Assembly (NCBI GenBank): GCA_023227985.1
Contig: JALOCB010000003.1
Coordinates: 5,260-69,259, forward strand
Direction of reading: 5' to 3'
From: Candidatus Omnitrophota bacterium
GTDB lineage: Bacteria; Omnitrophota; Gorgyraeia; Gygaellales; Profunditerraquicolaceae
Length of the DNA stretch: 64,000 bases
Shown here: piece by piece, positions 1 to 64,000 of the stretch
How positions within the stretch are numbered: the first letter of the stretch is position 1
Layout of the letters: each line of letters starts with the position of its first letter
Notes under the pieces: generated by a model
The model's database searches: none
What the model was told of the DNA's origin: nothing
The model's input: the letters and a program-made list of their open reading frames with translations, nothing else
Made by a program: the position numbers and the translations under genes

Positions 1-579
1 AGAATGATCCAGCGTCTGGCTATTAATAATGGTACTGCCCACGGCAATAACTATGACGCTGACGGTAAACTTATTGAAACACAGATGAATTTGAAGATGA
101 CCGCGGCGATCGCCGAAGTTATTAAGGCGTATGGTATACAGATAGTCCAGCACGGCGTGACCGGAACGCCTATTAAAAATCTCCAGGCATTGCGTAATGT
201 CGGGATCAGGGCCGCTCATGTCGGGACCAATTGGCAGAATATTATTTGGGAAACTTTAGTTGCCCAGGCGCAGGCGGGTAATTCGACCGCTAAGTCCATA
301 GTAAACCGGATGATCGATGCGACTATCGCTAAGACTGCGGACGTGGAGAAGAAGTATAAAGTATCCGGCCGAAGCGCAGAAGCCAAGGATAGCGTTTATG
401 TCCCGGGAAAAGACAAGAACCTGGACAAGCTGATCGGTAAAGAATTAAAGATGGTATTAGGTGTTTTCAACGACGAGTTGGTTGCTCTTCCTGATGACTT
501 GATTGCCAAGATTGATGAGGCCACCGAAAAATCCGCTACCGAGCATATGCTGGGTTTCGGTTCTGACGGAACAGCCCAG
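1..579 (+). other. Domain: class II FBA, C-terminal two-thirds (N-terminal part lies upstream of the window)
   Basis: LAINNGTAHG and IVQHGVTG match the two His-containing metal-ligand strands. GFGSDGTA matches the conserved FGSxGKA C-terminus of class II aldolases. Confidence 0.75.
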
Positions 580-3500
580 ATGGTAAAGGATGATTATGCG
601 GTTCAGGGGTTGGTTTATCCTGAAGATTTCTCCTCGATCAAAGGATTATATGCCTTTAAGGCGCTCGAAGGAACGGATAAGACGATTATGTGTTGTAATA
701 TACGTTCGCCTCTAAGCATTAGGGGTATTATGCGCGCGGCCCAAAAAACAGGCAGCGTGGTTATTTTTCAGCAGGCAATGAGCGAATTCGATTATACCTG
801 GAAAGGCGGCTATGCCCCGGAGAATGCGGCTAAGCTTGCCCGTAATATCAAAGAAGCTGCAAAAAAAGAAAATTTCCACGATTTCATGATTAAGGGCGAT
901 CATCTTACGGTTAAAGTTGATGATGCTTTCTTGAAGGATAAGGCGGCGCAGGATGCTGTTGCTGTGGTATTTGAGAAAATATTGGATGAACAGGATGTTT
1001 CCAAGCGGGAAGCATTGTTCAACGCTGCATCCAAAGACGAAGTTCTTTTAGCCAATGCCGGCGTAGCTAAAGCAATGAAAGCGGTAAATAAGGCTATGAC
1101 CTTGATCAAAGAAGAAGTTGCTTCGGATTTCACTGTTTTTGCTTTAGACGCGTCATTTATGCCTACCAGGCTTAATGTCCTGGTCAGCGCTTACCTGGCG
1201 GGGTTTATTCCCCAGGATGCAGGTTTGGAAGCTGAAGTTGGCGAGATTGGCGGAAAAGAAAATTCCACGGTTGCCGACGCGTTGGAATTCATTACCGGTA
1301 TCAGGTTCAAGGAAGAGGTTGTGGTCAGCCAGGGAGTGAAATATTCTCAGCTGGTCGGTCCGAGAAGGATCGGTGTTCTTACCGGCGGCGGACCTGCTTC
1401 CGGGCATAACGCGGTGATCGCGGCAATGGTCCGCGAAGCGGAGCAGCGGGGGATCGAGATCGTGGCTATCCCTGAAGGTTGGGCTGGTTTGACCAAGGAT
1501 GAAGTAGCCGCGCAAGCCAAGGTTATAACTATTAAAGATGTGGAAAAGTGGGGGAAGAAAGGCGGCACAATGCTGGGGACCAGCCGCACCAATCCGTATA
1601 AGAAAGAAGGGGACGCCCAGAAGGTTTGGGATAATATCCAGAAGTTAAAGCTTGACGGTCTGGTAACTCTCGGCGGTGATGATACCAACGGGGTTACTTC
1701 CAAACTGCAAAAAGAACATCCGGATTACTTATTCATTGGTCTGCCTAAGACCATGGATAATGATATAGCGCTTCCGGAGAGTGACGCGCAGACCTATGGT
1801 TTTGACAGCTTTACCGTCAAGGCCTCTGAATCGTTCGAGGCTGGAAAGATTGACGCGCAATCTACCCATAGGATACTGATCGCTGAAGTTTTTGGAAGGG
1901 CGGCCGGATTCGTTTCTGCGCGTATCGGGGCCAATATAGGGGCTACCCGCACACTGATCCCTGAAGAATTGGTTGATCTTTCAAAGTTAGTCGAGGATCT
2001 GCGCAGCTATTATAAGAATAATAAATACGGGGTTGTTGTGGTTGCCGAAGGGGCAAGCGTCAATGTTGATGGTTTCAAACTGGATGAAAACGGGGAATTG
2101 ACAGTTGTTAAGCCCGAAGACCCGGATGTAAAATTGTTGCTGGCCGCATTTAAGAGCGATCCTATGGCCAAAGCGGCTTTTATCAAGTCTATGAAAGCCG
2201 AGATGGATGATTTTGGCCACAAAAAACTGGAGAATGTCGGTCTTATTGTCGCAGCTGTGGTAAAAACCGCGTTAAAGGCGGATAAGATCGATATTAGCTT
2301 CGCCGGTAAAGCGGATTATCTTTTTCGCTCCGCCGATGTTTCCAAATTGGACGCTGAAATGACCACTATGCTGGGGAAGGCCGCTGTGGAGAAGATCGCG
2401 GATATCCAGAATGATCAGTTGCTTTACGCTTACAAGGGGCAGATTAAATCCATACCGTTTGCCCGGGAATTAGGCGGAAGGGTCCTGGATTACAAAGGCG
2501 CCCATAAAGATGAATATATGTTGGCCAACCTGGCGCTTATTGATGAAAAAACTGAAATAACGCTTTCGGATGCATCGGTTAATGAGGACTTGTTCCAGGC
2601 AGCGGTTAGAAACTTAAAAGGACTTAACCCGGGCGAATTAATGACTCTGAGTTTTTCGGAGATGAAGGTTTTGTTATGGAAGCTTAATAGCCTTGATCAA
2701 GAAACCGGGGACAATCAGGAAGTAGTTCAGTCTGTCAGAAGGATTCTGCATAGGATAGACGACAGGCAGATAGAACAGGTCAAGAAATTTGCCAATATCG
2801 GCGTGTTTGCCCGAGAAAATACTGCGTATAACCTGGAATCAGTGCTTAAGGATGACAATATCCTGGTTATCGCGGCTAACGCGCTTATTTTTCGCGCCGG
2901 AGCCTTTGCCGAATTCTATCATAATTGGGAGCCGGGAGTTAACCTCGCGGCGATCAAGTCTATGAAAGGCGGCAAAGAAGCTACTGCCGAGGAATTTGTC
3001 CGGCAGAACAGCCGTTATAACGGACCTTTTAGCCCGTATCAGTTAAAAGGTTTGCGCGTGCTTAAGGATGAACGCCGGGTGATTGATGGTGTCGCTGTTA
3101 ATTTCATTTTCGTGCCCGCGGATAAGAATATCGGAAGGCCGGATATCAAGATACCATATTTCGGCCCGGAAACAACTAACCAGCAGGTGCTTGATACTAT
3201 GAAGGCCTTAGGTTTAGAGTTGGATGTCATGGCCTATTACGGCCCGACCAGCGAAACGGTTCAGCCCAGGATATTCAAGGAGTTCATTGAGGCTGGATTG
3301 CCTGTTGTAGCAGCTTCTCCGGTCAACACCGACGCTGTAAAAAATATGCTCAAAGCTAAGTTTCAGCAGGAAGGTGTTGCGGATGATATGCTGGATGAAG
3401 CGGTGAGTAAGGCTTTTAAGGAAGGTTTGTATTCCGCTACCCGTAAAGAAATCGGCGCGGATGTCAAGATCGTGGATACTTTAAGCTGCACTTCCAATGC

Positions 3501-4767
3501 CATGATTTCGGTTATTAAAGCAATGTGGGATAAGTTCGGTATCGATCATGGTACCGGCCTGACTATTCATTCCCAGACTGATTCCAATGAGACTTTCCCG
3601 ATGAAAAGCGGCAGGGCCAGGGATCCCCTGGATATCGCCCGCGGCGATTCCATCCGTGACAACATAATCCCTGCTTCAACCGGCGCAAAAAAGAACCTCT
3701 TTAAGATGATCCCGGAATTAAAAGGCAGGTTCGAGATCACCGCTGTTCGCACCGGTACTGTTTCGGCTTCGACCTGGGAGATGACCATGGACCTTAAGAC
3801 TGAAGTGACCAGGGATGATGTCCTTGCGGCTTTAAAGGATTTCGCCCTGAATAAGACCGACGGGGTGGTGAAATTTCACGAAGGAGACCCGGACAGGAAT
3901 CCCGGGCCTCTGGACGCCAACGCCGTGGTCGGCTGGAATAATGTTTCTATTATCGACAGTTTATTGATCAATGTTCTGGATAATAAGAAAACAGTGACTA
4001 TTAAAGGTTTGTATGATAACCAATCAGCGGCGCCGAATCAAATGGTTTCTAAATGGTCGCCGTGGATGGTTGACGGTTTAAGGCTGCGCCAGATAGTCGG
4101 CGAAAAGAACAGCAAAAAGCTGAACAAAGCCGAAGCTGTAGCGTATGCCAAACTCAACGCCGGTTATGCCGGCCTGCTTAAAGCCGTAAGCGCGGTAAAA
4201 ACCAGCGGAGCTCTGGTGGTCAGCGCTGACGTGGTCTTAAAGAACGCCGGGACGCTTTCATCGCTCAAAGCCTTGAAAGAATCAGGCGCTCTTATTGAGA
4301 TCATTGTCCAGGCGAACAACAAGGCTGTCGCTGATAAAATGGTATCAATGGGCGTTGAACAATTCGCGAGCATTCAGTTCAAGCAGGTTAACGCGATAGT
4401 AGAAGAGTTGAATACCAAAGGTATAACTGATGAAAGAATAGTAGTGCTTAAGACCAAAGCTGAATCGAAAGAAGAAGTCAAGAATACCGTCAAGGTGGTC
4501 AATGTCGGCGAAGCTAAAGTCGCCGAATCTTCTGTTAATGCCATGTCGATAGCAGTGGCAAAGGCAGTAACCACCGTGTTGCAGGATAATACGGAGGTTG
4601 TTGATCAATATCAGCAGATGGCGAAGAATTACGCCGAAGCTAACGACGTCGAGCTAAGCAAACTGGAAGATCTGACCAGCCAGATCTCGGATATGCCGCT
4701 GGTTAAGGTGAGCGAAGAAGTGGTCAAGGCTCAGGTTACTTACGAAGAAACTGTAAACAAGATCTAA
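1..4767 (+). CDS. Giant glycolytic fusion protein 1 (5' partial, frame open to window edge): class II fructose-bisphosphate aldolase + truncated aldolase-like copy + PPi-type 6-phosphofructokinase + GAPDH-like + shared C-terminal module
   Basis: Uninterrupted frame from nt 1 to TAA at 4765-4767. Motifs: LAINNGTAHG, IVQHGVTG, GFGSDGTA (FBA II); GVLTGGGPASGHN, LGGDDTNG, PKTMDNDI (PFK-A family); SCTSNAM, IIPASTGAKK (GAPDH). Confidence 0.85.
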   Translation, partial: RMIQRLAINNGTAHGNNYDADGKLIETQMNLKMTAAIAEVIKAYGIQIVQHGVTGTPIKNLQALRNVGIRAAHVGTNWQNIIWETLVAQAQAGNSTAKSIVNRMIDATIAKTADVEKKYKVSGRSAEAKDSVYVPGKDKNLDKLIGKELKMVLGVFNDELVALPDDLIAKIDEATEKSATEHMLGFGSDGTAQMVKDDYAVQGLVYPEDFSSIKGLYAFKALEGTDKTIMCCNIRSPLSIRGIMRAAQKTGSVVIFQQAMSEFDYTWKGGYAPENAAKLARNIKEAAKKENFHDFMIKGDHLTVKVDDAFLKDKAAQDAVAVVFEKILDEQDVSKREALFNAASKDEVLLANAGVAKAMKAVNKAMTLIKEEVASDFTVFALDASFMPTRLNVLVSAYLAGFIPQDAGLEAEVGEIGGKENSTVADALEFITGIRFKEEVVVSQGVKYSQLVGPRRIGVLTGGGPASGHNAVIAAMVREAEQRGIEIVAIPEGWAGLTKDEVAAQAKVITIKDVEKWGKKGGTMLGTSRTNPYKKEGDAQKVWDNIQKLKLDGLVTLGGDDTNGVTSKLQKEHPDYLFIGLPKTMDNDIALPESDAQTYGFDSFTVKASESFEAGKIDAQSTHRILIAEVFGRAAGFVSARIGANIGATRTLIPEELVDLSKLVEDLRSYYKNNKYGVVVVAEGASVNVDGFKLDENGELTVVKPEDPDVKLLLAAFKSDPMAKAAFIKSMKAEMDDFGHKKLENVGLIVAAVVKTALKADKIDISFAGKADYLFRSADVSKLDAEMTTMLGKAAVEKIADIQNDQLLYAYKGQIKSIPFARELGGRVLDYKGAHKDEYMLANLALIDEKTEITLSDASVNEDLFQAAVRNLKGLNPGELMTLSFSEMKVLLWKLNSLDQETGDNQEVVQSVRRILHRIDDRQIEQVKKFANIGVFARENTAYNLESVLKDDNILVIAANALIFRAGAFAEFYHNWEPGVNLAAIKSMKGGKEATAEEFVRQNSRYNGPFSPYQLKGLRVLKDERRVIDGVAVNFIFVPADKNIGRPDIKIPYFGPETTNQQVLDTMKALGLELDVMAYYGPTSETVQPRIFKEFIEAGLPVVAASPVNTDAVKNMLKAKFQQEGVADDMLDEAVSKAFKEGLYSATRKEIGADVKIVDTLSCTSNAMISVIKAMWDKFGIDHGTGLTIHSQTDSNETFPMKSGRARDPLDIARGDSIRDNIIPASTGAKKNLFKMIPELKGRFEITAVRTGTVSASTWEMTMDLKTEVTRDDVLAALKDFALNKTDGVVKFHEGDPDRNPGPLDANAVVGWNNVSIIDSLLINVLDNKKTVTIKGLYDNQSAAPNQMVSKWSPWMVDGLRLRQIVGEKNSKKLNKAEAVAYAKLNAGYAGLLKAVSAVKTSGALVVSADVVLKNAGTLSSLKALKESGALIEIIVQANNKAVADKMVSMGVEQFASIQFKQVNAIVEELNTKGITDERIVVLKTKAESKEEVKNTVKVVNVGEAKVAESSVNAMSIAVAKAVTTVLQDNTEVVDQYQQMAKNYAEANDVELSKLEDLTSQISDMPLVKVSEEVVKAQVTYEETVNKI
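586..1308 (+). other. Domain: second class II aldolase-like segment, truncated after the EAEVGEIGG strand
   Basis: IMCCNIRSPLSIRGIMRAAQKTGSVVIFQQ, IKGDHL, FALDASFMP and LEAEVGEIGGKE follow the order of FBA II strands 1-6. The GTxHG and HGxSG strands are absent before the PFK domain starts. Confidence 0.55.
1357..2493 (+). other. Domain: 6-phosphofructokinase, PPi-dependent type
   Basis: RIGVLTGGGPASGHN, GGDDT (nt 1672-1686; Asp where ATP-PFKs have Gly), PKTMDNDI, VVVAEGA, DDFGHKKL. Confidence 0.8.
2851..4083 (+). other. Domain: glyceraldehyde-3-phosphate dehydrogenase-like
   Basis: Catalytic-Cys motif SCTSNAM (Cys codon 3487-3489), LTIHSQTD, NIIPASTGAKK, PELKGRFEITAVRTGTVSAS. The N-terminal dinucleotide loop is degenerate (ILVIAANALIFRAG instead of INGFGRIGR). 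Confidence 0.7.
4156..4764 (+). other. Shared C-terminal module, copy 1 (alpha/beta-looking part plus conserved helical tail)
   Basis: Aligns over about 200 aa with the C-terminus of ORF 4926..12698. 25 of the last 34 residues are identical, and a 20-nt stretch ctgaccagccagatctcgga is identical at 4672-4691 and 12603-12622. Confidence 0.8.
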
Positions 4768-4773
4768 CATTCT

Positions 4774-4828
4774 CAAGACCCGGTCTTGCATCCCAATGAG
4801 TCCTAATGGGTTGCAAGACCGGGTCTTG
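4774..4828 (+). repeat. Intercistronic inverted repeat / RNA hairpin: perfect 17-bp arms, 21-nt loop
   Basis: CAAGACCCGGTCTTGCA (4774-4790) is the exact reverse complement of TGCAAGACCGGGTCTTG (4812-4828). Each 15-nt core is itself palindromic. Confidence 0.8.
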
Positions 4829-4925
4829 AACATGTCTTTATATGAATAAGATAAATCCGTTTCAATTTAAAAACCGCAACAGGCAGAAGTTGTAATTTAA
4901 TTCAAATCATCAACCGGAGGGAAAA

Positions 4926-5156
4926 ATGTTCGTAAGGTTATCCCAAAACAACCTGTTCAGGAAGATCGTCGGCATTCTTATTCTTTTACAATTTTCAGCC
5001 GGTTTTGCCGTGATTAGGGGTTATGCTGCTCCCGGAAATTTGCGGCCTGCCGCCGTCAAACAGGATGGTTCCCGGTCCGGGACTATCCAGAATTCGCTTG
5101 ACGCGGCCAGCCTGGATAAGGTTATAAAAACCCCGGTCATTCATAAGGACGGCGGT
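4926..5156 (+). other. Shared N-terminal leader, copy 1 (basic N-terminus, hydrophobic stretch, RGYAAPGNLRPAAVK, then KDGG)
   Basis: Position-by-position alignment with the N-terminus of ORF 12779..17302. Confidence 0.75.
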
Positions 5157-8100
5157 ATAACCGGCCAGGATGTTTTTAAGAATATCCTTGGCGAATACCG
5201 TGTTTCCTCCACGATAAACAATCTCGCTTTCGGGACGTTCGTCCAGGGGCAGATCGACCTTAGTTCGGTTCAGAACCGGGAAGCGCTGGTCAATAATTTC
5301 GGGGAGATTAAGAGCAAAGATCGTTTTTTTACCCTTGAATACGCGGGAATTCCGCTTGCCCTGGTCAAGAAGGCCGAAACCGGAGAAATTACCGTCAAGA
5401 AAGTAGTCGAAGACATTGCTTCGATCCCGCTCAACATCCTTTCCGACAATGCCGAAAAGCTCAAAACCGAAGGTGTTACTTCCTCGGATATCCTGGTCCG
5501 CGATTTTCTTATCCTTGAAAAAAGGTCGCGTATCGACATCACTCAGTGCATGACCGTAGAGTTTGGCGAGCTGCGCGACTACGTATACAATCTGGCTAAA
5601 AATGTCGGCCAGGAAAAGGCACTGGAGATGGCATCGGCGTTTGCGGGTAAGGCTACCGTTGACGAGGCTATGGCGGAAGTCGGCGAGAAAGCTAAGCAGT
5701 TAGGCCGCGACCAAGCGAAGGACACAGGTCTGGCGCTGGCCGGCGGTAAGGGTTTGAGCCTTTCGGTCATGAGCCGCGTGGTTGACGTGCCGCCTGGTTT
5801 GAACGTTACTACTACCGCGTATTTTAAGTTCGTCAAAGATAATAAACAGGTCTGGGAGAAGATCTTTAATGAGCTGCAGACCTTGGATACTATGGATGAC
5901 CAGAAGCGCGACGTTGTCACTTCGGAGATCCGCGATGTCATTAAAAGCGCGCCGATACCCGAAGACATCAAGGCTGAGGTAACAGCAATGTACCACCAGC
6001 TAAGCGTTATCCGTTTTCTTGCCGGTAAACCTTCGCCCGCTCCGGTGGCTGTCCGCTCTTCCGGCACCAAAGAGGATATTCACGTTAAAACCTGGCTGCC
6101 GGTTTCCACCGGTTCCCAGGCCGGCCAGTCGGATACATTCCTTAATGTTAAGGGCGAACGGGATGTCCTGGATAAATTACGCGCCGATTGGGCGTCTTTA
6201 TTTACCGATCGCGCGGTCAGCTACCGTGATGACGCCACCTTCTTGCAGTTCTCTGGAGCCATCGATTTTAACGGTAAGACTTCTCAGGATGTCTATTGGG
6301 GGATCGTGGCGAAGCTTCGGGAATACTCCAAGAAACTGGATAAGCCTGAATATAACGTGTACGCTGACTTAATGAGTAAAGTCACCAGCCCTAACCCTGG
6401 GTCGGTGAGCCTGATGAACGCCATGGAGGAGATCCTGAGACAGGAATCGAATCCGGAGATGTCCAATGCCCTTGCCGTTCTGAAGAAGAAAGCAGAGGAG
6501 GTTGTGCATCCCGAACAGATCGGTATCGACGTTGTGATCATGCAGATGGCTAAGAGTTATCTTGCCGGCGTGCTTTTTACCGTCAATCCGGCGACCAAGA
6601 TGGCCGGTGTGGCCCAGTCGTTATACAAGTCATGGTATATGGGTGATGATTCGCTCGTGTACCGCGACGCGAAGACCGATATTATCCAGGGAACCAGGCC
6701 CATAGTGGTGAGCTTTGATGTGGCCTTCGGCTACGGCGAGAACGTAGTCGGCGGCAAGGTAAACCCGGACAAGTTCATTATGGGCACCTACGACGGCGAG
6801 AGCTGGTTTGTTATCGAGAAAAGCAAAGGCAATAAACTTATTCAGATGAAGGACGTGGAAGAAGTCATCGATCTCCTCAAAGACAAGATATCGGAAAAGG
6901 GCCAGCGGCAGCTCGCTATGACCGTGAAAGACGCGATCGCGTATGATGAGGTCGGCAAGCGGATCAACGGCATTATGGCGACCAAACTCTACGGTATCAA
7001 GTATCTTAAGGCGCTTGAGGGTAAAGAGGAAAGCGATAAAGACAAGAAGGCCCGCGTACAGGCTATCGCCAATGAGATTGCCGACATGGTCAAGAATAAG
7101 GTTTCCGAGGATGAAGTTGTCGCGTTCATCAAGGGTAACTTTGAGGTCGTTAACCGGAAGGGCTATAAAGGCATTCAGGAAATGGCGCTTTCGGGAGTGG
7201 TCAGGGAAGTGTTTGAGAAAGTCCAACAGGCCCAGGCTGAGACCGACCGGGGTATGTTTAAACTCTCAAAGCAGCTCGGCGATATGGGAAAGGCCGATAC
7301 GCTTATCCATATGATCAAGGAGGTTTGGGAGAATAAGGAATTTACTCTTTCCGACCGCCAGGCGATTCTTGACAAACTGAACCTTACCAACCAGGAATTG
7401 CGTAATATGAGTTACCTTATCCGCGCGCTGGTGGATAATAGCTTTACTTCAAATTATGAGACTACTTTAACCCACCAGGATACCTTTACTATGACCGATG
7501 ATCAGGCCCAGTATGTGGCGCGTATGGGTTGGGCGATCACCGAATATTATAAGGATGCCCGAGATATAGAGTATGCCATCGAGATAGATAAAACCGCTTC
7601 TTCCGACAAAGCGGTGAGGCTTTACGTTGTGGACGACCTGGGCAATGTCCAGGGAATGGACAATAATGGCAACCTGGTAACGGTGAAGTCCGAAAAGGAT
7701 AAAGCGCGTATAAAAGAAGCGAAGCTGCGCCTGTATAACGTGCAGGCCCGTCCGTATACCGCGGAATACTTGAAGGTGGATGTAATGCGCGCCCGGACCG
7801 AAGCGGATGAAAAGTGGCTTGAGGAGAATTCTCCTAAAGCGATTGCCAGCGGGACTAAGGGAGAGAACGCGACGCAGGGTTATGTGCTGGTGTTCGATCC
7901 TAACAAAGACGTTGCCTGGCACGCGGACCAGATCCGTCGTTTGAAAGCCGGAGATTTTACTGCGGAGGAAAAAGCCCAGATCATGGCTATGGGGTTTAAT
8001 CCCGAAGAGTATGGTTCAGGCAAAGAAAAGCAATTGTCGGTTATTCTTTATCTGCTTGAAGCTGACCCGAATCATGATCCGATCATGCGCCTGGTTGATT

Positions 8101-11100
8101 CGGTTGTTACTATCCGCGGCGGCGATACCTGCCACGCGGCTATCTTTTGCCGTGAACAAGGGATCCCTGCGGTCACCGGCGCGGGCAAGGTTATACTCAA
8201 CGGCCAATTGCTTAAGACCGGTGACGCGGTTACCGTTGATGCTAATAACGGGAATATTTACGAAATGCCCGCTGATGCCGGAGCGCGCATTCCGATCAAC
8301 TACGTGAAATTCAAGATTAAACCGTATGGCATCCCCGGCGACGACGACAATATGCCGTATCCGGGCATCGGCCAGATCATCGCCGCGGCAAGTGCCGCTC
8401 AGCAGAACTCGCCTATTATGCTTGCGGTTGACGCGGTCGGTAACTCGCTGACCCGCGCCGAGTTCAAAGGCGAAGAGATCGGTATCAACGTTTACGCCGG
8501 CTATGGCCATTATCTTTTACAGCAGATCAAGGCCGGAAAAATAAAGGAGCCAGTGAGGGTGCGTGTCCAGGAATTGATCCAGGGCAAGGTTCCCGGCGCA
8601 AAGAGGTTCGTGGACAATATTGAAAATGTTATGGCAGGCGCTTTTGCCAAGGATCCCGCCGCGCGTTCGGCATATCGCGACATTATGGGTAAGGATTTCA
8701 ATAAGGCGGATAGCCTGCAATTGCTGGAGTTTTTCGATTTGAAGAGCGACATTGAGCTGTATGGATTGGATGCGCTTAAACTGGTAAAACAGCAGGTTGA
8801 TATTCTTGATCTCGTTCCCCGGCTTCCGGAGAATATGTATCAGACGCTTGAATATCTTTATGGCGCCACTCAGCGCAGGCTCAACTATGATTATAATATT
8901 ATCGCCGATCTTCAGAACCATCCGTGGATACTGAAAGAAGTCGATTCTAAACTCGCGGAAAAGGGTTACGCGACGTTCAAGGAATACATCACTAACGAAT
9001 TCCTGTATTTTTACAATTTGATGGGTTTTACCATTGCGCCCGATCAGACCGCCAAGAACAGGGCTTACGATTTCGCCCAGGATAAGATCCGCGGCATGCC
9101 CGGTTCCGAGGTTTTTTCCTGGCCCGGAGTCAATCCGTTGGTCGGTTTGCGCGGTACGTCGTTGGAGATCGAGGCCTTTGACGAAGATTTCGGCGGCAAT
9201 CAGCTGGTATTGGATTTTCTTTTTGATTCCGTGATCCAGGCGCACCAGAATACCGGTAACCAAGCCTGGTTTTATGTGTTTGTCCGTTCTTCCCGGGAGT
9301 TAGAGACCCTGGATAAGATCATTGAGCACAAGGCTAAGCAGACCGGGAAGCTTCCGAAAGAGATCGGGATCATGATCGAAGTTCCCAGTGCCGCTTTGGT
9401 GGCTGATGAGCTTGCTGTTAAGATGTCCGAGATGGAGAAAAAATATAAGAAGTATGGCGTTGAGCATACTTTCTTTTCCTTCGGCACTAACGACTATTCG
9501 CATCTTGCTGGTATGGGTGACCGTGAAGACCCGCGAATGAAACTCAAGATTATGGATCCCGCAGCGATCGAAGCGATCGGCGAGATGAAAGCAGCGGGGT
9601 ATTATTATGATGATGCTGCTAAAGTGCTTCCGTTGATTGATGAAGGCGCTGATGTTATGCAGCAGCTTATGGAAACAGTGGTTGCTGCGGCTAATGGTTC
9701 AAGCGTGGCTACCTCGCTTTGCGGCGAGGCGATCACCGCCCTGGTTAACCGCGGGGATTATGAGACCGCAGGCAAGATAATGGCGCTTCTGGATTCTTTC
9801 GGCGTGAGCATGATGAAAGTCCGCCTCGCAGCTTCAATGACGCGCGTGGACACCATGGCGGCTACCAAAGGGATCACCATTCCGGAAGCCGGACGTTCGA
9901 TCCTGTTCGATTTGTCTGCCGGCGAGGTGAAACAGAAAAAGGGCGTCATCAAGGGCGAGATAATATTCGTTGATAATGCCGATGATCTCGTCCCGAACGT
10001 CCTTAAAGGCCTTCAGGGTCCGGAGCTGACGAAAAAGAAAGAGATGTTCAAGCTCCAGAGCCTGGAAAACGCCCGTTCGACTATGCGTACCTTCAATAAG
10101 ATCGTAATTATCACTAAAAACCTCGTTGCTCAGCAGGAGCCTGAGTTGGTCGCGGAGATGGGCAAAGCCGCATTCAGCAAGTTTGTCAATGACGGCCTGC
10201 TTAAAGATATCGGTAATGGGCAGTATGTCTGGACGAATCTGGGTGTAAAGACGGAGAAGTTCAACCAGGAATTGACAATTCAAGGTTTCTCTGAAAAAGA
10301 ACGTAAAGCTATTGAAGGTTTGTGGCAGAAGGCCTGGGATAACAGCATTGAAGGGCTTGAGCGCCGCGGAATTGATTGGGATGATCTACAATATGCCAAG
10401 GCTATAATCGTTGATGCGGACGTTAACCTTGATGGCTGGGATGTGTTCCGCAAGGACAAGAGTATTATTCCGACCCGTATCAAGGCTACGGTCAAAGGTA
10501 TAAGCTCCCGCCGTGCGGAGTTAGAAGGGCAATTGGCAACTATAGATTACGCCGCTAAGAAGGTCTACAAGGATTTTCTCAGCGTGGAAAAGATCGCTGC
10601 CGTCCTGCGCAGTCTTCCTATCCCAGCGGAAAAGCCTATGATAACTACGCAATCGGCTGTCGCGGAGAACGCCAACAGTGTATACCAGAAGATCGGGTAT
10701 CATCCTAAGCTCCTTCTTGCCTATGAGCGGAATGCTGTGAATGAACTTGGAAAGATATTCGAGGAATATGTAGGCAAGCTGGTTGAAGAAGTTGAAAAAG
10801 TTACTCAGGAGACCGACGTTCAGAAACGCGTATGGCTTTTACAGAAACTGCAGAATAAAGTTGGCGGGCTTGCGGAACCGATGATCAAATCGTTTATGAG
10901 CGATGTGCTTTCCGAGGCCATGCGCACAGGTGCGGTAACGCTGCCGGATAACTGGAACAAGAAGCTTTGGGAGGCCTATCGCAGCGACCTGGAAAGCGAG
11001 ATCAGTAAGATCCTTAACGGAAAGACGGTTGAGCAGTATTTTATCGCGCAGTTCAGCGAACAGATGAAGGAAGTGCTCTCCGCCAACAAAGGGGCATTGG

Positions 11101-12698
11101 TTGTCCATCTTTTGGGAAGCCTCAACTGTGTTGATTTCTTTAATATGAAAGGCGGTTTCCTGGTTGAACAGGTCAATCCCAACCCTGATTACGGCATTCT
11201 TGGAGCGGCGCGCGCAATAGGGGATATGTGGGAGATAAACCGCATGGAATTGTCCGCTTTTAAGGCGGTATGGGATAATCTGCCGGTTGACCAGCGCGGT
11301 AATTTTGGCCTGCAGATCACCAATCTCAAAGGCACCCAGTCCGGCGCGGTGGTGATCGGCTGGCGTAATATTCTGAAACAAACCGGTATTATCCCGGGGC
11401 AAGACGGTTTGCAGGTTGGCGTCAATATCGTCACTCCGGCGGATAGCATCGCTGCGGATAAGTATTTTGAGTACTTTAATACGCTCGGAAGCGGGTTAAG
11501 TTTTATCTCATATGATGCGTTGAAGCTTGGCGCTGCCTGGGCCGGCGTGGATATTTTTTGGAAGGAATGGAGGAGGCTGGCTAAGGAAGATGAGTTGTTG
11601 AGGTTCGGCGTCATGACCGGCTGGATGGCGGAAGCCAAGGCTCTGAGGTTCGGCGGCAAAGTCCTTTCCTTTGATATTTCTGACGAAGCCAAACAGACTG
11701 ACGGCGGCGCTGAGGTTGTGCCTTACCGGGTAGTGGTGGAGAATCTCTTCCGGGGGATCATTAAGAAATATGATGCTTTGGATAACGGCCAAGCTCTTTC
11801 TCTCGAAAAAGAAGAGTTGGAGGCAATACTCTGGATCTTGAATTCTTCTCCTTTTGAGAATATGTCAAGCCCGTTTGCCGCGATCAAGAGTATGAAGAAT
11901 ATCAGGAATGTGATCGAAAGGCTCAGCGATGACCAAAAGAAGGCCCTAAGTGTACTTTCACAGGGCTTGGTTTTTGTCAATCACGGGCTGGATAAAAAGG
12001 TGGCGGCATTGCTCGTAGACAAGAAGTTGCTCGACACCGCATATGAATCCGACACGGCGGTATATAAAGGGTTGAACAGCGGTTTTGACAGCTTCGCCAA
12101 TGCCTTGAAAGAGGTTAAGAATGCCGAGGGCGCTTTAGTGGTTAGCGCAAATGCTGTGTTGAATAACGCCGGAACGCTGAGAGTCCTGAGAGAAATAAAA
12201 GAAACCGGGCTGACCTTGGAAATAATCGTCCGGGCTGATACGGAAGATCAGGTGAATAAGCTGATTGCCCTTCGGGCAGACGAAGTCGCGACTATCCAGG
12301 CCAAGCGGCTGTCAGTTGTGCTCAGCGGCTTGAAGAACGCGGGTATAACCGATGGCAAGATAGTGGTGATTAAAGGCAAAGAAGAAGTAAAAGACGCGGT
12401 AGAAGCCGGCGTAAAGGTCGTAGAGATCTCCATGCCTAAAACAGAGGAGTCCAGTATCAACTCCATGGCCTTAGTTGCGGCAAAAGCGGTAATCATAGTG
12501 TTAAATGGTGAAGAAACGGTTGCCGCGCAATACCGGGAAATGGCGGTAAAATACGCCGCAGATAACAGCGTAACCTCTGAAGAATTGGATGATCTGCAGG
12601 ACCTGACCAGCCAGATCTCGGAGATACCCATGGCCAAGGTCAGCGAAGAAGTCGCTAAGGCGCAGGCCACTTATGAGGAGACTATAAGCAAGATATAA
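4926..12698 (+). CDS. Giant fusion protein 2: leader + PEP-utilising dikinase (PPDK/PpsA family) with large insertions + degenerate duplicate of its His and TIM-barrel domains + shared C-terminal module
   Basis: 2590-codon ORF with GGAGGG 4 nt upstream of the ATG. Motifs: LAGGKGLSLSVM, VAVRSSGTKEDI, GSQAGQSDTFLNV, IRGGDTCHAAIFCREQGIPAVTG (His codon 8133-8135), FFSFGTNDYSHL, SLCGEA. Confidence 0.85.
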   Translation: MFVRLSQNNLFRKIVGILILLQFSAGFAVIRGYAAPGNLRPAAVKQDGSRSGTIQNSLDAASLDKVIKTPVIHKDGGITGQDVFKNILGEYRVSSTINNLAFGTFVQGQIDLSSVQNREALVNNFGEIKSKDRFFTLEYAGIPLALVKKAETGEITVKKVVEDIASIPLNILSDNAEKLKTEGVTSSDILVRDFLILEKRSRIDITQCMTVEFGELRDYVYNLAKNVGQEKALEMASAFAGKATVDEAMAEVGEKAKQLGRDQAKDTGLALAGGKGLSLSVMSRVVDVPPGLNVTTTAYFKFVKDNKQVWEKIFNELQTLDTMDDQKRDVVTSEIRDVIKSAPIPEDIKAEVTAMYHQLSVIRFLAGKPSPAPVAVRSSGTKEDIHVKTWLPVSTGSQAGQSDTFLNVKGERDVLDKLRADWASLFTDRAVSYRDDATFLQFSGAIDFNGKTSQDVYWGIVAKLREYSKKLDKPEYNVYADLMSKVTSPNPGSVSLMNAMEEILRQESNPEMSNALAVLKKKAEEVVHPEQIGIDVVIMQMAKSYLAGVLFTVNPATKMAGVAQSLYKSWYMGDDSLVYRDAKTDIIQGTRPIVVSFDVAFGYGENVVGGKVNPDKFIMGTYDGESWFVIEKSKGNKLIQMKDVEEVIDLLKDKISEKGQRQLAMTVKDAIAYDEVGKRINGIMATKLYGIKYLKALEGKEESDKDKKARVQAIANEIADMVKNKVSEDEVVAFIKGNFEVVNRKGYKGIQEMALSGVVREVFEKVQQAQAETDRGMFKLSKQLGDMGKADTLIHMIKEVWENKEFTLSDRQAILDKLNLTNQELRNMSYLIRALVDNSFTSNYETTLTHQDTFTMTDDQAQYVARMGWAITEYYKDARDIEYAIEIDKTASSDKAVRLYVVDDLGNVQGMDNNGNLVTVKSEKDKARIKEAKLRLYNVQARPYTAEYLKVDVMRARTEADEKWLEENSPKAIASGTKGENATQGYVLVFDPNKDVAWHADQIRRLKAGDFTAEEKAQIMAMGFNPEEYGSGKEKQLSVILYLLEADPNHDPIMRLVDSVVTIRGGDTCHAAIFCREQGIPAVTGAGKVILNGQLLKTGDAVTVDANNGNIYEMPADAGARIPINYVKFKIKPYGIPGDDDNMPYPGIGQIIAAASAAQQNSPIMLAVDAVGNSLTRAEFKGEEIGINVYAGYGHYLLQQIKAGKIKEPVRVRVQELIQGKVPGAKRFVDNIENVMAGAFAKDPAARSAYRDIMGKDFNKADSLQLLEFFDLKSDIELYGLDALKLVKQQVDILDLVPRLPENMYQTLEYLYGATQRRLNYDYNIIADLQNHPWILKEVDSKLAEKGYATFKEYITNEFLYFYNLMGFTIAPDQTAKNRAYDFAQDKIRGMPGSEVFSWPGVNPLVGLRGTSLEIEAFDEDFGGNQLVLDFLFDSVIQAHQNTGNQAWFYVFVRSSRELETLDKIIEHKAKQTGKLPKEIGIMIEVPSAALVADELAVKMSEMEKKYKKYGVEHTFFSFGTNDYSHLAGMGDREDPRMKLKIMDPAAIEAIGEMKAAGYYYDDAAKVLPLIDEGADVMQQLMETVVAAANGSSVATSLCGEAITALVNRGDYETAGKIMALLDSFGVSMMKVRLAASMTRVDTMAATKGITIPEAGRSILFDLSAGEVKQKKGVIKGEIIFVDNADDLVPNVLKGLQGPELTKKKEMFKLQSLENARSTMRTFNKIVIITKNLVAQQEPELVAEMGKAAFSKFVNDGLLKDIGNGQYVWTNLGVKTEKFNQELTIQGFSEKERKAIEGLWQKAWDNSIEGLERRGIDWDDLQYAKAIIVDADVNLDGWDVFRKDKSIIPTRIKATVKGISSRRAELEGQLATIDYAAKKVYKDFLSVEKIAAVLRSLPIPAEKPMITTQSAVAENANSVYQKIGYHPKLLLAYERNAVNELGKIFEEYVGKLVEEVEKVTQETDVQKRVWLLQKLQNKVGGLAEPMIKSFMSDVLSEAMRTGAVTLPDNWNKKLWEAYRSDLESEISKILNGKTVEQYFIAQFSEQMKEVLSANKGALVVHLLGSLNCVDFFNMKGGFLVEQVNPNPDYGILGAARAIGDMWEINRMELSAFKAVWDNLPVDQRGNFGLQITNLKGTQSGAVVIGWRNILKQTGIIPGQDGLQVGVNIVTPADSIAADKYFEYFNTLGSGLSFISYDALKLGAAWAGVDIFWKEWRRLAKEDELLRFGVMTGWMAEAKALRFGGKVLSFDISDEAKQTDGGAEVVPYRVVVENLFRGIIKKYDALDNGQALSLEKEELEAILWILNSSPFENMSSPFAAIKSMKNIRNVIERLSDDQKKALSVLSQGLVFVNHGLDKKVAALLVDKKLLDTAYESDTAVYKGLNSGFDSFANALKEVKNAEGALVVSANAVLNNAGTLRVLREIKETGLTLEIIVRADTEDQVNKLIALRADEVATIQAKRLSVVLSGLKNAGITDGKIVVIKGKEEVKDAVEAGVKVVEISMPKTEESSINSMALVAAKAVIIVLNGEETVAAQYREMAVKYAADNSVTSEELDDLQDLTSQISEIPMAKVSEEVAKAQATYEETISKI
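5688..6845 (+). other. Domain: dikinase N-terminal ATP-grasp (nucleotide-binding) region
   Basis: GGKGLSLS..VPPGLNVTT, VRSSGTKED, QAGQSDTFLNVKG, DRAVSYR, IDVVIMQM..AGVLFTVNP. Confidence 0.75.
7833..8270 (+). other. Domain: phosphohistidine swivel domain
   Basis: GTKGENATQGYVLVF ... ILYLLEADPNHDPIM ... TIRGGDTCHAAIFCREQGIPAVTGAG ... GDAVTVDANNGNIY. Confidence 0.8.
8343..9845 (+). other. Domain: PEP/pyruvate-binding TIM barrel
   Basis: NPLVGLRGTS, GIMIEVPSAAL, FFSFGTNDYSHL, SLCGEA. Confidence 0.75.
9918..11675 (+). other. Degenerate duplicate of the swivel and TIM-barrel domains; catalytic His and GTND motif lost
   Basis: GVIKGEIIFVDNADDL ... AKAIIVDADVNLDGWDVF ... GQLATIDYAAKKVY mirrors the swivel-domain layout without the His. 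EQVNPNPDYGILGAARAI, LQVGVNIVTPADSIAAD and LSFISYDALKLG mirror NPxLGxRG, MIEVPSAAL and FSxGTNDL. Confidence 0.5.
12078..12695 (+). other. Shared C-terminal module, copy 2
   Basis: EGALVVSANAVLNNAGTL..LEIIVRAD..ATIQ..GITDGKIVVIKGK...DLTSQISEIPMAKVSEEVAKAQATYEETISKI aligns with copy 1. Confidence 0.8.
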
Positions 12699-12703
12699 TA
12701 TAT

Positions 12704-12758
12704 TGAGGCCGGGTCTTGTAACCGATTCAAACGCAAGGGAATACAAGACCGGGTCTTG
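12704..12758 (+). repeat. Intercistronic hairpin, second copy: 17-nt arms, 21-nt loop, same core sequence
   Basis: TGAGGCCGGGTCTTGTA (12704-12720) pairs with TACAAGACCGGGTCTTG (12742-12758). As RNA, 16 of 17 positions pair: three DNA mismatches become G-U wobbles and one G-G mismatch remains. The loop length is identical to the 4774..4828 element. Confidence 0.7.
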
Positions 12759-12778
12759 ATAATTAGAGGAGGGAAAAG

Positions 12779-12961
12779 ATGTCCAGGCCGTCTAAAAACA
12801 ATAGTATCTCTAAAATAATTTCCGGCGTTGTGATCGCGCAATTTATCATGAGCAGTATAGCCCTGCGCGGTTATGCCGGCACAGACAATTTAAGGCCGGC
12901 TCCGGTCAAAGATTCCGACCGGATAAGCGTTCTGGCCGATGAATTGCAGAAAGACGGCGGC
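12779..12961 (+). other. Shared N-terminal leader, copy 2 (RGYAGTDNLRPAPVK ... KDGG)
   Basis: Aligns with 4926..5156. Confidence 0.75.
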
Positions 12962-15900
12962 AAACTGGCTGAATGGATCCATATCTTAGCGGAAAATACA
13001 ATTGTGGGCGATGCCGCTAAAGGTTCGAACGTCGGCATGGTCATACGGCTGGGAAAGCTTGTTGAAGAGAATATATCCGGGTCCATATTAGGGCATTCGG
13101 CAAACCGGAAGGCGTATATAAAGGAAGTGGGCGCTCAAATCGCTGAAGGGCTGCGTTTGACCGGAATGGAAGAAAAGGCGATCGCGGCTGCCAGCCGCAA
13201 GATAGCTTTTTCCAGATACGATAACATCATGAATCACCGGATCCAGGCGATGTTTCAAGCAGGGATCAGGGAGATCTGCCTTTGCGTAGGCAGTGATAAG
13301 GATAAGCTCACCGTTGAGGAAGAGATATCGGATGTGCTTGCGCAGTTGCAGGTGTCTTTTGCCGATGTCTCTTTGGAACAAATAAAAAAGATAATTTTCC
13401 ACGTGGCTTGGGAGCCTGCGGCGAATATCGGCACCGGTACTGCTGTCGGTCCGGAAAAGATCAAGCTGGTCCATCAGGCTATCTATGAATTCTTTGCCGA
13501 GAAGTATAATACACCCTCCGGGTATATCGGCGATGTTTGGGGGAAGTCATTGAAAATACTTTACGGCGCAAGCGTTGACGGAAAGAACGTCGACGGCATA
13601 ATGGCGGTGAAAGAGGATAAAGGCATGGCTTTGGTGCACGGCGTGTTATTCGCTTCTTCGGGTAAAAAGGCCGATGGCTTCCTGGCTGTGGCCGAGGGGG
13701 TTAGCCGCGCCGCGGAAAGGGATAACGCCCAGTATGTCTGTTTTGTCAACCTTAAGGAATTCGCCAGGGCTGAGAAAGATGAGGCTTTGACTTTTGTCGT
13801 CGAGATCGTCCGGGCCATTGCTTTAGGACGGATCGATCCCCGGCATACCATTCTGGCGATCGCTGACCAGGATGTACATCTAAAGGAGTGGCAGGACGCG
13901 ATCGTCGGCAGAAGCGTTTCGATGTCGGACGGCGGATACGCGTATGTTGAAGGAACGAACTTTAAGGACAAGAATGTGCTTTTTCGCCCGGATTATAACA
14001 CTCCGGCTTCGGTAAAGACCGATGATCAGGGTAATGTTTTGTCGATCAAAATATCCGACGCAAGCAGGATCGTTGATTCCTTCCCGGCTTTGACCAAGAT
14101 CCTGAAAGATAAGCCAAAACATGTGGTTGTCGTTGTCCATTTCGAACCTAAGGTGTTGAATCCCGCGACCGGTAAGAAAGACAAGAAAAATCTGTCTACT
14201 AAAGTCACAGCGGACAAACTTAAAGAATTGCTGCCGGCGGAATATAAAGATAAGGTAATATTCCTGGCTGATTCAGTCAATGACAATGGGATTGCCGCCG
14301 AAGCAATGCGGGCTATAGAAAGTTATACTGATTCCGAGATCATCGTATTGGAAAATATCCGTTTTGCCAAAGGCGAAAAGAAAGGTGCCCCCGAGCTTAA
14401 TGATCCTAAAGGTGTAGCTTTACGCAAACAGCTTTCAGGATTAGCGGACGAATATGTGGTGGATGCCTTGGGTAATATTCATCGCGCCCACGCATCAATG
14501 CTGCCTTTGCCCGGGGTGCATAAAGTCATGGGCAGTCTTGTGGAAAAAGAGATTAAAGTGTTCAACCGGATACTTAACCCGGCGCATCCTTATGCCGGGG
14601 TTAACGGCGGTAATAAGGTTGAAGATAAAGTGGATACCATGGATGTGTCTTTGTCGACGATGCAGGAAGGCGACGCGATCATCATCGGCGGGGCTATGGC
14701 CTACACTTTTTTAAAGGCGCAGGATCCAACATTGAAATTGGGCAAATCACTTGTTCAGGCGGATAAAGTTGATCTGGCTAAGACTATACTTGAGAAGGCC
14801 GCCCGGAAGAAGGTGCGGATAATCCTTCCAGTGGACCATCGCATCTCGGATAAACTCGCTCCCGGAGCAGCAGAATTGGTTACTGAGGGGCTGGAAGTGC
14901 CGGATGGGTACATGGCGGTAGATATCGGACCCAAGACTGAAAAAATAGTCGCCGAGGTCTTAAGTAATGCCCAGACCGCTTTTTGGAACGGCCCAATGGG
15001 CGCGTTCGAGGATGAGGCTGGTGGTTTTAATAAGGGGACTTATACGGTTGCCAGGGAACTGCAGAAAATGGGCAGGTCCGGACGCCTGGCCGGTATCGGC
15101 GGCGGGGAGACACGTATGGCAGCAATTAAGGCCGGGGTTACCGATGCTGACGGCGTGTTCATGTCCAGCGGCGGCGGTTCCACGCAGGAATATTTCGCCA
15201 AGAAAGGCAATCTCCCGGTGATCAAGAATCTGGAGAATGACGAAACCGCCCAGAAAAATCTCGTCCTCGCGGGGAAATTGGGGGTAGAACCCGCGGATCT
15301 GGCGCGTTTTGAAGCGGCAGACAGCAGTATTTATAATGCCTTGGGAGATAAACTTTTCAACGGCTATATATCTCAGGTCAGAAGGTTGCTTCCCAGGTTT
15401 TCGACAGGCCAGAAATTAAACGGCGCTCTGTCCAAAGCAGAGGTCTCTGCGGAGGTGATTAAAGATTCGCGCGGAAACAATACTGTCCGGGCAACTTTAA
15501 AGATCGGGGATATTGTTACTGTCGGCGAAGTCCCTGCAGGCGCTTCCAAAGGGGCAGCTGAGGCTTTTGCTTTTCCGCCGAAGGAAATAGATAGGGCGAT
15601 CGCCAACGTGGCGAAGATCCAGGAGATACTTAAGAACAGCGGCCTGGATATAAGCAAACACAGCGATCTGCGCAAGACGGAACAATTGATCATTGCCGCG
15701 GCCGGTGAAAACTTCGCGACACTGGGCGCGAACGCCACAGTCCCTATTTCCTGGGCCTTGTGGAGGATGGCGGCAGCGTTGAATAATATGGAACTCTGGG
15801 AATACATCCGGATCAATGAGCCGGGAGTTGTCGGTAATGATCCGGTTTATTTCTATATGAACATATATAACGGCGGGCTGCACGCTTCCGGAGGCGACGC

Positions 15901-17302
15901 TTCGGTATTGGGTACAGTTTGGACCGAATTCCAGGAGATGCTGATCGTGCCCGTGGGCGCTAAAACTCACGCCGAAGGCGTGGCTATGGGAGATAAGATC
16001 GACCAGGAATTGAAGAAAATACTGAAAGGTAAATTCGCGGAAGCGGATATAATGCGTAAAGATGAAGCTGGTTTCGCGGTCAAAGGCCTGGGAAAAAGCG
16101 AAGACGCGATCGCTTATGTGGTACAGGCGATCAGGAACGCCGGCTATGAGCCCGGTAAAGACGTAAAGCTGGCTTTGGATGTCGCCGCGACCTCTTTCTA
16201 CGACGAGAAAGAGAATATATACAAGTTCCAGGGCCAGAAATTGACCTCAGCCGAGATGGTCGATTTTTACGTCAAACTGGTAAAGCAATATGACGGCCTG
16301 TTCCTTTCTATAGAAGACGGCCTGGCTGAAGAAGATTGGCAGGGATGGGTAGAGCTAACCGCGGCTATGAAAGAAAAAGGCGTCCTGACTATAGGCGATG
16401 ATCTGTACGTTACCCAGCACGGCCGGTTGAACAAAGGGCTGGCGATGAACGCGGCTACAGCGATCCTGATCAAGGTTAATCAAAATGGGACCCTGGGCGG
16501 AACTATCGATGTTATGAAGACCGCCAAGGCCAATGGCATTAAAGCTGTGGTATCGCACCGTTCCGGAGAAACTCTGGATGCCGGGATCGCGGATCTGGCT
16601 TACGCAACCCGGGCGTTCGGGCTTAAAACCGGGGATCCTCAACCTTTGGTTGATTTCCAGAATCCGAACGAACTGGTGCGCCGGGCTAAGTATGACAGGA
16701 TGATCGAGATCCAGAAACAAGAAAACATCCAAAATGACCCGGCATTATCCAGGCCTAAAGCGCTGTTGATCAATGCGGATTTTTTCAAATCCGGCGCGGT
16801 TAAGAACGCTGTGGCGGAAATAGCGAGATTAAACGGGAATATCAATGTGGTGATCTACGGAGATAATGCCGAAAAGCTAAAGACGCTGGTAGGAAATCCC
16901 GATATTATCGCGGTGCGGAGTTTGACTGCAGCTGTCTCTGAAATAGCTAACCGCGGGGTAAAATCTTCTCAGGATGCCGTTATTTTGACGCCTATGCCGT
17001 ATAGCTCGGAAACGTTTATTGTTCAAATCCGCAGCGGAGAAATAAGCACGCTGGCTTTGGCCAAGGCGGTAAAGCAGTTATTCAAGAACGACCGGATCAC
17101 CGCGGCTATGGATGAATTCTATAAATCGCTGGTTGATAACAAAGTGGTTTCCGAGCAGGACTACATAAATACAAGGGAAAAAATCCTAACGGATCTGATC
17201 GACGGTGTTTACAACCTGGGTGAGATTAAGTTGACAAAACAGGTATCTGATGTTATAGAAAAGGAGCGGCTGGTAACCGAAGAGTTCGTGGGTAAAGTGT
17301 AA
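12779..17302 (+). CDS. Giant glycolytic fusion protein 3: leader + triosephosphate isomerase + phosphoglycerate kinase + enolase + divergent C-terminal module
   Basis: 1507-codon ORF with GGAGGG 5 nt upstream of the ATG. TPI: SILGHSANR, AWEPAANIGTG, ILYGASV. PGK: LFRPDYNTP, NIHRAHASM, IIGGAMAYTFLKAQ, FWNGPMGAFE. Enolase: IKDSRGNNTV, VPAGASKGAAEA, KDEAGFA, IEDGLAEEDW, IGDDLYVT, LIKVNQNG, SHRSGET. Confidence 0.88.
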   Translation: MSRPSKNNSISKIISGVVIAQFIMSSIALRGYAGTDNLRPAPVKDSDRISVLADELQKDGGKLAEWIHILAENTIVGDAAKGSNVGMVIRLGKLVEENISGSILGHSANRKAYIKEVGAQIAEGLRLTGMEEKAIAAASRKIAFSRYDNIMNHRIQAMFQAGIREICLCVGSDKDKLTVEEEISDVLAQLQVSFADVSLEQIKKIIFHVAWEPAANIGTGTAVGPEKIKLVHQAIYEFFAEKYNTPSGYIGDVWGKSLKILYGASVDGKNVDGIMAVKEDKGMALVHGVLFASSGKKADGFLAVAEGVSRAAERDNAQYVCFVNLKEFARAEKDEALTFVVEIVRAIALGRIDPRHTILAIADQDVHLKEWQDAIVGRSVSMSDGGYAYVEGTNFKDKNVLFRPDYNTPASVKTDDQGNVLSIKISDASRIVDSFPALTKILKDKPKHVVVVVHFEPKVLNPATGKKDKKNLSTKVTADKLKELLPAEYKDKVIFLADSVNDNGIAAEAMRAIESYTDSEIIVLENIRFAKGEKKGAPELNDPKGVALRKQLSGLADEYVVDALGNIHRAHASMLPLPGVHKVMGSLVEKEIKVFNRILNPAHPYAGVNGGNKVEDKVDTMDVSLSTMQEGDAIIIGGAMAYTFLKAQDPTLKLGKSLVQADKVDLAKTILEKAARKKVRIILPVDHRISDKLAPGAAELVTEGLEVPDGYMAVDIGPKTEKIVAEVLSNAQTAFWNGPMGAFEDEAGGFNKGTYTVARELQKMGRSGRLAGIGGGETRMAAIKAGVTDADGVFMSSGGGSTQEYFAKKGNLPVIKNLENDETAQKNLVLAGKLGVEPADLARFEAADSSIYNALGDKLFNGYISQVRRLLPRFSTGQKLNGALSKAEVSAEVIKDSRGNNTVRATLKIGDIVTVGEVPAGASKGAAEAFAFPPKEIDRAIANVAKIQEILKNSGLDISKHSDLRKTEQLIIAAAGENFATLGANATVPISWALWRMAAALNNMELWEYIRINEPGVVGNDPVYFYMNIYNGGLHASGGDASVLGTVWTEFQEMLIVPVGAKTHAEGVAMGDKIDQELKKILKGKFAEADIMRKDEAGFAVKGLGKSEDAIAYVVQAIRNAGYEPGKDVKLALDVAATSFYDEKENIYKFQGQKLTSAEMVDFYVKLVKQYDGLFLSIEDGLAEEDWQGWVELTAAMKEKGVLTIGDDLYVTQHGRLNKGLAMNAATAILIKVNQNGTLGGTIDVMKTAKANGIKAVVSHRSGETLDAGIADLAYATRAFGLKTGDPQPLVDFQNPNELVRRAKYDRMIEIQKQENIQNDPALSRPKALLINADFFKSGAVKNAVAEIARLNGNINVVIYGDNAEKLKTLVGNPDIIAVRSLTAAVSEIANRGVKSSQDAVILTPMPYSSETFIVQIRSGEISTLALAKAVKQLFKNDRITAAMDEFYKSLVDNKVVSEQDYINTREKILTDLIDGVYNLGEIKLTKQVSDVIEKERLVTEEFVGKV
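12962..13648 (+). other. Domain: triosephosphate isomerase
   Basis: Candidates for all three catalytic residues are present: Lys in VGDAAKGSN, His in GHSANR, Glu in WEPAANIGTG (Glu codon 13412-13414). The C-terminal FASSGKKADGF resembles GGASLKxxxF. Confidence 0.7.
13931..15223 (+). other. Domain: phosphoglycerate kinase
   Basis: KNVLFRPDYNTP, LENIRF, GNIHRAHASM, GGNKVEDK, IIGGAMAYTF, VDIGPKT, FWNGPMGAFE, SSGGGST. Confidence 0.8.
15431..16708 (+). other. Domain: enolase (paralog of the stand-alone eno at 30393..31658)
   Basis: Motifs as listed for the CDS. Ser of SHRSGET is at 16553-16555. Confidence 0.85.
16751..17299 (+). other. C-terminal module, divergent third copy
   Basis: ALLINADFFKSGAV..INVVIYGDN..IIAVRS..AVILTP followed by a helical tail. 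Same strand/helix rhythm as copies 1 and 2 but low identity. Confidence 0.4.
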
Positions 17303-17330
17303 TTACCGCAGCTGATATAAAATGTTCTTT

Positions 17331-17386
17331 TAGAGGCCTCTGGAGAATTCCTATAAAGGATTATATCAGAGGCCTCTGATCTTTTG
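17331..17386 (+). terminator. Double-palindrome element / probable operon terminator
   Basis: AGAGGCCTCT at 17332-17341 and CAGAGGCCTCTG at 17368-17379 can pair with each other. The second is followed by TCTTTTGG. Confidence 0.4.
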
Positions 17387-17399
17387 GGGCCCGAATGAA

Positions 17400-18701
17400 A
17401 TGTTAAGGCGCATCAGGACAATTAAAAAAAAGGTTAAAATCATATTCTGCGCGGCAGCCGCGGTTTGTGCGGTTGTGTGTTTTTTACCGGTAACCTGCCA
17501 GGCGGGTATGGCGGGTAGTGAACAGATAAGCGCGCTAAGCTTAAAAGGCATCCAATGGGAGAGCCTGCCGGGCGGGGGGACGCGCTTAAAGATCTTTGCT
17601 GACGGCTTAAAGGCCGGAAGGTTTGAGCCATTGATCGATCCGGAAGAGTCCGGGCGCAGGTTAATGGATTTTTTTATCCTGGGTTTGAATGTCCGGGAAG
17701 ACAAATTCTGGGCCAATCTTACTCCCGGCGATCCGGATAATATCATTGACCCGGATTTGGCCGGGACGCCCTTAGGCGAGGTTATGCTCAGGGCGGACCT
17801 GAGATTGAAAAAAGATTTCTGTGAATTGACCAACCCGCAGTTTTCCCAGCCCGGCAAAAAATACTGGGCAGCCTTATCGGAAAAAGCGGCGGAACTGGGC
17901 ATTAAGAAAATACCCGCGATGAACCGCGTGTGGATAGTCCCGGAAGAGGCTGCGGTTTATGAGGCCGGAAACGGGGCTTATATAACCGAAAGCCGGCTTA
18001 AGGTCTGCCTGAAAATAAATTATTCAGCCGGTCTTCTTAAGGACGGCGGCGGTAAGGCGTACGGCGAACTTTCGGAGTATGCCGGAGAATTGGTAAGGGA
18101 TATTATTTTGCCTGAATTGGATAAAAGGGTTAATGAGGATTTCCTCTATGCTGACCTGAGGCAGGTAAATAGGGCATTGATACTGGCCAGATGGTATAAT
18201 AACAAATTCGGCGATGGCGGGGGATTTAATTTAAAAAATACCCTGACAGCATCGAGCCGGCCTGAGATAAACGCGGGCTTGCTAAAGAAACAGATATATG
18301 ATGATTACATGGATTCTTTGAGCAATGGCGAATATGTGGTCGTCGGGCCGTCAGGCTGGTCCAGCGCATTGGATTATTTAAGGCCTAAGAAACGTTATAT
18401 CAGCGGAGGTGTTGATTTGCGCAAAAGTCCGGCAAGGCGCAGCCCGGCGCCTGCGGCAGCCTGGCAAGGCCGGGATCCGCAGTTTACATTTTTAGTGGAA
18501 ATATCCGCGCAGGCAGTTATGTCCGCGGGAGATAAAAATAATGCGATAAATGATTTTTCCGTCATAGGAAATATCGGGGATAATAATGTAGAAGGGCTAA
18601 TCCGGGATTTGCCGGGAATATCGCCTTCGCGTAATAACCGGGATGCGGAAACCGATATAAATAAAGGCGTTATAAGCGATATGGTATTATATAGTTTATA
18701 A
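17400..18701 (+). CDS. Hypothetical exported protein (N-terminal signal-like hydrophobic segment)
   Basis: 433-aa ORF. N-terminus KKKVKIIFCAAAAVCAVVCFLPVTCQAG. I recognise no family motif. Confidence 0.5.
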   Translation: MLRRIRTIKKKVKIIFCAAAAVCAVVCFLPVTCQAGMAGSEQISALSLKGIQWESLPGGGTRLKIFADGLKAGRFEPLIDPEESGRRLMDFFILGLNVREDKFWANLTPGDPDNIIDPDLAGTPLGEVMLRADLRLKKDFCELTNPQFSQPGKKYWAALSEKAAELGIKKIPAMNRVWIVPEEAAVYEAGNGAYITESRLKVCLKINYSAGLLKDGGGKAYGELSEYAGELVRDIILPELDKRVNEDFLYADLRQVNRALILARWYNNKFGDGGGFNLKNTLTASSRPEINAGLLKKQIYDDYMDSLSNGEYVVVGPSGWSSALDYLRPKKRYISGGVDLRKSPARRSPAPAAAWQGRDPQFTFLVEISAQAVMSAGDKNNAINDFSVIGNIGDNNVEGLIRDLPGISPSRNNRDAETDINKGVISDMVLYSL

Positions 18702-18707
18702 AATATC

Positions 18708-18735
18708 TTTACAGCAGCGCGGTTTTTGTTATAAT
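18708..18735 (+). promoter_or_regulatory. Candidate sigma70-type promoter (TTTACA-16-TGtTATAAT)
   Basis: -35 at 18708-18713, extended -10 TG at 18727-18728, -10 at 18730-18735. Confidence 0.35.
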
Positions 18736-18826
18736 AAAAGCGAACGATAATAAGCCACGGCTATATCTTTTTATCTTTAAAAAAGGTTTTAAAAGTGAGA
18801 AGATATGGCCTTGTTTTTTACTATAA

Positions 18827-19549
18827 ATGGACATAAAAGAACGCAGGCAGGCAATAAGGTGGCAAATAAACAGCCCCGGGCAAATTGTTCTGGAGGACTG
18901 CCGGGCGTTAGTTAATTGCACTATACTTGATATAAGTTACCGGGGGGTCCAGGTATTGCTGGATAAACCTCTGGAGAATACCAAGTTATTCAAGATCAGC
19001 GTCGTACTTTCCGAGGAGTGCTACCTGGACAGCATCGACCTGCGCAGCGTCTGGCACAGGAAGGTTCCGGAAGGCGAGCTTTACGGCTTGTATTTTAACC
19101 GCATAAAAGACATAGATAAAGAGAAGATCTACAAATTTGTCTTTAAGCACGCACCAAGGCAAATACATCAACAGTGGTGGCAGGAATCTGACAAGGGGGG
19201 GGGTGAATCAATGGAAGATATGGGGACCAACGACAAGAGAGTCTTTGCGCGGTTTCCGGTGCAGATGGCTTTGAAATTCATTGATCTATTATCCAACAGG
19301 GAAGGCCAGGCGCATGCTTATGATATCAGCGCCAAGGGTTTGGGATTTATGGCGACCGAGGAATTAAAACCGCTTACACCGTTGGAGATGTGGCTACAGG
19401 TCCCGGATAAAGGGGAGCCGCTTTATACCAGAGGTGAAGTAGTCTGGTCAGAGATGGTCGAACCTAATAAATACAAGGCCGGGATCAATCTGGAAAGAGC
19501 GGACCTGATGGGTGTTTCCCGGGTTTTAAGGACCCTCAATACGATATAG
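18827..19549 (+). CDS. Tandem PilZ-domain protein (putative c-di-GMP receptor)
   Basis: Two RxxxR ... DxSxxG pairs: RRQAIRW/LDISYRG and KRVFARF/YDISAKG. Confidence 0.65.
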   Translation: MDIKERRQAIRWQINSPGQIVLEDCRALVNCTILDISYRGVQVLLDKPLENTKLFKISVVLSEECYLDSIDLRSVWHRKVPEGELYGLYFNRIKDIDKEKIYKFVFKHAPRQIHQQWWQESDKGGGESMEDMGTNDKRVFARFPVQMALKFIDLLSNREGQAHAYDISAKGLGFMATEELKPLTPLEMWLQVPDKGEPLYTRGEVVWSEMVEPNKYKAGINLERADLMGVSRVLRTLNTI

Positions 19550-19679
19550 TCTTGAGCTCAAGATCCCCACAGTAATAAAAGCCTTGACCAGGCAATTAAC
19601 CTGTGTTAAATTCGAATATTGTCTTCATTAGCCATTTCTGTAATATTCTGTTATCTCGTTCATATTTAGGAGGGGAATA

Positions 19680-20996
19680 ATGTTCAGAAACAGGGTCAGC
19701 TTCAAATCGTGGTCGGTTTTTTTAATGATTATCTTGGGTTTTTCCTGCCTTAGCGGATGCGCGGGCGAGAGCGGACAATCCGGTAAGTCTTTATTGATCT
19801 GGCATTGGATGACCGACAGGCAGCAGGCCTTTGACGAGTTGGCCAAAAGATACGAGGCTGCTTACGGAGTGAAAGTTAATTTTGATCTCTATGCGCCTTC
19901 GGACGCGTATTCCCAGAAAGTTCGGGCAGCTGCCCAAGGGGTTAATCTCCCTGATGTGTTCGGTATTTTAGCCGAAAAACGCGACTTTGCCGCGTTTGTC
20001 GAGGCCGGCCATATCCTTGACCTCACCTATTATATGGACGAGAACGCCGGCCAATGGCGCAATGTCTTCTTTGCCAAAGCCCTTCAGATAAATGAATTCC
20101 CCGCAGGCAACATTTATAAAGTAGCTCCGGGTATTTACGGCGTTCCCATAGATACTATGACCATACAGCTGGTTTATAACAAAGATCTGTTCAGGAAGAT
20201 GGGGCTTGATCCGGCAAAACCGCCGGTCACCTTCAGTGAATTCATCGGGATAGCCAAGAAAATAAAAGAAAATAACCTGCAGGGCCTGGTTTCAGGATGG
20301 GGTGAATACTGGCTGATTGATTGTTTCGCCAATAATTACGCCTTCAACCTTATGGGCCAGGACAAGGTCCTGGCTACCATAAAGGGGCAGGTCCCTTATA
20401 CCGATCCCGACTGGATTAAGGTTTTGGCCTTGTTCAAAGACATGCGCGATTCCGGCCTGTTGTATAGCGGAGCGATCGCTATGGTCAATAAGGACGCTGA
20501 GCAGGCTTTTGCCAATGAAAAAGCGGTTTTTGCTTTTAACGGCTCTTGGTGCGTGAATGTCTATAAGGAAATGAATCCTAAATTGAATTACGGGGTAATG
20601 CTTCCGCCTAAAATATCTGATAAATACCCGGTGAGCATCTGGGGAGGGGCAGGTTCTTCTTTTATGGTCAACGCCCGTTCGGCGAAAAAGGACGAGGCGG
20701 TAAAGTTCCTGAAATGGCTCACTGCCAAAGAACAGCAGGTTTATTTGTCGGAAGCGACTAATAATCTGCCGGCTAATAAAGAAAGCCTGAATACTATACC
20801 CAAGATCCTTTCCGCGTTCGCCAAGAACATAGATTACACCACCCATCCCAATATCTGGGGCGTGTCGGAGTTTCCTCTGGTGGTTGAGGCCCTGGATAAA
20901 GGGATACAGTCTATAATAATCGGGGAAAAGACCCCGGAACAAGTGGCCCAGGAAGTCCAAAGGACCAAGGAAAAAGAAATAGCGAAGAAGCGTTAA
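19680..20996 (+). CDS. ABC transporter sugar-binding lipoprotein (family 1 solute-binding protein)
   Basis: RBS AGGAGGGG. Signal with LSGC lipobox. Followed by two MalF/MalG-type permeases. Confidence 0.7.
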   Translation: MFRNRVSFKSWSVFLMIILGFSCLSGCAGESGQSGKSLLIWHWMTDRQQAFDELAKRYEAAYGVKVNFDLYAPSDAYSQKVRAAAQGVNLPDVFGILAEKRDFAAFVEAGHILDLTYYMDENAGQWRNVFFAKALQINEFPAGNIYKVAPGIYGVPIDTMTIQLVYNKDLFRKMGLDPAKPPVTFSEFIGIAKKIKENNLQGLVSGWGEYWLIDCFANNYAFNLMGQDKVLATIKGQVPYTDPDWIKVLALFKDMRDSGLLYSGAIAMVNKDAEQAFANEKAVFAFNGSWCVNVYKEMNPKLNYGVMLPPKISDKYPVSIWGGAGSSFMVNARSAKKDEAVKFLKWLTAKEQQVYLSEATNNLPANKESLNTIPKILSAFAKNIDYTTHPNIWGVSEFPLVVEALDKGIQSIIIGEKTPEQVAQEVQRTKEKEIAKKR

Positions 20997-21006
20997 GGTT
21001 TAGCCA

Positions 21007-21921
21007 ATGAAAGTCAAAGCTACTTTAGAAAACTATCTTTTTGTCCTGCCGGCTGTGGCGATATTCAGCGTTTTCTATGTCATCCCGTTCATTTGGGTAT
21101 TTCAGCTGGGGATGTATGAATGGAACGGGATATCCGTAAGCAGGGTGTTCGTCGGCTTAAGCAATTTCAAGGAAATACTTTTTGGCGATCCCGTATGGTG
21201 GCAGGCAATGCGCCAGGTCGGCTACATAACCCTGTTTGCCCTTACCTTCCAGAATGCCCTGGCTTTTATGCTGGCAATGGCCTGCGACCGCGAGATAAGG
21301 CTTAAGAATTTTTACCGGGTCCTGTTTTTCATCCCGCCGGTATTATCCGAGGTAGTTGTCGGCCTGGTCTGGAAATACATAATCCTGAACAGCGACGGCC
21401 TGGTGAACCACGGCATCGCCACTGTCGGCCTGACTAATTTCTTTAATTCCTGGTTATCCCTGCCTAATCAACCTTTTACCGGCAATTGGACATCGCATAC
21501 CAATACCGCGTTGACCTGCGTGGCCATTGTGCATTCCTGGAAAGGTTTCGGCTGGGGGTTTTTGATCTTCCTGGCCGGTTTGCAGGGCATCCCGCGCGAG
21601 CTTTACGAGGCGGCCAAGGTGGACGGCGCCAATTCCTGGGATTGTTTCCGCAAGATAACCCTGCCTTTGATGGTCCCGGTGATCGTATTGGTGGCCATAC
21701 TGACTATCCTGGGCACTATGCAATCTTTTGTCCTGATAATTTCCCTTATCGGCGGCGAACTTGCCGGCCACACTACCGTGCCGGTTTTAAGAATACTGGC
21801 TTCAATGCGCGGATCTTCGCGGTTCGGTTATGCCTGCGCGCAGGGCATAAGTTTCGGGGTAATATTGGTAATGATATCTTTTATCCAGTATAAGTTCTCC
21901 CAAAAGTTCAAACAGGCTTAA
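21007..21921 (+). CDS. Sugar ABC transporter permease (MalF-like)
   Basis: Multi-TM protein with EAA loop LYEAAKVDGANSWDCFRKITLP. Confidence 0.8.
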   Translation: MKVKATLENYLFVLPAVAIFSVFYVIPFIWVFQLGMYEWNGISVSRVFVGLSNFKEILFGDPVWWQAMRQVGYITLFALTFQNALAFMLAMACDREIRLKNFYRVLFFIPPVLSEVVVGLVWKYIILNSDGLVNHGIATVGLTNFFNSWLSLPNQPFTGNWTSHTNTALTCVAIVHSWKGFGWGFLIFLAGLQGIPRELYEAAKVDGANSWDCFRKITLPLMVPVIVLVAILTILGTMQSFVLIISLIGGELAGHTTVPVLRILASMRGSSRFGYACAQGISFGVILVMISFIQYKFSQKFKQA

Positions 21922-21925
21922 AAAA

Positions 21926-22774
21926 ATGAGATCGATCGCTTATTACAAAACAAAAAAGATATTCACCAACGTAATAATCCACATATTCCTTCTGTCGGTG
22001 GCCGTCTCCTGCGTATTCCCTTTGTTATGGATGGCGTCTTCGAGCCTTAAGACCCAGGAGACCATATTCAAGGATATGTCCATTGTCCCCAAGGAATTCC
22101 ATTTTGAGAACTACGTTGTTGCCTGGAAAGAAGGCGGGTTCGGAAGGTATTTCCTGAACAGCATATTTTATACCACTTCCGTGGTCGTCGGCATCATTAT
22201 CATTTCGTCCCTTGCCGCTTACGCCTTTTCCCGTTTCAGTTTTCCCGGGAAGAATTTTTTGTTTTACGTGTTTATGGCCGCGATGATGATCCCTATCCCG
22301 GGCAGCTTCGTGCCTTTATACGTCCTTTTGAATAAACTGCACCTGCGCAATACCGCGGTAGGTTATATATTGTGCATGATTAATGTTGGGCTATCCACCA
22401 GCATTTTTCTTTTAAAGACATTCTTCGACAAACTGCCGCATGAATTGGAAGACGCGGCCCGGATCGACGGATGCTCTAAATTCGGGATCTGGTGGCATGT
22501 GGCCCTGCCGTTGGCCAAACCGGTAATGGCCGTGGTTGTTGTTTTTAACGCGCTGAACGTCTGGAATGAATATGTCCTGGCGTTGATCATTTTTGACAGT
22601 AAAGGACTGATGCCTTTGCAGGTGGCTTTGACCACCTTCCAGGGGGAATTCATCACCCGCTATCCGCTGTTGATGGCCGGGCTTACAATAACGGCTTTGC
22701 CGATAATATTGGTCTATCTTTTAATGCAGAAATATATAGTCAAAGGCGTAACCCAGGGGGCTCTGGTAGGATGA
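21926..22774 (+). CDS. Sugar ABC transporter permease (MalG-like)
   Basis: EAA loop LEDAARIDGCSKFGIWWHVALP. Confidence 0.8.
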   Translation: MRSIAYYKTKKIFTNVIIHIFLLSVAVSCVFPLLWMASSSLKTQETIFKDMSIVPKEFHFENYVVAWKEGGFGRYFLNSIFYTTSVVVGIIIISSLAAYAFSRFSFPGKNFLFYVFMAAMMIPIPGSFVPLYVLLNKLHLRNTAVGYILCMINVGLSTSIFLLKTFFDKLPHELEDAARIDGCSKFGIWWHVALPLAKPVMAVVVVFNALNVWNEYVLALIIFDSKGLMPLQVALTTFQGEFITRYPLLMAGLTITALPIILVYLLMQKYIVKGVTQGALVG

Positions 22775-25086
22775 CCTTAAGATTAAACAACCTGATTTGC
22801 TTGTCCGTTTGTGTTTTATCAGCGGTTTTTTATCCCGGCGCGGGCTTTGCTCAGAATAACCCTGAAGCTGCGGATGCCCGGATGTCTTCTGCGGATTTGA
22901 TCAATAAATCCTGGGAGTCGCACGGCGCCAGGGATATAGAGGCTACATTCAAATATACGCAGGAATGCATTGATTATTATAAAGAAGACGCGGATAAACA
23001 ACAAGCGGCCTTGAGAGCTTTACCTAAGGGCAAGGATGAGATAGATAATGTCCAGGCCTTGAATGACGTGGCTACCGCGTATTTTATCCAGGCCGAATCT
23101 TATATGCGCCAGGAAAAACCGGATGAGGCCAAAAAGATATTTCAGTTGATCATCGATAAATATTATTACGCCCAGGCCTGGGATCAGCGCGGCTGGTATT
23201 GGCAGATATCCGAGGCGTCCAAGCAGAGCATCCAGAAGATGGAAAAGGGGACTATAGAACTTGAAAAGAAAGTAAAGGTCAGCCAGCTTCCCACCAAAAT
23301 AGACTTGTATGACCCGGGCAAAGAGGATTTCGTCAATTACGAGGAATACGGGGAGTTCGTCAATCTCGGCAAAGAAGATTATAAATACGTTATCACCGAC
23401 CAGGAAGGCTTAAGCCTGGCTGTAGGGGAAGGGATCTTTCCCAATACCTCTTCCGTCAGATGGGACCCGAAGTTCAAGAAAGCGCTCAAAGATAAGAGGC
23501 TGTACGGTAATCATTGGGATTTCGTGCATTCCCCCGATCTTGAGGCGGCGTTTTTTAAATGGGCTACCGGCTCTGAGCCTGCCGGTGTAAGGCTTTTTTA
23601 TACCGGGCTTATACTGGAAAAATCCGGCTTGATCAAGCACGCGCTAAAATGCTATTATGCCATATTGGTGCATTACCCCGGGAGTTACGGGTGGACGTAT
23701 TTCAAGACCCCCTGGTATATAGGATACGCGGCGATATCCAAGATAAATTTCCTGCTGAGCAAAAACCCGCAGTTAGGCTATAAGCTGGTTGACGCGGATA
23801 TAAAGATCAAGAACGGATTTGATAATAATGTGGCAAACGATATTGTGAGCGCAAACCCGGGGAGGTTCGTTAAGGTCACCCTGATGGATAAATTCAAGCC
23901 TAAACAATCCAAGGAGCTGTTAAGCATAAGGCGGCGCCTGGGTAAAGGCAAGGTCCATCTGCTCCAGTATGAGACAGGCGATTGGGAATTAATAGTCGAC
24001 GGAAAACCGTATGTGATCAAGGGCATAACTTATGCCCCTACCAAGGTCGGCCAATCCCCCGATGACGGGACATTAGGCAATTGGATGGAAGAGGATTTTA
24101 ACAACAACGGAAAAATCGACGGGCCGTACGATTCTTTCGTGGATAAGAACAGGAATAACCTCCAGGACGGCGATGAGCCGGTTGTCGGGGATTTTCATCT
24201 GTTAAAGGATATGGGGGTAAATACCATACGGCTTTATCACCATCCCAGCCCGGTGAATAAAGAGCTGCTGCGGGACCTGTATAATAAATACGGCATCAGG
24301 GTTATCCTGGGCGATTTTTTGGGTAAATATACCATAGGTTCAGGCGCGAAATGGAATCCGGGCACGGACTATAATAATGAAGAGCACCGCAAGAATATGA
24401 TGGACTCGGTGCTGGGCATGGTCAGGGAATTCAAGGATGAGCCTTTTGTATTGTTCTGGCTTTTGGGTAATGAGAATGTGTACGGTTACGCCTGCAACGC
24501 CGATAAGGACCCGGATGCGTTCTTTAAATTTGCCAACGACGTAGCCCGCCAGATCAAGGCTATTGACCCCGAGCATCCCGTGGCTATCTGCAGCGGGGAC
24601 GTGTTATACCTTGATAAATTCGGCCAGCACGCTCCGGATATCGACATCTTCGGGGCTAATGCCTATCGCGGAGAATATGGTTTCGGGTTTTTCTGGCGGC
24701 AGGTTAAGCAGGAAGCGGATAAAGCAGCTTTTATCACCGAATTCGGCTGTTCCGCGTATTCCGAAGGAAAAAATGAGGAAGAGTCCGAATTGCTGCAGGC
24801 GGAATATCATAACGGCAACTGGGATGACATTAAAAATAATATGGCTTTTTCCGAGGGCGCGGGAAACGCTTTGGGCGCTGTTGTCTTTGAATGGATGGAT
24901 GAATGGTGGAAGGGCTATGAACCGGCCATACATGACACTAAAGGGCTGTGGATGGGGCCTTTCCCGGATGGCTATATGCATGAGGAATGGCTGGGGATGA
25001 CCGGTCAGGGCGACGGCAAACTTAGCCCGTTCCTGCGTCAGCTGCGCAAGGCTTATTTCATGTATAAAAAGGAATGGAAAGAATGA
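22771..25086 (+). CDS. Secreted TPR-like N-domain + clan GH-A (TIM-barrel) glycoside hydrolase-like protein
   Basis: Signal peptide. GVNTIRLYHH, LLGNENVY (candidate acid/base Glu), ITEFGCSAY (candidate nucleophile Glu), FEWMDEWWK. Paralog of 26332..27684. Confidence 0.5.
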   Translation: MTLRLNNLICLSVCVLSAVFYPGAGFAQNNPEAADARMSSADLINKSWESHGARDIEATFKYTQECIDYYKEDADKQQAALRALPKGKDEIDNVQALNDVATAYFIQAESYMRQEKPDEAKKIFQLIIDKYYYAQAWDQRGWYWQISEASKQSIQKMEKGTIELEKKVKVSQLPTKIDLYDPGKEDFVNYEEYGEFVNLGKEDYKYVITDQEGLSLAVGEGIFPNTSSVRWDPKFKKALKDKRLYGNHWDFVHSPDLEAAFFKWATGSEPAGVRLFYTGLILEKSGLIKHALKCYYAILVHYPGSYGWTYFKTPWYIGYAAISKINFLLSKNPQLGYKLVDADIKIKNGFDNNVANDIVSANPGRFVKVTLMDKFKPKQSKELLSIRRRLGKGKVHLLQYETGDWELIVDGKPYVIKGITYAPTKVGQSPDDGTLGNWMEEDFNNNGKIDGPYDSFVDKNRNNLQDGDEPVVGDFHLLKDMGVNTIRLYHHPSPVNKELLRDLYNKYGIRVILGDFLGKYTIGSGAKWNPGTDYNNEEHRKNMMDSVLGMVREFKDEPFVLFWLLGNENVYGYACNADKDPDAFFKFANDVARQIKAIDPEHPVAICSGDVLYLDKFGQHAPDIDIFGANAYRGEYGFGFFWRQVKQEADKAAFITEFGCSAYSEGKNEEESELLQAEYHNGNWDDIKNNMAFSEGAGNALGAVVFEWMDEWWKGYEPAIHDTKGLWMGPFPDGYMHEEWLGMTGQGDGKLSPFLRQLRKAYFMYKKEWKE

Positions 25087-25217
25087 TGGTCTCGCGCTGA
25101 GACCTTTAGATATATGGGAGAAGAAAGGGGGTGTTTCAGGCAAATACGCTAACCTGCTTTCCGGCAAGACTTAAAAATAAGCGGAACAAAATATAATATA
25201 ACAAAGGAGGAGTAAAG

Positions 25218-26372
25218 ATGAAAAGAATTGTCATGATGGCGCTGGCTTTAGCGTTTATCCTTCCTATGGCGTACGCCCAGGAGAAGGACACCGCAGCCGC
25301 AGAGGTAAAGGAGTTTTGGGTGTATAAGGACAGGGGAGCCAGGGATAATCATTATGTCCCTTCGGGCTGGATGGGCGATTACGGCGACGTGAAACTGAAC
25401 GACCAGTCGACCGATAATCCTTATTCCGGGACTACCTGCCTGCAGTTTGTTTATACCGCCAAGAAATCCCAGGCGCAAGGCTGGGCAGGCGTGTATTGGC
25501 AGAATCCCCCGAATAACTGGGGCAGCAAAAAGGGCGGATTTGATCTTACCGGAATGACCAAGCTGACTTTCTGGGCCCGCGGGGCAAAAGGCGGGGAAAT
25601 ACTGCAAAAGTTCGTCATTGGGGGGCTTAAAGGCACTTATGCCGACTCAACGACTATTGAATTCGGACCGGTGGAACTTACCGATACCTGGAAACAGTAT
25701 ACCATTAACCTGGTAGGCAAGGACTTGACTTATATCAGCGGCGGGTTCGGATGGGTGACTACCGCGGACCTGAATCCCGAAGGAGCAACGATATACATTG
25801 ATGATATCAAATATGAAGTTGACACCATGATGAAGGCTGAAAGCAAAAAACAGGAAGCTATGCCTTTCTACATCTATGCGGATCGCTCTTCGGTAAACAA
25901 CCATTTTGTCCCTTCGGGCTGGATGGGCGATTACGGCGACATAAAATATGACGGCGCCAACAAAGAAGACGCGTATCTGGGCGACACCTGCGTTAAGATA
26001 ACCTACAGCGGCAAAGTCTCTCAGGGGGCGCGTTGGGCTGGTATGTACTGGCAGAATCCCGCTAACAACTGGGGGACCATAGACAAAGGTTTCGATCTTT
26101 CCAAGGCGACTAAAATCACCTTCTGGGCCCGCGGGGCAAAAGGCGGGGAGAGGATCGAAGAATTCAAGGTCGGCGGTATCATGGGAGAGTTCTCGGATTC
26201 CGACGCTGCCGGTATCGGCCCGGTCATCCTGAATAAGGAATGGGCCCAGTACAGCATTGATCTGAAAGGGAAAGACCTGTCATTCATCATCGGCGGATTC
26301 TGTTGGGCGACGAACATCGACGTGAATCCCGATGGAGCTATTTTCTATCTGGATGAGATCAAGTACGAATAA
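25218..26372 (+). CDS. Secreted protein made of two tandem copies of a 184-aa carbohydrate-binding-like domain
   Basis: Signal peptide. Internal repeat with a 552-nt period: VPSGWMGDYGD...YWQNPxNNWG...TFWARGAKGGE occurs twice. Confidence 0.6.
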   Translation: MKRIVMMALALAFILPMAYAQEKDTAAAEVKEFWVYKDRGARDNHYVPSGWMGDYGDVKLNDQSTDNPYSGTTCLQFVYTAKKSQAQGWAGVYWQNPPNNWGSKKGGFDLTGMTKLTFWARGAKGGEILQKFVIGGLKGTYADSTTIEFGPVELTDTWKQYTINLVGKDLTYISGGFGWVTTADLNPEGATIYIDDIKYEVDTMMKAESKKQEAMPFYIYADRSSVNNHFVPSGWMGDYGDIKYDGANKEDAYLGDTCVKITYSGKVSQGARWAGMYWQNPANNWGTIDKGFDLSKATKITFWARGAKGGERIEEFKVGGIMGEFSDSDAAGIGPVILNKEWAQYSIDLKGKDLSFIIGGFCWATNIDVNPDGAIFYLDEIKYE

Positions 26373-27684
26373 GCAGGAAGATAGTAACGTAAAAGGCATC
26401 AGCCACAAGCAGCAGGCTCAAAACCGCCGTTTATATCTGGCGGTGGTCGCAGGCCTGTTGCTTGTGGTTTTATTTTTCGGGTATATACTGATCGCCGTAA
26501 ATAAGCCCCGGCCCAGGGTGTACATAAAAAAATACCGTAACGGCAGTTACCGGATGTTCGCCTCCGGAAAGCCTTATGTGGTCAAAGGCGTTTGTTATAA
26601 CCCTATACCTGTCGGGTTGAGCCATGATTATGACTGGTGGTCTGATCCCTATAAGCCCTGGATGGTTGACGGCAAGCTGATGAAAGAAATGGGAATAAAT
26701 ACCATCCGGATCTACCAGACAGGGGAAAAACCCGAAAATGTCAAGCAGGTCATCCGCGAACTTTACGATAACTTCGGGATCCGCACGATCGTGGGGCATT
26801 GGCTGGGATTCTGGGAATATCCCTGTCCTTTGTACGGGGATGAGGAATTCCAGTCCCGGATCGGTAAAGAGGTTCTGGATATGGTCAATGAGTATAAAGA
26901 TGAACCCGGGGTGCTCTGCTGGATCCTGGGCAATGAGAACAATTATTCCTGCCTGGGCAGCGTAAATCCCTGGTCCAGCGACGATATAGACAAAGAGCCG
27001 GATCTTCAGAAACGCAGAGTTTTGCGCAACCGTATTTATTATTCTTTTGTTAATGATCTGGCTAAAAAGATACACGCGATCGATCCCGAACATCCGGTAG
27101 GCCTGGGTAACGGCGAATTGATCGGATTGGATTCGGCCCAGGAGTACGCATCCGAAGTGGATATGGTCGCCTGCATCATTTATCGGGGCAAGACGTTCGG
27201 CAATCTTTTTAAATCGTTGAAAGCGACTTTTGACAAGCCTATACTTTTGTCCGAGTTCGGCGCGGATGCCTATGACGCGTACTTGAAGAAAGAGGACCAG
27301 AATATGCAGGCTTTCTTCCTGGAATCGCTGTGGCGGCAGATCTATGAGAACCTTGCCGATAATAAGAAAGGCGCTGGGAATTGCCTGGGCGGGGTGATGT
27401 TCGAGTGGACCGATGAGTGGTGGAAACATAATTCGGTGGATCCGGAAAGCTGGAAGGTCCATGATACCGAATCCAACTGGTCCAACGGGAGTTATTATTT
27501 TGATATAAAGGCCCCCAAGAACATGAATATGAACGAGGAATGGTTCGGGATAATCGCTTTATCCGCCGACCAGAAGGATTTCGGCCTGGATATGCGTGTT
27601 CCCCGCAAGGCCTATTACGTGATCAGGGATTTCTGGAATAATCCCAAGGTTAAAGCCAGGAAGCAGAGGGGGAAATCAAAATGA
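26332..27684 (+). CDS. Membrane-anchored clan GH-A glycoside hydrolase-like protein (start uncertain; ATG at 26353 also possible)
   Basis: TM anchor LYLAVVAGLLLVVLFFGYILIAV. GINTIRIYQ, ILGNENNY, LSEFGADAY, FEWTDEWWK. Confidence 0.55.
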   Translation: MELFSIWMRSSTNKQEDSNVKGISHKQQAQNRRLYLAVVAGLLLVVLFFGYILIAVNKPRPRVYIKKYRNGSYRMFASGKPYVVKGVCYNPIPVGLSHDYDWWSDPYKPWMVDGKLMKEMGINTIRIYQTGEKPENVKQVIRELYDNFGIRTIVGHWLGFWEYPCPLYGDEEFQSRIGKEVLDMVNEYKDEPGVLCWILGNENNYSCLGSVNPWSSDDIDKEPDLQKRRVLRNRIYYSFVNDLAKKIHAIDPEHPVGLGNGELIGLDSAQEYASEVDMVACIIYRGKTFGNLFKSLKATFDKPILLSEFGADAYDAYLKKEDQNMQAFFLESLWRQIYENLADNKKGAGNCLGGVMFEWTDEWWKHNSVDPESWKVHDTESNWSNGSYYFDIKAPKNMNMNEEWFGIIALSADQKDFGLDMRVPRKAYYVIRDFWNNPKVKARKQRGKSK

Positions 27685-29303
27685 AGATAAAAAACGGAAC
27701 GCAAGCGGTAATGTCGTTTTTTGCGGTATTGATTTCTATGTGTTACGCGGTTTCTGCCTTTTCCCAGCCGCAGCCGGCTTGCTGCGGGGATCTGCTTAAG
27801 CGGGCAAATTCTTCCGTGAACAGCCGGGAGCTTTTTGTTGATTTTCAGTCCTGCCAGGCCGAATACCTTAAGGATGGACGTTACAGCAACTTCGTGGATT
27901 TCTTAAAGGGCCTGGGACAGAAGAAAAAGGGCCTGGAGCCGCTCATTAATTATTTTACCGGCTTGACCCGTTATCTGCAGATGAGATTCCTGGAAGAAAA
28001 ACAGGCCTGGGATGAATATTTCAGCCAGGGCAATAATTACCGCGACGAGATCTCCGCGTCCCTGGATAAAGCGGTTAAATCCACTGACGCGAATGAGGCG
28101 TTGAATATTCACGCCCGGCTGATATTGTGGCGGTTCCATTATGACCAGCAGGATGTGTTCGCGGAACAATCCCTGACGGATCTGTTTAACTCCGCGATCG
28201 AATACGCAAAGACCGGGCAGGACCTGTCTGTGGTGAAAAAGACCGCGGACACCCTGATTTCTTACGGGGAGAGGTCAAAAGCGGCCCAGTTATACAAGCT
28301 TTATATTAACACGGTGATCGCCGCCGGGACAAAAGCCGATGATATAAAAGCTTTGGCTTTAGGGTTTTTAAATGAGGGCAATATTGAATTGGCCCAAACC
28401 GCCTTTGACAGCTATATAAAGAAGGTGATCGAGACCTTCACCGCTGAAGAAAAAGCCGCGGCTTTGAGAGAGGTGGCGCTTTTATTCGCCTGGAAGGAGC
28501 CGGAGGCTAAGGACGGTTTATACGCGGAGAAGATATTCAAAGCGATGGAAGAGGGGTGCGGTAAAGACGCATTTGATGAGGAGCTTTTGTATCTAAGGGC
28601 GTATAACCTGGAGCGGGTCAAGGAATACTCGTCCGCCAAGGATGTTTATATAGAACTTTTGACCCGTTTCCCGCAGACCCAATACGCGCAAACCTGCGCT
28701 TATAAGATCGGGTTGATCGCGTTATACATCGATAGGGATGAAAGCACAGCCAGGCAGTATTTTGAAAAGGGCGTTCAGGGCGATCCTTCCGGATCATCGG
28801 GGCTTTCCAGCTTATATCAATTGGGGGTATTGACCCAGTGGGAAGATGAGCTTACCCGGGCCCAGGGTTATTATGATAAACTGATCGAAAACGCGCAAGG
28901 CAGCGGTTTTTCGGATATCGTTGCCTTGACCAAAGACAGGCAAGCCGAGATCAACAGCGAAAAACCTTTGGATAACAACATCAAGATCATGCTGGACCTG
29001 GCTTTGAAGCCGGATAATTCCAATCTGGATATGTCTAAGGTGCAGACTAAAGTTTCTCCGTCAGTGTCCGGGATAGACGGGGAATTTACCATAACCTCCA
29101 GCGCGACCTCGCCGCAAAGCGGATGTATGCAGGTGGCTTTGGACTATATATGGGCGGGTGATCTGGGAAAAATAACCCCTTCCGCCGACTCGTCCGCGTT
29201 AACCGTTGCTTATTCCGATCCCGGGACAAAGATAGTCGGTCTTGTAGTTATGTGCCCCTATGGGGTATTGGACAGGAGCATTGATATAATCGACGTTGAA
29301 TAA
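27681..29303 (+). CDS. Secreted TPR-like helical-repeat protein with C-terminal beta domain
   Basis: Signal peptide followed by helical repeat-like sequence. Last gene before a strong terminator. Confidence 0.45.
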   Translation: MKIKNGTQAVMSFFAVLISMCYAVSAFSQPQPACCGDLLKRANSSVNSRELFVDFQSCQAEYLKDGRYSNFVDFLKGLGQKKKGLEPLINYFTGLTRYLQMRFLEEKQAWDEYFSQGNNYRDEISASLDKAVKSTDANEALNIHARLILWRFHYDQQDVFAEQSLTDLFNSAIEYAKTGQDLSVVKKTADTLISYGERSKAAQLYKLYINTVIAAGTKADDIKALALGFLNEGNIELAQTAFDSYIKKVIETFTAEEKAAALREVALLFAWKEPEAKDGLYAEKIFKAMEEGCGKDAFDEELLYLRAYNLERVKEYSSAKDVYIELLTRFPQTQYAQTCAYKIGLIALYIDRDESTARQYFEKGVQGDPSGSSGLSSLYQLGVLTQWEDELTRAQGYYDKLIENAQGSGFSDIVALTKDRQAEINSEKPLDNNIKIMLDLALKPDNSNLDMSKVQTKVSPSVSGIDGEFTITSSATSPQSGCMQVALDYIWAGDLGKITPSADSSALTVAYSDPGTKIVGLVVMCPYGVLDRSIDIIDVE

Positions 29304-29330
29304 CCGCCTGCCACGGTAGGTAAAACAAAA

Positions 29331-29362
29331 AACCCGCTCAAAATTCCGAGCGGGTTTTTTGT
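29331..29362. terminator. Rho-independent terminator, probably bidirectional
   Basis: AACCCGCTC (29331-29339) / GAGCGGGTT (29349-29357), with an A-run upstream and TTTTTTG downstream. It sits between convergent plus-strand and minus-strand units. Confidence 0.8.
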
Positions 29363-29408
29363 TGGAAATTGCGGGGGCCAGATTTGAACTGACGGCCTTC
29401 AGGTTATG

Positions 29409-30033
29409 CTTGCTACTACAGCTTTAGCTGCTCCGCTATCAAGCGGATTCGTAGTCTGGACTATATCTTGACCAACTATCGTTGGCCCCTGCCGTTTAGT
29501 CTCTACACTTTTCTCCGTTGCCGGAGACTTAGCTCGGTATTACCTTGACTTGCGTCGAGGGTTTCACCGAATTTGACAGGATATCCTTCAACCGTTACCG
29601 GTTGAGGAGCCCTTCGGACAATAAACTCCATCGTTGCCTGTACAGTGCGGACATCGGTTTGCGCTGTCGTTTGCCGCTTTCGACTAAACTGATGGTGCTG
29701 CCGAATTTGGTAAAGACAGAGCAGGGGACGATGTAGAACACATTCAGGGGTTCGATTACAGCACCGCAAAATCGAAATCATCCGCGTCATATCTCGCCCG
29801 CAACATCCTTCGTCTGTTCGTCTTGGTCCGTCTGACATCGACACAATACATGTCGTTTTTCTGGTCGAACCAAGCGCTTTTGACTTGAATGCGCAGAAGT
29901 TTACCATCCAGGTCGATCGCCAGATCATAAGGGAGGCGATCCCCGAACGGTTTGAGCACCCTGAACCCTTGTTTCAGGAGTTCAGTGATGACGGCAGATT
30001 CTGCGATGTCAGATTTGAGTTTTTTATCCATTG
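29409..30033 (-). mobile_element. Group I intron (625 nt) in the anticodon loop, carrying a homing-endonuclease ORF
   Basis: The 5' exon ends in U and the intron ends in G. The 3' 190 nt contain GGUGAAACCC...CAAGGUAAUACCGAGCUAAGUC and GUAGAGACUAAACGGCAGGGGCCAACGAUAGUUGGUCAAGAUAUAGUCCAGAC. These closely resemble the P4-P6 and P7/P3'/P8/J8-7 core strings of the Anabaena tRNA-Leu and Tetrahymena introns, as recalled from memory. Confidence 0.8.
29595..30031 (-). pseudogene. Intron-encoded PD-(D/E)XK-type homing endonuclease (I-Ssp6803I-like), split by a frameshift
   Basis: The ATG at 30031 opens 91 codons (MDKKLKSDIAESAVITELLKQGFRVLKPFGDRLPYDLAIDLDGKLLRIQVK...DFDFAVL) ending at TAA 29756-29758. 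A plausible continuation VIEPLNVFYIVP..ISLVESGKRQRKP..YRQRWSLL runs in the -1 frame to TAA 29595-29597. Confidence 0.6.
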
Positions 30034-30126
30034 AGCCTGACGAGCTACCGGACTGCTCCACCCCGCGAATCTATTATGAAAGAACAGGTATATTTTACTC
30101 TTATTTTAAAGAGTTCAAAGCCTTAT

Positions 30127-31688
<1,562 letters not shown>

Positions 31689-31773
31689 TTAAATGGTTAT
31701 CAGATTGAAGAATTTTAACACACAAACTTTGCCCGGTCAAGACAATTAAATGGGCATACCGGCGCAGTAGTTG

Positions 31774-31802
31774 TTGACTTGTGGTTTCGGATATGCTATC
31801 TT
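31774..31802 (+). promoter_or_regulatory. Candidate promoter for ftsH (TTGACT-17-TATCTT with extended -10 TG)
   Basis: -35 at 31774-31779, TG at 31794-31795, -10 at 31797-31802. Confidence 0.35.
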
Positions 31803-31855
31803 TGGGGGGTAGGGAAGTCAGGAACGGCGGGTATGCCGCCCAGAAAGGTTAAATT

Positions 31856-33514
31856 ATGAATTGGAAAAAGTTTAAATTCCTGGTTAGTTTGTATTGGGTC
31901 CGGGTGCTGGTGATCGGGGCGTGTATAGCGTTGCTGGTGTCCTTGACAGTCATTATCATCAACGGCTTAAAGGCCTGGAATGCGTCTGAATCTTATCTGC
32001 GGCAGTCGCAATTGGCCTCTGTGCCTTTACAGATGTTCACCTGGGGGATAATGGGGATCATCCAGGCGACCATATATGTTTTCATGATGTACTGGCTTTT
32101 TTATAAAAGAGGATCCAGTTCTTTTACCCAGACCAATAAAAAAGCCATTGCGGGAGAAGAGCTGAAAGTCACCTGGAATGACGTTATCGGGATGGATGAG
32201 GCAAAGCAGGAGGCTTTGGAAATCGTCAAATTGATCACCGACCGGGCGGAACTGCAGCGCATCGGCGGAAAGATATTAAGAGGAATACTGATGATGGGCC
32301 CTCCGGGCTGCGGCAAGACTTATTTAGCCAAAGCCATTGCCACCGAGGCTAAGCTTCCGTTCATTTCCATGTCCGGTTCGGAATTCGTGGAGATGTTCGT
32401 CGGCGTGGGGGCGGGCAGGATCCGCAGCCTCTTTAAAAGGGCCAGGCAGTTCGCGGAGTTGAAAGGCGGCTGCATAATCTTTATCGATGAAATAGACGCA
32501 GTCGGCGCGCAAAGATCGGTTGATCGCGGTTTCGGCGGCCAGACCGAGGCGAATACCACGGTAAATCAGCTATTGGTCGAAATGGACGGGTTAAAGGAAA
32601 AAGACACGAATATCGTGATCATCGGCGCCACTAATGCCCCGGAGCGTTTTCTGGACGCGGCGCTTTTGCGCCCGGGCAGGTTCGACCGGAAGATACACGT
32701 GGATAAGCCCAATCTTGAAGACCGGCAGAAGCTTTTTGAATATTACCTTAAGACCGTTAAATACGACCAGGCAAACGTCAAGGTGGACCGGCTGTCCAGG
32801 ATCACCGTTGGCCAGAGCCCTGCGGATATCGCCAATATCGTCCGGGAAGCGGCGCTTATTACCATACGTACCAGAAAATCCCTGATAACTATGCAGGAAA
32901 TAGACGAGGCCAGGGAGAGGATCGCCTTAGGTATTAAACGCAGGATAAAATTAAGGGATGAAGAAAAATTGCAGGCGGCTTATCATGAAGCAGGGCATGC
33001 CATTGTCACCTATTTAATGGTGCCTACCCAGGACGTGTTCAAGATCACTATTACCCCCCGAGGGCACACCGGCGGAGTGACCTGGATACCGCAGAGGGAA
33101 GAGATATTCATCCGCGACCAAAAGCAGCTTTTAAACACGATAAAGATATGCCTGGGCTCGTACGCCGCGGAAAAGCTGGAGTTGGGGATCACTACCGCCG
33201 GGGTAAGCGGAGACTTCAGCGAGGCGTTGTTAATCGCCCATAATATGGCCTGGAGTTGGGGCATGGGCAAATCCGGTCTGCTGGGTAATTTTGAAGCGCT
33301 GGATTCGCACGCGCATATGTCGGACGGTACAAAAATGAGATTGGATGCCGATGTGCAGGAGATACTCCAGTCCTGCCTGAAGGAAGTAGAGGAATTGTTA
33401 AAAAAAGAAGAGCCATTACTTAAGCGGCTGGCCGAAGAATTGATCGCCAAAGAAGAACTGAACTATGACGAGATCGAAGGTATTTTTAAGGAATTCGGCA
33501 AAGCTAGGCCTTAA
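31856..33514 (+). CDS. ftsH: FtsH-family ATP-dependent zinc metalloprotease
   Basis: Two N-terminal TMs, Walker A GPPGCGKT, Walker B IIFIDEIDA, zinc motif HEAGHA. Confidence 0.85.
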   Translation: MNWKKFKFLVSLYWVRVLVIGACIALLVSLTVIIINGLKAWNASESYLRQSQLASVPLQMFTWGIMGIIQATIYVFMMYWLFYKRGSSSFTQTNKKAIAGEELKVTWNDVIGMDEAKQEALEIVKLITDRAELQRIGGKILRGILMMGPPGCGKTYLAKAIATEAKLPFISMSGSEFVEMFVGVGAGRIRSLFKRARQFAELKGGCIIFIDEIDAVGAQRSVDRGFGGQTEANTTVNQLLVEMDGLKEKDTNIVIIGATNAPERFLDAALLRPGRFDRKIHVDKPNLEDRQKLFEYYLKTVKYDQANVKVDRLSRITVGQSPADIANIVREAALITIRTRKSLITMQEIDEARERIALGIKRRIKLRDEEKLQAAYHEAGHAIVTYLMVPTQDVFKITITPRGHTGGVTWIPQREEIFIRDQKQLLNTIKICLGSYAAEKLELGITTAGVSGDFSEALLIAHNMAWSWGMGKSGLLGNFEALDSHAHMSDGTKMRLDADVQEILQSCLKEVEELLKKEEPLLKRLAEELIAKEELNYDEIEGIFKEFGKARP

Positions 33515-34349
33515 TATATGCGTCTTTATATTCGCCTGCCTGGGTTGTTCGGCATCTCTCGTTCCCACCTATTCCAAATCCGAAGTTGAAAAAGCTATCA
33601 CCGGTATATTGAGCGTCGAGTATAAAGATGACGCCGTGGCGAAGCTCGCCGGTTCCACGCTGTGGGTATATCTCCCGATGGAAGATATATTCGAAAAAGC
33701 CGAAAAGCCGGAAAAAAACCTGGAGAAATTCATCATTGAAAAGAACACCGCCCGGTTCCTCGGCGACCAGGTGCACTGCGTCTATCGGATAAAAGCCATC
33801 CCGGAAAGGCAGACAAGCCAGGAATATGTCTTCAGCAAGAAGGCTCGGGAAAAGATGAGCAACGCTATCCAGGTATTGCGCCGGGTTATCTTAAGCATCG
33901 ACCGCGGCGAGCGCAATGAGATAAAATTCTTCATCCTGGCCGCCTCAGACATAAATAACGGGATGGAGCTCACAGAGACAATATACGCCCCGGACCTGCT
34001 AAAGGTCAGTTATGGGGCGATCTCTCCGGGGGAATACCAGCACAGAATAAGCATTAACTACGGGGTTAACCCCGGGGCGGTAGGCGATAAGGATGGCAGG
34101 CACTTGGAATATAAGGACCTGACTTTAAGGGAGTTTATTTCACGCCAGATAATCCAGCGGATCGCCTTGAAATTCCAAAAACCCGAGGTGGAGCAGAGCG
34201 CGGATGTGGATAAGGAGGTCGCCAGGATCATCGGCGATACATTGAGGATCTACCGGGTAAGGAATGTTTCCCGCGCATGGCTGGATAATCTGTTCACCAA
34301 AAGCAGGGTTGAATTGACGCATTCCCAGATCTACAATAAGAGGGATTGA
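33465..34349 (+). CDS. Hypothetical exported or lipoprotein-like protein (start uncertain; overlaps the ftsH 3' end by 50 nt)
   Basis: N-terminus ..LNICVFIFACLGCSAS. No recognised motif. Confidence 0.45.
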   Translation: MTRSKVFLRNSAKLGLNICVFIFACLGCSASLVPTYSKSEVEKAITGILSVEYKDDAVAKLAGSTLWVYLPMEDIFEKAEKPEKNLEKFIIEKNTARFLGDQVHCVYRIKAIPERQTSQEYVFSKKAREKMSNAIQVLRRVILSIDRGERNEIKFFILAASDINNGMELTETIYAPDLLKVSYGAISPGEYQHRISINYGVNPGAVGDKDGRHLEYKDLTLREFISRQIIQRIALKFQKPEVEQSADVDKEVARIIGDTLRIYRVRNVSRAWLDNLFTKSRVELTHSQIYNKRD

Positions 34350-34958
34350 TCAGAGGATTTTTACTTTCCTGCCGTTGACCTTTAATCTCCGCGACAAGAA
34401 TAATTTTATCGCCTGAGGATAAAGTTTGTGCTCGGCCCGGTGTATCCTGGCTTCCAGGTTTTTCAGGGTGTCTTGTCTGTTTATCCCCACCGCGGATTGC
34501 AGGATGATCGGGCCATGGTCCGTTTCTTCATCGACGAAATGCACGGTCACGCCGGTGAATCTTACCCCGTAGTCAAAAGCGTCTTTTATCCCGTGTTCCC
34601 CCTTAAACGCGGGAAGCAGAGAGGGATGGATATTGATTATCCGGTTGGGGTAAGCGCGGATAAAAGACGGCGATAATATGCGCATGAACCCTGCCAGGAC
34701 TATCAGGTCTATTTTGGAGTTTTTGAGATGTTTTATGATCCCGGCTTCAAACGCCTCTTTTGAGGGGAAATCCTTTCTTGGGGCCAACAGGATATTTATT
34801 CCCGCTTTCTTCGCTTTCCCCAATACCGGGGCTTTTGGGGTATCGCATACAAGCAGTTTAAGCGAAGATCCCTTAAGAACGCCTTTTTTGACCGCCTGGG
34901 CTATCGCCGAAAAATTACTTCCTTTTCCTGAAGCGAATACCGCGATATTCTTTTTCAT
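34350..34958 (-). CDS. purN: Phosphoribosylglycinamide formyltransferase
   Basis: IAVFASGKGSNF, LAGFMRIL, INIHPSLLPAFKG, TVHFVDEETDHGPII. Confidence 0.85.
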   Translation of the reverse strand: MKKNIAVFASGKGSNFSAIAQAVKKGVLKGSSLKLLVCDTPKAPVLGKAKKAGINILLAPRKDFPSKEAFEAGIIKHLKNSKIDLIVLAGFMRILSPSFIRAYPNRIINIHPSLLPAFKGEHGIKDAFDYGVRFTGVTVHFVDEETDHGPIILQSAVGINRQDTLKNLEARIHRAEHKLYPQAIKLFLSRRLKVNGRKVKIL

Positions 34959-34985
34959 TTGGAAACCGCCTGTGTTATAAATCGT

Positions 34986-35774
34986 TTATTTTACGATCGT
35001 GATCGTTTTTGCCGGGCATACCTTTACGCACTCCCCGCACGAGGTGCATTTATTATGGTCTATTACCGCCAGGTAATCTATTACGTGGATCGCGTCGTAT
35101 TTACAGGCCTTTTCGCATATCTTGCAGGCGATGCATCCTACCGGGCAGACTGTTTTAGTATCTTTCCCCGGTTCATGCAAAGAACAGGCCGCAATGACTT
35201 TATTGTTAATGGGTACCAGGCTGAACAGTTTTTTAGGGCATACCTGCGCGCATTTATTGCAGGCCTTGCATTTTTGGATATCCACTACCGGAAGCCCTTC
35301 TTCCGACATCGTAATCGCTGAGAAAGGGCAGGCTTTGGCGCAGGTCCCGAATCCCAAACATCCCTCAAGACATTGTTTCTGGCCGCCTAAGTGCAGTTTA
35401 GCGGATAAACAGTCTTTTACCCCTTTATAGATGAATCTGTCTTTTACTTTTTTCCCGCCGTTGCAGCGCAGTCGGGCCACTTTCTTGATCTTTTTCTCGA
35501 GCTTTTGCCCCAGCAATACCGCGATAGCCTCTTTAACCTTGTCATCCGCCACCTTGCATCCGTCAGCCAGGACTTTTTCTTCAAGTAAAGCCTCGGCAAA
35601 ACCGGCGCATCCTGCCTGGCCGCAGGCGCCGCAGTTCACGCCCGGCAATATCCCCTGGATCTTTTCCAAGCGGGGGTCGACCTTGACCTCGAATTTTTTC
35701 GAGGCAAAAGCCAGGCCTATGCCGAATAAAAGGCCCAGTAGTCCCAGAGACATTACAGGTAATAGTATATCCAT
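34986..35774 (-). CDS. rnfB: Rnf complex subunit B (polyferredoxin)
   Basis: N-terminal TM, CGACGQAGCAGFA motif, several CxxCxxCxxxCP clusters. Confidence 0.85.
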   Translation of the reverse strand: MDILLPVMSLGLLGLLFGIGLAFASKKFEVKVDPRLEKIQGILPGVNCGACGQAGCAGFAEALLEEKVLADGCKVADDKVKEAIAVLLGQKLEKKIKKVARLRCNGGKKVKDRFIYKGVKDCLSAKLHLGGQKQCLEGCLGFGTCAKACPFSAITMSEEGLPVVDIQKCKACNKCAQVCPKKLFSLVPINNKVIAACSLHEPGKDTKTVCPVGCIACKICEKACKYDAIHVIDYLAVIDHNKCTSCGECVKVCPAKTITIVK

Positions 35775-35776
35775 AA

Positions 35777-36385
35777 TTAGAATTTAAACCCGTTGAATCC
35801 CATAAAGCTTAAGCTCATGATCCCGGCGATGATAAAACCAAGCGGAAAATCCTTCAAGGCCTTGGGGACGTCGCAAAGTTCCAGCCTTTCCCTGATCCCG
35901 GACATTAGAAGCATGGCCAAGGTGAAGCCCAGGCCTGCGCAGACCGCTTGAAAAACAGAATAAAGGAAGCTTGCTGGGACAGCTTTGCCTTGAGCAAAGA
36001 ACATATCCGAATTCAAAACAGCCACGCCCAGTACCGCGCAATTTACCGTGATCAACGGAAGGTATATCCCGAAAAAGCGGTAAAGCGCCGGAGCGAATTT
36101 CCTTATCATCATTTCCACCAATTGAACGAACGCGGCAATTACCAGGATGAAAGAGATCGTCCGCAGATAGGTGATGTTGAAAGGTATAAGAAGAAAACGG
36201 TAAATGAACCAGGTGATGATCGAAGACATCGTGATAACGAACATTACCGCGAAACTCATTGCCAGCGCCGGTTTGGTTTGTTTGGAGATAGCGATAAAAG
36301 AGCACAAGCCCAGGAACCGCGAAAGGATCACATTGTTGATGAATACCGCGGAGATAAATATGGTCAGGAATACGGCTATACTCAT
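35777..36385 (-). CDS. rnfA: Rnf complex subunit A
   Basis: FINNVILSRFLGLC. Six-TM small subunit. Confidence 0.85.
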   Translation of the reverse strand: MSIAVFLTIFISAVFINNVILSRFLGLCSFIAISKQTKPALAMSFAVMFVITMSSIITWFIYRFLLIPFNITYLRTISFILVIAAFVQLVEMMIRKFAPALYRFFGIYLPLITVNCAVLGVAVLNSDMFFAQGKAVPASFLYSVFQAVCAGLGFTLAMLLMSGIRERLELCDVPKALKDFPLGFIIAGIMSLSFMGFNGFKF

Positions 36386-36975
36386 TTATCCCTTCTTTTT
36401 ATGACATTGAACAATCCCAAAAGCAATCCGATCACCAGAAGCGCGCCTGACGGCATCGCAATGACAGCCGCCGGTTCAAATCCCTTGACAATATTCAGGC
36501 CGAAGATCTTGCCGGCTCCCGCTAATTCCCGGATCCCGGAGATAAGCAAAAGAGCCAGGGTAAAGCCTATGCCCATTCCGATGCCGTCGAACAGGGAATG
36601 CCAGATATTGTTCTTGGAGGCGAATGCCTCTGCCCGCCCGAGGACCATGCAATTGACCACTATCAAGGGCACGTATATCCCCAGCGCCCGGTTCAGGGCC
36701 GGGCTGTAAGCCTTCATCAGCAGTTCGGTAATGGTGACGAAGGTGGCTATCACCACTATGAAACAGGGTATGCGGATCTTATTCGGGACGAAACCCTTGA
36801 TCATCGATATGATGATATTGGAAAATACCAGGACAAAGGTCGCGGCGGCCCCCATCCCCAGGCCGTTGATCATGGATATGGAAACCGCCAGGGTAGGACA
36901 GAGGCCCAGCGCCAGGACAAAGGTGGGGTTTTCTTTGATTATGCCTTTAACGCATTCTTGGAAGATATTTTTCAC
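36382..36975 (-). CDS. rnfE: Rnf complex subunit E
   Basis: NPTFVLALGLCPTLAVS. Paralog of RnfA. Confidence 0.85.
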   Translation of the reverse strand: MKNIFQECVKGIIKENPTFVLALGLCPTLAVSISMINGLGMGAAATFVLVFSNIIISMIKGFVPNKIRIPCFIVVIATFVTITELLMKAYSPALNRALGIYVPLIVVNCMVLGRAEAFASKNNIWHSLFDGIGMGIGFTLALLLISGIRELAGAGKIFGLNIVKGFEPAAVIAMPSGALLVIGLLLGLFNVIKRRDK

Positions 36976-37913
36976 TTTACTCCGTAGACCCTGTTCTTGG
37001 TGAAACGGTCGATCAATGGCGCGGCGGCGTTCATCATCAGTATGGCGTAAGAAACGCCTTCAGGGTATCCGCCCCAGACCCGGATGACCGCGGTCAGCAG
37101 GCCGCAACCGACGCCGAAAATAATATGGCCTTTGCGCGTCAAAGGCGATGTGACATAATCCGTGGCCATGAAAAAAGCACCCAGGACCAGCCCTCCGGAG
37201 AGGATATGAAAAACCCAGTCCCCGGTGAATAGGTTTTTCCCGGCGAATAAATAGGTGAATATGCCGGTAGTGGCGATAAAACTTAAAGGTATATGCCAGG
37301 AGATATAGCCTCTTAAGAGAAGAAAGGCTGCGCCTAAGATGAGCGCCAGTATGCTTACTTCTCCTATACAGCCGCTGTGATTGCCCAGAAAAAGGTTGAA
37401 ATAATTGATATGCTCGATGGCTTTGCCTTCTTTAAGCAGGGCCAGAGGGGTAGCCTGGGTCACAGTGTCATAGGTTAAAGGCTGAATGAACGTGGTCATA
37501 TATTTTGGCCAGGAGGCCAGCAGGAATACCCTGCCAACCAGAGCCGGGTTGAAGATATTCTGTCCCAGTCCTCCAAAAACCATTTTTCCTAAAGCGATGG
37601 CTACGAAAGAGCCGACTATCGGTATCCAGAAAGGAACGCTCGGGCCGAGGTTATAGGCTAAAAGCAGCCCGGTCAGGAACGCGCTGCCGTCTAAAACAGA
37701 GACTTTGCGTTTGGTGATCAGCTGAATGCCGGTTTCGGTGATCAGCGCGGAGGCTATAGCCAGAAGGATAATCCAGAGCGCCTGGTTGCCGAAAATCCAT
37801 ATGCCTGAAAGCCCTGCCGGGGCCAGGCTTAGGGCCACCAGCCACATTATCCGGCTCGTTGATTCCCGGGTGTGCATATGCGGAGAGCCGCTGACTATAA
37901 GCTTAGTTCCCAT
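36972..37913 (-). CDS. rnfD: Rnf complex subunit D
   Basis: SGSPHMHTRESTSRIMW, FFMATDYVTSP (RnfD/NqrB signature). Confidence 0.85.
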   Translation of the reverse strand: MGTKLIVSGSPHMHTRESTSRIMWLVALSLAPAGLSGIWIFGNQALWIILLAIASALITETGIQLITKRKVSVLDGSAFLTGLLLAYNLGPSVPFWIPIVGSFVAIALGKMVFGGLGQNIFNPALVGRVFLLASWPKYMTTFIQPLTYDTVTQATPLALLKEGKAIEHINYFNLFLGNHSGCIGEVSILALILGAAFLLLRGYISWHIPLSFIATTGIFTYLFAGKNLFTGDWVFHILSGGLVLGAFFMATDYVTSPLTRKGHIIFGVGCGLLTAVIRVWGGYPEGVSYAILMMNAAAPLIDRFTKNRVYGVK

Positions 37914-38487
37914 TTAACAGCCTTTTTATCTCCTGGGTTTTTTCTTTTACGGAATCGATCACTGCCTGTGAAGAAATAGTGGCTCCGGTTATCGCCTGGA
38001 TCCCGGAAAGGCCGCGTATATCCTTGCCGGAGAACTGTTCGCCAAACCAGGGTTTTTCGGCGGTGTCCTGTTTTTTGCCTTTAATGAAATCAAATATGGT
38101 GGTGTCGTCTTTTATTTCAGTTATGCGCGAGCCCAAGCCCGGGGTTTCATTCTGGGCCAATACTTTTATGGCGTTTATCGTGCCGTCTTTTTTCATTCCG
38201 ACCATAGTCTCGATCACGCTGGAATAGCCTTTGCCCGAGGCTTTGAAGGCGGCGCCGATAACCCCGCCTGTTCCGTTCAAAGCGCGGTAATAAATGATCC
38301 CGTTATTTTGCCTCACCGGCTCAAAGCTGGCTGCTTCCGGCAGCACTTCTTTTAAACTTTTTTCTGTTTCCCGGTTAAGCTGAATGGTGATCTGGGGCAG
38401 GGTCAGCCGGTTAACTATTGCCAATAGGCCGGTGGCTACCAGGCAGATAAGTCCCAGGATCAATCCGTAACGCAGCAGTGCCCTCAT
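37903..38487 (-). CDS. rnfG: Rnf complex subunit G (FMN-binding)
   Basis: N-terminal TM, QNETPGLG, ITGATISS flavinylation-type motif. Confidence 0.8.
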   Translation of the reverse strand: MRALLRYGLILGLICLVATGLLAIVNRLTLPQITIQLNRETEKSLKEVLPEAASFEPVRQNNGIIYYRALNGTGGVIGAAFKASGKGYSSVIETMVGMKKDGTINAIKVLAQNETPGLGSRITEIKDDTTIFDFIKGKKQDTAEKPWFGEQFSGKDIRGLSGIQAITGATISSQAVIDSVKEKTQEIKRLLNGN

Positions 38488-39767
38488 CTTGATAATTCCA
38501 TTTTCGCTAATTTCACCGTTTGGGTTAGCCTGCGGTTAGACGGGCAGATAAAGTTGCATAAGCCGCATTCAATACAATCCAAAACCCCGTATCCTTTTGC
38601 TTCTTGCCACAGCCCTTTTGCCGCGGACAGGTTGATCAGGCAGGGCATAAGTCCCATCGGACAGTTCCGGACGCAGGCTGCGCAGCGGATACAAGGCTGC
38701 TCTTCCAGCATTTTAGCTTCTTGGGCGTCAAGCAGGATAACGCCGGTGGTGGATTTTATTACCGGGACCTGGTCGGTGTACTGGGCTATGCCCATCATCG
38801 GCCCGCCTATTATCATTTTTGCCGGTTCGGTTCTCAGCGGACCGCAGAATGCGATCAATTCCTTTACAGGCGTGCCGATCCGGGCAAGTATATTTTTGGG
38901 GTTTTCGAGAAGGCTGCCGGTCACGGTCACTACCCGTTCGTAAAGCGGCTTGGACCTGTAAACACTTTCGTAAACGGCAAAGACCGTGGATACATTCTGC
39001 ACGTTCACGCCCAGGTCAAAGGGGAGTTTGCCGGGAGGCAGCTCTTTGTTCAATATCTGTTTTATCAGTTGTTTTTCCCCGCCCTGCGGGTAAAGTGATC
39101 TCAATACCCTCAATTGATAAGGGGTGGCTTTGAGTTCTTTCTCCAGTATCTTTATCGCGGATTCTTTATTGTCTTCTATGGCGACGTAAATCTTGCCGCA
39201 GTTAAGGCAGTTTTTTATCAGGGTTATGCCGTTTATTATCTCCTGAGTTTTTTCAAGCACTAATTGTGAGTCGCCGGTCAGGTATGGTTCGCATTCGGCG
39301 ATATTGATGATCAGCGAATCTATTGGTTTGGGCGGATTAAGCTTGATGTGAGTGGGAAAAGCCGCTCCGCCCATGCCGACTATGCCGGCGCTGAAAACAG
39401 CTCCACGGATTTGCTCGGGGGTCGACCTTTCGGCTTCTTCTTTAGTTTTGTCTGCCTGGGCGCTGAAGGGCAGGTCCTTGCCGTCGTTCTCGATGATTAT
39501 CGTCCGGCACATCCCGCGGCTGGGGTGCGGCCAGTTTCGGATGGCGGTTACTTTGCCGGATATCGAGCTGTGGACAGGGGAATAAACCTTGGCTTCGGAC
39601 TGCGCGATAAGCTGTCCGCGCAAAACAGCATCCCCGGGTTTTACCAGGATATTGTCGCAAGGGGCTCCGATATGCTGGCTTATGGGTATATACGCGTTCG
39701 CGGGTAATGGCGCGTTCTCTATCGGTTTGTCCTGGGTGTGGAATTTATTCTCTTCTAATCTAACCAT
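38484..39767 (-). CDS. rnfC: Rnf complex subunit C
   Basis: GIVGMGGAAFPTHIK, INIAECEPYLTGD, CIRCAACVRNCP and CIECGLCNFICP. Confidence 0.85.
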   Translation of the reverse strand: MVRLEENKFHTQDKPIENAPLPANAYIPISQHIGAPCDNILVKPGDAVLRGQLIAQSEAKVYSPVHSSISGKVTAIRNWPHPSRGMCRTIIIENDGKDLPFSAQADKTKEEAERSTPEQIRGAVFSAGIVGMGGAAFPTHIKLNPPKPIDSLIINIAECEPYLTGDSQLVLEKTQEIINGITLIKNCLNCGKIYVAIEDNKESAIKILEKELKATPYQLRVLRSLYPQGGEKQLIKQILNKELPPGKLPFDLGVNVQNVSTVFAVYESVYRSKPLYERVVTVTGSLLENPKNILARIGTPVKELIAFCGPLRTEPAKMIIGGPMMGIAQYTDQVPVIKSTTGVILLDAQEAKMLEEQPCIRCAACVRNCPMGLMPCLINLSAAKGLWQEAKGYGVLDCIECGLCNFICPSNRRLTQTVKLAKMELSR

Positions 39768-40996
39768 GATATTTTATGATGGACGATCAGGTTGATGATT
39801 CCCAATAGCGCGATTATGCAGCCTACTGCCACAAGGATATAGGTATGGGATAATTTGTCCGCCAGCTTGCTGCTGATGAACATGAATGTGAGGAATCCCA
39901 GATGCATTACGATTTCCAGAGAGCTGAAAACTTTGCCCATCATATGATTCGCGCTCACATTGTGAACTATAGTGTTGGAGGCGATCATAATCGGCGAAAT
40001 AGACATGCCTAGGCACAGAGATAATACGGCCGCGACTATGAAAACAGGATAGCGGGATATGCCTAAAGCGAAGGCAACAAGCATTATACCGCTTAAGATC
40101 AATGATGTAAAGATGGTTTTGTAGTGTGAGAGTTTGTGCCCGCAGTGGCCGTATATCAGCGAGCCGGTGAACAGGCCCAGGCCCAAGAACATGATCAATA
40201 ACCCCAGGTCTTTAGTGGCGGAATGCAGGGTTTTTTGGATGAAAACTATCGCGACTACGTATACCGAGCCCAGCGCCGCGAAAAGGGCGAACATCACCCC
40301 TGCGGTGAAGCGTATCTCTTTGTTTTTCCAGACATAAAAAATGCTTTCTTTTATGTCGCTGCCGATGGTTTTTTTGATCGCGCCGACTATTTCCTGGCTG
40401 GTCTTTTTTATATCAATCCGGGCAAAGCGGTTCTTTTTACTGATAAAGAAGAGCAATCCCGCGGATACGATAAAGCTTAAGCCGTCAAGGTAGAATCCGG
40501 CTTTGGCGCCTAATTTTTCAACGATCAGGCCGCTTATTCCGAAACCCAATACCGCGGCGATCATCCCTGTAGTATTGACCAGGGAGTTGGCGGCTACAAG
40601 GTCTTCTGCCGCTACCAGTTCCGGGACTATCGCCAGTTTTGCCGGGATAAAAAAGCGACCTAATGAGAAGACAACAAAAATAACAATGTATATACCGATG
40701 AACTTATTATAAAGGAACAGGAGTGGGATGGTCAGGACCAGGCATGCCCTTAATGAATCGCAAATGAACATAGTTTTTCGCCGGTCCCAGCGGTCAACAT
40801 AGGCCCCGGCGATCGGGCCGATCAAAAATACCGGGATCAGGGTAAATGAGAGTATTTTGGCGATCTGCCAGGTTGATCCGGGGACCAGGCCTATCAGGGC
40901 CATCTGGCTGAGGCGGTCTCCTAATTGGGAGATGATCTGGCTTAGCCAGAGCAGGGAGAAGTCGCGATTACGTAAAACCTTGGTAAACCTGGACAT
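39755..40996 (-). CDS. MFS transporter
   Basis: About 12 TM segments, DRWDRRK loop between TM2 and TM3. Its 3' end overlaps the rnfC start by 13 nt. Confidence 0.7.
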   Translation of the reverse strand: MSRFTKVLRNRDFSLLWLSQIISQLGDRLSQMALIGLVPGSTWQIAKILSFTLIPVFLIGPIAGAYVDRWDRRKTMFICDSLRACLVLTIPLLFLYNKFIGIYIVIFVVFSLGRFFIPAKLAIVPELVAAEDLVAANSLVNTTGMIAAVLGFGISGLIVEKLGAKAGFYLDGLSFIVSAGLLFFISKKNRFARIDIKKTSQEIVGAIKKTIGSDIKESIFYVWKNKEIRFTAGVMFALFAALGSVYVVAIVFIQKTLHSATKDLGLLIMFLGLGLFTGSLIYGHCGHKLSHYKTIFTSLILSGIMLVAFALGISRYPVFIVAAVLSLCLGMSISPIMIASNTIVHNVSANHMMGKVFSSLEIVMHLGFLTFMFISSKLADKLSHTYILVAVGCIIALLGIINLIVHHKISWLD

Positions 40997-41093
40997 TGGT
41001 TTTAATTAGAATACGGTTTTTTATTAATAAAATACGATGGTTTTCCGCAGCAAGCCATTTTGGGGCCTGCGGAAGGATATATGGCGAAATACA

Positions 41094-41166
41094 AGCCGGC
41101 GGAGGGAATCGAACCCACGACCCACGATTTACGAAACCGTTGCTCTACCAACTGAGCTACGCCGGC
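41094..41166 (-). tRNA. tRNA-Thr(CGU)
   Basis: GCCGGCGTAGCTCAGTTGGTAGAGCAACGGTTTCGTAAATCGTGGGTCGTGGGTTCGATTCCCTCCGCCGGCT folds as a cloverleaf with anticodon loop TTCGTAA. There is one U-U mismatch in the T stem, and CCA is not encoded. Confidence 0.85.
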
Positions 41167-41195
41167 ATAAATTTTAAAATAAAACTTTTCTAATC

Positions 41196-41223
41196 ATTAT
41201 ATCAACTTTTAAGCAATAGTCAA
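41196..41223 (-). promoter_or_regulatory. Candidate promoter for tRNA-Thr (TTGACT-16-TATAAT on the minus strand)
   Basis: Minus-strand -35 corresponds to plus 41218-41223 and -10 to plus 41196-41201, about 30 nt upstream of the tRNA 5' end. Confidence 0.5.
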
Positions 41224-41276
41224 ATTATACCGGTTCAAAACATAAACATTCCGGTATCTTTAATTATTAAAAATAC

Positions 41277-41305
41277 TTGACTTATGTATAGCTACGTAGT
41301 ATAAA
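41277..41305 (+). promoter_or_regulatory. Candidate promoter for the ROK regulator (TTGACT-17-TATAAA); spacer contains the palindrome CTACGTAG
   Basis: -35 at 41277-41282, -10 at 41300-41305. Confidence 0.4.
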
Positions 41306-41354
41306 TAAAAAAACACCTGAAGATTTTTTCTTAATGCCGAGAAAGGTTGCGTAA

Positions 41355-42593
41355 ATGCCGCACGCGAATTTCCAGAATGACGATCTCTCCGAGAAAGAAC
41401 GACGCAATATAGACATACTTGAACTCCTGCGAAAACGCGGCCCGATAAGCCGTCCCGATATCTCCAAAGAAATAGGGATCAATGTGGTCACTATCTCGAA
41501 TTACATCGACGATTTCATAAAGCATAATCTGGTTTATGAAAAGGAGCTTGATGTTTCCGAGGGCGGCAGGAGGCCTGTGCTTTTGGATTTGAATTCCCAG
41601 GGCGGTTATATAGTCGGTGTGGGGCTGAACCTGATGAATATGGTGGGGCTGCTGGTGGATTTAAAAGGCAATATCATCACTAAGACGCAGATCGCCCGGC
41701 CGCAGAAACTGTCGGTAAAGGATATCACCGAATGCCTCCTGGAGATCATCCGCGAGATATTCCGCAGGTCTAAGGATTACTCCGCTAACATAAAGGGCAT
41801 CGGCGTAGGCATAGCCGGCCTGGTCAGCAAGCAGGATGGTTCTATACACTGGCCGCAAAAAATGGACCATTACTATACTTACGCCTCGGTAGACCTGCCG
41901 CTCAAGAACCTCATCGAACGCGAATTCAATTTGCCTACCTTGATTGAGAATGACGCTACCAGCGCCTGTTTCGGTGAATATTGGCTGGGCCTGGAGACCG
42001 GTATAAAAAACATGATCTATATGTTTTCCGGCGTAGGCTGCGGCTTGTTGATGAACGGCCAGATATACCGGGGGACCCAGGGGTACGCCGGAGAGGTCGC
42101 GGTTTATAATTACAAAGAACAGGACCTCTTCAATTGCCAGGCGGGAAATGATTGTTTTCTAAAGCGCTGGGAAATGGACCTGGGAATAGTAGAAGACGTC
42201 AAAGCCGCGCTGGCTAAAGACCCGGAAGCCGCTTCCCGTTTTTTTAAATTGACTTCCGCTAATATCGATAATATAGACCTGAAAAGCGTTTTTATCGGCG
42301 CCCGGACCAATGATCCGATCATCCTCGCGGCTTTAGAGAAAGCAGCTAAGCGCCTGGGAATAAAGATAGCTTCCCTGGTTAATTTCCTGAACCCCGAAAT
42401 GGTGGTTCTTGGGGGCGGGCTGGAAGAAGCGGGGGACGCTTTCTTGAATAAAGTTTCCTCGACTGTAAGGGAGTGGGCTTTCAGGGAAGTCACTTCGGAC
42501 CTTAAGATCGTTTACTCGCAGCTGCGCGAAAACGCCGTTTCGTTGGGCGCTGCGAGTTTAGTGATGCAGCGGCTTTTCGCCCAGGTATGGTAA
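41355..42593 (+). CDS. ROK-family transcriptional regulator (N-terminal wHTH + sugar-kinase-like fold)
   Basis: ILELLRKRGPISRPDISKEIGINVVTISNYI, then GVGIAG, ENDATSA, CGCG-like GVGCGL. Confidence 0.75.
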   Translation: MPHANFQNDDLSEKERRNIDILELLRKRGPISRPDISKEIGINVVTISNYIDDFIKHNLVYEKELDVSEGGRRPVLLDLNSQGGYIVGVGLNLMNMVGLLVDLKGNIITKTQIARPQKLSVKDITECLLEIIREIFRRSKDYSANIKGIGVGIAGLVSKQDGSIHWPQKMDHYYTYASVDLPLKNLIEREFNLPTLIENDATSACFGEYWLGLETGIKNMIYMFSGVGCGLLMNGQIYRGTQGYAGEVAVYNYKEQDLFNCQAGNDCFLKRWEMDLGIVEDVKAALAKDPEAASRFFKLTSANIDNIDLKSVFIGARTNDPIILAALEKAAKRLGIKIASLVNFLNPEMVVLGGGLEEAGDAFLNKVSSTVREWAFREVTSDLKIVYSQLRENAVSLGAASLVMQRLFAQVW

Positions 42594-42603
42594 AAAGGAG
42601 TTA

Positions 42604-43863
42604 TTGATGACAGATAGGAAAGTAATAGTCATTATCGGCCTCTTAATTATAATCGCGGTGATCGCGATGTTCGCTTACGGTAAGGTCAATCAGGTGAGCG
42701 TGCTGCAGAGCGATAAGGCCGGCCTGGAAGAGGAAAAAAAGACCCTGGGCGTGAAACTGGAAAGCCTTACCCAGGAGAACCGGGCCTTTAAAGATAAGAT
42801 CATTTCTTTCAACGAGCGCCTGGAAAAACTGGGCACGGAAAAAGGCGAGATACATAAAAGATTTGAATTGGCGGTAAAAGAGAAAGAAGAGCTGAAGAAT
42901 GAGATACGGAAACTGAATAGGGATATCGCCGCGGAGAAAGAAAGATCGGCGATAATCAAATCCGCTCCCCGCAGCTCGGATGCGGCTTCTGAAAAGGGGC
43001 CGGGCGAATTGGAGGGCGATACCTACTGGGCGGGGATATTGAAGAATAAGGCTGAATTGGAATTAGAGATAGAGACCCTGCGTGACGATCTGGATGCCTT
43101 AAAAGAAACTAACGCGAAATTAACGCGGGCTAAGAATGATCTTATCCTGGAGTTGAAGAGCCAAAACCGCGGCACACTCGATTCCGAGCGCCAGCTTATG
43201 TATAATAATAAGGTAATAGACAGCCTGACCCAGGAGCTTTTCCGCGAGAAATCCGATAAATTGATCATTCAGGCTAACCTTAATTCGCTGGAAGCGGATA
43301 ACGCTTTGCTGAAAGACCAGTTGAATGGCCTGGATGCACGTAAAGCCGAACTGGAAAATAAATTCGCGGAATTGCAGGCAAAAAATAAGCTTATGGAGAA
43401 TGATCTTACCCGGATGGAGGTGTTCATCCGCCAGAAGGTAATGCAGATGGATAATCTTAAAGAGGAATTGGGCAATTTGCATCAGCCGAAGATTGTTCCG
43501 TTTGTAAGCCCGGAACCGGCACGGGCAGTTTCATCGCAAAAAGCGGCCGCGGAATCGAGGAAAGAGGCTGTGCAGCTTCAGCCTATAGTAGTGCGCCCCC
43601 AGGACGCGGGTAAAGGCAGATCAGCGCCGGTTGCGGTCCAGGCCAATAAGGCCGAGGTATTGGCGGTAAACCCGGAAAACAACTTTGTGATCATTAATAC
43701 CGGTGAGGCCGCCGGGGTAAAGGTAGGGGATAGATTCCGTGTTCATAATAAGAAAAGGCAAACTATAAGCGATATTGAGGTCATCCAGGTCCGTAAGAAT
43801 ATCGCGGCCTGCGATATAAAGAACCAGAATTATACTATTGAAGTAGGCGACGAGGTCAAATAG
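42604..43863 (+). CDS. Membrane-anchored long coiled-coil protein with a small C-terminal beta domain (function unknown)
   Basis: N-terminal TM, about 270 aa of heptad-rich E/K/L sequence. The C-terminal VLAVNPENNFVIINTGEAAGVKVGDRF..VIQVRKNIAACDI is reminiscent of MreC-type beta barrels (weak). Confidence 0.4.
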   Translation: MMTDRKVIVIIGLLIIIAVIAMFAYGKVNQVSVLQSDKAGLEEEKKTLGVKLESLTQENRAFKDKIISFNERLEKLGTEKGEIHKRFELAVKEKEELKNEIRKLNRDIAAEKERSAIIKSAPRSSDAASEKGPGELEGDTYWAGILKNKAELELEIETLRDDLDALKETNAKLTRAKNDLILELKSQNRGTLDSERQLMYNNKVIDSLTQELFREKSDKLIIQANLNSLEADNALLKDQLNGLDARKAELENKFAELQAKNKLMENDLTRMEVFIRQKVMQMDNLKEELGNLHQPKIVPFVSPEPARAVSSQKAAAESRKEAVQLQPIVVRPQDAGKGRSAPVAVQANKAEVLAVNPENNFVIINTGEAAGVKVGDRFRVHNKKRQTISDIEVIQVRKNIAACDIKNQNYTIEVGDEVK

Positions 43864-43906
43864 CTTTATAGGCCGGCAGTCGACCTGTTATCCGGAATAA
43901 TAAATA

Positions 43907-44932
43907 GTGCGCACAAAGAAAACATCCTCTAAAACTATTTCCATCAAGGACGTTGCCAGGCTGGCTAAGGTTTCTATCAGCACTGTTTCCCGGGTCATAA
44001 ATAAGAGCCCTTCGGTCAAGGCAGCCAGTAAGGCCCGGGTCATCCAAGTGGTAAAAGATCTGCATTTCCAGCCCTCTGTTTCCGCACAGCGCCTGGCTAC
44101 CGGTAAAAGCAACGTGGTCGCTCTGGTCATTCCCCGGTACGAAGGCATATTTTATTCTTTCTACGCGCTGGAATTGATCCGGGGCATAGGCACATTGGCC
44201 TCGGCATTGAAGCTGGACCTGCTTCTGCATCTTACTGAAAGCAATTCAACGCTGAACCTTAAAGGCGTCGGCGGAGTGATCTTTGCGGATATTATCGCCA
44301 ACCGCCTGCAGTTGGAGGATGCTTTGAGTTGCGGCATCCCCGCGGTATTGATCAATAATTACGCCGAAGACCTGAACGTCACCTGCCTGGCTATCGATAA
44401 TAAGAAAGGCGCGGAGGAAGCGGTGAATTACCTTATCGGGCTCGGCCATAAAAAGATCGCCCATATTACCGGCGATATCGTTACCCAGGCCGCCAGCCAT
44501 CGTTTGCTCGGATATAAGGCGGCGATGGATGAGAACAAGATCGCCTTCAGGCCGGATTATGTGATCAATACGGATTATTCCCGCGGCCAGGCCAGGGGCG
44601 CCGCTGAAAAACTGCTTGATCTGCCGGATCGGCCTACCGCCGTATTTGTGGCTTCCGACTCTATGGCGCTGGAGGTTATTGCGGTGGCCAGGGAGCGCGG
44701 GATCCGGATCCCCCAGGATCTGTCGGTGGTCGGTTTTGACGATAACCCTTCCGGGCTTTACGGCCCGGTGGCGTTGACCACGGTAAGGCAGCCTTTGGTA
44801 AAAATGGCGCAGGATTCGGTAAAAGAATTGAATATCCTGATGGCGGACAAGAACGCCGGCAAGAAAACTCAGGCTAAAAAGATCTTCCTCCCCGCTGAAT
44901 TAGTGATCAGGGAGTCTTGCCAGCAGATATAG
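43907..44932 (+). CDS. LacI-family transcriptional regulator
   Basis: N-terminal HTH ISIKDVARLAKVSISTVSRVIN plus a periplasmic-binding-protein-like core. Confidence 0.88.
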   Translation: MRTKKTSSKTISIKDVARLAKVSISTVSRVINKSPSVKAASKARVIQVVKDLHFQPSVSAQRLATGKSNVVALVIPRYEGIFYSFYALELIRGIGTLASALKLDLLLHLTESNSTLNLKGVGGVIFADIIANRLQLEDALSCGIPAVLINNYAEDLNVTCLAIDNKKGAEEAVNYLIGLGHKKIAHITGDIVTQAASHRLLGYKAAMDENKIAFRPDYVINTDYSRGQARGAAEKLLDLPDRPTAVFVASDSMALEVIAVARERGIRIPQDLSVVGFDDNPSGLYGPVALTTVRQPLVKMAQDSVKELNILMADKNAGKKTQAKKIFLPAELVIRESCQQI

Positions 44933-44974
44933 CCAGTCGCAGTTCGATCTTTCGTAATGGCCGGAAGGAATAAA

Positions 44975-44990
44975 ATACAACAAGTTGTAT
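44975..44990 (+). promoter_or_regulatory. NrdR box 1
   Basis: ATACAACAAGTTGTAT, a 16-bp near-palindrome matching the NrdR-box pattern (acaC..at.t..GtgT class). Confidence 0.7.
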
Positions 44991-45005
44991 TGTTGTAGAT
45001 TAAAA

Positions 45006-45021
45006 ATACAATATGTTGTAT
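45006..45021 (+). promoter_or_regulatory. NrdR box 2
   Basis: ATACAATATGTTGTAT, starting 31 bp after box 1, which is the usual tandem spacing. Confidence 0.7.
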
Positions 45022-45028
45022 TTTTTTA

Positions 45029-45057
45029 TTGACATGTTATTTTGGCGGTGATATACT
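45029..45057 (+). promoter_or_regulatory. Candidate nrdJ promoter (TTGACA-17-TATACT)
   Basis: -35 at 45029-45034, immediately after NrdR box 2. -10 at 45052-45057. Confidence 0.55.
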
Positions 45058-45119
45058 CACAAGATGTCAGCGGTATTTTTGTCAGATCAGGTTCAACGGT
45101 TTTATTATAGGAGGAGAAA

Positions 45120-47405
45120 ATGTCGTTAGCGCTTTCCCAGAATGCCCTCAGGGTGCTGGAGAGAAGGTACCTTAAGAGGGACAAGTCCGGCAAGGTCATT
45201 GAGACCCCGGAGGAGATGTTTCACCGGGTCGCCAGGGCTATCGCCGAAGCCGAGCTGAAGTATAACAAAACGGAAAAAGATGTGGCCCGGATGGAAGATG
45301 AATTTTACCGGGTGATGACCTCGTTGGAATTTGTCCCTAATTCCCCCTGCCTGATGAACGCCGGACGGGACCTGGGGCAGTTAAGCGCCTGTTTTACCCT
45401 GCCGATAGAAGATTCCATGGATTCGATATTCGAAACGCTAAAAGCGACCGCGATGATCCATAAGTCGGGTGGCGGCACCGGTTTTTCTTTCTCACGCCTG
45501 CGTTCCAAGAATTCCGTGGTCAAGACCACCGGCGGCGTAGCTTCCGGCCCGGTTTCTTTTATGCGGGTCTATGACGCGGCCACAGAGGCGGTAAAACAGG
45601 GCGGGACCCGGCGCGGCGCGAATATGGGCATCCTGGGAGTGGATCATCCCGACATCCTGGAATTCATCACCTGCAAGGAAAACAACAAGGAGATAGTCAA
45701 TTTCAATATCTCGGTAGCTATTACCGACGAATTTATGGAGAAATTGAAGACCGGCCAGAAGTATAATCTTATAGACCCTCATACCAAGCAGGTCTATAAG
45801 GAGATCAATCCCAAAGAGGTGTTCGACCTGGTGGTGAAACAGGCGCACAAGAACGGCGAGCCGGGGATTATTTACATTGACAAAATAAACATCGAAAATC
45901 CTACTCCGCACTTAGGCAAGATGGAGAGCACTAATCCGTGCGGGGAGCAGCCGCTTCTGCCTTATGAAAGCTGCGACCTGGGCTCGATAAACCTGGCGGT
46001 GTTATATAAACAGTCGGGTTCCCGCTGTGTAGTCGATTGGGACGAGATCAAAAAAGTGGTCAGGTTGGGCGTGCATTTTCTGGATAATCTGATCGACGTT
46101 AATAAGTTCCCTTTGCCGGAGATTGAGAAAGCGACTACCTCTACCCGCAAGATCGGGCTGGGCGTGATGGGTTGGGCAAGCCTCCTGATAAAACTGGGCA
46201 TACCTTATAACAGCCAGGAAGCGGTGGATCTGGCGGAAAAGGTAATGTCGTTCATATTAGACGAAGGCTTGAAGAAATCGCAGGAGCTGGCGAGGGAAAA
46301 AGGGACTTTTCCGACTTACAAGGGTTCGACCTGGGATAAGAAGAATATCCTTATGCGCAACGCCACCCTGACTACGATAGCCCCTACCGGCACGATCAGC
46401 ATTATCGCCGGTCCGTGTTCTTCGGGCATAGAGCCGTTATTCGCGATAGTATATTACCGCAATGTAATGGATAACGATAAGTTGGTGGAAGTTGACCCGT
46501 TGTTCGAGAAGATCGCCAAGGAGCGCGGATTCTACAGCCGGGAATTAATGGAGAAGATCGCCGAAAGCAGTTCATTGAAGGATATCGAGGGTATTCCGGA
46601 GGACGTAAAGAGGATTTTTGTCACTGCCCATGATATCTCTCCGGAGTGGCACGTGAAGATGCAGGCGGCTTTCCAGAAATACGTGCACAACGCGGTTTCC
46701 AAGACGATAAACTTTCCGCATGAGGCTATTTCCGAAGATGTGCGCAAGGCGTACCTCCTGGCGTATGAGTTGGGGTGCAAAGGCATAACGGTTTACCGCG
46801 ACCGCAGCCGCGAAGAGCAGGTGTTGAATATAAACCATAAGACAGAGGCTCCGCAGTCGCAGGAGTCGAAAAGCGAACCGGGAAAGATCACGCCCAGGCC
46901 AAGGCCTGAGGTTATCTTTGGGACCACTACCAAGGTCTCGACCGGCTGCGGCAACCTTTACGTCACTATTAATATCGACGAAGAAGGCAAGCCTTTTGAA
47001 CTTTTTACCCAGATGGGAAAGGCCGGCGGATGCGCCGGCAGCCAGCTTGAGGCATTGGGCCGCATGGTATCTCTGGGCTTCCGCGCGGGGGTGGAAGTTA
47101 AATCTATTATGGAGCAACTGCGCAATATACGCTGCCCTTCCCCTTCCTGGGAAAAAGGCCAGAGGATATTCTCTTGCGCTGACGCGATCGCCCGGGTCAT
47201 AGAAAAAAGGCTTGTAAGTACCCAGGCGCATAAGTCCGCGCTGGAGACAGCTCCGATAGCCATGAAACATTCTCATCATGACGACAACGGGCTGGAAGAT
47301 AACGCTCAGGGAGAGATCGTGGGGATGTGCCCTGACTGCGGCGGCACGCTGCGGCATGAAGAAGGCTGTATAAAATGCCATAGCTGCGGTTTTTCCAAGT
47401 GCTAA
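45120..47405 (+). CDS. nrdJ: Class II (adenosylcobalamin-dependent) ribonucleotide reductase
   Basis: RBS AGGAGGAG. VPNSPCLMNAG, STNPCGEQPL, TIAPTGTIS, C-terminal CPDCGG..CxxC finger. Confidence 0.88.
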   Translation: MSLALSQNALRVLERRYLKRDKSGKVIETPEEMFHRVARAIAEAELKYNKTEKDVARMEDEFYRVMTSLEFVPNSPCLMNAGRDLGQLSACFTLPIEDSMDSIFETLKATAMIHKSGGGTGFSFSRLRSKNSVVKTTGGVASGPVSFMRVYDAATEAVKQGGTRRGANMGILGVDHPDILEFITCKENNKEIVNFNISVAITDEFMEKLKTGQKYNLIDPHTKQVYKEINPKEVFDLVVKQAHKNGEPGIIYIDKINIENPTPHLGKMESTNPCGEQPLLPYESCDLGSINLAVLYKQSGSRCVVDWDEIKKVVRLGVHFLDNLIDVNKFPLPEIEKATTSTRKIGLGVMGWASLLIKLGIPYNSQEAVDLAEKVMSFILDEGLKKSQELAREKGTFPTYKGSTWDKKNILMRNATLTTIAPTGTISIIAGPCSSGIEPLFAIVYYRNVMDNDKLVEVDPLFEKIAKERGFYSRELMEKIAESSSLKDIEGIPEDVKRIFVTAHDISPEWHVKMQAAFQKYVHNAVSKTINFPHEAISEDVRKAYLLAYELGCKGITVYRDRSREEQVLNINHKTEAPQSQESKSEPGKITPRPRPEVIFGTTTKVSTGCGNLYVTINIDEEGKPFELFTQMGKAGGCAGSQLEALGRMVSLGFRAGVEVKSIMEQLRNIRCPSPSWEKGQRIFSCADAIARVIEKRLVSTQAHKSALETAPIAMKHSHHDDNGLEDNAQGEIVGMCPDCGGTLRHEEGCIKCHSCGFSKC

Positions 47406-47424
47406 ACTGATTTAACAAATACAT

Positions 47425-47468
47425 AGTCCCTTGTCCGGCTTCTGCCGGGCAAGGGACTGCTTATTTTA
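47425..47468 (+). terminator. Rho-independent terminator
   Basis: AGTCCCTTGTCCGGC / GCCGGGCAAGGGACT form a 15-bp stem (one G-U pair) with loop TTCT, followed by a T-rich tail. Confidence 0.75.
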
Positions 47469-47543
47469 TACCCTAAAAGTATTGTTCACCCGGGTATTAA
47501 TTTACGATAAACACCGGCTTTTAGGCCGGGGCGGGATAAATCT

Positions 47544-48830
47544 ATGCGGAATATAATTTACATGATATTGGACGGATTGGCGGACCTGCCGGTCAAAGAG
47601 CTCGGGCAGAAAACCCCTTTAGAGGCGGCGTATACGCCTAATCTGGACCGATTGGCCCAGATGGGCGTCACCGGATCGGTTGATCCGGTTAAGGAAGGGA
47701 TATTCCCGGAATCCGATCTGGCGGTAATAAGCCTTTTAGGCTACGATGTCGGTAAATATTACACCGGACGCGGTCCTCTGGAGGCGTTTGCCTGCGGCAT
47801 AAGCATCGAAGACGGCAATCTCGCTTTGAGGGTTAATTTCGCCAGCGCGGATGATGATGGACGGATTATAATGGACCGGCGCTGCGCCAAAAGCCTTTCA
47901 TTTGAAGAGGCGTCGTTTTTGGCCGGCCAGATCAATTCCCGGGTGACTTTATCCGGCGCGACGTTTGAATTCAAGAATACTGTCGGCCACCGCGGGGTGC
48001 TGGTCATCCGGGGGATACGCTCTAAATTATCCGGATGGATAACTAACACTGACCCGGCATATGACCGCAGGGGGATATTGGGCGCTCCTTGCAAGGAATT
48101 TTCCAATAAGCTTTTGGATTGCCAGCCGATGCCCGGCTACGAGGATATGCCTCAGGCGGTCGAGGCCGCGAACCTGGTGAATGAATTCACCCGGAAATCC
48201 CATCAGGTGCTTAATGAATGCGGCGTTAACAAGAAGAGGCTGAGCGAGAACAAACTTCCGGCTAACCTGATCTTATCGCGTTATGCCGGGGACAGGCTGC
48301 CGGGTTTTGCGCCGATCGGCGAGCTTTATAAAGATATTAAATTCGGTTGTTTCGTGGAAATGCCGGTGGAAAGAGGGATCGCGCTTTTGACCGGAATGGA
48401 TATTATAGCCGTGCCTTCATCGAGCGGGCATATGGACGTGGATTATCCGGTATGGGCCAAGGTGGCTTTAGACGCAATGAACGGTTATAACGGGGTATAT
48501 ATACATATCAAAGGCCCTGATGAGGCCGGCCACGATAAAGACCATTTAAAGAAAAAAGCGGTTATCGAGGCGATAGATAAATTTCTTTTCGGCAATATTA
48601 TCCCTAACATCGATCTTAAAAAGACGATAGTTTGTGTCACCTCGGACCATATCACTGATTCTGTCCTGGGCCGGCATTCTTTTGGATGCGTTCCTCTGCT
48701 TATTTCCGGAGGCAAGATCAAGCCTGACGGGACATTGAGCTTCTCTGAAAAGGCGGCTAAGCTTGGCTCGTTGGGGTTGCTCAAGGGTCAGGATATTCTT
48801 GCCTTGCTTGTGAAAACCGCTCAAGGGTAG
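47544..48830 (+). CDS. apgM: Cofactor-independent phosphoglycerate mutase, archaeal-type
   Basis: MILDGLADLP N-terminus, HRGVLVIRG, HIKGPDEAGHD, VTSDHITD. Confidence 0.75.
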   Translation: MRNIIYMILDGLADLPVKELGQKTPLEAAYTPNLDRLAQMGVTGSVDPVKEGIFPESDLAVISLLGYDVGKYYTGRGPLEAFACGISIEDGNLALRVNFASADDDGRIIMDRRCAKSLSFEEASFLAGQINSRVTLSGATFEFKNTVGHRGVLVIRGIRSKLSGWITNTDPAYDRRGILGAPCKEFSNKLLDCQPMPGYEDMPQAVEAANLVNEFTRKSHQVLNECGVNKKRLSENKLPANLILSRYAGDRLPGFAPIGELYKDIKFGCFVEMPVERGIALLTGMDIIAVPSSSGHMDVDYPVWAKVALDAMNGYNGVYIHIKGPDEAGHDKDHLKKKAVIEAIDKFLFGNIIPNIDLKKTIVCVTSDHITDSVLGRHSFGCVPLLISGGKIKPDGTLSFSEKAAKLGSLGLLKGQDILALLVKTAQG

Positions 48831-48902
48831 TATAATACTCGCATTATAAATCAAATAGGTATAGATGGAGTTAAAGGCACGGGGAACAGGTTCTTTATTC
48901 CT

Positions 48903-50825
48903 ATGTCTTTAATTATGCCTCAAAATCCGGCAAGCATGAATAATTACGATGTCATAGTGATCGGCGCAGGGCACGCGGGCATAGAAGCCGCGTTAGCCGG
49001 CGCCAGGCTTGGTTGTAAGACGCTGATGGTCACTTTACGCGCTGATACCATCGGGCATATGAGCTGTAACCCGGCAATAGGCGGGGTGGGGAAAGGACAG
49101 TTGGTCAAAGAGATCGACGCCTTGGGCGGGGAAATGGGACTGGCCGCTGATGCCTGCGCCATGCAATTGCGTATCCTTAACGCCTCTAAAGGGGCGGCAG
49201 TCCAGTCATCCCGCGCCCAGATAGACCGTAAGCTTTATAAAGAATATATGATCCGGGCGGTCAGCGGTCAGGACGGCCTTTTTATTAAGGAGACTGAGGT
49301 ATCCGGGTTAATCATCGAGGGCGGCATGGTAAAAGGGGTGATCACGGATAAAGACGAGCGGATAAGCGCGGAATGCGTGGTTATCGCCTCAGGGACGTTC
49401 CTCGACGGATTGATTCACGTAGGGCTTAACCATTATCCCGGTGGCAGGATAAATGAGCCTGCCTCAGTCAAGCTCTCCGCCCGCCTTAAAGCAGAAGGCC
49501 TCAAACTTTTGCGTTTCAAGACCGGGACCTGCCCCCGGTTGGATAAAAAGAGCATTGATTATTCCAGGCTGATCGTGCAGGAAGGCGATAAGCCGCCCAA
49601 GCCGTTTTCTTTCTCTACCCCGCGAATAAGACAGGAACAAGTCCCCTGCCATATCACTTATACCAATCCCGGGACGCATCAGATCATCCGGGATAATCTG
49701 GATAAATCCCCGCTTTACGCCGGGATAATAAAGTCCACCGGCGTGCGCTATTGCCCGTCTATTGAGGATAAAATAGTCAAGTTCAGCGATAGACAAAGAC
49801 ACCAGGTATTCCTTGAGCCGGAAGGTTATGATACTGATCAGGTCTATCCTAATGGCCTGTCTACCAGTCTTCCGGAAGATATTCAGCTTAAAATGGTGCG
49901 TTCGATCGAAGGGTTAGAACAGGCGCGTATACTTCAGTTTGGCTATGGGATAGAGCATACGGTAGTTGAACCTACCCAGCTTTTTCCGACATTGGAAACT
50001 AAAGCTCTCGGCAATCTTTACCTGGCCGGGCAGATAAACGGGACCACCGGTTATGAAGAGGCCGCTGCCCAGGGGTTGGTCGCCGGGATCAACGCCGCTT
50101 TACGCTGCCAGAAAAGGGACCCTTTTGTACTTGACCGCGCCTCCAGTTATATAGGCGTGTTGATCGACGATCTTACTACAAAAGGGACTAATGAGCCGTA
50201 CCGGATGTTCACTTCCCGGGTAGAATACCGGTTGATCCTGCGCGAGGACAACGCGGACCTTAGGCTGACTCTTTTAGGCTATGATATCGGGCTGGTAAAA
50301 CATGATAAAGCCGCCCAGGTGAAGAAAAAACAGGAATTGATCGCGCAAGGCTTCGCCTATCTGAAAAAGACATCCTTAAAACCGTCGGCGAAACTTGATC
50401 TTCAACTGTCCGGAATGGATACTGCGGGATTAAAGAAAAAGACTGCTCTTGAGGATATCCTTAAGCGTCCGCAGATAGATTTTGCGAAATTGCGTTCGTT
50501 GGACGGGGTGAATATACAGCTCCCAGAATTAGTTTCCCAACAACTGGAAATCGAGGTAAAATATAAAGGATTTATCCAGCGTCAATGCAATGAAGTGGAA
50601 CGTTTCCGCAATCTGGAGAAGATAAGAATACCGGCGGGTATGGATTTCTCGCAGGTTAAAAGCCTTTCCCGGGAGATAAGGGAGAAGCTTGCCAAATTCA
50701 TGCCGATCAACCTGGGGCAGGCGGCGCGGATATCCGGGATCACGCCGGCGGCGATCTCAATGCTAATGGTTTTTTTAAGGAAAAATAATGCCGAGCACAG
50801 CAGAGATAAATTATCGCAGGCTTAA
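48903..50825 (+). CDS. mnmG: tRNA uridine 5-carboxymethylaminomethyl modification enzyme MnmG (GidA)
   Basis: YDVIVIGAGHAGIEAA, SCNPAIGG, GPRYCPSIE-like GVRYCPSIEDK, LAGQINGTTGYEEAAAQG. Confidence 0.92.
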   Translation: MSLIMPQNPASMNNYDVIVIGAGHAGIEAALAGARLGCKTLMVTLRADTIGHMSCNPAIGGVGKGQLVKEIDALGGEMGLAADACAMQLRILNASKGAAVQSSRAQIDRKLYKEYMIRAVSGQDGLFIKETEVSGLIIEGGMVKGVITDKDERISAECVVIASGTFLDGLIHVGLNHYPGGRINEPASVKLSARLKAEGLKLLRFKTGTCPRLDKKSIDYSRLIVQEGDKPPKPFSFSTPRIRQEQVPCHITYTNPGTHQIIRDNLDKSPLYAGIIKSTGVRYCPSIEDKIVKFSDRQRHQVFLEPEGYDTDQVYPNGLSTSLPEDIQLKMVRSIEGLEQARILQFGYGIEHTVVEPTQLFPTLETKALGNLYLAGQINGTTGYEEAAAQGLVAGINAALRCQKRDPFVLDRASSYIGVLIDDLTTKGTNEPYRMFTSRVEYRLILREDNADLRLTLLGYDIGLVKHDKAAQVKKKQELIAQGFAYLKKTSLKPSAKLDLQLSGMDTAGLKKKTALEDILKRPQIDFAKLRSLDGVNIQLPELVSQQLEIEVKYKGFIQRQCNEVERFRNLEKIRIPAGMDFSQVKSLSREIREKLAKFMPINLGQAARISGITPAAISMLMVFLRKNNAEHSRDKLSQA

Positions 50826-51471
50826 AAAGTTATGCCTGGATTCCGGGGCAGGCCTGTTCGGCGTAGCGGACATATCCGGGATAAAAAAAGATTTCCTTCT
50901 TTCCCCGGGAATACTTCCTAAATGCGCCAGCGCGGTCGTTTTAGGCGCCGGGCTTTGCCGCGGGGTATTGGAAGATATAAACGGCGCTCCTACCAGGCTT
51001 TATTTCCACCATTATAAAATAGTTAATTCGTTTCTGGACATGACCGCTTTTAAGCTCGCCGGTTTTATCCAGAAGCAGGGTTATTTCAGTCTTCCCATAC
51101 CCGCCACTCAAATCGTCGACTGGAAAAAACAATCGGCGCATTTGTCGCATAAGAAAATCGGATACCTCGCCGGTATAGGTTGGATCGGCAGGAATAACCT
51201 GCTGGTAAATAAAGAGCTCGGGGCCGCGTTCAGGCTTACCTGCGTGCTTACCGATATGCCCGTCAAAAGAGATAAACCTTCAAAAGAAAACTGCGCGTCA
51301 TGCCGGAGCTGCGTTAATGTCTGCCCGGGCAAGGCCATCGGAGAAAGACCCGAGGATTTCGACCATATGAAATGTTTTGAACAGATGAAGATATTCCAGG
51401 GCCCGCGTCAGGTCGAGCAGTATGTTTGCGGGGTCTGTATAAAGGTCTGCGGGAGAAAAAATGAGGGGTAA
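50788..51471 (+). CDS. QueG / reductive-dehalogenase-superfamily 4Fe-4S protein (short)
   Basis: HLSHKKIGYLAGIGWIGRNNLLVN, CASCRSCVNVCPGKAI, CGVCIKVCG. At 227 aa it is shorter than canonical QueG. Confidence 0.5.
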   Translation: MPSTAEINYRRLKKLCLDSGAGLFGVADISGIKKDFLLSPGILPKCASAVVLGAGLCRGVLEDINGAPTRLYFHHYKIVNSFLDMTAFKLAGFIQKQGYFSLPIPATQIVDWKKQSAHLSHKKIGYLAGIGWIGRNNLLVNKELGAAFRLTCVLTDMPVKRDKPSKENCASCRSCVNVCPGKAIGERPEDFDHMKCFEQMKIFQGPRQVEQYVCGVCIKVCGRKNEG

Positions 51472-52318
51472 GTTTTTTGCGTTTGTTTTTTTAACCTTCT
51501 TCACGCTCATAACATTTGGGGCGTATGCCGCTGATGACGAAATTCTGATAGAGGGGCCGGAGAAGATGGCGAAGTTCGCCGAGCCCTGGGTGGAAAAATT
51601 CCGGCAGGATGAGCCCGGGGTTGCCATACGCTTCGCTGTGTGTACGGCGAGAGAAGGTTTTACTGACCTGTCCCTCGGGGAATGCGATATTGTTATAAAC
51701 GTGTCCCGGCCCCAAGATATCTTTAGATGGGAAGAGAGTAAGGTAAATAAAACCGTGGTGGCCGCGGAAGGGGTTGTTTTTGTGGTAAATCCGCAGAATC
51801 CGGTTGATAAGCTTACTATGAGCGAACTCGCAGATATCCTGTCAGGGGAGACGATAAATTGGGAGGATGTGGGCGGAGCATTCGGAGAGATAACCGTGTA
51901 TGGGCCTCCGGCTAATTCCTGGGTAAATGATTTTGTTGAAGAAAGCATTTTGAGCGTTTTTTCGCCTTCCGGCAAGAAAAATATCGCTTACCGGGTGAAT
52001 GATTTTCTTTCGAATGCCGAGATACGCCAACAGGTGGCCGTACAGCCGTTAGCCTTGGGTTATTATCCCGGGACCTATGTCCCCGCCGGACTGAAGATGT
52101 TATCCGTAGCGAGCCCCACTTCCGGAGAATACTTTACCCCGGTCAAAGATAAGATGCTTGATGCGCGTTATCCTGTTCAGCGCCCTGTTTTTTTCTGGAC
52201 CAGCGGGTCAAATCCCGCGGTCAGGATGTTCATCGAACGCGTTCTTTCCAGGGATTATCAGGAGATGCTTTCTGCCTATGGGTTTTATCCGGCGGCGGCG
52301 AATGACAAAAGCGAGTGA
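51461..52318 (+). CDS. PstS-like periplasmic (phosphate-type) substrate-binding protein
   Basis: Signal peptide and type-2 PBP layout (VVFVVNPQNPV..LTMSELADILSGETINWEDVGG). Confidence 0.5.
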   Translation: MRGKFFAFVFLTFFTLITFGAYAADDEILIEGPEKMAKFAEPWVEKFRQDEPGVAIRFAVCTAREGFTDLSLGECDIVINVSRPQDIFRWEESKVNKTVVAAEGVVFVVNPQNPVDKLTMSELADILSGETINWEDVGGAFGEITVYGPPANSWVNDFVEESILSVFSPSGKKNIAYRVNDFLSNAEIRQQVAVQPLALGYYPGTYVPAGLKMLSVASPTSGEYFTPVKDKMLDARYPVQRPVFFWTSGSNPAVRMFIERVLSRDYQEMLSAYGFYPAAANDKSE

Positions 52319-52341
52319 TCCATTAAAACAGAGGGGTTAAT

Positions 52342-53268
52342 ATGATCAATGAAAGCCTTAAGAATTTGTTTTCAAACATCGAAAAGGTGATCATCGGAAA
52401 ATCCGAGACCATACGCTTATTGATAATCGGGATGCTGACCAACGGACATATCCTGATCGAGGATGTCCCGGGCCTGGGCAAGACCATGCTGTCATTGGCT
52501 TTGGCCAAATCCATCGGCGGAGATTTCAAGAGGATCCAATTCACCCCGGACCTTCTGCCTTCGGATGTAACGGGGGGTTCGATCTACAACCCCAAGACCG
52601 GCGAGTTTGATTTCCGCAAGGGCCCGGTCTTCACCAATATCCTTCTGGCGGATGAAATAAACCGGACCACCCCCAGGACTCAGTCGGCGCTTTTGGAGTG
52701 TATGCAGGAAAGCCGGGTCACTCTTGACGGCCAGACCTTTGTTCTGCCCGCGCCTTTTATGGTCATCGCCACACAGAATCCTATTGAGCATCAGGGCACG
52801 TATTCTTTGCCTGAGGCGCAGGTGGACCGCTTCCTGATGAAGATCGATATGGGTTATCTCAGCACGGCCGAAGAGGTCAAGGTGATCAGCGGCCAGAAGG
52901 TCAAGCATCCTGTCGATGATGTCCTGCCGGCAATGGAACTCGTCGAAGTTCTCAGGCTGCAGGCGGAAGTAAAGAACGTGGATATCTCCGAAAATGTCCT
53001 GGAATATATCGTAAAGCTGGTATCGTCCACCCGCAGGCAGGATGATATAAAATTGGGGGCCAGCCCGCGCGCGTCCATAGCTTTGATGAAAGCGGGTTCC
53101 GCCTGGGCTTTCCTGGAAGGCCGTAATTATGTGGTCCCCGACGACATAGTAAAGCTCCTGCCGTGGGTCTTAAAACACAGGATCGTGCTGCAGCATAAGG
53201 CGCTTATCGCCGGGCATACTGCGGATTCGGTGATAAGCGAGATCATCAAAAGCGTACCAATACCATAG
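52342..53268 (+). CDS. MoxR-family AAA+ ATPase
   Basis: GHILIEDVPGLGKT, ILLADEINR, VIATQNP, RF. Confidence 0.88.
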   Translation: MINESLKNLFSNIEKVIIGKSETIRLLIIGMLTNGHILIEDVPGLGKTMLSLALAKSIGGDFKRIQFTPDLLPSDVTGGSIYNPKTGEFDFRKGPVFTNILLADEINRTTPRTQSALLECMQESRVTLDGQTFVLPAPFMVIATQNPIEHQGTYSLPEAQVDRFLMKIDMGYLSTAEEVKVISGQKVKHPVDDVLPAMELVEVLRLQAEVKNVDISENVLEYIVKLVSSTRRQDDIKLGASPRASIALMKAGSAWAFLEGRNYVVPDDIVKLLPWVLKHRIVLQHKALIAGHTADSVISEIIKSVPIP

Positions 53269-53272
53269 TTTT

Positions 53273-54523
53273 ATGTTCAGGAAATGCGCGGTAAAATGGG
53301 GTTTTCTGCTGTTGATCGCGGCCGCTAATTTTATCATCGGCTACAGGACTTCCATAAAATTCTTCTATTTTTTCTTCGGGTTCCTCTTTTGTTTTATCTT
53401 TCTTTCATTATTCTACGCCTTCCTGTCCGCGTTTATAGCCAGAATATCGTTTACGCGTAAAGCCGGCGCTAAAGTAGTTGAAGACGACGCCCTCGAGATT
53501 GAGGTAACGCTTAGCAACAAAACAATATTGCCGTTGTTTAACGTGGTTATGGAAGACGCGCTGCCTTGCGCCGCGCCGGGGGGGAAGGCTGAATTTATCT
53601 TTTTTGACGGCCTTGCCCCAGGCTCCACCCTGGTGATCAAATACAACTGTGCCTGTCCGGACAGGGGCATATATATGTTAGGCCCTTTTAAGGCGTATTT
53701 TTTCGATCCCCTGGGCCTGTTTTTCTTTGAAAAGCGGTATAACGTATATTCCCAGGTCTATGTTTATCCCAGGGTGTTCCCTATATACAAATTCCCGCGT
53801 TTAGCTAAGGGCGTCCAGCCGTGGTTCGGCATAAATACCGCACGTTCTAGCGGGGATGAGGACGAGTTCTTCGGGGTCAGGGAATATAAGGATGGCGATC
53901 CGATAAAACGGATACACTGGCCTTCTACCGCTAAAAAGAACCGGCTGATAGTAAAACAATTCCAGAACCAGAGTTTTCACCGGGCGACGGTCATATTCAA
54001 TCTGGAAAAGGATAAGGACTACGGCCAGGGCAAGGAAAGTATTGCCGAATACACCGTAAGAATAGCCGCTTCGGTATGCAAATATCTTTTTGACAGCAAT
54101 GTATCGATAGAAATGATCGCGCACGCCGGCGAGATCGTCCATATTCCGTTCAACCGGGGTTCGGAACACTTGGATAATATCTTTAAATTCCTGGCTATGG
54201 CCAGGCCGGAAAGCGGGGTGGGGCTGGCCGAGATAATCCCGGAATTCCTGAGTTATATCCCTGACGATACCACATTGATAATTGTAGCTACAGTAGAGGA
54301 CCTGGGTTATATCGCCCAGATGCTTCCTTTGGCCAAAGGCAATATATCGCTTATTCCGCTGGTCTTGATATCATCCACGTTCCTGGAGCCTTCCGGCAAA
54401 CTGGAAAAAGCGGATATCCTCAAAGATATAAATATACACATCCCGGGGTTAGTTAATTTTAATCCGGTGTTCTTTACCTGCGGGGTCTCGCCGCAAGAAA
54501 GCTTCCTGAAGATAAGTCAATGA
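53273..54523 (+). CDS. DUF58-family protein (MoxR partner)
   Basis: N-terminal TMs. SGDEDEFFGVREYKDGDPIKRIHW signature. Confidence 0.8.
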   Translation: MFRKCAVKWGFLLLIAAANFIIGYRTSIKFFYFFFGFLFCFIFLSLFYAFLSAFIARISFTRKAGAKVVEDDALEIEVTLSNKTILPLFNVVMEDALPCAAPGGKAEFIFFDGLAPGSTLVIKYNCACPDRGIYMLGPFKAYFFDPLGLFFFEKRYNVYSQVYVYPRVFPIYKFPRLAKGVQPWFGINTARSSGDEDEFFGVREYKDGDPIKRIHWPSTAKKNRLIVKQFQNQSFHRATVIFNLEKDKDYGQGKESIAEYTVRIAASVCKYLFDSNVSIEMIAHAGEIVHIPFNRGSEHLDNIFKFLAMARPESGVGLAEIIPEFLSYIPDDTTLIIVATVEDLGYIAQMLPLAKGNISLIPLVLISSTFLEPSGKLEKADILKDINIHIPGLVNFNPVFFTCGVSPQESFLKISQ

Positions 54524-57363
54524 AAGAAAAAGACCGTTTTCTGTCAGTTGAAATGTTTATTACCGCCTGCCTTGTGTGCTCTGCCGCTTTTCTGGTAGAG
54601 CGGCAGGTATCGTTTTATTTCCCGCTTTTGATAATAGGCCTTGCTTGCGGTTTGAGCTTCAGTTGGCTGACGCGGAACAAAGCTGTAACTTGGTTGAATA
54701 GCGCGATCGGCGTAAGCGCGGTGATTATTTTATCCTGGCTGGTTTTTTCAGTTTATACTTCTTCTTTTGTTTACCGTGGTGTGGTCGCTTTATGCCTGAA
54801 AGGGATGATCGCGCTGATCATCGTCTTAAGTTTTAACGCCGCCTCGCCAAGGGTGCTTTCCGACATACAGGCATTAAGCCTGCCGTTATTTATGGGCCAC
54901 GCGGTTTGGTTAAGGCAATATTCCGGTGAAGCCGCTTTCGCGGTGCTGGCTTATCTTGTCTTTGGGGCGTTTGTTCTTAAAGTCAAATTCCGGGGTTCAT
55001 TTAAGAACGTTTCCCCGGAGCTCTTTCAGGGCAACCGGTCTTTTTTGATACTTATATCGTTTTTTCTTTGTTCCATCTCCGGCGCCTGGATGATCGCGTC
55101 AAATTGCAAAAAAACTGACCTGAGCGGCGGGGTCCTGCGTGTCGCCGGCGCAGGCGGGTATTCCCCGGCGGAGGAAATGGATAAACAGAATTACGAACTG
55201 CAGGATAAATTGCAAGAGCGGATGCAGCGCTTGATATTGAGATCCGGCTCGGGTGGGGGAAGCCCGGCGGTGTTTTCCGCTTTAAGCGTTTTGTTGAATA
55301 AAGAAAGCGCTGTCCTTGATCTGGATAGGGCTGAACAGTCCCTGGCGGATTTTATCAGGGGAAGCGGGTATATCAAGGGCGATGAGCTGGTTACGCTGGA
55401 AAGCAGTTTGGACAGGAAGATAGCTTATAATAGCGGCAAGATCCGGGATGATATAAACAACAGCCTTAGAAAGAGCCCGTTCAATATTAAGGACAGGATG
55501 AAAATTTTAAGCAGGCTTGACCGGTTTGACAGCCGGGATCCATCCCCTGCGTTTTTTGATCTGGAAGGGGATATCCAGGATGTGATTCAGAGTTCCTCAT
55601 TTGCCTCCGGGCTGAAGAAAGAAATATCGGAATTGGCCTCCTCGCTTAAGGATTGGAAATCCCTGGCGCTTTACCGCGAAAAGAATAAATCGCTAAAGGG
55701 GCGCGTGGAACTGTTGAAAAAAGGATTAAAAGAGGAAATCGCCAAGCTGCTCTGGCAAGTCGGTAAAGCCCGGGAGCCCGCGGATGTCAGGGAAATAGCC
55801 GCGGAGATCGAAAGGCTTAAAAAAGGCCTGTCCGGCGATACTCGGGATATCGTTAATGGGATAAAAGAGTCGCTGGACCTGAAAGCCGGGATGATCATCT
55901 CTGAGGGGTTCCGGGAATCCGGAGAAAAGCTTAAGGCTTTAGGTTTATCCGAAGATGACCAAAGGATCGTTCAAAAGGGCATAGATAATCTTAAGAAAAC
56001 CCGGGATCACCGGGATTTTCTGAAAAAATACGAGGAATTAGAAAGAGTATTAGAGGATAATGATCTGCGGTCCGATGGGTTAATAGGGAAAAGCGTTGAG
56101 GCTTTAAGAGAAAACTTTATCAGAAAGATAAAAAACAGGATCGCTCAGGCGTTGGAAGGGAGCGGGCTGCCTGACAACGGGGAAAAGATCATGAGCTTGG
56201 TGCGGGGAATGGAGTCATCCGGGACAGCGCAGGGATTGGATAATTCCGCCGGTAAGGCCAAAGGCCTGGTTGATGACGCCAAGAGCAAAGGTTTTATTAC
56301 CGAGGAGACAGGGGGCGATATTAAAGGGGGTATTGACGGGATTACCGGGTTGATGAAAGAGCAAAAGGATGTTTCTGCCCAAGGCGGCCAAGATGTGTCT
56401 GAGCCGGAAAGCGCGATCAGAGCACAGACCGATAGTATCGGCTCTAGTCTGGAACAAAGCGGGCTTGCTGACTCCGGCGAAGATATTATGAATTTGGTAA
56501 GGTATATGGCGTCAGCCGGGTCTGAGCAGGATCTTAATGACGCCGCAGATGAAGCCGAAGTCAGGGAAGGGGACGCGGAAAATGGAACATTATCTGATGA
56601 TTATCAGCAAAGTATGCTTTCTGCCATTAAAGGATCGGATCTGGGTGAAGATGAACAAAAGGCTTTAAGCCGTTTAACCGAAGGGTTATTTAAAGCCCAG
56701 ACAATAGCGCAGATGGAAAAGTCGAACGAAGGAGTAAAAGAGCAGGTTAGATCGTTGAGACAAGGCGTTTCCGAAAAAGACTGGCCGGATAAGTTCGCTG
56801 CTGAATTCCAGGAAATCAAGGATATGCTTAAGATGATCAAGATAGGGGAGCGGAATGTCCGGTTAAGGAATACGCTGGAACAATTGAAAAGCATTGATCC
56901 GGATAACGCCGAGGGGTTCGCGGAACAGATGGATAAAATCGTAAAAAGCAAGACCGCGGAAGAGGCGGATGAGGAAATTAAAAAGCTTGAACAAAGTCTG
57001 AAGAACAATCCGGGCTTTCTGTTTAATAAATCTTTTAAAAAAAACGAACCCTCCCCCGGGTTGCGGATCGATCTTCTCCCCCGCCGGGTCGTTATGCCTA
57101 AAGGCGGGTATATTTTTTTGCGGCCTGTCGCGGTTTATGACGGCGTAGATATAAGGGATATAAGCGCTGAAGTGGAATGGGTTTCCCGGGAACCGGTAAT
57201 AGCGCGCGTGGATAAAAGAGGCGCGGTAACCGCTTTAGCCCCCGGCGATACGATGGTCTTCTGCCGGTTTAAAGGTGTCGAAAGTCAAAAGGCCCGGATA
57301 AAAGTTATCGCGGCTATCGGGGAAGATGTTTATAAAACCCTTAAAAGAGAGTTGGAAAAGTGA
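54520..57363 (+). CDS. Large membrane protein: N-terminal multi-TM region + about 600 aa charged helical region + C-terminal Ig-like (Big_2-type) domain
   Basis: 947 aa, translationally coupled (overlapping stop/start) with the genes on both sides. I could find no transglutaminase Cys-His-Asp core. Confidence 0.55.
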   Translation: MKEKDRFLSVEMFITACLVCSAAFLVERQVSFYFPLLIIGLACGLSFSWLTRNKAVTWLNSAIGVSAVIILSWLVFSVYTSSFVYRGVVALCLKGMIALIIVLSFNAASPRVLSDIQALSLPLFMGHAVWLRQYSGEAAFAVLAYLVFGAFVLKVKFRGSFKNVSPELFQGNRSFLILISFFLCSISGAWMIASNCKKTDLSGGVLRVAGAGGYSPAEEMDKQNYELQDKLQERMQRLILRSGSGGGSPAVFSALSVLLNKESAVLDLDRAEQSLADFIRGSGYIKGDELVTLESSLDRKIAYNSGKIRDDINNSLRKSPFNIKDRMKILSRLDRFDSRDPSPAFFDLEGDIQDVIQSSSFASGLKKEISELASSLKDWKSLALYREKNKSLKGRVELLKKGLKEEIAKLLWQVGKAREPADVREIAAEIERLKKGLSGDTRDIVNGIKESLDLKAGMIISEGFRESGEKLKALGLSEDDQRIVQKGIDNLKKTRDHRDFLKKYEELERVLEDNDLRSDGLIGKSVEALRENFIRKIKNRIAQALEGSGLPDNGEKIMSLVRGMESSGTAQGLDNSAGKAKGLVDDAKSKGFITEETGGDIKGGIDGITGLMKEQKDVSAQGGQDVSEPESAIRAQTDSIGSSLEQSGLADSGEDIMNLVRYMASAGSEQDLNDAADEAEVREGDAENGTLSDDYQQSMLSAIKGSDLGEDEQKALSRLTEGLFKAQTIAQMEKSNEGVKEQVRSLRQGVSEKDWPDKFAAEFQEIKDMLKMIKIGERNVRLRNTLEQLKSIDPDNAEGFAEQMDKIVKSKTAEEADEEIKKLEQSLKNNPGFLFNKSFKKNEPSPGLRIDLLPRRVVMPKGGYIFLRPVAVYDGVDIRDISAEVEWVSREPVIARVDKRGAVTALAPGDTMVFCRFKGVESQKARIKVIAAIGEDVYKTLKRELEK

Positions 57364-59600
57364 AACGGGCAAGCGTGAAATACAGGATGGATCTTGTCGC
57401 TCTGGCGTTATTTTGCTGCATATGGTTTTTTGCTTATTGCCAGTCGGCAGAAGCCGGGGAAATCCAGACTTCAAAGGGCAAAGTCATCACCGGCATCGAT
57501 ACGGATGAGGCACTCAAGAAATACGGCATGCCTGATTCTATCCGCGATGATTTTTGGTATTATTCTCCCCCGCGGGAATTTTTTATTTATTTCCCGGGCA
57601 AGACTGAGCAGGTTTATCTTTATCCGCAGGCCTGCAAATCCCCTCCGGGAGAAGCGATAGCGTTCCGGGTATTTGCCGGTACCCCGGAATCCGGGATAAC
57701 CGATGTTAGCGCGGATTCGAAAATACTGGTTAGTGACCCTAAGGCCTGCAAGGTCACTGGGCGAAACGTTGTTATCCCGCGATATACCGGCGAGTATCAG
57801 GTTTTTGCCGGGTATAATGGGAGATTGAGCGGCCCGGCTTATCTTAGCTGCAAAGAAGTAGAGCGGCAAGAAGGCAAAAAGGTAATTATAAATGTCCTGC
57901 CGTATAAAGCGCGAGTCCCTATGGGCAGAGTTACCGAATTTACGGCATTAGGGGTTTTTCCTCTTGAAGGATATACGGTAAAGGATATCAGCGCCAAGGC
58001 CAAATGGTTTATCCGTCAAGACACTAATGTTATGCCTTGCCGGAATAATACACTTTCTTTTTCTTCCGCGGGCAAGTTCGATGTTTTCTGTGAATACGCG
58101 GATGAGCAAAGTCCGGTTCAGCCTGTCTATGCCAGGAAAAGCCGCGATAATCCGCCGCATATTCTGAGGAATATACTTCTTTTACCTGAATCAGTCAAGC
58201 TTAAAGTAAAACAAACGGTGTTTCTGAAAGCCTTCGGGACATACTATGATAATAAAGTGGTTGATATCACCGCGGATGTGCGCTGGTTGATTTCCGATAA
58301 AAAAATAGGGAATATACTGCAAAACGGTGTCTTTTACGCCCGGACCCCGGGAAGCACCGAGATAACCGCCAGTTTTGCCGGCCGCCTGAAGAGTTTGCCT
58401 ATAAGAATATCCGTTAGAGAATCCGTTGATCCCGAGAGAAATAGGACCAAGTCTGATAAGCCGCCGGAGAAAGACCCCGACGAGGATAAAAATAAAGATA
58501 ATGATAATGAAACGCCCCTGAACCGGCCCGGCCAGGAGGATGCCGATGACCCGGTCCGGCAAACTCAGAACGATGGCAATCGGATGAATGGCAAGGCGTT
58601 AAAAAAACAGGTTAAATTGGTCCGGATAAAGATATCCCCCGGGGATCTTAAAGTGCCTTCCGGCAAAGAAGCCGGATTAAAGGCTGTCGCTATATACAGT
58701 GACGGAAGGGAAAAAGATATTACTTCGGTTGGTGATTGGGCGGCGCGTGATGAAAACATCGCTGTTGTTGCCCAGGGCAGACTTTCCGGATTGTCCGCCG
58801 GAAAAACTAATGTCAGCGTGAAGATGCGGGGAGTGGAAAGCGAGCCTGTGCCGGTCACGGTTACGGGCCCGGACCTGCTTTCTATAATAGTTGCTCCGCA
58901 GAAAGCTAAATTATCCCGCCTTGACCGGATGCGATTAAAAGCGCAAGGTTATTATTCGGATTTTTCGTTTAAGGATATAACTTTACAAGCGGCTTGGCCG
59001 GTCACCGGACGGCGGATATTGAAAGTCGAGAAGTCCGTGATCATTCCTTTGGGATTCGGTAAAACTGTGATCAACGCCGAATATGCCGGGGTAAGATCGC
59101 TTCCGGTGAGCGTTGAGATAGTTTTTACCTGGGCCTGGTTTTGGCGGGTATGCCGCATGATTCTGGCGCAACTTGTTTTGGTTTTATTTTTATTGTTTCT
59201 CATATTTTATCTGATGATCAAACACAAGGCTAAAAAGATCCTCGGGCTCAAGGACAATCCCCGGGGATTTATCAGCGCGGCCTACAATAATTTGAAGCGG
59301 GTTATGGGTATATTTGGTTTTCAGGACCGGCCAGGCCAGGCGCCATTGACCTTTGCCAGGCTGGCCGAAGAAAAATTCCGCATAAAAGGCCGGGTATTTA
59401 TCAGCTTGACCGAGAAATTGGAGGAAGCCTTGTATAGCCGAAATTCGCTTAGCTTTGAAGACGTTAATTCAGCCAATTTGTATTATGAACTGGCATTGAA
59501 AGATATATCGGCTAATTATGGAAAGGTTTCCCTGGCGCTTAAATACCTGCGGGCTTTGGTAAAAATGACCCCTTTCGCATTGAAAACGACAAAATATTGA
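57360..59600 (+). CDS. Secreted multi-Ig-like (Big_2-type) repeat protein with C-terminal TM and DUF4129-like tail
   Basis: Signal peptide. Several ~90-aa repeats ending ..S.P..V.V. TM WFWRVCRMILAQLVLVLFLLFLIFYLMI. The tail resembles DUF4129. Confidence 0.55.
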   Translation: MKRASVKYRMDLVALALFCCIWFFAYCQSAEAGEIQTSKGKVITGIDTDEALKKYGMPDSIRDDFWYYSPPREFFIYFPGKTEQVYLYPQACKSPPGEAIAFRVFAGTPESGITDVSADSKILVSDPKACKVTGRNVVIPRYTGEYQVFAGYNGRLSGPAYLSCKEVERQEGKKVIINVLPYKARVPMGRVTEFTALGVFPLEGYTVKDISAKAKWFIRQDTNVMPCRNNTLSFSSAGKFDVFCEYADEQSPVQPVYARKSRDNPPHILRNILLLPESVKLKVKQTVFLKAFGTYYDNKVVDITADVRWLISDKKIGNILQNGVFYARTPGSTEITASFAGRLKSLPIRISVRESVDPERNRTKSDKPPEKDPDEDKNKDNDNETPLNRPGQEDADDPVRQTQNDGNRMNGKALKKQVKLVRIKISPGDLKVPSGKEAGLKAVAIYSDGREKDITSVGDWAARDENIAVVAQGRLSGLSAGKTNVSVKMRGVESEPVPVTVTGPDLLSIIVAPQKAKLSRLDRMRLKAQGYYSDFSFKDITLQAAWPVTGRRILKVEKSVIIPLGFGKTVINAEYAGVRSLPVSVEIVFTWAWFWRVCRMILAQLVLVLFLLFLIFYLMIKHKAKKILGLKDNPRGFISAAYNNLKRVMGIFGFQDRPGQAPLTFARLAEEKFRIKGRVFISLTEKLEEALYSRNSLSFEDVNSANLYYELALKDISANYGKVSLALKYLRALVKMTPFALKTTKY

Positions 59601-59685
59601 TTTTACCTGGTTTAAATGGTATAATCCATCAATATTAAGTAATCTTAAGCAAGACAGCGTTATTTCAGTTGAGGTGCGATAAAAT

Positions 59686-61293
59686 ATGGTTCAGGATCTT
59701 ATTTTTGGGGTAGTGGGCGGTCTCGGCTTGTTTATATATGGGATAAACGAGATGAGCGAGGGCCTGCATAAAGCCTGCGGGGACAGGATGCGCAGGATAC
59801 TGCATAACCTTACCGGCAATCCTGTAAAAGGCGTTTTAGTCGGAGCGTGTATCACTTCGGTCATTCAGTCTTCTTCCGCCACTACTGTTATGGTCGTGGG
59901 GTTTGTTAATGCAGGGTTAATGAATATGATCCAGGCTTTAGGGGTTATATTCGGCGCCAATATCGGAACGACAATAACCGGGCAATTGATCGCTTTCCGG
60001 CTTACCGCATACGCGCTTCCTATTATAGGCTTGGGCATGCTTATTTTATTGGTTTGCCCGAAGAAAAAGCATAAATATATCGGCGAGTTCTTGCTGGGTT
60101 TTGGCATTCTTTTTTTGGGGTTGAATATACTTACCGGCGTAGTAGAACCTCTTGGCCAGTATCCGTGGTTCAAGAATATATTCATCAGTTTCAGTAAAAA
60201 CCCCTTTTTAGGGATATTGGCCGGTTTTGTGGTCACCGCCACCTTGCAGAGCAGCTCGGTTGGGACCGGTATGGTAATCGGTTTGGCAATGGTAAACCTG
60301 ATCGATCTAAAGGCGGCAATACCGCTAGTATTGGGCTGCGATATCGGGACTTGCGTTACGGCGTTGATCGCTTCAGTGAACACGAATATTGCCGCGAAGC
60401 GGGTCGCGGTAGGCCATATATTGTTTAATATCATCGGCGCGCTGATATTCCTGCCGTTTCTGGGGGTATTTGAAAACCTGGCTATTCATACATCGAGCAT
60501 GCTGCCCCGGCAGATCGCTAACGCGAATACCTTGTTTAAGATAATAAATACGGTTATATTTCTGGTATTTGTGAAGTATTACGCGGCTTTTCTCACGAAA
60601 ATAGTGAAAGGCAAGGAAGAAGAGGATGTCGATTATTTGCCTAAATACCTGGAACGGCATCTGCTGAATACTCCACCCATAGCTATTGAAGCCGCGATCA
60701 AAGAGATCGTCAGGGTTATGTATTTGACCAAAAAAATGGTCAATGCCGCTATGAACGGTTTATTGAGGAATGAAAACAAGAACCTGGAAAAGATCGTCCG
60801 CAACGAAGAGGCGGTCGATTCTTTGAGGGACGCGATCACGAATTATCTGGTTGAGATCATGCAGCAGGAATTAAGCCCGCAGGAATCGAAAAAGATACCG
60901 CCGCTTATCCACGCGATCAATGATGTGGAAAGGATCGGCGACCACGCGGAGAATTTAAGAGCCTTGGCTGAACAGAGGATCGACAGCAATATTTCTCTTT
61001 CCCGGGAAGCGCTGGATGAATTAAGAACGATGTTTGTTGATTTGAACCTGATGATCGACAGCGCGATCGGCGCCTTGTCTTCGAATAACATTGATGAGGC
61101 GAAGAAAGTGCTCGATCAGGAGCCGGAGATCAATACATTAAGAGACAGGTTAAAGAACAACCATGTAAAACGCCTTGAAAACCGGGTTTGTAATGTCCCT
61201 TCCGGGGTGATTTTTCTGGATACTATAAACAACCTGGAAAAGATCGGGGATCATCTTGTTAATGTGGCTCAAGCCGTAAAACAGGGGTTATGA
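59686..61293 (+). CDS. Na+/phosphate cotransporter family protein with C-terminal PhoU-like repeats
   Basis: Duplicated QSSSATT / LQSSSVG motifs. Two ERIGDH / EKIGDH PhoU motifs. Confidence 0.82.
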   Translation: MVQDLIFGVVGGLGLFIYGINEMSEGLHKACGDRMRRILHNLTGNPVKGVLVGACITSVIQSSSATTVMVVGFVNAGLMNMIQALGVIFGANIGTTITGQLIAFRLTAYALPIIGLGMLILLVCPKKKHKYIGEFLLGFGILFLGLNILTGVVEPLGQYPWFKNIFISFSKNPFLGILAGFVVTATLQSSSVGTGMVIGLAMVNLIDLKAAIPLVLGCDIGTCVTALIASVNTNIAAKRVAVGHILFNIIGALIFLPFLGVFENLAIHTSSMLPRQIANANTLFKIINTVIFLVFVKYYAAFLTKIVKGKEEEDVDYLPKYLERHLLNTPPIAIEAAIKEIVRVMYLTKKMVNAAMNGLLRNENKNLEKIVRNEEAVDSLRDAITNYLVEIMQQELSPQESKKIPPLIHAINDVERIGDHAENLRALAEQRIDSNISLSREALDELRTMFVDLNLMIDSAIGALSSNNIDEAKKVLDQEPEINTLRDRLKNNHVKRLENRVCNVPSGVIFLDTINNLEKIGDHLVNVAQAVKQGL

Positions 61294-61330
61294 TAAAAGG
61301 TCTGTTCCGGTCTCGGGCCTGTTCAGTTCA

Positions 61331-62047
61331 ATGAAGATCAAGATCATAAAATGGATCAAGAAACAGGTGTCCCGGGCTAAAGCGGGCGGTTTGGTTTTAG
61401 GCTTAAGCGGAGGATTGGATTCCTGCGTAGCCGCTGTCCTGGCAATTAAAGCCTTGGGAAAGAACAGGGTTTTGAGTTTGATATTGCCCTGTCACAGCCA
61501 TAATAACGACTTAAAGCATGCCCGGATGGTCAGCCGGAAATTCGGCATAAAGAATAAGGTTATTGATCTTTCAGGGATATATGACAGCCTTTTGAAAGCC
61601 TTGCCGGCTGCGGACAGGATGACCCGGGCTAATCTCAGGCCCAGGCTGCGGATGATGGTCCTTTATTATTTTGCCCGGAAATTAAAGTACCTGGTCTGCG
61701 GGACGAGCAATAAATCCGAATTAATGACCGGTTATTTCACGAAGTACGGGGATGGGGCCAGCGATATCCTGCCTATTGGGGATCTGGTGAAATCCCGGGT
61801 CAAGGCATTGGCGCGTGAGCTGGGCATACCCGAAGCAGTCATAGCTAAACCGCCTACAGCCGGACTCTGGGACGGCCAGACCGATGAAGCGGACCTGGGC
61901 ATTACTTATCTGGAACTGGATGATATTCTGTTGCGCCTGGGAAAAAGGCGTAAACAGGTCATTGCCGGAGCTAAGGTCAATAAGGTAAAGAGGCTTATTA
62001 AGAATTCCGAACATAAAAGGCATAAGCCTGCTGTTTGCAGAATATAG
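61331..62047 (+). CDS. nadE: Ammonia-dependent NAD+ synthetase
   Basis: PP-loop GLSGGLDS, GTSNKSELMTGYFTKYGDG. Confidence 0.82.
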   Translation: MKIKIIKWIKKQVSRAKAGGLVLGLSGGLDSCVAAVLAIKALGKNRVLSLILPCHSHNNDLKHARMVSRKFGIKNKVIDLSGIYDSLLKALPAADRMTRANLRPRLRMMVLYYFARKLKYLVCGTSNKSELMTGYFTKYGDGASDILPIGDLVKSRVKALARELGIPEAVIAKPPTAGLWDGQTDEADLGITYLELDDILLRLGKRRKQVIAGAKVNKVKRLIKNSEHKRHKPAVCRI

Positions 62048-62060
62048 CCAAAACGGAGGG

Positions 62061-62549
62061 ATGATGGACGAGATATTGGAGATATTGGAGAAAGACTGCC
62101 GGACTACCAGCGAAGAGATAGCCAAGATGCTGAAGAAAAAACCGGCTGAGGTGAAAAAGGCGGTAGCCAAATATGAAAAGGACGGAGTGATCCTCAAGTA
62201 TAAGGCGGTCATCAACCGGGAATTGGTCCGCGATTCCGATAATGAGGTCCGGGCGCTGATCGAGGTAAATCTTATACCCCAGAAGGATGTGGGTTTTGAT
62301 AAGATCGCCGAACGGATATACCTCTTCCCGGAAGTTTCAAGCTGTTTTTTGCTTTCCGGGACATATGACCTTTTGTTGATCGTAAGGGGCAAAGATATCC
62401 ATACTGTTTCCAGGTTCATCTCCGAAAAGCTTTCCCCGATGGAAAATGTCAGAGGCGTGGTCACGCATTTTTTGCTGAAGAAATACAAGGAAGACGGAGT
62501 GATCTTAAAACAAAAAGAGGATAATAAAAGGATAGCTATTTCGTATTAA
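62061..62549 (+). CDS. Lrp/AsnC-family transcriptional regulator
   Basis: N-terminal HTH ILEILEKDCRTTSEEIAKML plus a RAM-like C-terminal domain. Confidence 0.75.
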   Translation: MMDEILEILEKDCRTTSEEIAKMLKKKPAEVKKAVAKYEKDGVILKYKAVINRELVRDSDNEVRALIEVNLIPQKDVGFDKIAERIYLFPEVSSCFLLSGTYDLLLIVRGKDIHTVSRFISEKLSPMENVRGVVTHFLLKKYKEDGVILKQKEDNKRIAISY

Positions 62550-62564
62550 AGCGCGGGTAATCTT

Positions 62565-63728
62565 ATGAATAAAAATATTGTCGCCACAAAAGTCGAGCAG
62601 ATGCAGCCCTCAGGCATACGGGTATTCTTTGACCTTGTCCTGGGTATGAAGGATATTATATCCCTGGGTGTGGGAGAGCCGGATTTTGTCACGCCGTGGC
62701 AGATCCGTGAAGCAGGGATCACTTCCCTTGAAGAAGGCTTTACCTCGTATACCTCGAATAAGGGGCTGTATAAGCTGCGTCTGTCGATCAGCCGCCACCT
62801 GAAGAATAAATACGGACTGGAATATTCGCCTGACGACGAGATATTGGTTACCGTGGGCGTAAGCGAAGGGATCGATTTGGCTTTGCGCACGATCGTCAAC
62901 CCCGGGGATAAGATCCTGGTGCCGAGGCCGGGTTATGTCTCTTACGGCCCGATGGCTGAGCTTGCGGGCGGGATACCGGTATATATCGACACTTCCAAAG
63001 ACGGGTTCAAGCTGACCCCGGAGAATATTTCTCGGTGCATCGACAAAAAGACCAAAGGCATCATCCTGAATTATCCCGTTAATCCCACCGGGGTTTCTTA
63101 TACCCGAAAGGAGCTGGAGGCGATAAAAAAGGTCCTGTTAAAGCACGGTATTTTATGTATGTCGGATGAGATCTATAGTGATCTCACCTACGATTTTGAG
63201 CATATCTCTTTCCCGTCGTTGAGCGGGGCAAAGGAAAACACCGTTTATTTCAACGGATTCTCTAAAAGTTTTGCCATGACCGGCTGGCGCGTGGGGTATG
63301 CCTGCGGGCCCAAGGCGATTATCGACGCGATGACTAAGATACATCAATATACGATAATGTGCGTGCCTATTACCAGCCAGATGGCGGCATGCGAGGCGTT
63401 GCAGACAGGTAAGCGGTCTGTCGAAGAAATGAAGCGGGAATATAAGCGAAGGCGGGAATTCGTTTTTAGCGAACTTAACCGTATCGGATTAACCTGTTCC
63501 AAGCCCCAGGGCGCATTTTACGCTTTCGCCTCGGTGAAGAAGACCGGCATGCACTGCATGGATTTTGCCAGGAAACTGCTGGCTGAGCAGAAAGTCGCGG
63601 TTGTCCCCGGGACAGCTTTCGGGGAGCAATTCACGGATTTTATCCGTATCTCATACGCCTCGAGTTTTGATAATCTTAAAGAGGCGTTCAGCCGGATGGC
63701 CGCGTGCATGGCGGACATTAAAAGATAA
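62565..63728 (+). CDS. Class I/II pyridoxal-phosphate aminotransferase (aspartate/aromatic type)
   Basis: LGVGEPDF, NPTG, PLP-Lys motif GFSKSFAMTGWRVGY. Confidence 0.85.
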   Translation: MNKNIVATKVEQMQPSGIRVFFDLVLGMKDIISLGVGEPDFVTPWQIREAGITSLEEGFTSYTSNKGLYKLRLSISRHLKNKYGLEYSPDDEILVTVGVSEGIDLALRTIVNPGDKILVPRPGYVSYGPMAELAGGIPVYIDTSKDGFKLTPENISRCIDKKTKGIILNYPVNPTGVSYTRKELEAIKKVLLKHGILCMSDEIYSDLTYDFEHISFPSLSGAKENTVYFNGFSKSFAMTGWRVGYACGPKAIIDAMTKIHQYTIMCVPITSQMAACEALQTGKRSVEEMKREYKRRREFVFSELNRIGLTCSKPQGAFYAFASVKKTGMHCMDFARKLLAEQKVAVVPGTAFGEQFTDFIRISYASSFDNLKEAFSRMAACMADIKR

Positions 63729-63774
63729 TTTATACCCGAACTCAATGGAGAGGGCGGTGTTGCGATGAGATCTG

Positions 63775-63806
63775 ACACCCGGCGCAATTGGAATATGCGC
63801 CGGTGT
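63775..63806 (+). terminator. Hairpin between the aminotransferase gene and glnA (weak terminator or attenuator candidate)
   Basis: ACACCCGGCGCA / TGCGCCGGTGT with a 9-nt loop. No clean T-tract follows. Confidence 0.3.
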
Positions 63807-63831
63807 TGATTCTCTAATCAAGGAGGGTTCA

Positions 63832-64000
63832 GTGGCTAAGATGACCAATCAGGAGATACTGAAGATAGTCAAGGAGCGCAAGATAAAGTTTATCCGCTTA
63901 TGTTTCACCGATGTCCTGGGTTTTTTGAAAGGGTTTGCTATTACCCCTGATGAATTGCCCGGTGCATTGGAAGAGGGAATGGGATTTGACGGTTCGTCGA
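63832..64000 (+). CDS. glnA: Glutamine synthetase type I, 5' fragment (runs off the window; start is GTG 63832 or ATG 63841)
   Basis: RBS AGGAGGG at 63821-63827. ..EILKIVKERKIKFIRLCFTDVLGFLKGF matches the GlnA beta-grasp N-terminus. Confidence 0.7.
   Translation, partial: MAKMTNQEILKIVKERKIKFIRLCFTDVLGFLKGFAITPDELPGALEEGMGFDGSS

What the first reader, a model, noticed from the sequence alone, without database searches (positions are those of the whole stretch)
4926..5156. Glycolytic megaproteins carry a shared signal-peptide-like N-terminal leader with a conserved RGYA..NLRPAxVK..KDGG motif
The ORF2 and ORF3 N-termini align residue by residue although the downstream enzymes differ. ORF2 starts MFVRLSQNNLFRKIVGILILLQFSAGFAVIRGYAAPGNLRPAAVKQDG...HKDGG. 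ORF3 starts MSRPSKNNSISKIISGVVIAQFIMSSIALRGYAGTDNLRPAPVKDSD...QKDGG. The layout is a basic N-terminus, a hydrophobic stretch of about 18 residues, then small residues at -3/-1 (G-Y-A). That resembles a Sec signal peptide or signal anchor, which is unexpected for ATP/NAD-dependent cytosolic enzymes. xDGG also recurs at two further domain boundaries (SMSDGG before PGK at about nt 13922-13939; KQTDGG at about nt 11693-11710). Inference, with three alternatives: (a) a membrane anchor tethering the pathway to the membrane; (b) targeting to an intracellular compartment or a novel sorting system; (c) genuine export. Whether the ORF1 N-terminus matches cannot be seen because it lies outside the window.
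Basis: partly seen in the sequence, partly recalled or inferred. Interest (0 to 1): 0.72.

Follow-up and report, generated by a model that had tools for sequence, protein, structure and literature searches.

The report
Shared export-type leader on fused glycolytic enzymes
In an uncultured Omnitrophota bacterium, all three giant fused glycolysis proteins start with the same conserved secretion-signal-like leader, which by standard rules would send these normally cytoplasmic enzymes to or across the cell membrane.

Summary
ORF2 (4926-12698) and ORF3 (12779-17302) share the leader. So does ORF1, whose N-terminus I recovered from the parent contig.

About 38 diverged Omnitrophota multi-enzyme proteins carry the same leader. 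Between them they hold GPI, FBA, PFK, TIM, GAPDH, PGK, enolase and PEP synthase domains. The layout is:
- a basic N-region;
- a 15-20 residue hydrophobic core;
- small-[Y/F]-small;
- D-x-L-R-P, the best conserved part (RGYA is not universal);
- an acidic amphipathic helix;
- D-G-G.

A leader HMM scores these proteins 26-75 bits. Ordinary signal-peptide proteins of the same window score 2.3 bits or less, so this is a specific module and not just any signal peptide.

By charge, hydrophobicity and cleavage-site pattern it looks like a Sec type I signal peptide. Export itself is not shown. Biochemical logic argues against it: cofactor needs, and a leaderless phosphoglycerate mutase.

DGG marks module boundaries. 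It is 3.8-fold enriched, and 0 of 37 copies lie inside domains. It also marks boundaries in the adjacent giant proteins.

The genes form a conserved operon directly after a giant gene. I found no description of this leader in the literature I could reach. Interest is high; localisation is unresolved.

The parts
1..4767 (+). ORF1, 3' 1588 codons of a 1673-aa megaprotein (class II aldolase-like / PFK / GAPDH / C-module). Its leader lies 255 nt upstream of the window (L001 4821-5015).
   Evidence: Pfam; NCBIfam; parent contig and N-terminus; leader HMM 53 bits
4916..4921 (+). Shine-Dalgarno GGAGGG of ORF2
4926..12698 (+). ORF2, 2590-aa PEP synthase/PPDK-like megaprotein with leader and C-module
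4926..5156 (+). ORF2 leader module. n-region 4926-4964, hydrophobic core 4965-5015, RGYA 5016-5027, NLRP 5037-5048, variable polar stretch 5049-5147, DGG 5148-5156.
   Evidence: (62.6 bits)
11700..11708 (+). Internal DGG junction of ORF2 (aa 2259-2261), before the terminal region that ends in the C-module. Conserved in the orthologue at aa 2270.
12045..12695 (+). C-terminal module of ORF2 (about 215 aa). HAD-like Rossmannoid fold without the DxD motif.
4129..4764 (+). C-terminal module of ORF1, 46% identical to that of ORF2
12768..12773 (+). Shine-Dalgarno GGAGGG of ORF3
12779..17302 (+). ORF3, 1507-aa TIM-like / PGK / enolase megaprotein with leader and a divergent C-module (16646-17299)
12779..12961 (+). 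ORF3 leader module. n-region 12779-12814, hydrophobic core 12815-12865, RGYA 12866-12877, DNLRP 12884-12898, amphipathic acidic helix 12914-12952, DGG 12953-12961.
   Evidence: (74.6 bits)
13928..13936 (+). Internal DGG junction of ORF3 (aa 384-386), between the TIM-like barrel and PGK, in a segment with pLDDT 25-28

Best explanation
The feature is a lineage-specific, bipartite N-terminal targeting leader. It tags every gene of a conserved Omnitrophota operon of fused glycolytic enzymes. That operon lies directly downstream of a giant 'coat' protein gene.

Part 1 is a Sec/SRP-type signal sequence: a basic n-region, an uncharged core of 15-20 residues, and a small-[Y/F]-small signal-peptidase-I site.

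Part 2 is a post-signal cassette: D-x-L-R-P within 1-8 residues of that site, then a short acidic amphipathic helix ([ILV]xx[DE]L), closed by D-G-G two to three residues before the first enzyme fold.

Most likely mechanism (inferred):
- The signal brings the nascent megaprotein to the cytoplasmic membrane in N-in orientation.
- The enzyme body is then threaded to the outer face and the signal is cut after x-[Y/F]-A.
- The exposed D-x-L-R-P/helix segment serves as a secondary sorting, docking or processing tag. It would keep the enzymes with the giant membrane protein and the locus's secretion and uptake machinery.

DGG is the general module-boundary element of these megaproteins and of the giant proteins. 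It could be a hinge or a processing site.

Shown: the leader exists, is translated, is conserved, is specific to these proteins, lies in a disordered pre-domain segment, and follows signal-peptide rules.
Inferred: membrane targeting (about 0.85), location outside the cytoplasm (about 0.5), cleavage (about 0.45), and any role for D-x-L-R-P or DGG.

The confidence given (0.5) is for the whole statement, including the extracytoplasmic placement.
For: Conservation:
- A whole-library profile search (1.84 billion representatives) returned about 40 proteins of 450-3000 aa. The leader HMM matches 35 of them (3 more are fragments, 2 are unrelated TIM fusions).
- Five matched the profile through the leader alone at library-wide E = 1e-6 to 5e-4: P0033, P0041, P0060, P0062 and P0079.
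- All named members are Candidatus Omnitrophota.

Specificity:
- The leader HMM gives 30-75 bits to every megaprotein in 446 ORFs from the window and 7 loci.
- The next best score is 8.7 bits.
- The window's ordinary signal-peptide proteins score 2.3 bits or less.

Translation:
- Strong SD sites and upstream in-frame stops define the starts.
- Between orthologues there are 14-16 synonymous against 14-21 non-synonymous codon differences, with the motif residues kept.

Signal-peptide features:
- Mean net charge is +2.9 before the core and +0.27 after it.
- KD19 hydrophobicity is 1.7-2.0 for ORF2 and ORF3. Bona fide signal peptides of the same window score 1.7-2.1; true TM anchors score 2.9-3.2.
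- [small][YFH][small] precedes LRP in 26 of 37 leaders, against a 9.7% background. The window's other signal peptides end the same way (MAYA, GAYA, GFA).
- No other hydrophobic segment occurs in ORF1-3.

Structure (AlphaFold2 of ORF3 1-392):
- Residues 1-49 have pLDDT below 50.
- A helix spans 46-58 and DGG is at 59-61.
- The TIM barrel begins at residue 63 with pLDDT 85-98.

Context:
- The order giant gene, 509/511-aa protein, ORF1, ORF2, ORF3 is conserved.
- PilZ, a sugar ABC transporter and a GH2 follow. West-Roberts et al. 2023 describe this kind of locus downstream of giant genes.
- The same paper predicts glycolysis-type domains inside giant proteins to be extracellular.
- A leaderless canonical enolase coexists with the fused one. 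The fused enolase keeps all catalytic motifs.
Against: - PFK, GAPDH, PGK and PEP synthase need ATP/ADP, NAD or PPi. These are not expected outside the cytoplasm.
- No phosphoglycerate mutase or hexokinase domain was found in any leader-bearing protein scanned. The window's apgM and ROK kinase are leaderless. An exported set would therefore be interrupted between PGK and enolase.
- ORF2 and ORF3 carry net +2 to +3 charge in the 15 residues after the core, including an Arg at -4 of the putative cleavage site. This is atypical for efficient Sec export.
- ORF1's core is as hydrophobic as a TM anchor (KD19 2.75).
- Omnitrophota of this type are thought to live by glycolysis. If the megaproteins are the only copies of most steps, a cytoplasmic site is needed. 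I could not check copy number genome-wide.
- No signal-peptide predictor or experimental data were available.
Confidence: 0.5

Rival explanations
1. Uncleaved membrane tether with the enzymes on the cytoplasmic face. The hydrophobic segment only pins the glycolytic megaproteins to the inner side of the membrane, next to the giant protein and the sugar ABC importer. This would form a membrane-bound glycolytic metabolon that uses cytosolic cofactors.
For: - Cofactor needs of the enzymes argue for the cytosol.
- Leaderless apgM and ROK must supply the missing steps, and no PGM or hexokinase domain occurs in the leader-bearing proteins.
- A sugar ABC transporter sits directly downstream.
- DGG junctions flank a CheR methyltransferase and a six-helix cation-efflux domain in a giant protein tail. 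Those junctions are presumably cytoplasmic.
- A 2026 preprint reads many membrane-anchored Omnitrophota metabolic domains as cytoplasm-facing.
Against: - The charge bias (+2.9 N-side against +0.27 C-side) predicts N-in/C-out, not C-in.
- A C-in topology would require moving a 10-14 residue tail with 3-4 positive charges across the membrane.
- A conserved small-[Y/F]-small site with Pro/Gly helix breakers before it has no purpose in an uncleaved anchor.
- ORF2 and ORF3 cores are less hydrophobic than real anchors in the window.
- The second, leaderless enolase would be redundant.
Confidence: 0.28
2. An ordinary signal peptide plus shared ancestry. The similarity only reflects duplication and domain shuffling from one ancestral secreted protein. 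D-x-L-R-P and DGG would have no sorting or processing role.
For: - All carriers belong to one operon family with clear domain shuffling: TIM-PGK-enolase, PGK-GAPDH-TIM-enolase, TIM-GAPDH, GPI-GAPDH.
- Every module boundary, not only the leader, carries DGG.
Against: - Leaders have diverged to 27% mean column identity, yet the L of LRP stays at 90% or more and R and DGG at 70% or more.
- The linker between them varies from 5 to 35 residues. That is the pattern of selection on the motifs themselves.
- The n-region and core also keep specific residues (K before the core, Q-F inside it).
- Signal peptides normally diverge beyond recognition at this distance. The leader alone was detectable in 1.84 billion sequences.
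Confidence: 0.12
3. Targeting to a separate membrane-bounded compartment, or delivery into or onto prey, through a dedicated sorting route. This would be a bacterial counterpart of glycosomal targeting or of parasite host-targeting leaders.
For: - The bipartite layout (signal peptide, then a short conserved motif within a few residues, then an acidic stretch) is specific to one pathway.
- The locus is tied to the giant surface protein and, per the literature, to a T2SS/T4P-like secretion system.
- The lineage is reported as predatory or epibiotic.
Against: - No compartment is known in these cells.
- No dedicated sorting enzyme was identified. The conserved 509-aa neighbour has no recognisable family.
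- No secretion genes lie in the 92 kb I could read.
- The idea rests on analogy only.
Confidence: 0.1
4. Artefact: the true starts lie downstream and the hydrophobic segment is not translated.
For: Alternative in-frame GTG, TTG or ATG codons exist at aa 10-39.
Against: - Strong SD sites lie 4-5 nt before each annotated ATG, and in-frame stops lie 15-42 nt upstream.
- Amino-acid-level conservation of the whole leader holds across about 38 proteins from NCBI, JGI, ENA and Logan assemblies.
Confidence: 0.02

Closest known systems
Sec-dependent type I signal peptides (SPase I substrates)
   Same: Tripartite n/h/c layout, positive n-region, uncharged core, small residues at -3/-1 with an aromatic at -2. 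Other exported proteins of the same window show the same pattern.
   Different: The n-region is long (10-14 aa). Specific residues are conserved inside the core (Q-F). A basic residue often sits at -4/-5. An obligatory D-x-L-R-P ... DGG cassette follows. The cargo is a set of central glycolytic enzymes.
Omnitrophota giant proteins ('Archaeovorins'; West-Roberts et al. 2023 bioRxiv 10.1101/2023.11.21.568195) and multi-enzyme giants (2026 preprint 10.64898/2026.06.07.730766)
   Same: Same phylum and same locus. They contain TIM, GPI, FBA and PPDK-type domains predicted to be extracellular or membrane-associated. Cleavage into pieces has been proposed. They share the DGG boundary motif.
   Different: The proteins here are separate genes of 0.45-2.6 kaa. 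They have a single N-terminal hydrophobic segment, their own D-x-L-R-P leader and a common C-module. Neither paper mentions this leader, the operon or DGG.
Double-glycine leaders cut by C39 peptidases (bacteriocin/PCAT systems)
   Same: Gly-Gly ends the leader, preceded by an acidic amphipathic [ILV]xx[DE]L helix. C39 domains are reported as common in Omnitrophota giant proteins.
   Different: The leader here begins with a hydrophobic Sec-type core. Position -3 is Asp and -4 is usually K/N/Q rather than hydrophobic. The spacing of E-L to GG varies. No C39 or ABC exporter was found in the DNA I could read.
Host-targeting leaders of eukaryotic parasites (Plasmodium PEXEL RxLxE/Q/D; oomycete RxLR-dEER) (my own knowledge)
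   Same: A signal peptide followed at short distance by a small L-R/R-x-L type motif and an acidic stretch. They mark a defined set of proteins in a host-dependent organism.
   Different: Those are eukaryotic ER-based systems with a different motif. No evidence here of cleavage at the motif or of delivery into prey. This is analogy only.
Compartment-targeted glycolysis: kinetoplastid glycosomes (PTS1/PTS2) and the stramenopile mitochondrial TPI-GAPDH fusion with presequence (my own knowledge)
   Same: Glycolytic enzymes, some fused, carry dedicated targeting signals that move part of the pathway out of the cytosol.
   Different: Those are eukaryotic organelles. Here the signal is Sec-like, and no compartment other than the periplasm or cell surface is known.
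Moonlighting surface glycolytic enzymes of bacteria (enolase, GAPDH and others) (my own knowledge)
   Same: Glycolytic enzymes outside the cytoplasm.
   Different: Those lack signal peptides and are the single housekeeping copy. Here a dedicated, leader-tagged, fused second set exists, at least for enolase.

Membership tests
Sec type I signal peptide | Positively charged n-region | tested here: met
   Mean net +2.9 over 37 leaders; ORF1 +2, ORF2 +3, ORF3 +3
Sec type I signal peptide | Uncharged hydrophobic core, less hydrophobic than a TM anchor | tested here: met
   ORF2/ORF3 cores are 17 aa with KD19 1.7-2.0, like five other signal peptides of the window and below two anchors (2.9-3.2). ORF1 at 2.75 is anchor-like.
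Sec type I signal peptide | Small residues at -3/-1 after a helix breaker | tested here: met
   [small][YFH][small] within 13 aa before LRP in 26/37 against 9.7% background. The rest have ASA/AAA/AMA/ALA/VHA. Pro/Gly is common before it.
Sec type I signal peptide | Neutral or acidic early mature region | tested here: inconclusive
   The family mean is +0.27, but ORF2/ORF3 are +2 to +3 in the 15 aa after the core. The D of D-x-L-R-P offsets the R.
Sec type I signal peptide | Actual translocation and cleavage | not testable with these tools
   No predictor (SignalP/DeepTMHMM) or proteomic data available
Lipoprotein (SPase II) signal | Lipobox L-x-x-C with Cys at +1 | tested here: not met
   No Cys at the end of the core in ORF1-3 or the family alignment. 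The window's SBP has LSGC.
Tat signal | Twin-arginine S/T-R-R-x-F-L-K in the n-region | tested here: not met
   Absent from the 37-leader alignment
Type IV pilin / class III signal | Short leader, G|F/M, Glu at +5 before the hydrophobic stretch | tested here: not met
   No such motif in any leader
Double-glycine (C39) leader peptide | Gly-Gly at the end of the leader | tested here: met
   DGG within 41-75 aa of the start in about 28 of 37 leaders
Double-glycine (C39) leader peptide | No Sec core; hydrophobic residues at -4/-7/-12 and Glu at -8 in fixed register | tested here: not met
   A Sec-type core is present. Position -1 relative to D is K/N/A/Q/R, and the spacing of [DE]L to GG varies by 2-6 residues.
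Double-glycine (C39) leader peptide | Cognate C39 peptidase or ABC exporter encoded nearby | tested here: not met
   None among called genes of contig positions 39-118 kb, nor in two giant-protein tails. The giant's N-terminal part is not available.
Archaeovorin-type giant protein | Single ORF of tens of thousands of residues with many TM helices | tested here: not met
   ORF1-3 are 1507-2590 aa with one N-terminal hydrophobic segment. They are neighbours of such a gene (14,046+ aa; 30,339 aa in a relative).
HAD superfamily (for the shared C-terminal module) | Rossmannoid HAD core fold | tested here: met
   [not shown]
HAD superfamily (for the shared C-terminal module) | Catalytic DxDx[TV] after strand 1 | tested here: not met
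   The consensus is hhhh-x-A-[DN]-x-V-L-N-N-A-G. No conserved acidic pair.
BMC / encapsulin cargo-targeting peptide | Short amphipathic helix plus shell genes in the neighbourhood | tested here: not met
   The core is uniformly hydrophobic, and no shell or encapsulin Pfam occurs among neighbours

The most novel reading that the evidence does not exclude
Omnitrophota of this type make an almost complete, catalytically intact, PPi-type glycolytic pathway as leader-tagged polyproteins. These are exported by Sec and sorted by the D-x-L-R-P tag to the giant 'coat' protein. There they are perhaps cut at DGG junctions, so that sugar-phosphate breakdown runs outside the cytoplasm, in the periplasm or at the predator-prey contact. 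More generally, DGG would be the punctuation that lets giant ORFs work as polyproteins of independent modules.
Probability: 0.2. Interest if true: 0.95.

Novelty: new variant of a known kind. Interest (0 to 1): 0.78.

Why it matters
Glycolytic enzymes are the textbook cytosolic proteins.

A conserved, pathway-wide signal-peptide-like leader in a whole bacterial lineage points to one of two things. Either central metabolism, or a second copy of it, is placed at or beyond the membrane in these ultra-small predatory or epibiotic bacteria. Or standard topology rules fail for them.

Either outcome bears on how Omnitrophota feed. It also bears on what their giant proteins do, which two recent papers leave open. 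They predict 'extracellular' metabolic domains but doubt the prediction.

The leader HMM and the DGG boundary rule give concrete handles:
- They define cargo sets.
- They cut giant proteins into modules for structure prediction.
- They predict exact N-termini that existing metaproteomes can confirm or refute.

Tried and rejected
- **Leader-only database searches.** Searches with 3 and then 37 leaders found nothing, because E-values are scaled to 5.8 billion sequences. The ORF3 N-terminus found one relative.
- **Genome scan.** The genome-contig scan returned only two unrelated TIMs. The first metagenome query had no usable conserved stretch. The second gave 5 loci.
- **Known families for the leader.** Pfam and NCBIfam have no family for the leader or the C-module.
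- **Mis-called start.** Rejected on SD sites, upstream stops and conservation.
- **DNA- or RNA-level signal behind DGG.** The GAC-GGC bias is the general codon context of Asp-Gly and Gly-Gly in these genes (Fisher P = 0.26 and 0.32). Rejected.
- **DGG as a site for a protease confined to one side of the membrane.** This is weakened. In P0092, DGGs flank a single predicted TM helix on both sides. In a giant tail they flank CheR and a 6-helix transporter.
- **C39 peptidase nearby.** Not found.
- **The 509-aa neighbour as a protease.** No Pfam or PDB sequence match. Unsupported.
- **A hidden PGM domain.** None in the unannotated parts of ORF2, P0008 or P0016.
- **Literature access.** Kizina et al. 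2022 (AEM; PMC9004380) describes the closest cultured relative and may mention these fusions. It is not in the library. Prior description there cannot be excluded.
Full report
**What is in the window**

Three consecutive + strand genes fill the first 17.3 kb.
- ORF1 runs in from the left edge and ends at 4767.
- ORF2 is 4926-12698 (2590 aa).
- ORF3 is 12779-17302 (1507 aa).

Pfam and NCBIfam identify these domains:
- ORF1: class II aldolase, PFK and GAPDH parts.
- ORF2: a PEP synthase/PPDK-like enzyme with large insertions.
- ORF3: TIM-like, PGK and enolase. The enolase reaches the NCBIfam equivalog cut-off.

The window is part of a 137-kb ENA metagenome contig. Relatives that carry a name are all 'Candidatus Omnitrophota/Omnitrophica bacterium'.

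**Observation check**

They align at 40% identity over 55 residues, E = 2e-10. In a six-frame scan of the whole window, RGYA followed by NLRP occurs only at these two places.

The starts are well defined. A GGAGGG (ORF2, ORF3) or AGGGGG (ORF1) Shine-Dalgarno lies 4-5 nt before the ATG. In-frame stops lie 15-42 nt upstream.

The parent contig gave the missing ORF1 N-terminus. It shows a basic start, a 23-residue hydrophobic stretch, AAAG, then SNLRPKAV and ..NKDGG. All three megaproteins therefore carry the leader, but RGYA is not universal.

The two internal xDGG motifs are at 13928-13936 and 11700-11708.

**Conservation elsewhere**

A profile of the ORF3 N-terminus plus its one database relative was run against 1.84 billion cluster representatives. 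It returned about 40 multi-enzyme proteins of 450-3000 aa. The leader HMM matches 35 of them. Three more are fragments and two are unrelated TIM fusions.

Five proteins matched the profile only through the leader, at library-wide E = 1e-6 to 5e-4:
- a TIM-PGK fusion;
- a TIM-GAPDH-type protein;
- a cupin-type GPI protein;
- a PEP synthase;
- a 454-aa protein of unknown domain.

The leader is therefore a portable module.

Across 37 leaders the mean column identity is only 27%. The L of LRP is at 90% or more. R, DGG, a Lys before the core and a Phe inside it are at 70% or more.

Cargo domains found behind the leader are GPI, FBA, PFK, TIM, GAPDH, PGK, enolase and PEP synthase, in many different orders.

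A leader HMM was run on 446 ORFs from the window and seven related loci. It scored every megaprotein at 30-75 bits. The next best hit scored 8.7 bits. The window's ordinary signal-peptide proteins (sugar-binding lipoprotein, GH2, phosphate-binding protein and others) scored 2.3 bits or less.

Orthologous leaders differ by as many synonymous as non-synonymous codon changes while keeping the motifs.

**Anatomy**

The leader consists of:
- an n-region of 10-14 residues with 2-4 Lys/Arg;
- an uncharged core of 15-20 residues, often with Q-F in the middle;
- frequent Pro/Gly;
- small-[Y/F]-small (GYA, SYA, AYA, AFA; otherwise ASA, AAA, AMA);
- 1-8 residues;
- [D/S/E]-[N/K/H/Q/S]-L-R-[P/A/K/T];
- 5-35 variable polar residues that usually end in an amphipathic [ILV]xx[DE]L helix;
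- [K/R/N/Q]-D-G-G.

In an AlphaFold2 model of ORF3 1-392:
- residues 1-49 are low-confidence;
- a helix spans 46-58;
- DGG is at 59-61;
- the TIM barrel starts at 63 with pLDDT 85-98;
- the second DGG (384-386) lies in a tail with pLDDT 25-28 just before PGK.

**Is it a signal peptide?**

- The charge bias (+2.9 before the core, +0.27 after) predicts N-in.
- The ORF2 and ORF3 cores have KD19 1.7-2.0. Five bona fide signal peptides of the same window have 1.7-2.1; two true anchors have 2.9-3.2. ORF1 is more anchor-like at 2.75.
- The small-aromatic-small site matches how other exported proteins of this organism end their signal peptides (MAYA|Q, GAYA|A, GFA|Q).
- There is no lipobox, twin-arginine or pilin motif, and no second hydrophobic segment.

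By standard rules these are Sec type I signal peptides, or N-in signal anchors. Either way the enzymes would face away from the cytoplasm. I had no dedicated predictor and no experimental data, so export is inferred, not shown.

**DGG**

DGG is a second finding in its own right.
- DGG occurs 72 times in the family against 19.4 +/- 4.3 expected. Among all xGG tripeptides only D-GG is enriched, at 3.8-fold.
- Positions are conserved between orthologues: ORF2 75/2259 against 74/2270, and ORF3 59/384 against 62/390 and 56/383.
- None of 37 DGGs lies inside a Pfam or C-module envelope, although these cover 39% of residues (binomial P = 1e-8).
- The 12 residues before DGG are more hydrophilic than average (P = 2e-4).

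The motif extends to the neighbouring giant proteins:
- 4 in 1017 aa against 0.35 expected;
- 9 in 2752 aa against 1.2 expected;
- 14 in a 3624-aa HEAT-repeat protein.

In one giant tail the DGGs bracket DUF1152, CheR, a cation-efflux domain and UPF0146 one by one.

The 38 other proteins of the window have 2 DGGs against 4.6 expected.

The codon bias at DGG is explained by general codon context, so the motif is selected at protein level.

By hydropathy, DGGs flank single helices and odd-numbered helix clusters. They therefore probably occur on both sides of the membrane. This argues against a single compartment-bound protease and leaves hinge, self-processing or two-sided processing open.

**Context**

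The gene order giant gene, 509/511-aa protein, ORF1, ORF2, ORF3 is conserved in independent JGI contigs. The giant gene is over 14,046 aa here and 30,339 aa in a relative. Other relatives have three or four leader genes in a row.

Downstream are PilZ, a sugar ABC transporter and glycoside hydrolases. West-Roberts et al. 2023 describe this locus type downstream of giant genes. They do not mention the glycolytic operon.

That paper reports TIM, GPI, FBA and PPDK-type domains inside giant proteins 'predicted to be in an extracellular region', and doubts the prediction. It also proposes cleavage by C39 or S8 domains. A 2026 preprint finds 94% of long Omnitrophota proteins with a signal peptide or TM helices.

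All three megaproteins also share a C-terminal module of about 215 aa. It has a confident HAD-like fold but no DxD motif.

**Arguments about location**

For a separate location:
- The window also encodes a leaderless canonical enolase (30393-31658, minus strand).
- The fused enolase is only 36% identical to it but keeps every catalytic motif.

Against export:
- No leader-bearing protein scanned contains a phosphoglycerate mutase or hexokinase domain.
- The window's apgM (47544-48830) and ROK kinase (41355-42593) have no leader.
- The enzymes need nucleotides, NAD and PPi.
- I could not survey a whole genome for leaderless copies of the other steps.

**Verdict**

The best reading is a lineage-specific bipartite targeting leader: a Sec-type signal plus a D-x-L-R-P/helix cassette, closed by the general DGG module boundary. 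It brings the glycolytic megaproteins to the membrane beside the giant protein.

My estimates are about 0.85 for membrane targeting, about 0.5 for an extracytoplasmic location, and about 0.28 for a cytoplasmic-face tether.

I found no description of the leader, the operon or the DGG rule in the literature I could read.

Noticed in passing
[not shown]
   Followed up: partly
L001 1-3054; L007 1-8256; P0092/P0017: DGG punctuates the giant proteins too. In the L007 giant tail, successive DGGs bracket DUF1152, CheR, a cation-efflux (CDF) domain and UPF0146 one by one. The giant ORFs look like strings of otherwise independent proteins separated by DGG linkers.
   Followed up: partly
L001 3259-4788 (just upstream of the window); L007 8452-9987; L011 526-2103: A conserved 509-525 aa protein with an N-terminal hydrophobic segment sits between the giant gene and ORF1. 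It has invariant IQIQDAHCNYEAQKNLA and ITGGFHT motifs. No Pfam or PDB sequence match. It is a candidate partner or processing factor for the leader, so far without support.
   Followed up: partly
window 4774-4828 and 12710-12758: The ORF1-ORF2 and ORF2-ORF3 spacers each hold a long hairpin built on CAAGACC(C/G)GGTCTTG (7 matches against 0.06 expected). It could be a terminator, attenuator or RNA-processing element between the megaprotein genes.
   Followed up: partly
window 30393-31658 (-), 47544-48830 (+), 41355-42593 (+): The window holds a leaderless canonical enolase (next to DivIC and FtsH), a cofactor-independent phosphoglycerate mutase (apgM type) and a ROK kinase. PGM and hexokinase are the two glycolytic steps never found behind the leader.
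   Followed up: yes
window 1-370 and about 700-1350 (ORF1): Directly after the ORF1 leader comes a segment matching positions 167-273 of the class II aldolase profile. N-terminal-type aldolase sequence appears further downstream. This may be a circularly permuted or split aldolase.
   Followed up: no
window about 1620-1750 (ORF1 PFK domain): The PFK domain has GGDDT and PKTMDND, residues that by my knowledge mark PPi-dependent PFKs. Together with the PEP synthase/PPDK-like ORF2 this suggests a PPi-economising pathway.
   Followed up: no
window 12995-13010 (ORF3 aa 73-78): In ORF3 and its closest relatives, the Lys that corresponds to catalytic Lys12 of TIM (N-x-K in AENFKVGG of other members) is Ile/Phe (AENTIVGD). 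The TIM-like domain may have an altered mechanism or activity.
   Followed up: no
window 17508-18701: A 397-aa protein of unknown family directly after ORF3 holds the only two DGGs among the 38 other window proteins, both as DGGG.
   Followed up: no
megaprotein and giant genes of L001, L007, L009, L011: There is strong codon-context bias. Asp before Gly is GAC in 73-83% of cases against 35% elsewhere. The first Gly of any Gly-Gly is GGC in about 80%.
   Followed up: yes
L014 18173-21164 (contig beyond the window's right end): Another long gene (2751 aa called) with a HAD-type acid phosphatase stretch lies about 9 kb past the window end. The contig carries several very long genes.
   Followed up: no
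window 34986-39767 (-): A complete Rnf complex operon (RnfB/A/E/D/G/C) is present. This fits the fermentative, ferredoxin-based energy metabolism described for Velamenicoccus-type Omnitrophota.
   Followed up: no

Follow-up and report, generated by a model that had tools for sequence, protein, structure and literature searches.

The founding case of a bacterial tRNA-fMet gene interrupted by a group I intron is that of Synechocystis, where the intron is 655 nt long and encodes the 150-aa homing endonuclease I-Ssp6803I. The type named 'fMet.2Ug' is one of the four classical types of bacterial tRNA introns, all of them IC3. In a survey of 4,934 complete genomes, position 33/34 of tRNA-fMet was treated as a well-characterised insertion site (Nakagawa et al., 2026; PMC13011429), and the IC3 examples for tRNA-fMet in its Table S5 came from Desulfobacterota, Nitrospirota, Bacteroidota, and one Omnitrophota genome (PMC13011429). 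Endonuclease genes were present in only 12 of the 333 tRNA introns of that survey, and PF11645 was found in tRNA-fMet only in two cyanobacteria (PMC13011429). According to an older review, homologues of I-Ssp6803I are generally cyanobacterial. A different arrangement, collaborative homing, is known from phages, where a free-standing homing endonuclease and an ORF-less intron are aimed at the same site (PMC3984707).

The locus described here was found in a window of 64,000 nt (the whole stretch of DNA that was analysed). From the anatomy, homology, covariation, frameshift, and distribution observed in this work we infer self-splicing, loss of the endonuclease, and dependence of initiation on splicing; taken together, the locus is most probably (probability about 0.88) a self-splicing 'fMet 33/34' IC3-type intron with a dead endonuclease in the initiator tRNA gene of a representative of Omnitrophota. 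As such it is a known kind of element, common in Omnitrophota. An earlier note on this DNA, made from the letters alone, had taken the non-cyanobacterial occurrence to be lateral or independent; the class is already recorded in Omnitrophota, Bacteroidota, Nitrospirota, and Desulfobacterota. The gene and its surroundings comprise the following features.

30127..31658, minus strand: upstream host genes eno and divIC/ftsB, given as context only and not part of the element (Pfam DivIC and enolase domains, synteny)
30034..30067, minus strand: exon 1 of tRNA-fMet, 34 nt, standard positions 1–33, ending in GGCU, with U33 at 30034 (ARAGORN on the in-silico splice)
29409..30033, minus strand: group I intron, 625 nt, inserted between U33 and C34, with omega-G at 29409 (ARAGORN intron mode, RF00028, conserved boundaries)
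29369..29408, minus strand: exon 2 of tRNA-fMet, 40 nt, from the anticodon CAU to the discriminator A73, CCA not encoded
29322..29354, minus strand: intrinsic terminator after the tRNA, CCCGCUC-GGAAUUUU-GAGCGGG-UUUUUUGUUUU (read directly from the sequence)

Upstream of the tRNA-fMet gene are eno and a divIC/ftsB-like gene. The same order, eno-divIC-tRNA-fMet, was observed in more than 40 related loci, in which the enolase was 81% to 56% identical to that of the window. This synteny, together with the 81% identity of the enolase to those of Omnitrophota MAGs, identifies the host as Candidatus Omnitrophota and agrees with the earlier impression that the gene content was not cyanobacterial. The terminator was missed by a pattern scan, probably because flanking A/U runs extend its stem. 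Scanning of the minus strand directly upstream of the tRNA revealed no sigma-70-like promoter; the pattern used may not be that of Omnitrophota.

On the minus strand, exon 1 (30067..30034) reads CGCGGGGTGGAGCAGTCCGGTAGCTCGTCAGGCT and exon 2 (29408..29369) reads CATAACCTGAAGGCCGTCAGTTCAAATCTGGCCCCCGCAA. Joined, they form a 74-nt tRNA-Met(CAU), exactly as first read from the letters; ARAGORN reported tRNA-Met(cat) for the in-silico splice and, in intron mode, found the 625-nt intron in the unspliced DNA. Neither ARAGORN with default settings nor the Rfam tRNA model detected the split tRNA-fMet in the window. Standard tRNA finders thus miss the split gene, and the genome would seem to be without an initiator tRNA. 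The spliced tRNA had the initiator hallmarks, i.e., the CAU anticodon, the C1×A72 mismatch, A11:U24, and the discriminator A73, and its formylation determinant at 1×72 was intact. The near-identity to tRNA-fMet of E. coli that had been noticed, C1×A72 included, holds for 67 of 74 positions. The anticodon stem of a canonical initiator contains three consecutive G–C pairs (29–41, 30–40, and 31–39). In the spliced tRNA, G30–C40 and G31–C39 were present and position 29–41 was A–U, so that two of the three pairs are G–C. A29–U41 was also found in most of the Omnitrophota relatives, in an uninterrupted orthologue (L179), and, as an uninterrupted anticodon arm, in at least 120 contigs of a metagenome scan, which marks it as a lineage-typical variant and not as damage.

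In a scan of one genome per species, a relative of the endonuclease was encoded in 423 genomes, the best 80 of which were used for the analyses of loci. ARAGORN in intron mode labelled many of the relatives as Leu, Ser, Thr, or Pro because of a misplaced intron; their exons were therefore mapped by Hamming matching. The boundaries GGCT/...G/CATAACC (slashes mark the junctions) were kept in 76 of the 80 related loci, and omega-G preceded CATAACC in 77 of 77 introns, including that of the window. The dinucleotide CA is repeated at both junctions, and the site between U33 and C34 had at first been chosen only by the rule of an exon-terminal U and an intron-terminal G. Two relatives (L043 and L047) have introns beginning with TGG and not with CA; this removes the ambiguity and fixes the splice site at U33/C34 independently of the rule. 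The predicted exon-exon junction after splicing reads …GCUCGUCAGGCU/CAUAACCUGAAGG… (core, …GGCU/CAUAACC…). The CA repeat may be explained by the start of the intron and the start of exon 2 being complementary to the same guide nucleotides through P1 and P10. Within the 64-kb window no second tRNA-fMet was found, and none adjoined the split gene in any relative examined; the additional tRNA-Met genes of L031 and L044 were elongators.

The intron was folded into the following elements.

30033..30037, minus strand: 5' strand of P1, exon GGCU plus intron C1, with the U33·G wobble at the splice site, pairing with the guide GGGCU
29608..29612, minus strand: internal guide sequence GGGCU, 3' strand of P1, its GGG invariant in the relatives
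30017..30030, minus strand: 5' strand of the P1 extension, UGGAUAAAAAACUC, the initial ORF codons, UG of the start codon among them (RNAduplex)
29615..29628, minus strand: 3' strand of the P1 extension, GAGUUUAUUGUCCG, the last codons of the ORF
29585..29607, minus strand: P2 hairpin, CCUCAACCG-GUAA-CGGUUGAAGG, all 9 pairs with compensatory changes among 65 sequences
29409..29580, minus strand: catalytic core with P3, P4-P5, P6/P6a, P7, P8, the base of P9, P9, P9a, J3/4, J6/7, J8/7, and omega-G (RNAalifold and pair counts)

The covariance model RF00028 matched positions 29437..29633 of the minus strand over its full length (model positions 1–253) with 61.6 bits against a gathering threshold of 50 (E = 3.4e-13), and all 13 relatives tested also passed this threshold. 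The strings of a group I core that had been recognized by eye in the 3' part of the intron are thereby placed on a formal footing. The intron has a small P2–P9 layout without a P5abc extension. P7 is the pseudoknot GACUA/UAGUC. Over 65 cores, 57 pairs in 10 helices were evaluated; 95.7% of the cells were paired and 43 of the 57 pairs showed compensatory changes. The covariation score was 0.515, compared with 0.07–0.12 when partners were slid, and none of 500 shuffles reached the observed value. Together with the recurrence of the split in 76 of 80 loci, these values lie far outside what chance would give. P7 was invariant except for one covarying pair (AU in 52, UA in 8, and GC in 5 sequences). 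All columns of the core that are invariant in the family were present in the window, and the minimum-free-energy fold of the window's own sequence recovered the P2–P9 helices (z = −5.96). Two features of the automatic alignments were rejected. The Rfam alignment calls the guide region 'P2', whereas the short ORF-less relatives reveal the true guide and the true P2. RNAalifold paired GGGC of the guide with GUCC of P7, an artefact of the omitted exon 1 in columns that are invariant, and in the tested structure this pairing was replaced by P1 and the P7 pseudoknot. The intron is assigned to the IC3 type by homology, i.e., by 76% core identity to a published IC3 intron and by its small layout. With activity read from its conservation, the intron of the window would be expected to self-splice as a group I ribozyme.

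P1 paired in the same way in all relatives; L043 and L047 have altered i1/i2 and still pair. Of 65 relatives, 57 have C and 7 have U at the fourth position of the guide. In the short ORF-less introns P1 is a simple hairpin of exon GGCU plus intron CA, a small loop, and the guide UGGGCY, followed by P2; the long introns have the ORF inserted into that loop. P1 is extended by pairing between the two ends of the ORF, with AUGGAYACAAAGCUC as the initial and …GGGAUUUGUUGUCC as the final codons. RNAduplex formed this extension (about 13 bp in the window) in 60 of 60 long introns examined. The third position of the Asp-2 codon (GAY) covaried with the third position of the Leu codon (UUR): C–G in 31, U–A in 15, U·G in 6, and C/A in none. 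This test covered the proximal part of the extension, and the register of the window is offset by one position from that of most members. A single consensus register for the distal part was tried and discarded, as it did not suit all members. The nesting of the ORF in P1 behind a covarying closing helix was recorded as an observation in its own right.

The guide region of the window reads AGGGCU instead of UGGGCU. With A in place of U, P1 loses its pair to intron A2, and a potential P10 of 3 bp (exon CAU with AUG) loses its second pair, leaving a P1 proper of only 5 bp and a P10 of about 1 bp. Several relatives share this variant, which is therefore probably tolerated. This weakening by one pair each of P1 and P10 in the sublineage, together with the broken state of the endonuclease gene (see below), would suit a decaying relic, in which the intron splices poorly and an uninterrupted tRNA-fMet elsewhere in the genome supplies the initiator. 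We consider a relic improbable, because the invariant core nucleotides and all helices are intact, the exons are perfect, and the terminator is clean. Moreover, it is at this conserved eno-divIC-tRNA-fMet site that the initiator gene of the relatives is located, whether interrupted or not, and the search described above gave no second tRNA-fMet in the window or beside the split gene in the relatives. A working intron remains the preferred reading, and translation initiation would depend on the splicing of this tRNA-fMet if the genome has no other initiator gene.

The long P1 loop contains the remains of a gene in two frames.

29756..30031, minus strand: 5' part of the homing-endonuclease pseudogene, ATG at intron nt 3–5, 91 codons, TAA at 29758–29756 (ORF listing)
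29595..29759, minus strand: 3' part of the pseudogene in the −1 frame, 54 codons, VIEPLNVFY...KRQRKP...LLNR

After repair of the frame, the protein matched I-Ssp6803I (PDB 2OST) with E = 3e-45 over residues 3–139 and Pfam PF11645 (PDDEXK_5) with E = 1e-41 (142.5 bits against a cutoff of 26.1; positions 1–137 of the 138-position profile). Judged by this homology, the intron ORF is a homing endonuclease of the I-Ssp6803I family of PD-(D/E)XK enzymes, now a pseudogene. The earlier note had cited Synechocystis PCC 6803 and its I-Ssp6803I as the known example, and the parallel extends further than was then seen: the gene, the 33/34 site, and the endonuclease family are the same here, and both the homologue within the intron and its frameshift had been overlooked. 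The ORF runs through the guide sequence into P2, and its ancestral stop codon UAA lies within the GUAA tetraloop of P2. In relatives with GAAA loops in P2, the ORF therefore reads on into P3/P4, giving the '…LSNSVEP' tails of database proteins; the 'VEQSGSSSGS' heads of such proteins are translated tRNA exon 1.

The closest intact relatives over the intron were L083 (87% nucleotide identity) and L003 (83%). At the lesion, the window has CTGT-AATCGAA and these relatives have CTGTTTATCGAA and CTGTATGTCGAA, respectively; a single base is missing. This 1-nt deletion leads to the premature TAA after codon 91, and endonuclease activity would have been lost through the resulting frameshift. The deletion is identical in L001 and L002. 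A region of 899 nt was 100% identical in a 137-kb ENA contig; a JGI contig, derived from a different sample, spans 812 nt of this region, again without a difference. The ENA and JGI contigs differ from the window elsewhere by 2–3 substitutions, i.e., they are independent assemblies and the lesion is real. Relative to L083, the 3' part showed 15 synonymous and 5 non-synonymous codon differences. Such a purifying pattern beyond the lesion indicates that inactivation was recent, and the copy in the window is at the stage of the homing cycle at which the endonuclease has just died.

The downstream frame, open as far as the ancestral stop and conserved in this way, and the fixation of the lesion in three assemblies could also be taken to mean that the endonuclease is still made, by programmed frameshifting or as two interacting fragments, and that the intron is still mobile. 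This is very unlikely. The lesion site, GUG CUG UAA UCG, has neither a slippery heptamer nor a homopolymer, and in all close relatives a single continuous ORF passes through it. Assembly from two fragments would be at odds with I-Ssp6803I, which works as a tetramer of full-length subunits. A recent mutation, combined with constraint at the RNA level (the P1 extension, the guide, and P2 overlap the 3' end of the ORF), explains the open downstream frame more simply. That the interruption or the frameshift is an artefact of assembly or binning (a chimeric contig or a sequencing error) is a negligible prospect, even though the source is a metagenome assembly, given the identity of the independent ENA and JGI assemblies and the same architecture in 76 other genomes.

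Homologues of the endonuclease formed 1,173 clusters, the closest being annotated as 'group I intron-associated PD-(D/E)XK endonuclease' in Candidatus Omnitrophota MAGs. The best 80 of the 423 genomes belonged mostly to Omnitrophota and also to Bacteroidota (including the cultured Arcicella), Margulisiibacteriota, Patescibacteria, Desulfococcaceae, and two cyanobacteria. The same tRNA-fMet split was found in 76 of these 80 best loci: in 61 the endonuclease gene lay inside an intron of 621–695 nt, and in 15 an ORF-less intron of 202–325 nt was accompanied by an intact endonuclease gene immediately downstream of the tRNA. The latter, free-standing arrangement was observed, among others, in cultured Arcicella species. 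One of the contigs from the metagenome scan for the uninterrupted anticodon arm, L179, carries at the orthologous locus eno, divIC, an intact tRNA-fMet, and the terminator; its enolase was 78.5% identical to those of the intron-bearing L012 and L033. An intron-less allele at the same locus is what is expected for a homing element.

Divergence of the host enolase was weakly but significantly correlated with that of the endonuclease (Spearman 0.23, Mantel p = 0.019) and with that of the intron core (Spearman 0.31, p = 0.003). The correlation between endonuclease and core was stronger (0.58). The co-divergence of enolase and intron is compatible both with vertical descent and with exchange inside the phylum, which this test does not separate. 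The conserved eno-divIC-tRNA locus across a deep clade, taken with the weak co-divergence, indicates a long-resident, clade-wide element and not a one-off event. Its history is consistent with long residence accompanied by exchange, gain, and loss to some extent, i.e., the usual cycle of homing endonucleases. The suggestion made from the letters, that the intron is a lateral or independent occurrence, can be retained insofar as the host is non-cyanobacterial and some exchange took place; as an isolated event it has to be given up, the locus being orthologous throughout the clade.

The following course of events is proposed. The pre-tRNA would be transcribed alone or together with eno-divIC, ending at the terminator at 29354–29322. 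Exon GGCU and intron C1 would pair with the guide GGGCU, placing the U33·G wobble at the splice site in P1, while the P1 extension of about 13 bp, built from the first and the last codons of the ORF, would loop the ORF out. P2–P9 with the P7 pseudoknot would form the guanosine-binding core. An exogenous G would attack after U33, omega-G (29409) would then be exchanged, and the exons would be ligated. The ligated 74-nt tRNA would receive its CCA post-transcriptionally. The endonuclease gene in the P1 loop presumably at one time spread the intron to tRNA-fMet alleles lacking it; with the single-base deletion and the premature TAA, the element would have become an immobile, probably still splicing passenger.

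Three features appear not to have been described in the literature examined: how abundant the endonuclease-bearing copies are in Omnitrophota, the nesting of the ORF in P1 with its covarying helix, and the free-standing arrangement. Tentatively, and with somewhat less than even confidence, we suggest that endonuclease-bearing tRNA-fMet introns form a large population, centred on Omnitrophota and so far essentially undescribed, with the start codon at nt 3–5, a covarying helix closing the loop, and the stop codon in the P2 tetraloop; the free-standing, intron-less, and broken states, all at the same orthologous locus, would form a natural series. If so, the series would show how a homing endonuclease enters, departs from, and degenerates within a bacterial chromosomal intron, and the 12 of 333 counted in complete genomes would greatly understate how common endonuclease-bearing tRNA introns are. 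The copy in the window documents a homing endonuclease just after its inactivation. Judged by the family seen here, the classical 'cyanobacterial' element has its greatest diversity outside cyanobacteria (of the 423 species-level genomes with a relative of the endonuclease, the best 80 are mostly from Omnitrophota), and the cultured Arcicella offers tractable material for the association of endonuclease and intron. Gene callers also emit spurious endonuclease proteins whose termini are translations of a tRNA exon or of the ribozyme core. Omnitrophota are small-celled, largely uncultured bacteria. In them an essential component of translation would be placed behind an RNA-catalysed step, provided that splicing proceeds as predicted.

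Among known systems, the intron of the window resembles those of cyanobacterial tRNA-Leu(UAA) and Azoarcus tRNA-Ile, which, by their descriptions, are small IC3-type introns of the anticodon loop with U-1, omega-G, and the general P1–P9 organization. They differ in the tRNA, in the position of insertion (34/35 for Leu), and in having no ORF, and the resemblance to other introns noticed at first concerns the common core (J3/4, P7, and J8/7). The 15 loci with an ORF-less intron and a downstream gene of the I-Ssp6803I family match collaborative homing in the arrangement of their genes; collaborative homing concerns protein genes of phages, whereas these loci are in bacterial chromosomes and involve a tRNA gene. 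The window itself has the nested (composite) arrangement, unlike collaborative homing.

The intron of Synechocystis sp. PCC 6803 (U10482; PDB 2OST) shares with that of the window the host gene, by homology the IC3-type tRNA intron class, and, according to the description of the class, the 33/34 site. The two are of similar construction, 655 nt with a 150-aa ORF in Synechocystis vs. 625 nt with about 145 codons in the window, and their endonucleases belong to the same family, with 54% identity over 137 residues. The host is a member of Omnitrophota instead of Cyanobacteria, and the endonuclease gene of the window is frameshifted. The host tRNA has A29–U41 in place of a full set of three G–C pairs. 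The two ends of the window's ORF, which begins at intron nt 3, make up the P1 extension; in L064, the sole cyanobacterial locus with a long intron in our set, the ORF starts 18 nt into the intron. The ORF-less IC3 intron of the Omnitrophota genome GCF_004102945.1 (PMC13011429) agrees with that of the window in phylum, gene, site, and the layout of guide and P2, and their cores are 76% identical over 202 aligned nt. That intron comprises 252 nt without an ORF; the window has, in addition, a 417-nt insertion in the P1 loop, which carries the broken endonuclease gene.

Not every member of the clade carries the tRNA-fMet intron, judging from the sequence of one metagenome contig. This 3115-nt JGI contig (L179) has an uninterrupted tRNA-fMet gene (606-679, minus strand) at the orthologous eno-divIC-tRNA-fMet locus, and its enolase shares 78.5% identity with the enolases of Omnitrophota genomes that bear the intron.

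The initiator tRNA of the window has an A29-U41 pair in the anticodon stem (30040-30036 and 29403-29399) and therefore two canonical G-C pairs there instead of three. This pair is typical of its Omnitrophota relatives and occurs also in at least 120 metagenome contigs with an uninterrupted tRNA-fMet gene (L084-L203, which include L179). The 3' CCA is not encoded by the tRNA-fMet gene of the window (…CCCCGCAA|TTTCC; 29365-29368) and is encoded in both the closest relative (L083) and the intron-less L179 (…CGCAACCA).

The eno-divIC-tRNA-fMet synteny of Omnitrophota was also present in several MAGs titled Deltaproteobacteria, Planctomycetia/Planctomycetales, or only "bacterium" (L003, L005, L012, L013, L014, and others). 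The enolases of these MAGs are 64-81% identical to that of the window, and the taxonomy given in the titles is probably incorrect or out of date. Alignment of the database endonuclease proteins (A1) revealed ends that are annotation artefacts in P0001, P0005, P0023, P0031, P0056, P0072, P0078, and others. The N-terminal extension "VEQSGSSSGS" is an in-frame translation of tRNA exon 1, and the C-terminal tail "...RKRLKDSLSNSVEP..." is a read-through into the P2-P4 region of the ribozyme where the P2 loop contains no stop codon.

Elsewhere in the window, the first 17 kb are filled by three giant ORFs in succession:
4-4767, plus strand, giant ORF of 1587 aa
4926-12698, plus strand, giant ORF of 2590 aa
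12779-17302, plus strand, giant ORF of 1507 aa

Partial tRNA-fMet duplicates were observed in two of the compared loci. In L059, a copy of the 3'-half (ACCCTGAGGCCATAGGCTCAAATCCTCCTCCCCGCAACCA; about 2530-2575) abuts the stop codon of the free-standing endonuclease gene. L018 contains, about 370 nt upstream of the genuine split gene, an orphan copy of the 5' end that is 27 nt long (2093-2119). These duplicates may be scars of endonuclease-driven rearrangement.

In four loci (L048, L055, L057, and L058), no recognisable tRNA-fMet was found near the endonuclease homologue. A tRNA-Ser(CGA) gene is located about 100 nt downstream of the endonuclease gene in L058 and in L077 (2412-3014).

Among the best 80 loci, 15 genomes carried an I-Ssp6803I-family gene just downstream of a tRNA-fMet with a short ORF-less intron (L039, L042, L059, L061, L062, L069, L070, L071, L072, L074, L075, L077, L079, L080, and L081). 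The hosts were Omnitrophota, Margulisiibacteriota, the cyanobacterium Scytonema, and Bacteroidota, including the cultured Arcicella rosea, A. gelida, and A. aurantiaca. The free-standing gene was intact in 14 loci, the copy in L071 having a premature stop. In 13 of the 15 loci, it lay 58-330 nt downstream of the tRNA; in the other two, the distance was about 1.1-1.2 kb. Its position was mostly beyond the terminator of the tRNA. This combination of an ORF-less tRNA-fMet intron with a nearby free-standing endonuclease gene is similar in layout to collaborative homing.

Follow-up and report, generated by a model that had tools for sequence, protein, structure and literature searches.

The window analysed here, a stretch of 64,000 nt from a Candidatus Omnitrophota bacterium (GCA_023227985.1, contig JALOCB010000003.1), contains on its minus strand an initiator tRNA-Met gene (tRNA-fMet, 30067-29369) that is interrupted by a 625-nt group I intron (30033-29409) carrying an endonuclease gene in two frames. 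The features of the locus are as follows.

30034..30067, minus strand: tRNA-fMet 5' exon, C1 to U33 (CGCGGGGTGGAGCAGTCCGGTAGCTCGTCAGGCT; sequence reading); its last base, U, precedes the 5' splice site
30033-29409, minus strand: group I intron, 625 nt, between U33 and anticodon C34; boundaries taken from the spliced tRNA
29756..30031, minus strand: frame-0 part of the endonuclease gene, 91 codons and TAA (ORF list; PF11645 positions 1-90 of 138, E 1.7e-30)
29756..29758, minus strand: the lesion, TAA formed from Tyr codon 92 (TAT) minus its third base, with the gap between 29757 and 29756 (DNA alignments)
29595..29756, minus strand: out-of-frame C-terminal remnant, codons 93-145 and TAA, in the -1 frame (PF11645 positions 93-137 of 138, E 1.2e-5)
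29437..29633, minus strand: ribozyme core (Rfam RF00028, 61.6 bits against a gathering score of 50, E 5.6e-15)
29608..29612, minus strand: internal guide sequence GGGCU, 3' strand of P1 (alignment to ORF-less introns; RNAfold)
29589..29604, minus strand: P2 hairpin CAACCGGUAACGGUUG (sequence reading; alignment to ORF-less introns)
29369..29408, minus strand: tRNA-fMet 3' exon, CAUAACC... to A73 (CATAACCTGAAGGCCGTCAGTTCAAATCTGGCCCCCGCAA); CCA is not encoded
29325..29360, no strand assigned: G+C-rich hairpin between an A run and a T run, located between a convergent 540-aa gene and the tRNA (sequence reading)

Once joined, the exons form a 74-nt tRNA that ARAGORN calls tRNA-Met(CAT). Both the CAU anticodon and a C1 x A72 mismatch are present in the spliced molecule (ARAGORN; sequence reading), the latter being a mark of bacterial initiator tRNAs. 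Three consecutive G:C pairs were sought at the base of the anticodon stem and only two were found (A29:U41, G30:C40, G31:C39); the triplet is a feature of the E. coli initiator, and natural exceptions to it exist. The anticodon-stem sequence GUCAGGCU (window 30034-30041 and 29399-29408) is common to many related loci. On the raw window ARAGORN did not detect the split initiator gene and made a sole call, a tRNA-Thr elsewhere. Since a tRNA finder misses the split gene, routine annotation would list the initiator tRNA as missing.

The surroundings of the tRNA were also surveyed. The hairpin at 29325-29360 is probably a bidirectional terminator; among Rfam leader models only the terminator part matches it, on both strands and below threshold. 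A simple scan for promoters and terminators detected no tRNA promoter and missed the hairpin (29360-29325). Contigs of two other assemblies stop beside the tRNA 3' end, one (L001) at 29356 and the other (L088) at 29367, while similarity to a related locus from another lineage (L089) ends at 29366, where two extra genes (252 and 192 aa) follow in L089. The tRNA 3' end (window 29356-29369) is a breakpoint of both synteny and assembly. On the plus strand, the window carries three consecutive very large ORFs at 4-4767, 4926-12698 and 12779-17302.

The intron displays the anatomy expected of a group I element. It is preceded by U and its final base is G, the 3' end reading ...GCAAG. Five relatives score between 54 and 77 bits against RF00028, a range that includes the score of the window. 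Four other genomes supplied ORF-less tRNA-fMet introns (216-244 nt), which align with the window at intron nt 1-4 and resume at (A/U)GGGC. The sequence GGGCU pairs with GGCU|C at 30037-30033, the splice-site U.G wobble included, when folded as a mini-construct with RNAfold. As GGGCU is the P1 guide sequence, the endonuclease ORF sits in the P1 loop. The opening hairpin of the Rfam alignment (GGAGUUU...GGGCUCC) was considered as P2 and rejected, because the ORF-less introns place GGGC in P1, P2 being the next hairpin. The final ORF codons are written over the guide sequence and P2. The UAA of the P2 GUAA loop serves as the endonuclease stop codon (29597-29595), and the ribozyme core match shares the last 13 codons of the ORF. 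In many homologues this stop is absent and the called protein runs into the ribozyme core, yielding tails such as KRLKDSLSNSVEPS (alignment A1, columns 164-196); such tails come from translation of the ribozyme. The 186 nt beyond the ORF differ from the L089 intron by 5 mismatches. Between the frameshift, which is inside the P1-loop insert, and the guide sequence downstream of it there are about 150 nt. Because the lesion falls within this dispensable insert, the ribozyme should be unaffected, and the intact-looking ribozyme should continue to splice the tRNA precursor.

The endonuclease ORF begins with an ATG at 30031-30029, i.e., at intron nt 3, and frame 0 extends for 91 codons down to 29758-29756, as originally predicted. 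From about 29776 to the TAA at 29597-29595 (55 codons) the -1 frame is free of stops, which, together with the match of this segment to the C-terminal profile positions, bears out the earlier proposal of a continuation in that frame giving about 145 aa in total. The joined 145-aa sequence, to which the full-domain match applies solely in this reconstructed form, covers positions 1-137 of the 138 positions of PF11645 (PDDEXK_5) with an E-value of 1.1e-41 (142.5 bits against a cut-off of 26.1). It also aligns without gaps, junction included, with I-Ssp6803I (PDB 2OST; residues 3-139 versus 4-140, E 3e-45). Both comparisons agree with the suggested identity of the product as an I-Ssp6803I-family PD-(D/E)XK endonuclease, a match that evidently far exceeds chance. 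Residues D36, Q49 and K51 are invariant among 19 aligned sequences and align with YDL and QVK of 2OST. We take them to be the D...(Q/E)xK active-site positions, the catalytic role being assigned from knowledge of the fold. A database search returned 1173 homologues; those with a named source are mostly proteins of Omnitrophota MAGs and bear the NCBI name 'group I intron-associated PD-(D/E)XK endonuclease'. An NCBIfam scan of the truncated and the repaired proteins gave zero family matches. AlphaFold2, run on the joined protein with the 19-sequence alignment, gave a mean pLDDT of 48.6, which is too low for the break to be placed on the fold.

The gene does not encode this domain in one uninterrupted ORF: frame 0 ends after codon 91 and the remainder lies in the -1 frame, which makes the locus a pseudogene of the I-Ssp6803I family. 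Alignment of both halves to PF11645 places the N-terminal part on positions 1-90 and the C-terminal part on 93-137, so that the 91-aa product is short of the 138-position profile, in line with the split that had been inferred. This product ends within the conserved hydrophobic segment DFDFAxLYI; what the domain loses is its C-terminal third (positions 93-137), to which the invariant K-R-x-R-K-P motif belongs. Residues 93-145 comprise 13 invariant columns of the family alignment, all 13 of which are retained in the out-of-frame remnant of the window. The enzyme is a tetramer with extensive subunit contacts and a 23-bp pseudo-palindromic target (PMC3384342). Given the missing positions and the tetrameric state, a loss of activity is a reasonable inference, and the truncated endonuclease is presumably inactive. 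The predicted target in an intronless tRNA-fMet gene reads GCTCGTCAGGCT|CATAACCTGAAGGCC.

An intact sister allele allowed the lesion to be located to the base. Clustering at 90% identity groups the truncated product with a 145-aa protein (P0123) whose residues 1-91 are 100% identical to those of the window and which continues as ...AVLYIEPLN..., its C-terminal part differing from the window remnant at 2 residues. It is encoded at L089 (JGI 3300029959 Ga0272380_10001554), and the allele is also present on a 1.87-Mb contig. Synteny at L089 equals that of the window (FtsH, enolase, DivIC and tRNA-fMet with the intron), and the two introns are 95-97% identical. In P0123, unlike in the window, codon 92 is TAT and the ORF continues unbroken for 145 codons. 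The DNA alignment opposes GTGCTGTATATTGAA in L089 to GTGCTGTA-ATCGAA in the window; at the codon level, L089 reads GTG CTG TAT ATT GAA and the window GTG CTG TA- ATC GAA. TATAT against TAAT fits only the loss of the middle T, hence of the third base of codon 92. A gap in codon 92 is likewise obtained with the next closest intact relative (L002, 87% amino-acid identity), and Y is the majority residue in the family alignment at this column. A single deleted base consequently creates the stop codon and the frame change together, TAT ATC becoming TAA TC, in a TATAT context that contains no homopolymer. Alleles with and without this T are told apart within window 29740-29780 by the strings CTGTAATCG and CTGTATATCG.

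The original prediction had placed the shift inside 29759-29777, an interval that includes a T4 run (29771-29768). This placement is slightly off: the missing base lies within the stop codon itself, between 29757 and 29756. The DNA alignments to L089 and L002 exclude the T4 run as the shift site; that interval and its T4 run would suit a ribosomal slip and not the mutation. A degenerate pattern of the junction, in which codon 92 could have 2 or 3 bases, was run against a metagenome collection without the lineage of the window and returned only the L002 contig.

We then compared substitution patterns between the window and L089 using Nei-Gojobori estimates, with the endonuclease gene repaired. 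These were dS 0.51 and dN 0.037 for enolase, dS 0.83 and dN 0.040 for DivIC, and dS 0.17 and dN 0.006 for the endonuclease gene, which differs from its sister by 15 synonymous and 2 non-synonymous changes (dN/dS about 0.03). Polarisation with L002 assigned both non-synonymous changes to the L089 branch, so that the window branch has 7 synonymous changes and 0 non-synonymous ones. With about 97 synonymous and 338 non-synonymous sites, rough arithmetic (7/97 x 338) gives a neutral expectation of about 24 non-synonymous changes for the whole window branch. As none was seen, the neutral period would be limited to approximately the last 12% of the branch (a rough Poisson bound). This comparison shows purifying selection on the endonuclease gene until very recently, and the 7 synonymous against 0 non-synonymous changes point to a very recent knockout. 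Such a recent knockout accounts for all 13 invariant C-terminal positions still being in place; we attribute the perfect preservation of the C-terminal part to youth, while continued selection would look alike.

The same comparison bears on the movement of the intron. The proportion of synonymous differences is lower in the endonuclease gene than in enolase (Fisher p = 3e-5). Measured per 100 nt, identity to L089 amounts to 75-96% in the flanks (mostly 80-92%) and to 95-97% from about 30130 through the tRNA 5' exon and the intron. Based on this higher intron identity and the lower dS, the intron copies would share a more recent ancestor than the host genes, which suggests, as a lead from one genome pair, that the intron moved between Omnitrophota lineages by lateral homing or gene conversion.

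We examined the family further in 417 loci from species-representative genomes, of which the best 80, ranked by their best single segment, were surveyed. A 2012 review describes the family as generally cyanobacterial (PMC3384342); the best 80 of the 417 loci span Omnitrophota, Bacteroidota, Margulisiibacteriota, Patescibacteria and others. Four of these 80 contain one in-frame nonsense codon at a conserved position, in an endonuclease gene that is well conserved elsewhere:

L007: TAG at codon 110
L041: TGA at codon 32
L060: TAA at codon 49
L073: TAG at codon 23

These are independent one-hit knockouts, or recoding in the TGA case (L041); four such loci among the best 80 of 417 indicate that one-hit knockouts recur in the family. 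At least nine of the best 80 loci (L058, 1184-1914; L063, 1176-1914; L061; L064; L071; L074; L081; L082; and the more distant L040) possess an ORF-less group I intron of 216-325 nt at the same tRNA-fMet site, with a free-standing endonuclease gene downstream of the tRNA. In L058, L063 and L081 this free-standing gene starts shortly after a hairpin and a T run. The hosts of such loci include Omnitrophota, Margulisiibacteriota, Scytonema, Saprospiraceae and Bacteroidia. The combination of a free-standing gene with an ORF-less intron may be a stage that precedes or follows invasion by the intron, or may reflect collaborative homing. Taken together, related loci show every stage, from intact intronic genes through intronic genes with a nonsense codon or a frameshift to free-standing genes beside ORF-less introns.

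Three explanations had been offered for the split gene: decay, a homopolymer sequencing error and programmed -1 frameshifting. A sequencing or assembly error would imply that the true genome has TAT at codon 92 and a continuous 145-codon ORF. A single missing base is a typical form of error, and the deletion is known from assembled contigs rather than from reads. However, ENA ERZ27247363 (k141_735648, 137 kb), JGI 3300037067 / NCBI GCA_041653715.1 (2957 nt) and NCBI GCA_028711865.1 (182 kb) all contain the identical 625-nt intron and, in it, the same deletion; at least the first of them has MEGAHIT-style contig names. Each differs from the window by 1-3 flanking SNPs (positions 30462, 30272, 31247 and 32260) and by zero gaps, making, with the window, four haplotypes that are distinguished by flanking SNPs alone and are identical throughout the intron. 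Because four assemblies that can be told apart in this way share the deletion, a random error is excluded. The TATAT site offers no homopolymer for the error that had been suspected, 4 contigs of the sister lineage have the T in a near-identical context, and long unbroken ORFs run through the rest of the window (95% coding density; uninterrupted ORFs of 1587, 2590 and 1507 aa). We therefore hold an error to be extremely improbable. The exact 91-aa and 101-aa products are recorded from these assemblies, and NCBI annotates both as ordinary proteins, not as pseudogenes; the 101-aa version begins at a GTG inside the tRNA 5' exon. An intact allele may co-exist with the broken one in the same populations.

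Programmed -1 ribosomal frameshifting or transcriptional slippage would instead provide a low, regulated amount of full-length endonuclease, for which the dosing of a toxic nuclease is, in our view, a plausible rationale. In the -1 frame, 55 codons without a stop are family-like throughout, and a U UUU run precedes the stop codon by 10 nt. Yet no X XXY YYZ heptamer was found in GAU UUU GCG GUG CUG UAA UCG, and CUG, the codon before the stop, cannot pair again after a shift to the -1 frame. If ribosomes slipped at U UUU, C-G-A would take the place of the invariant A89 and of the V and L after it, yet frame 0 agrees with the family consensus (DFDFA-V/I-L) as far as the stop, and the lesion turns the consensus Tyr codon straight into that stop. 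To our knowledge, runs of four T are far too short for transcriptional slippage. Furthermore, the sister allele is plainly intact, and all of the best 80 of the 417 related loci match in a single frame, albeit in a ranking by single segments that under-represents frameshifted copies, the genome of the window included. This explanation, like that of an error, has next to no chance of being correct. It is very unlikely, too, that the gene is functional as it stands, with the 91-aa fragment active alone (in DNA binding or as a splicing aid) or reassembled with a C-terminal piece. The assigned D36, Q49 and K51 are all in the N-terminal fragment and invariant, and both pieces remain open without signs of decay. 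The break nevertheless falls inside DFDFAxLYI, thirteen invariant residues are lost or detached from an enzyme whose tetramer relies on extensive subunit contacts (PMC3384342), the candidate C-terminal piece (GTG at 29741, 48 aa) is devoid of a purine-rich ribosome-binding site, and the youth of the deletion accounts for the preservation. We see similarly little prospect that the broken allele is being kept by low -1 frameshifting, spontaneous or programmed, by a two-piece enzyme, or by a 91-aa fragment binding the target site or the intron RNA; if true, such residual function would explain the perfect preservation of both halves across the four haplotypes.

Decay of the homing endonuclease gene is the option supported by the comparison with related genomes, which yielded both the intact 145-aa sister allele and the identical deletion in other assemblies. 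That such decay would have followed fixation of the intron, as had also been suggested, is a conjecture. We consider it very probable that the locus is a mobile tRNA-fMet intron whose P1-loop gene of the I-Ssp6803I family was recently inactivated by a genuine 1-nt deletion. According to this scheme, the anticodon loop of the initiator tRNA-Met gene is host to a mobile group I intron with the endonuclease gene in its P1 loop. Deletion of the third base of codon 92 generated a TAA at which translation ends after 91 residues, while the ribozyme, spared by the P1-loop position of the lesion, would splice the tRNA as before, and the broken allele would represent the degeneration phase of the homing cycle. 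For a known homing endonuclease family, the homing-cycle model predicts one-hit pseudogenes of this sort, and the case is as such ordinary and well documented. The value of this locus is as a cleanly dated example, with a one-base difference between alleles, an identifiable intact ancestor and demonstrable selection until very recently. On the practical side, the initiator tRNA is missed by standard tRNA finders and the truncated product is annotated at NCBI as a normal protein.

Genes expressed by programmed frameshifting (prfB, dnaX, IS3-family transposases) likewise display two consecutive family-like frames offset by one base. They differ from the window, which has no slippery site, a shift that is not conserved in homologues and an intact sister allele. 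The closest known counterpart is found in Synechocystis sp. PCC 6803, whose tRNA-fMet intron measures 655 nt and has an ORF of 150 aa (PMC1995217). The protein family (PF11645; 2OST gapless over 137 residues) and the host gene, tRNA-fMet, are the same, the sizes are similar (625 nt and 145 codons in the window), and the insertion point of the window, after GGCU and before CAUAACC, is that of the cyanobacterial loci L067 and L081. In contrast to the I-Ssp6803I system, the window belongs to an Omnitrophota host and not to a cyanobacterium, its ORF starts at intron nt 3, and its gene is broken by a 1-nt deletion so that no full-length enzyme is encoded. The locus operates on the pattern of the I-Ssp6803I / tRNA-fMet intron system and evidently descends from it, albeit in a different phylum. 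With the degenerate genes of the invasion-fixation-decay-loss homing cycle (Goddard and Burt 1999, as cited in PMC1995217), it shares a one-hit inactivation in a conserved endonuclease gene next to a ribozyme that is kept.
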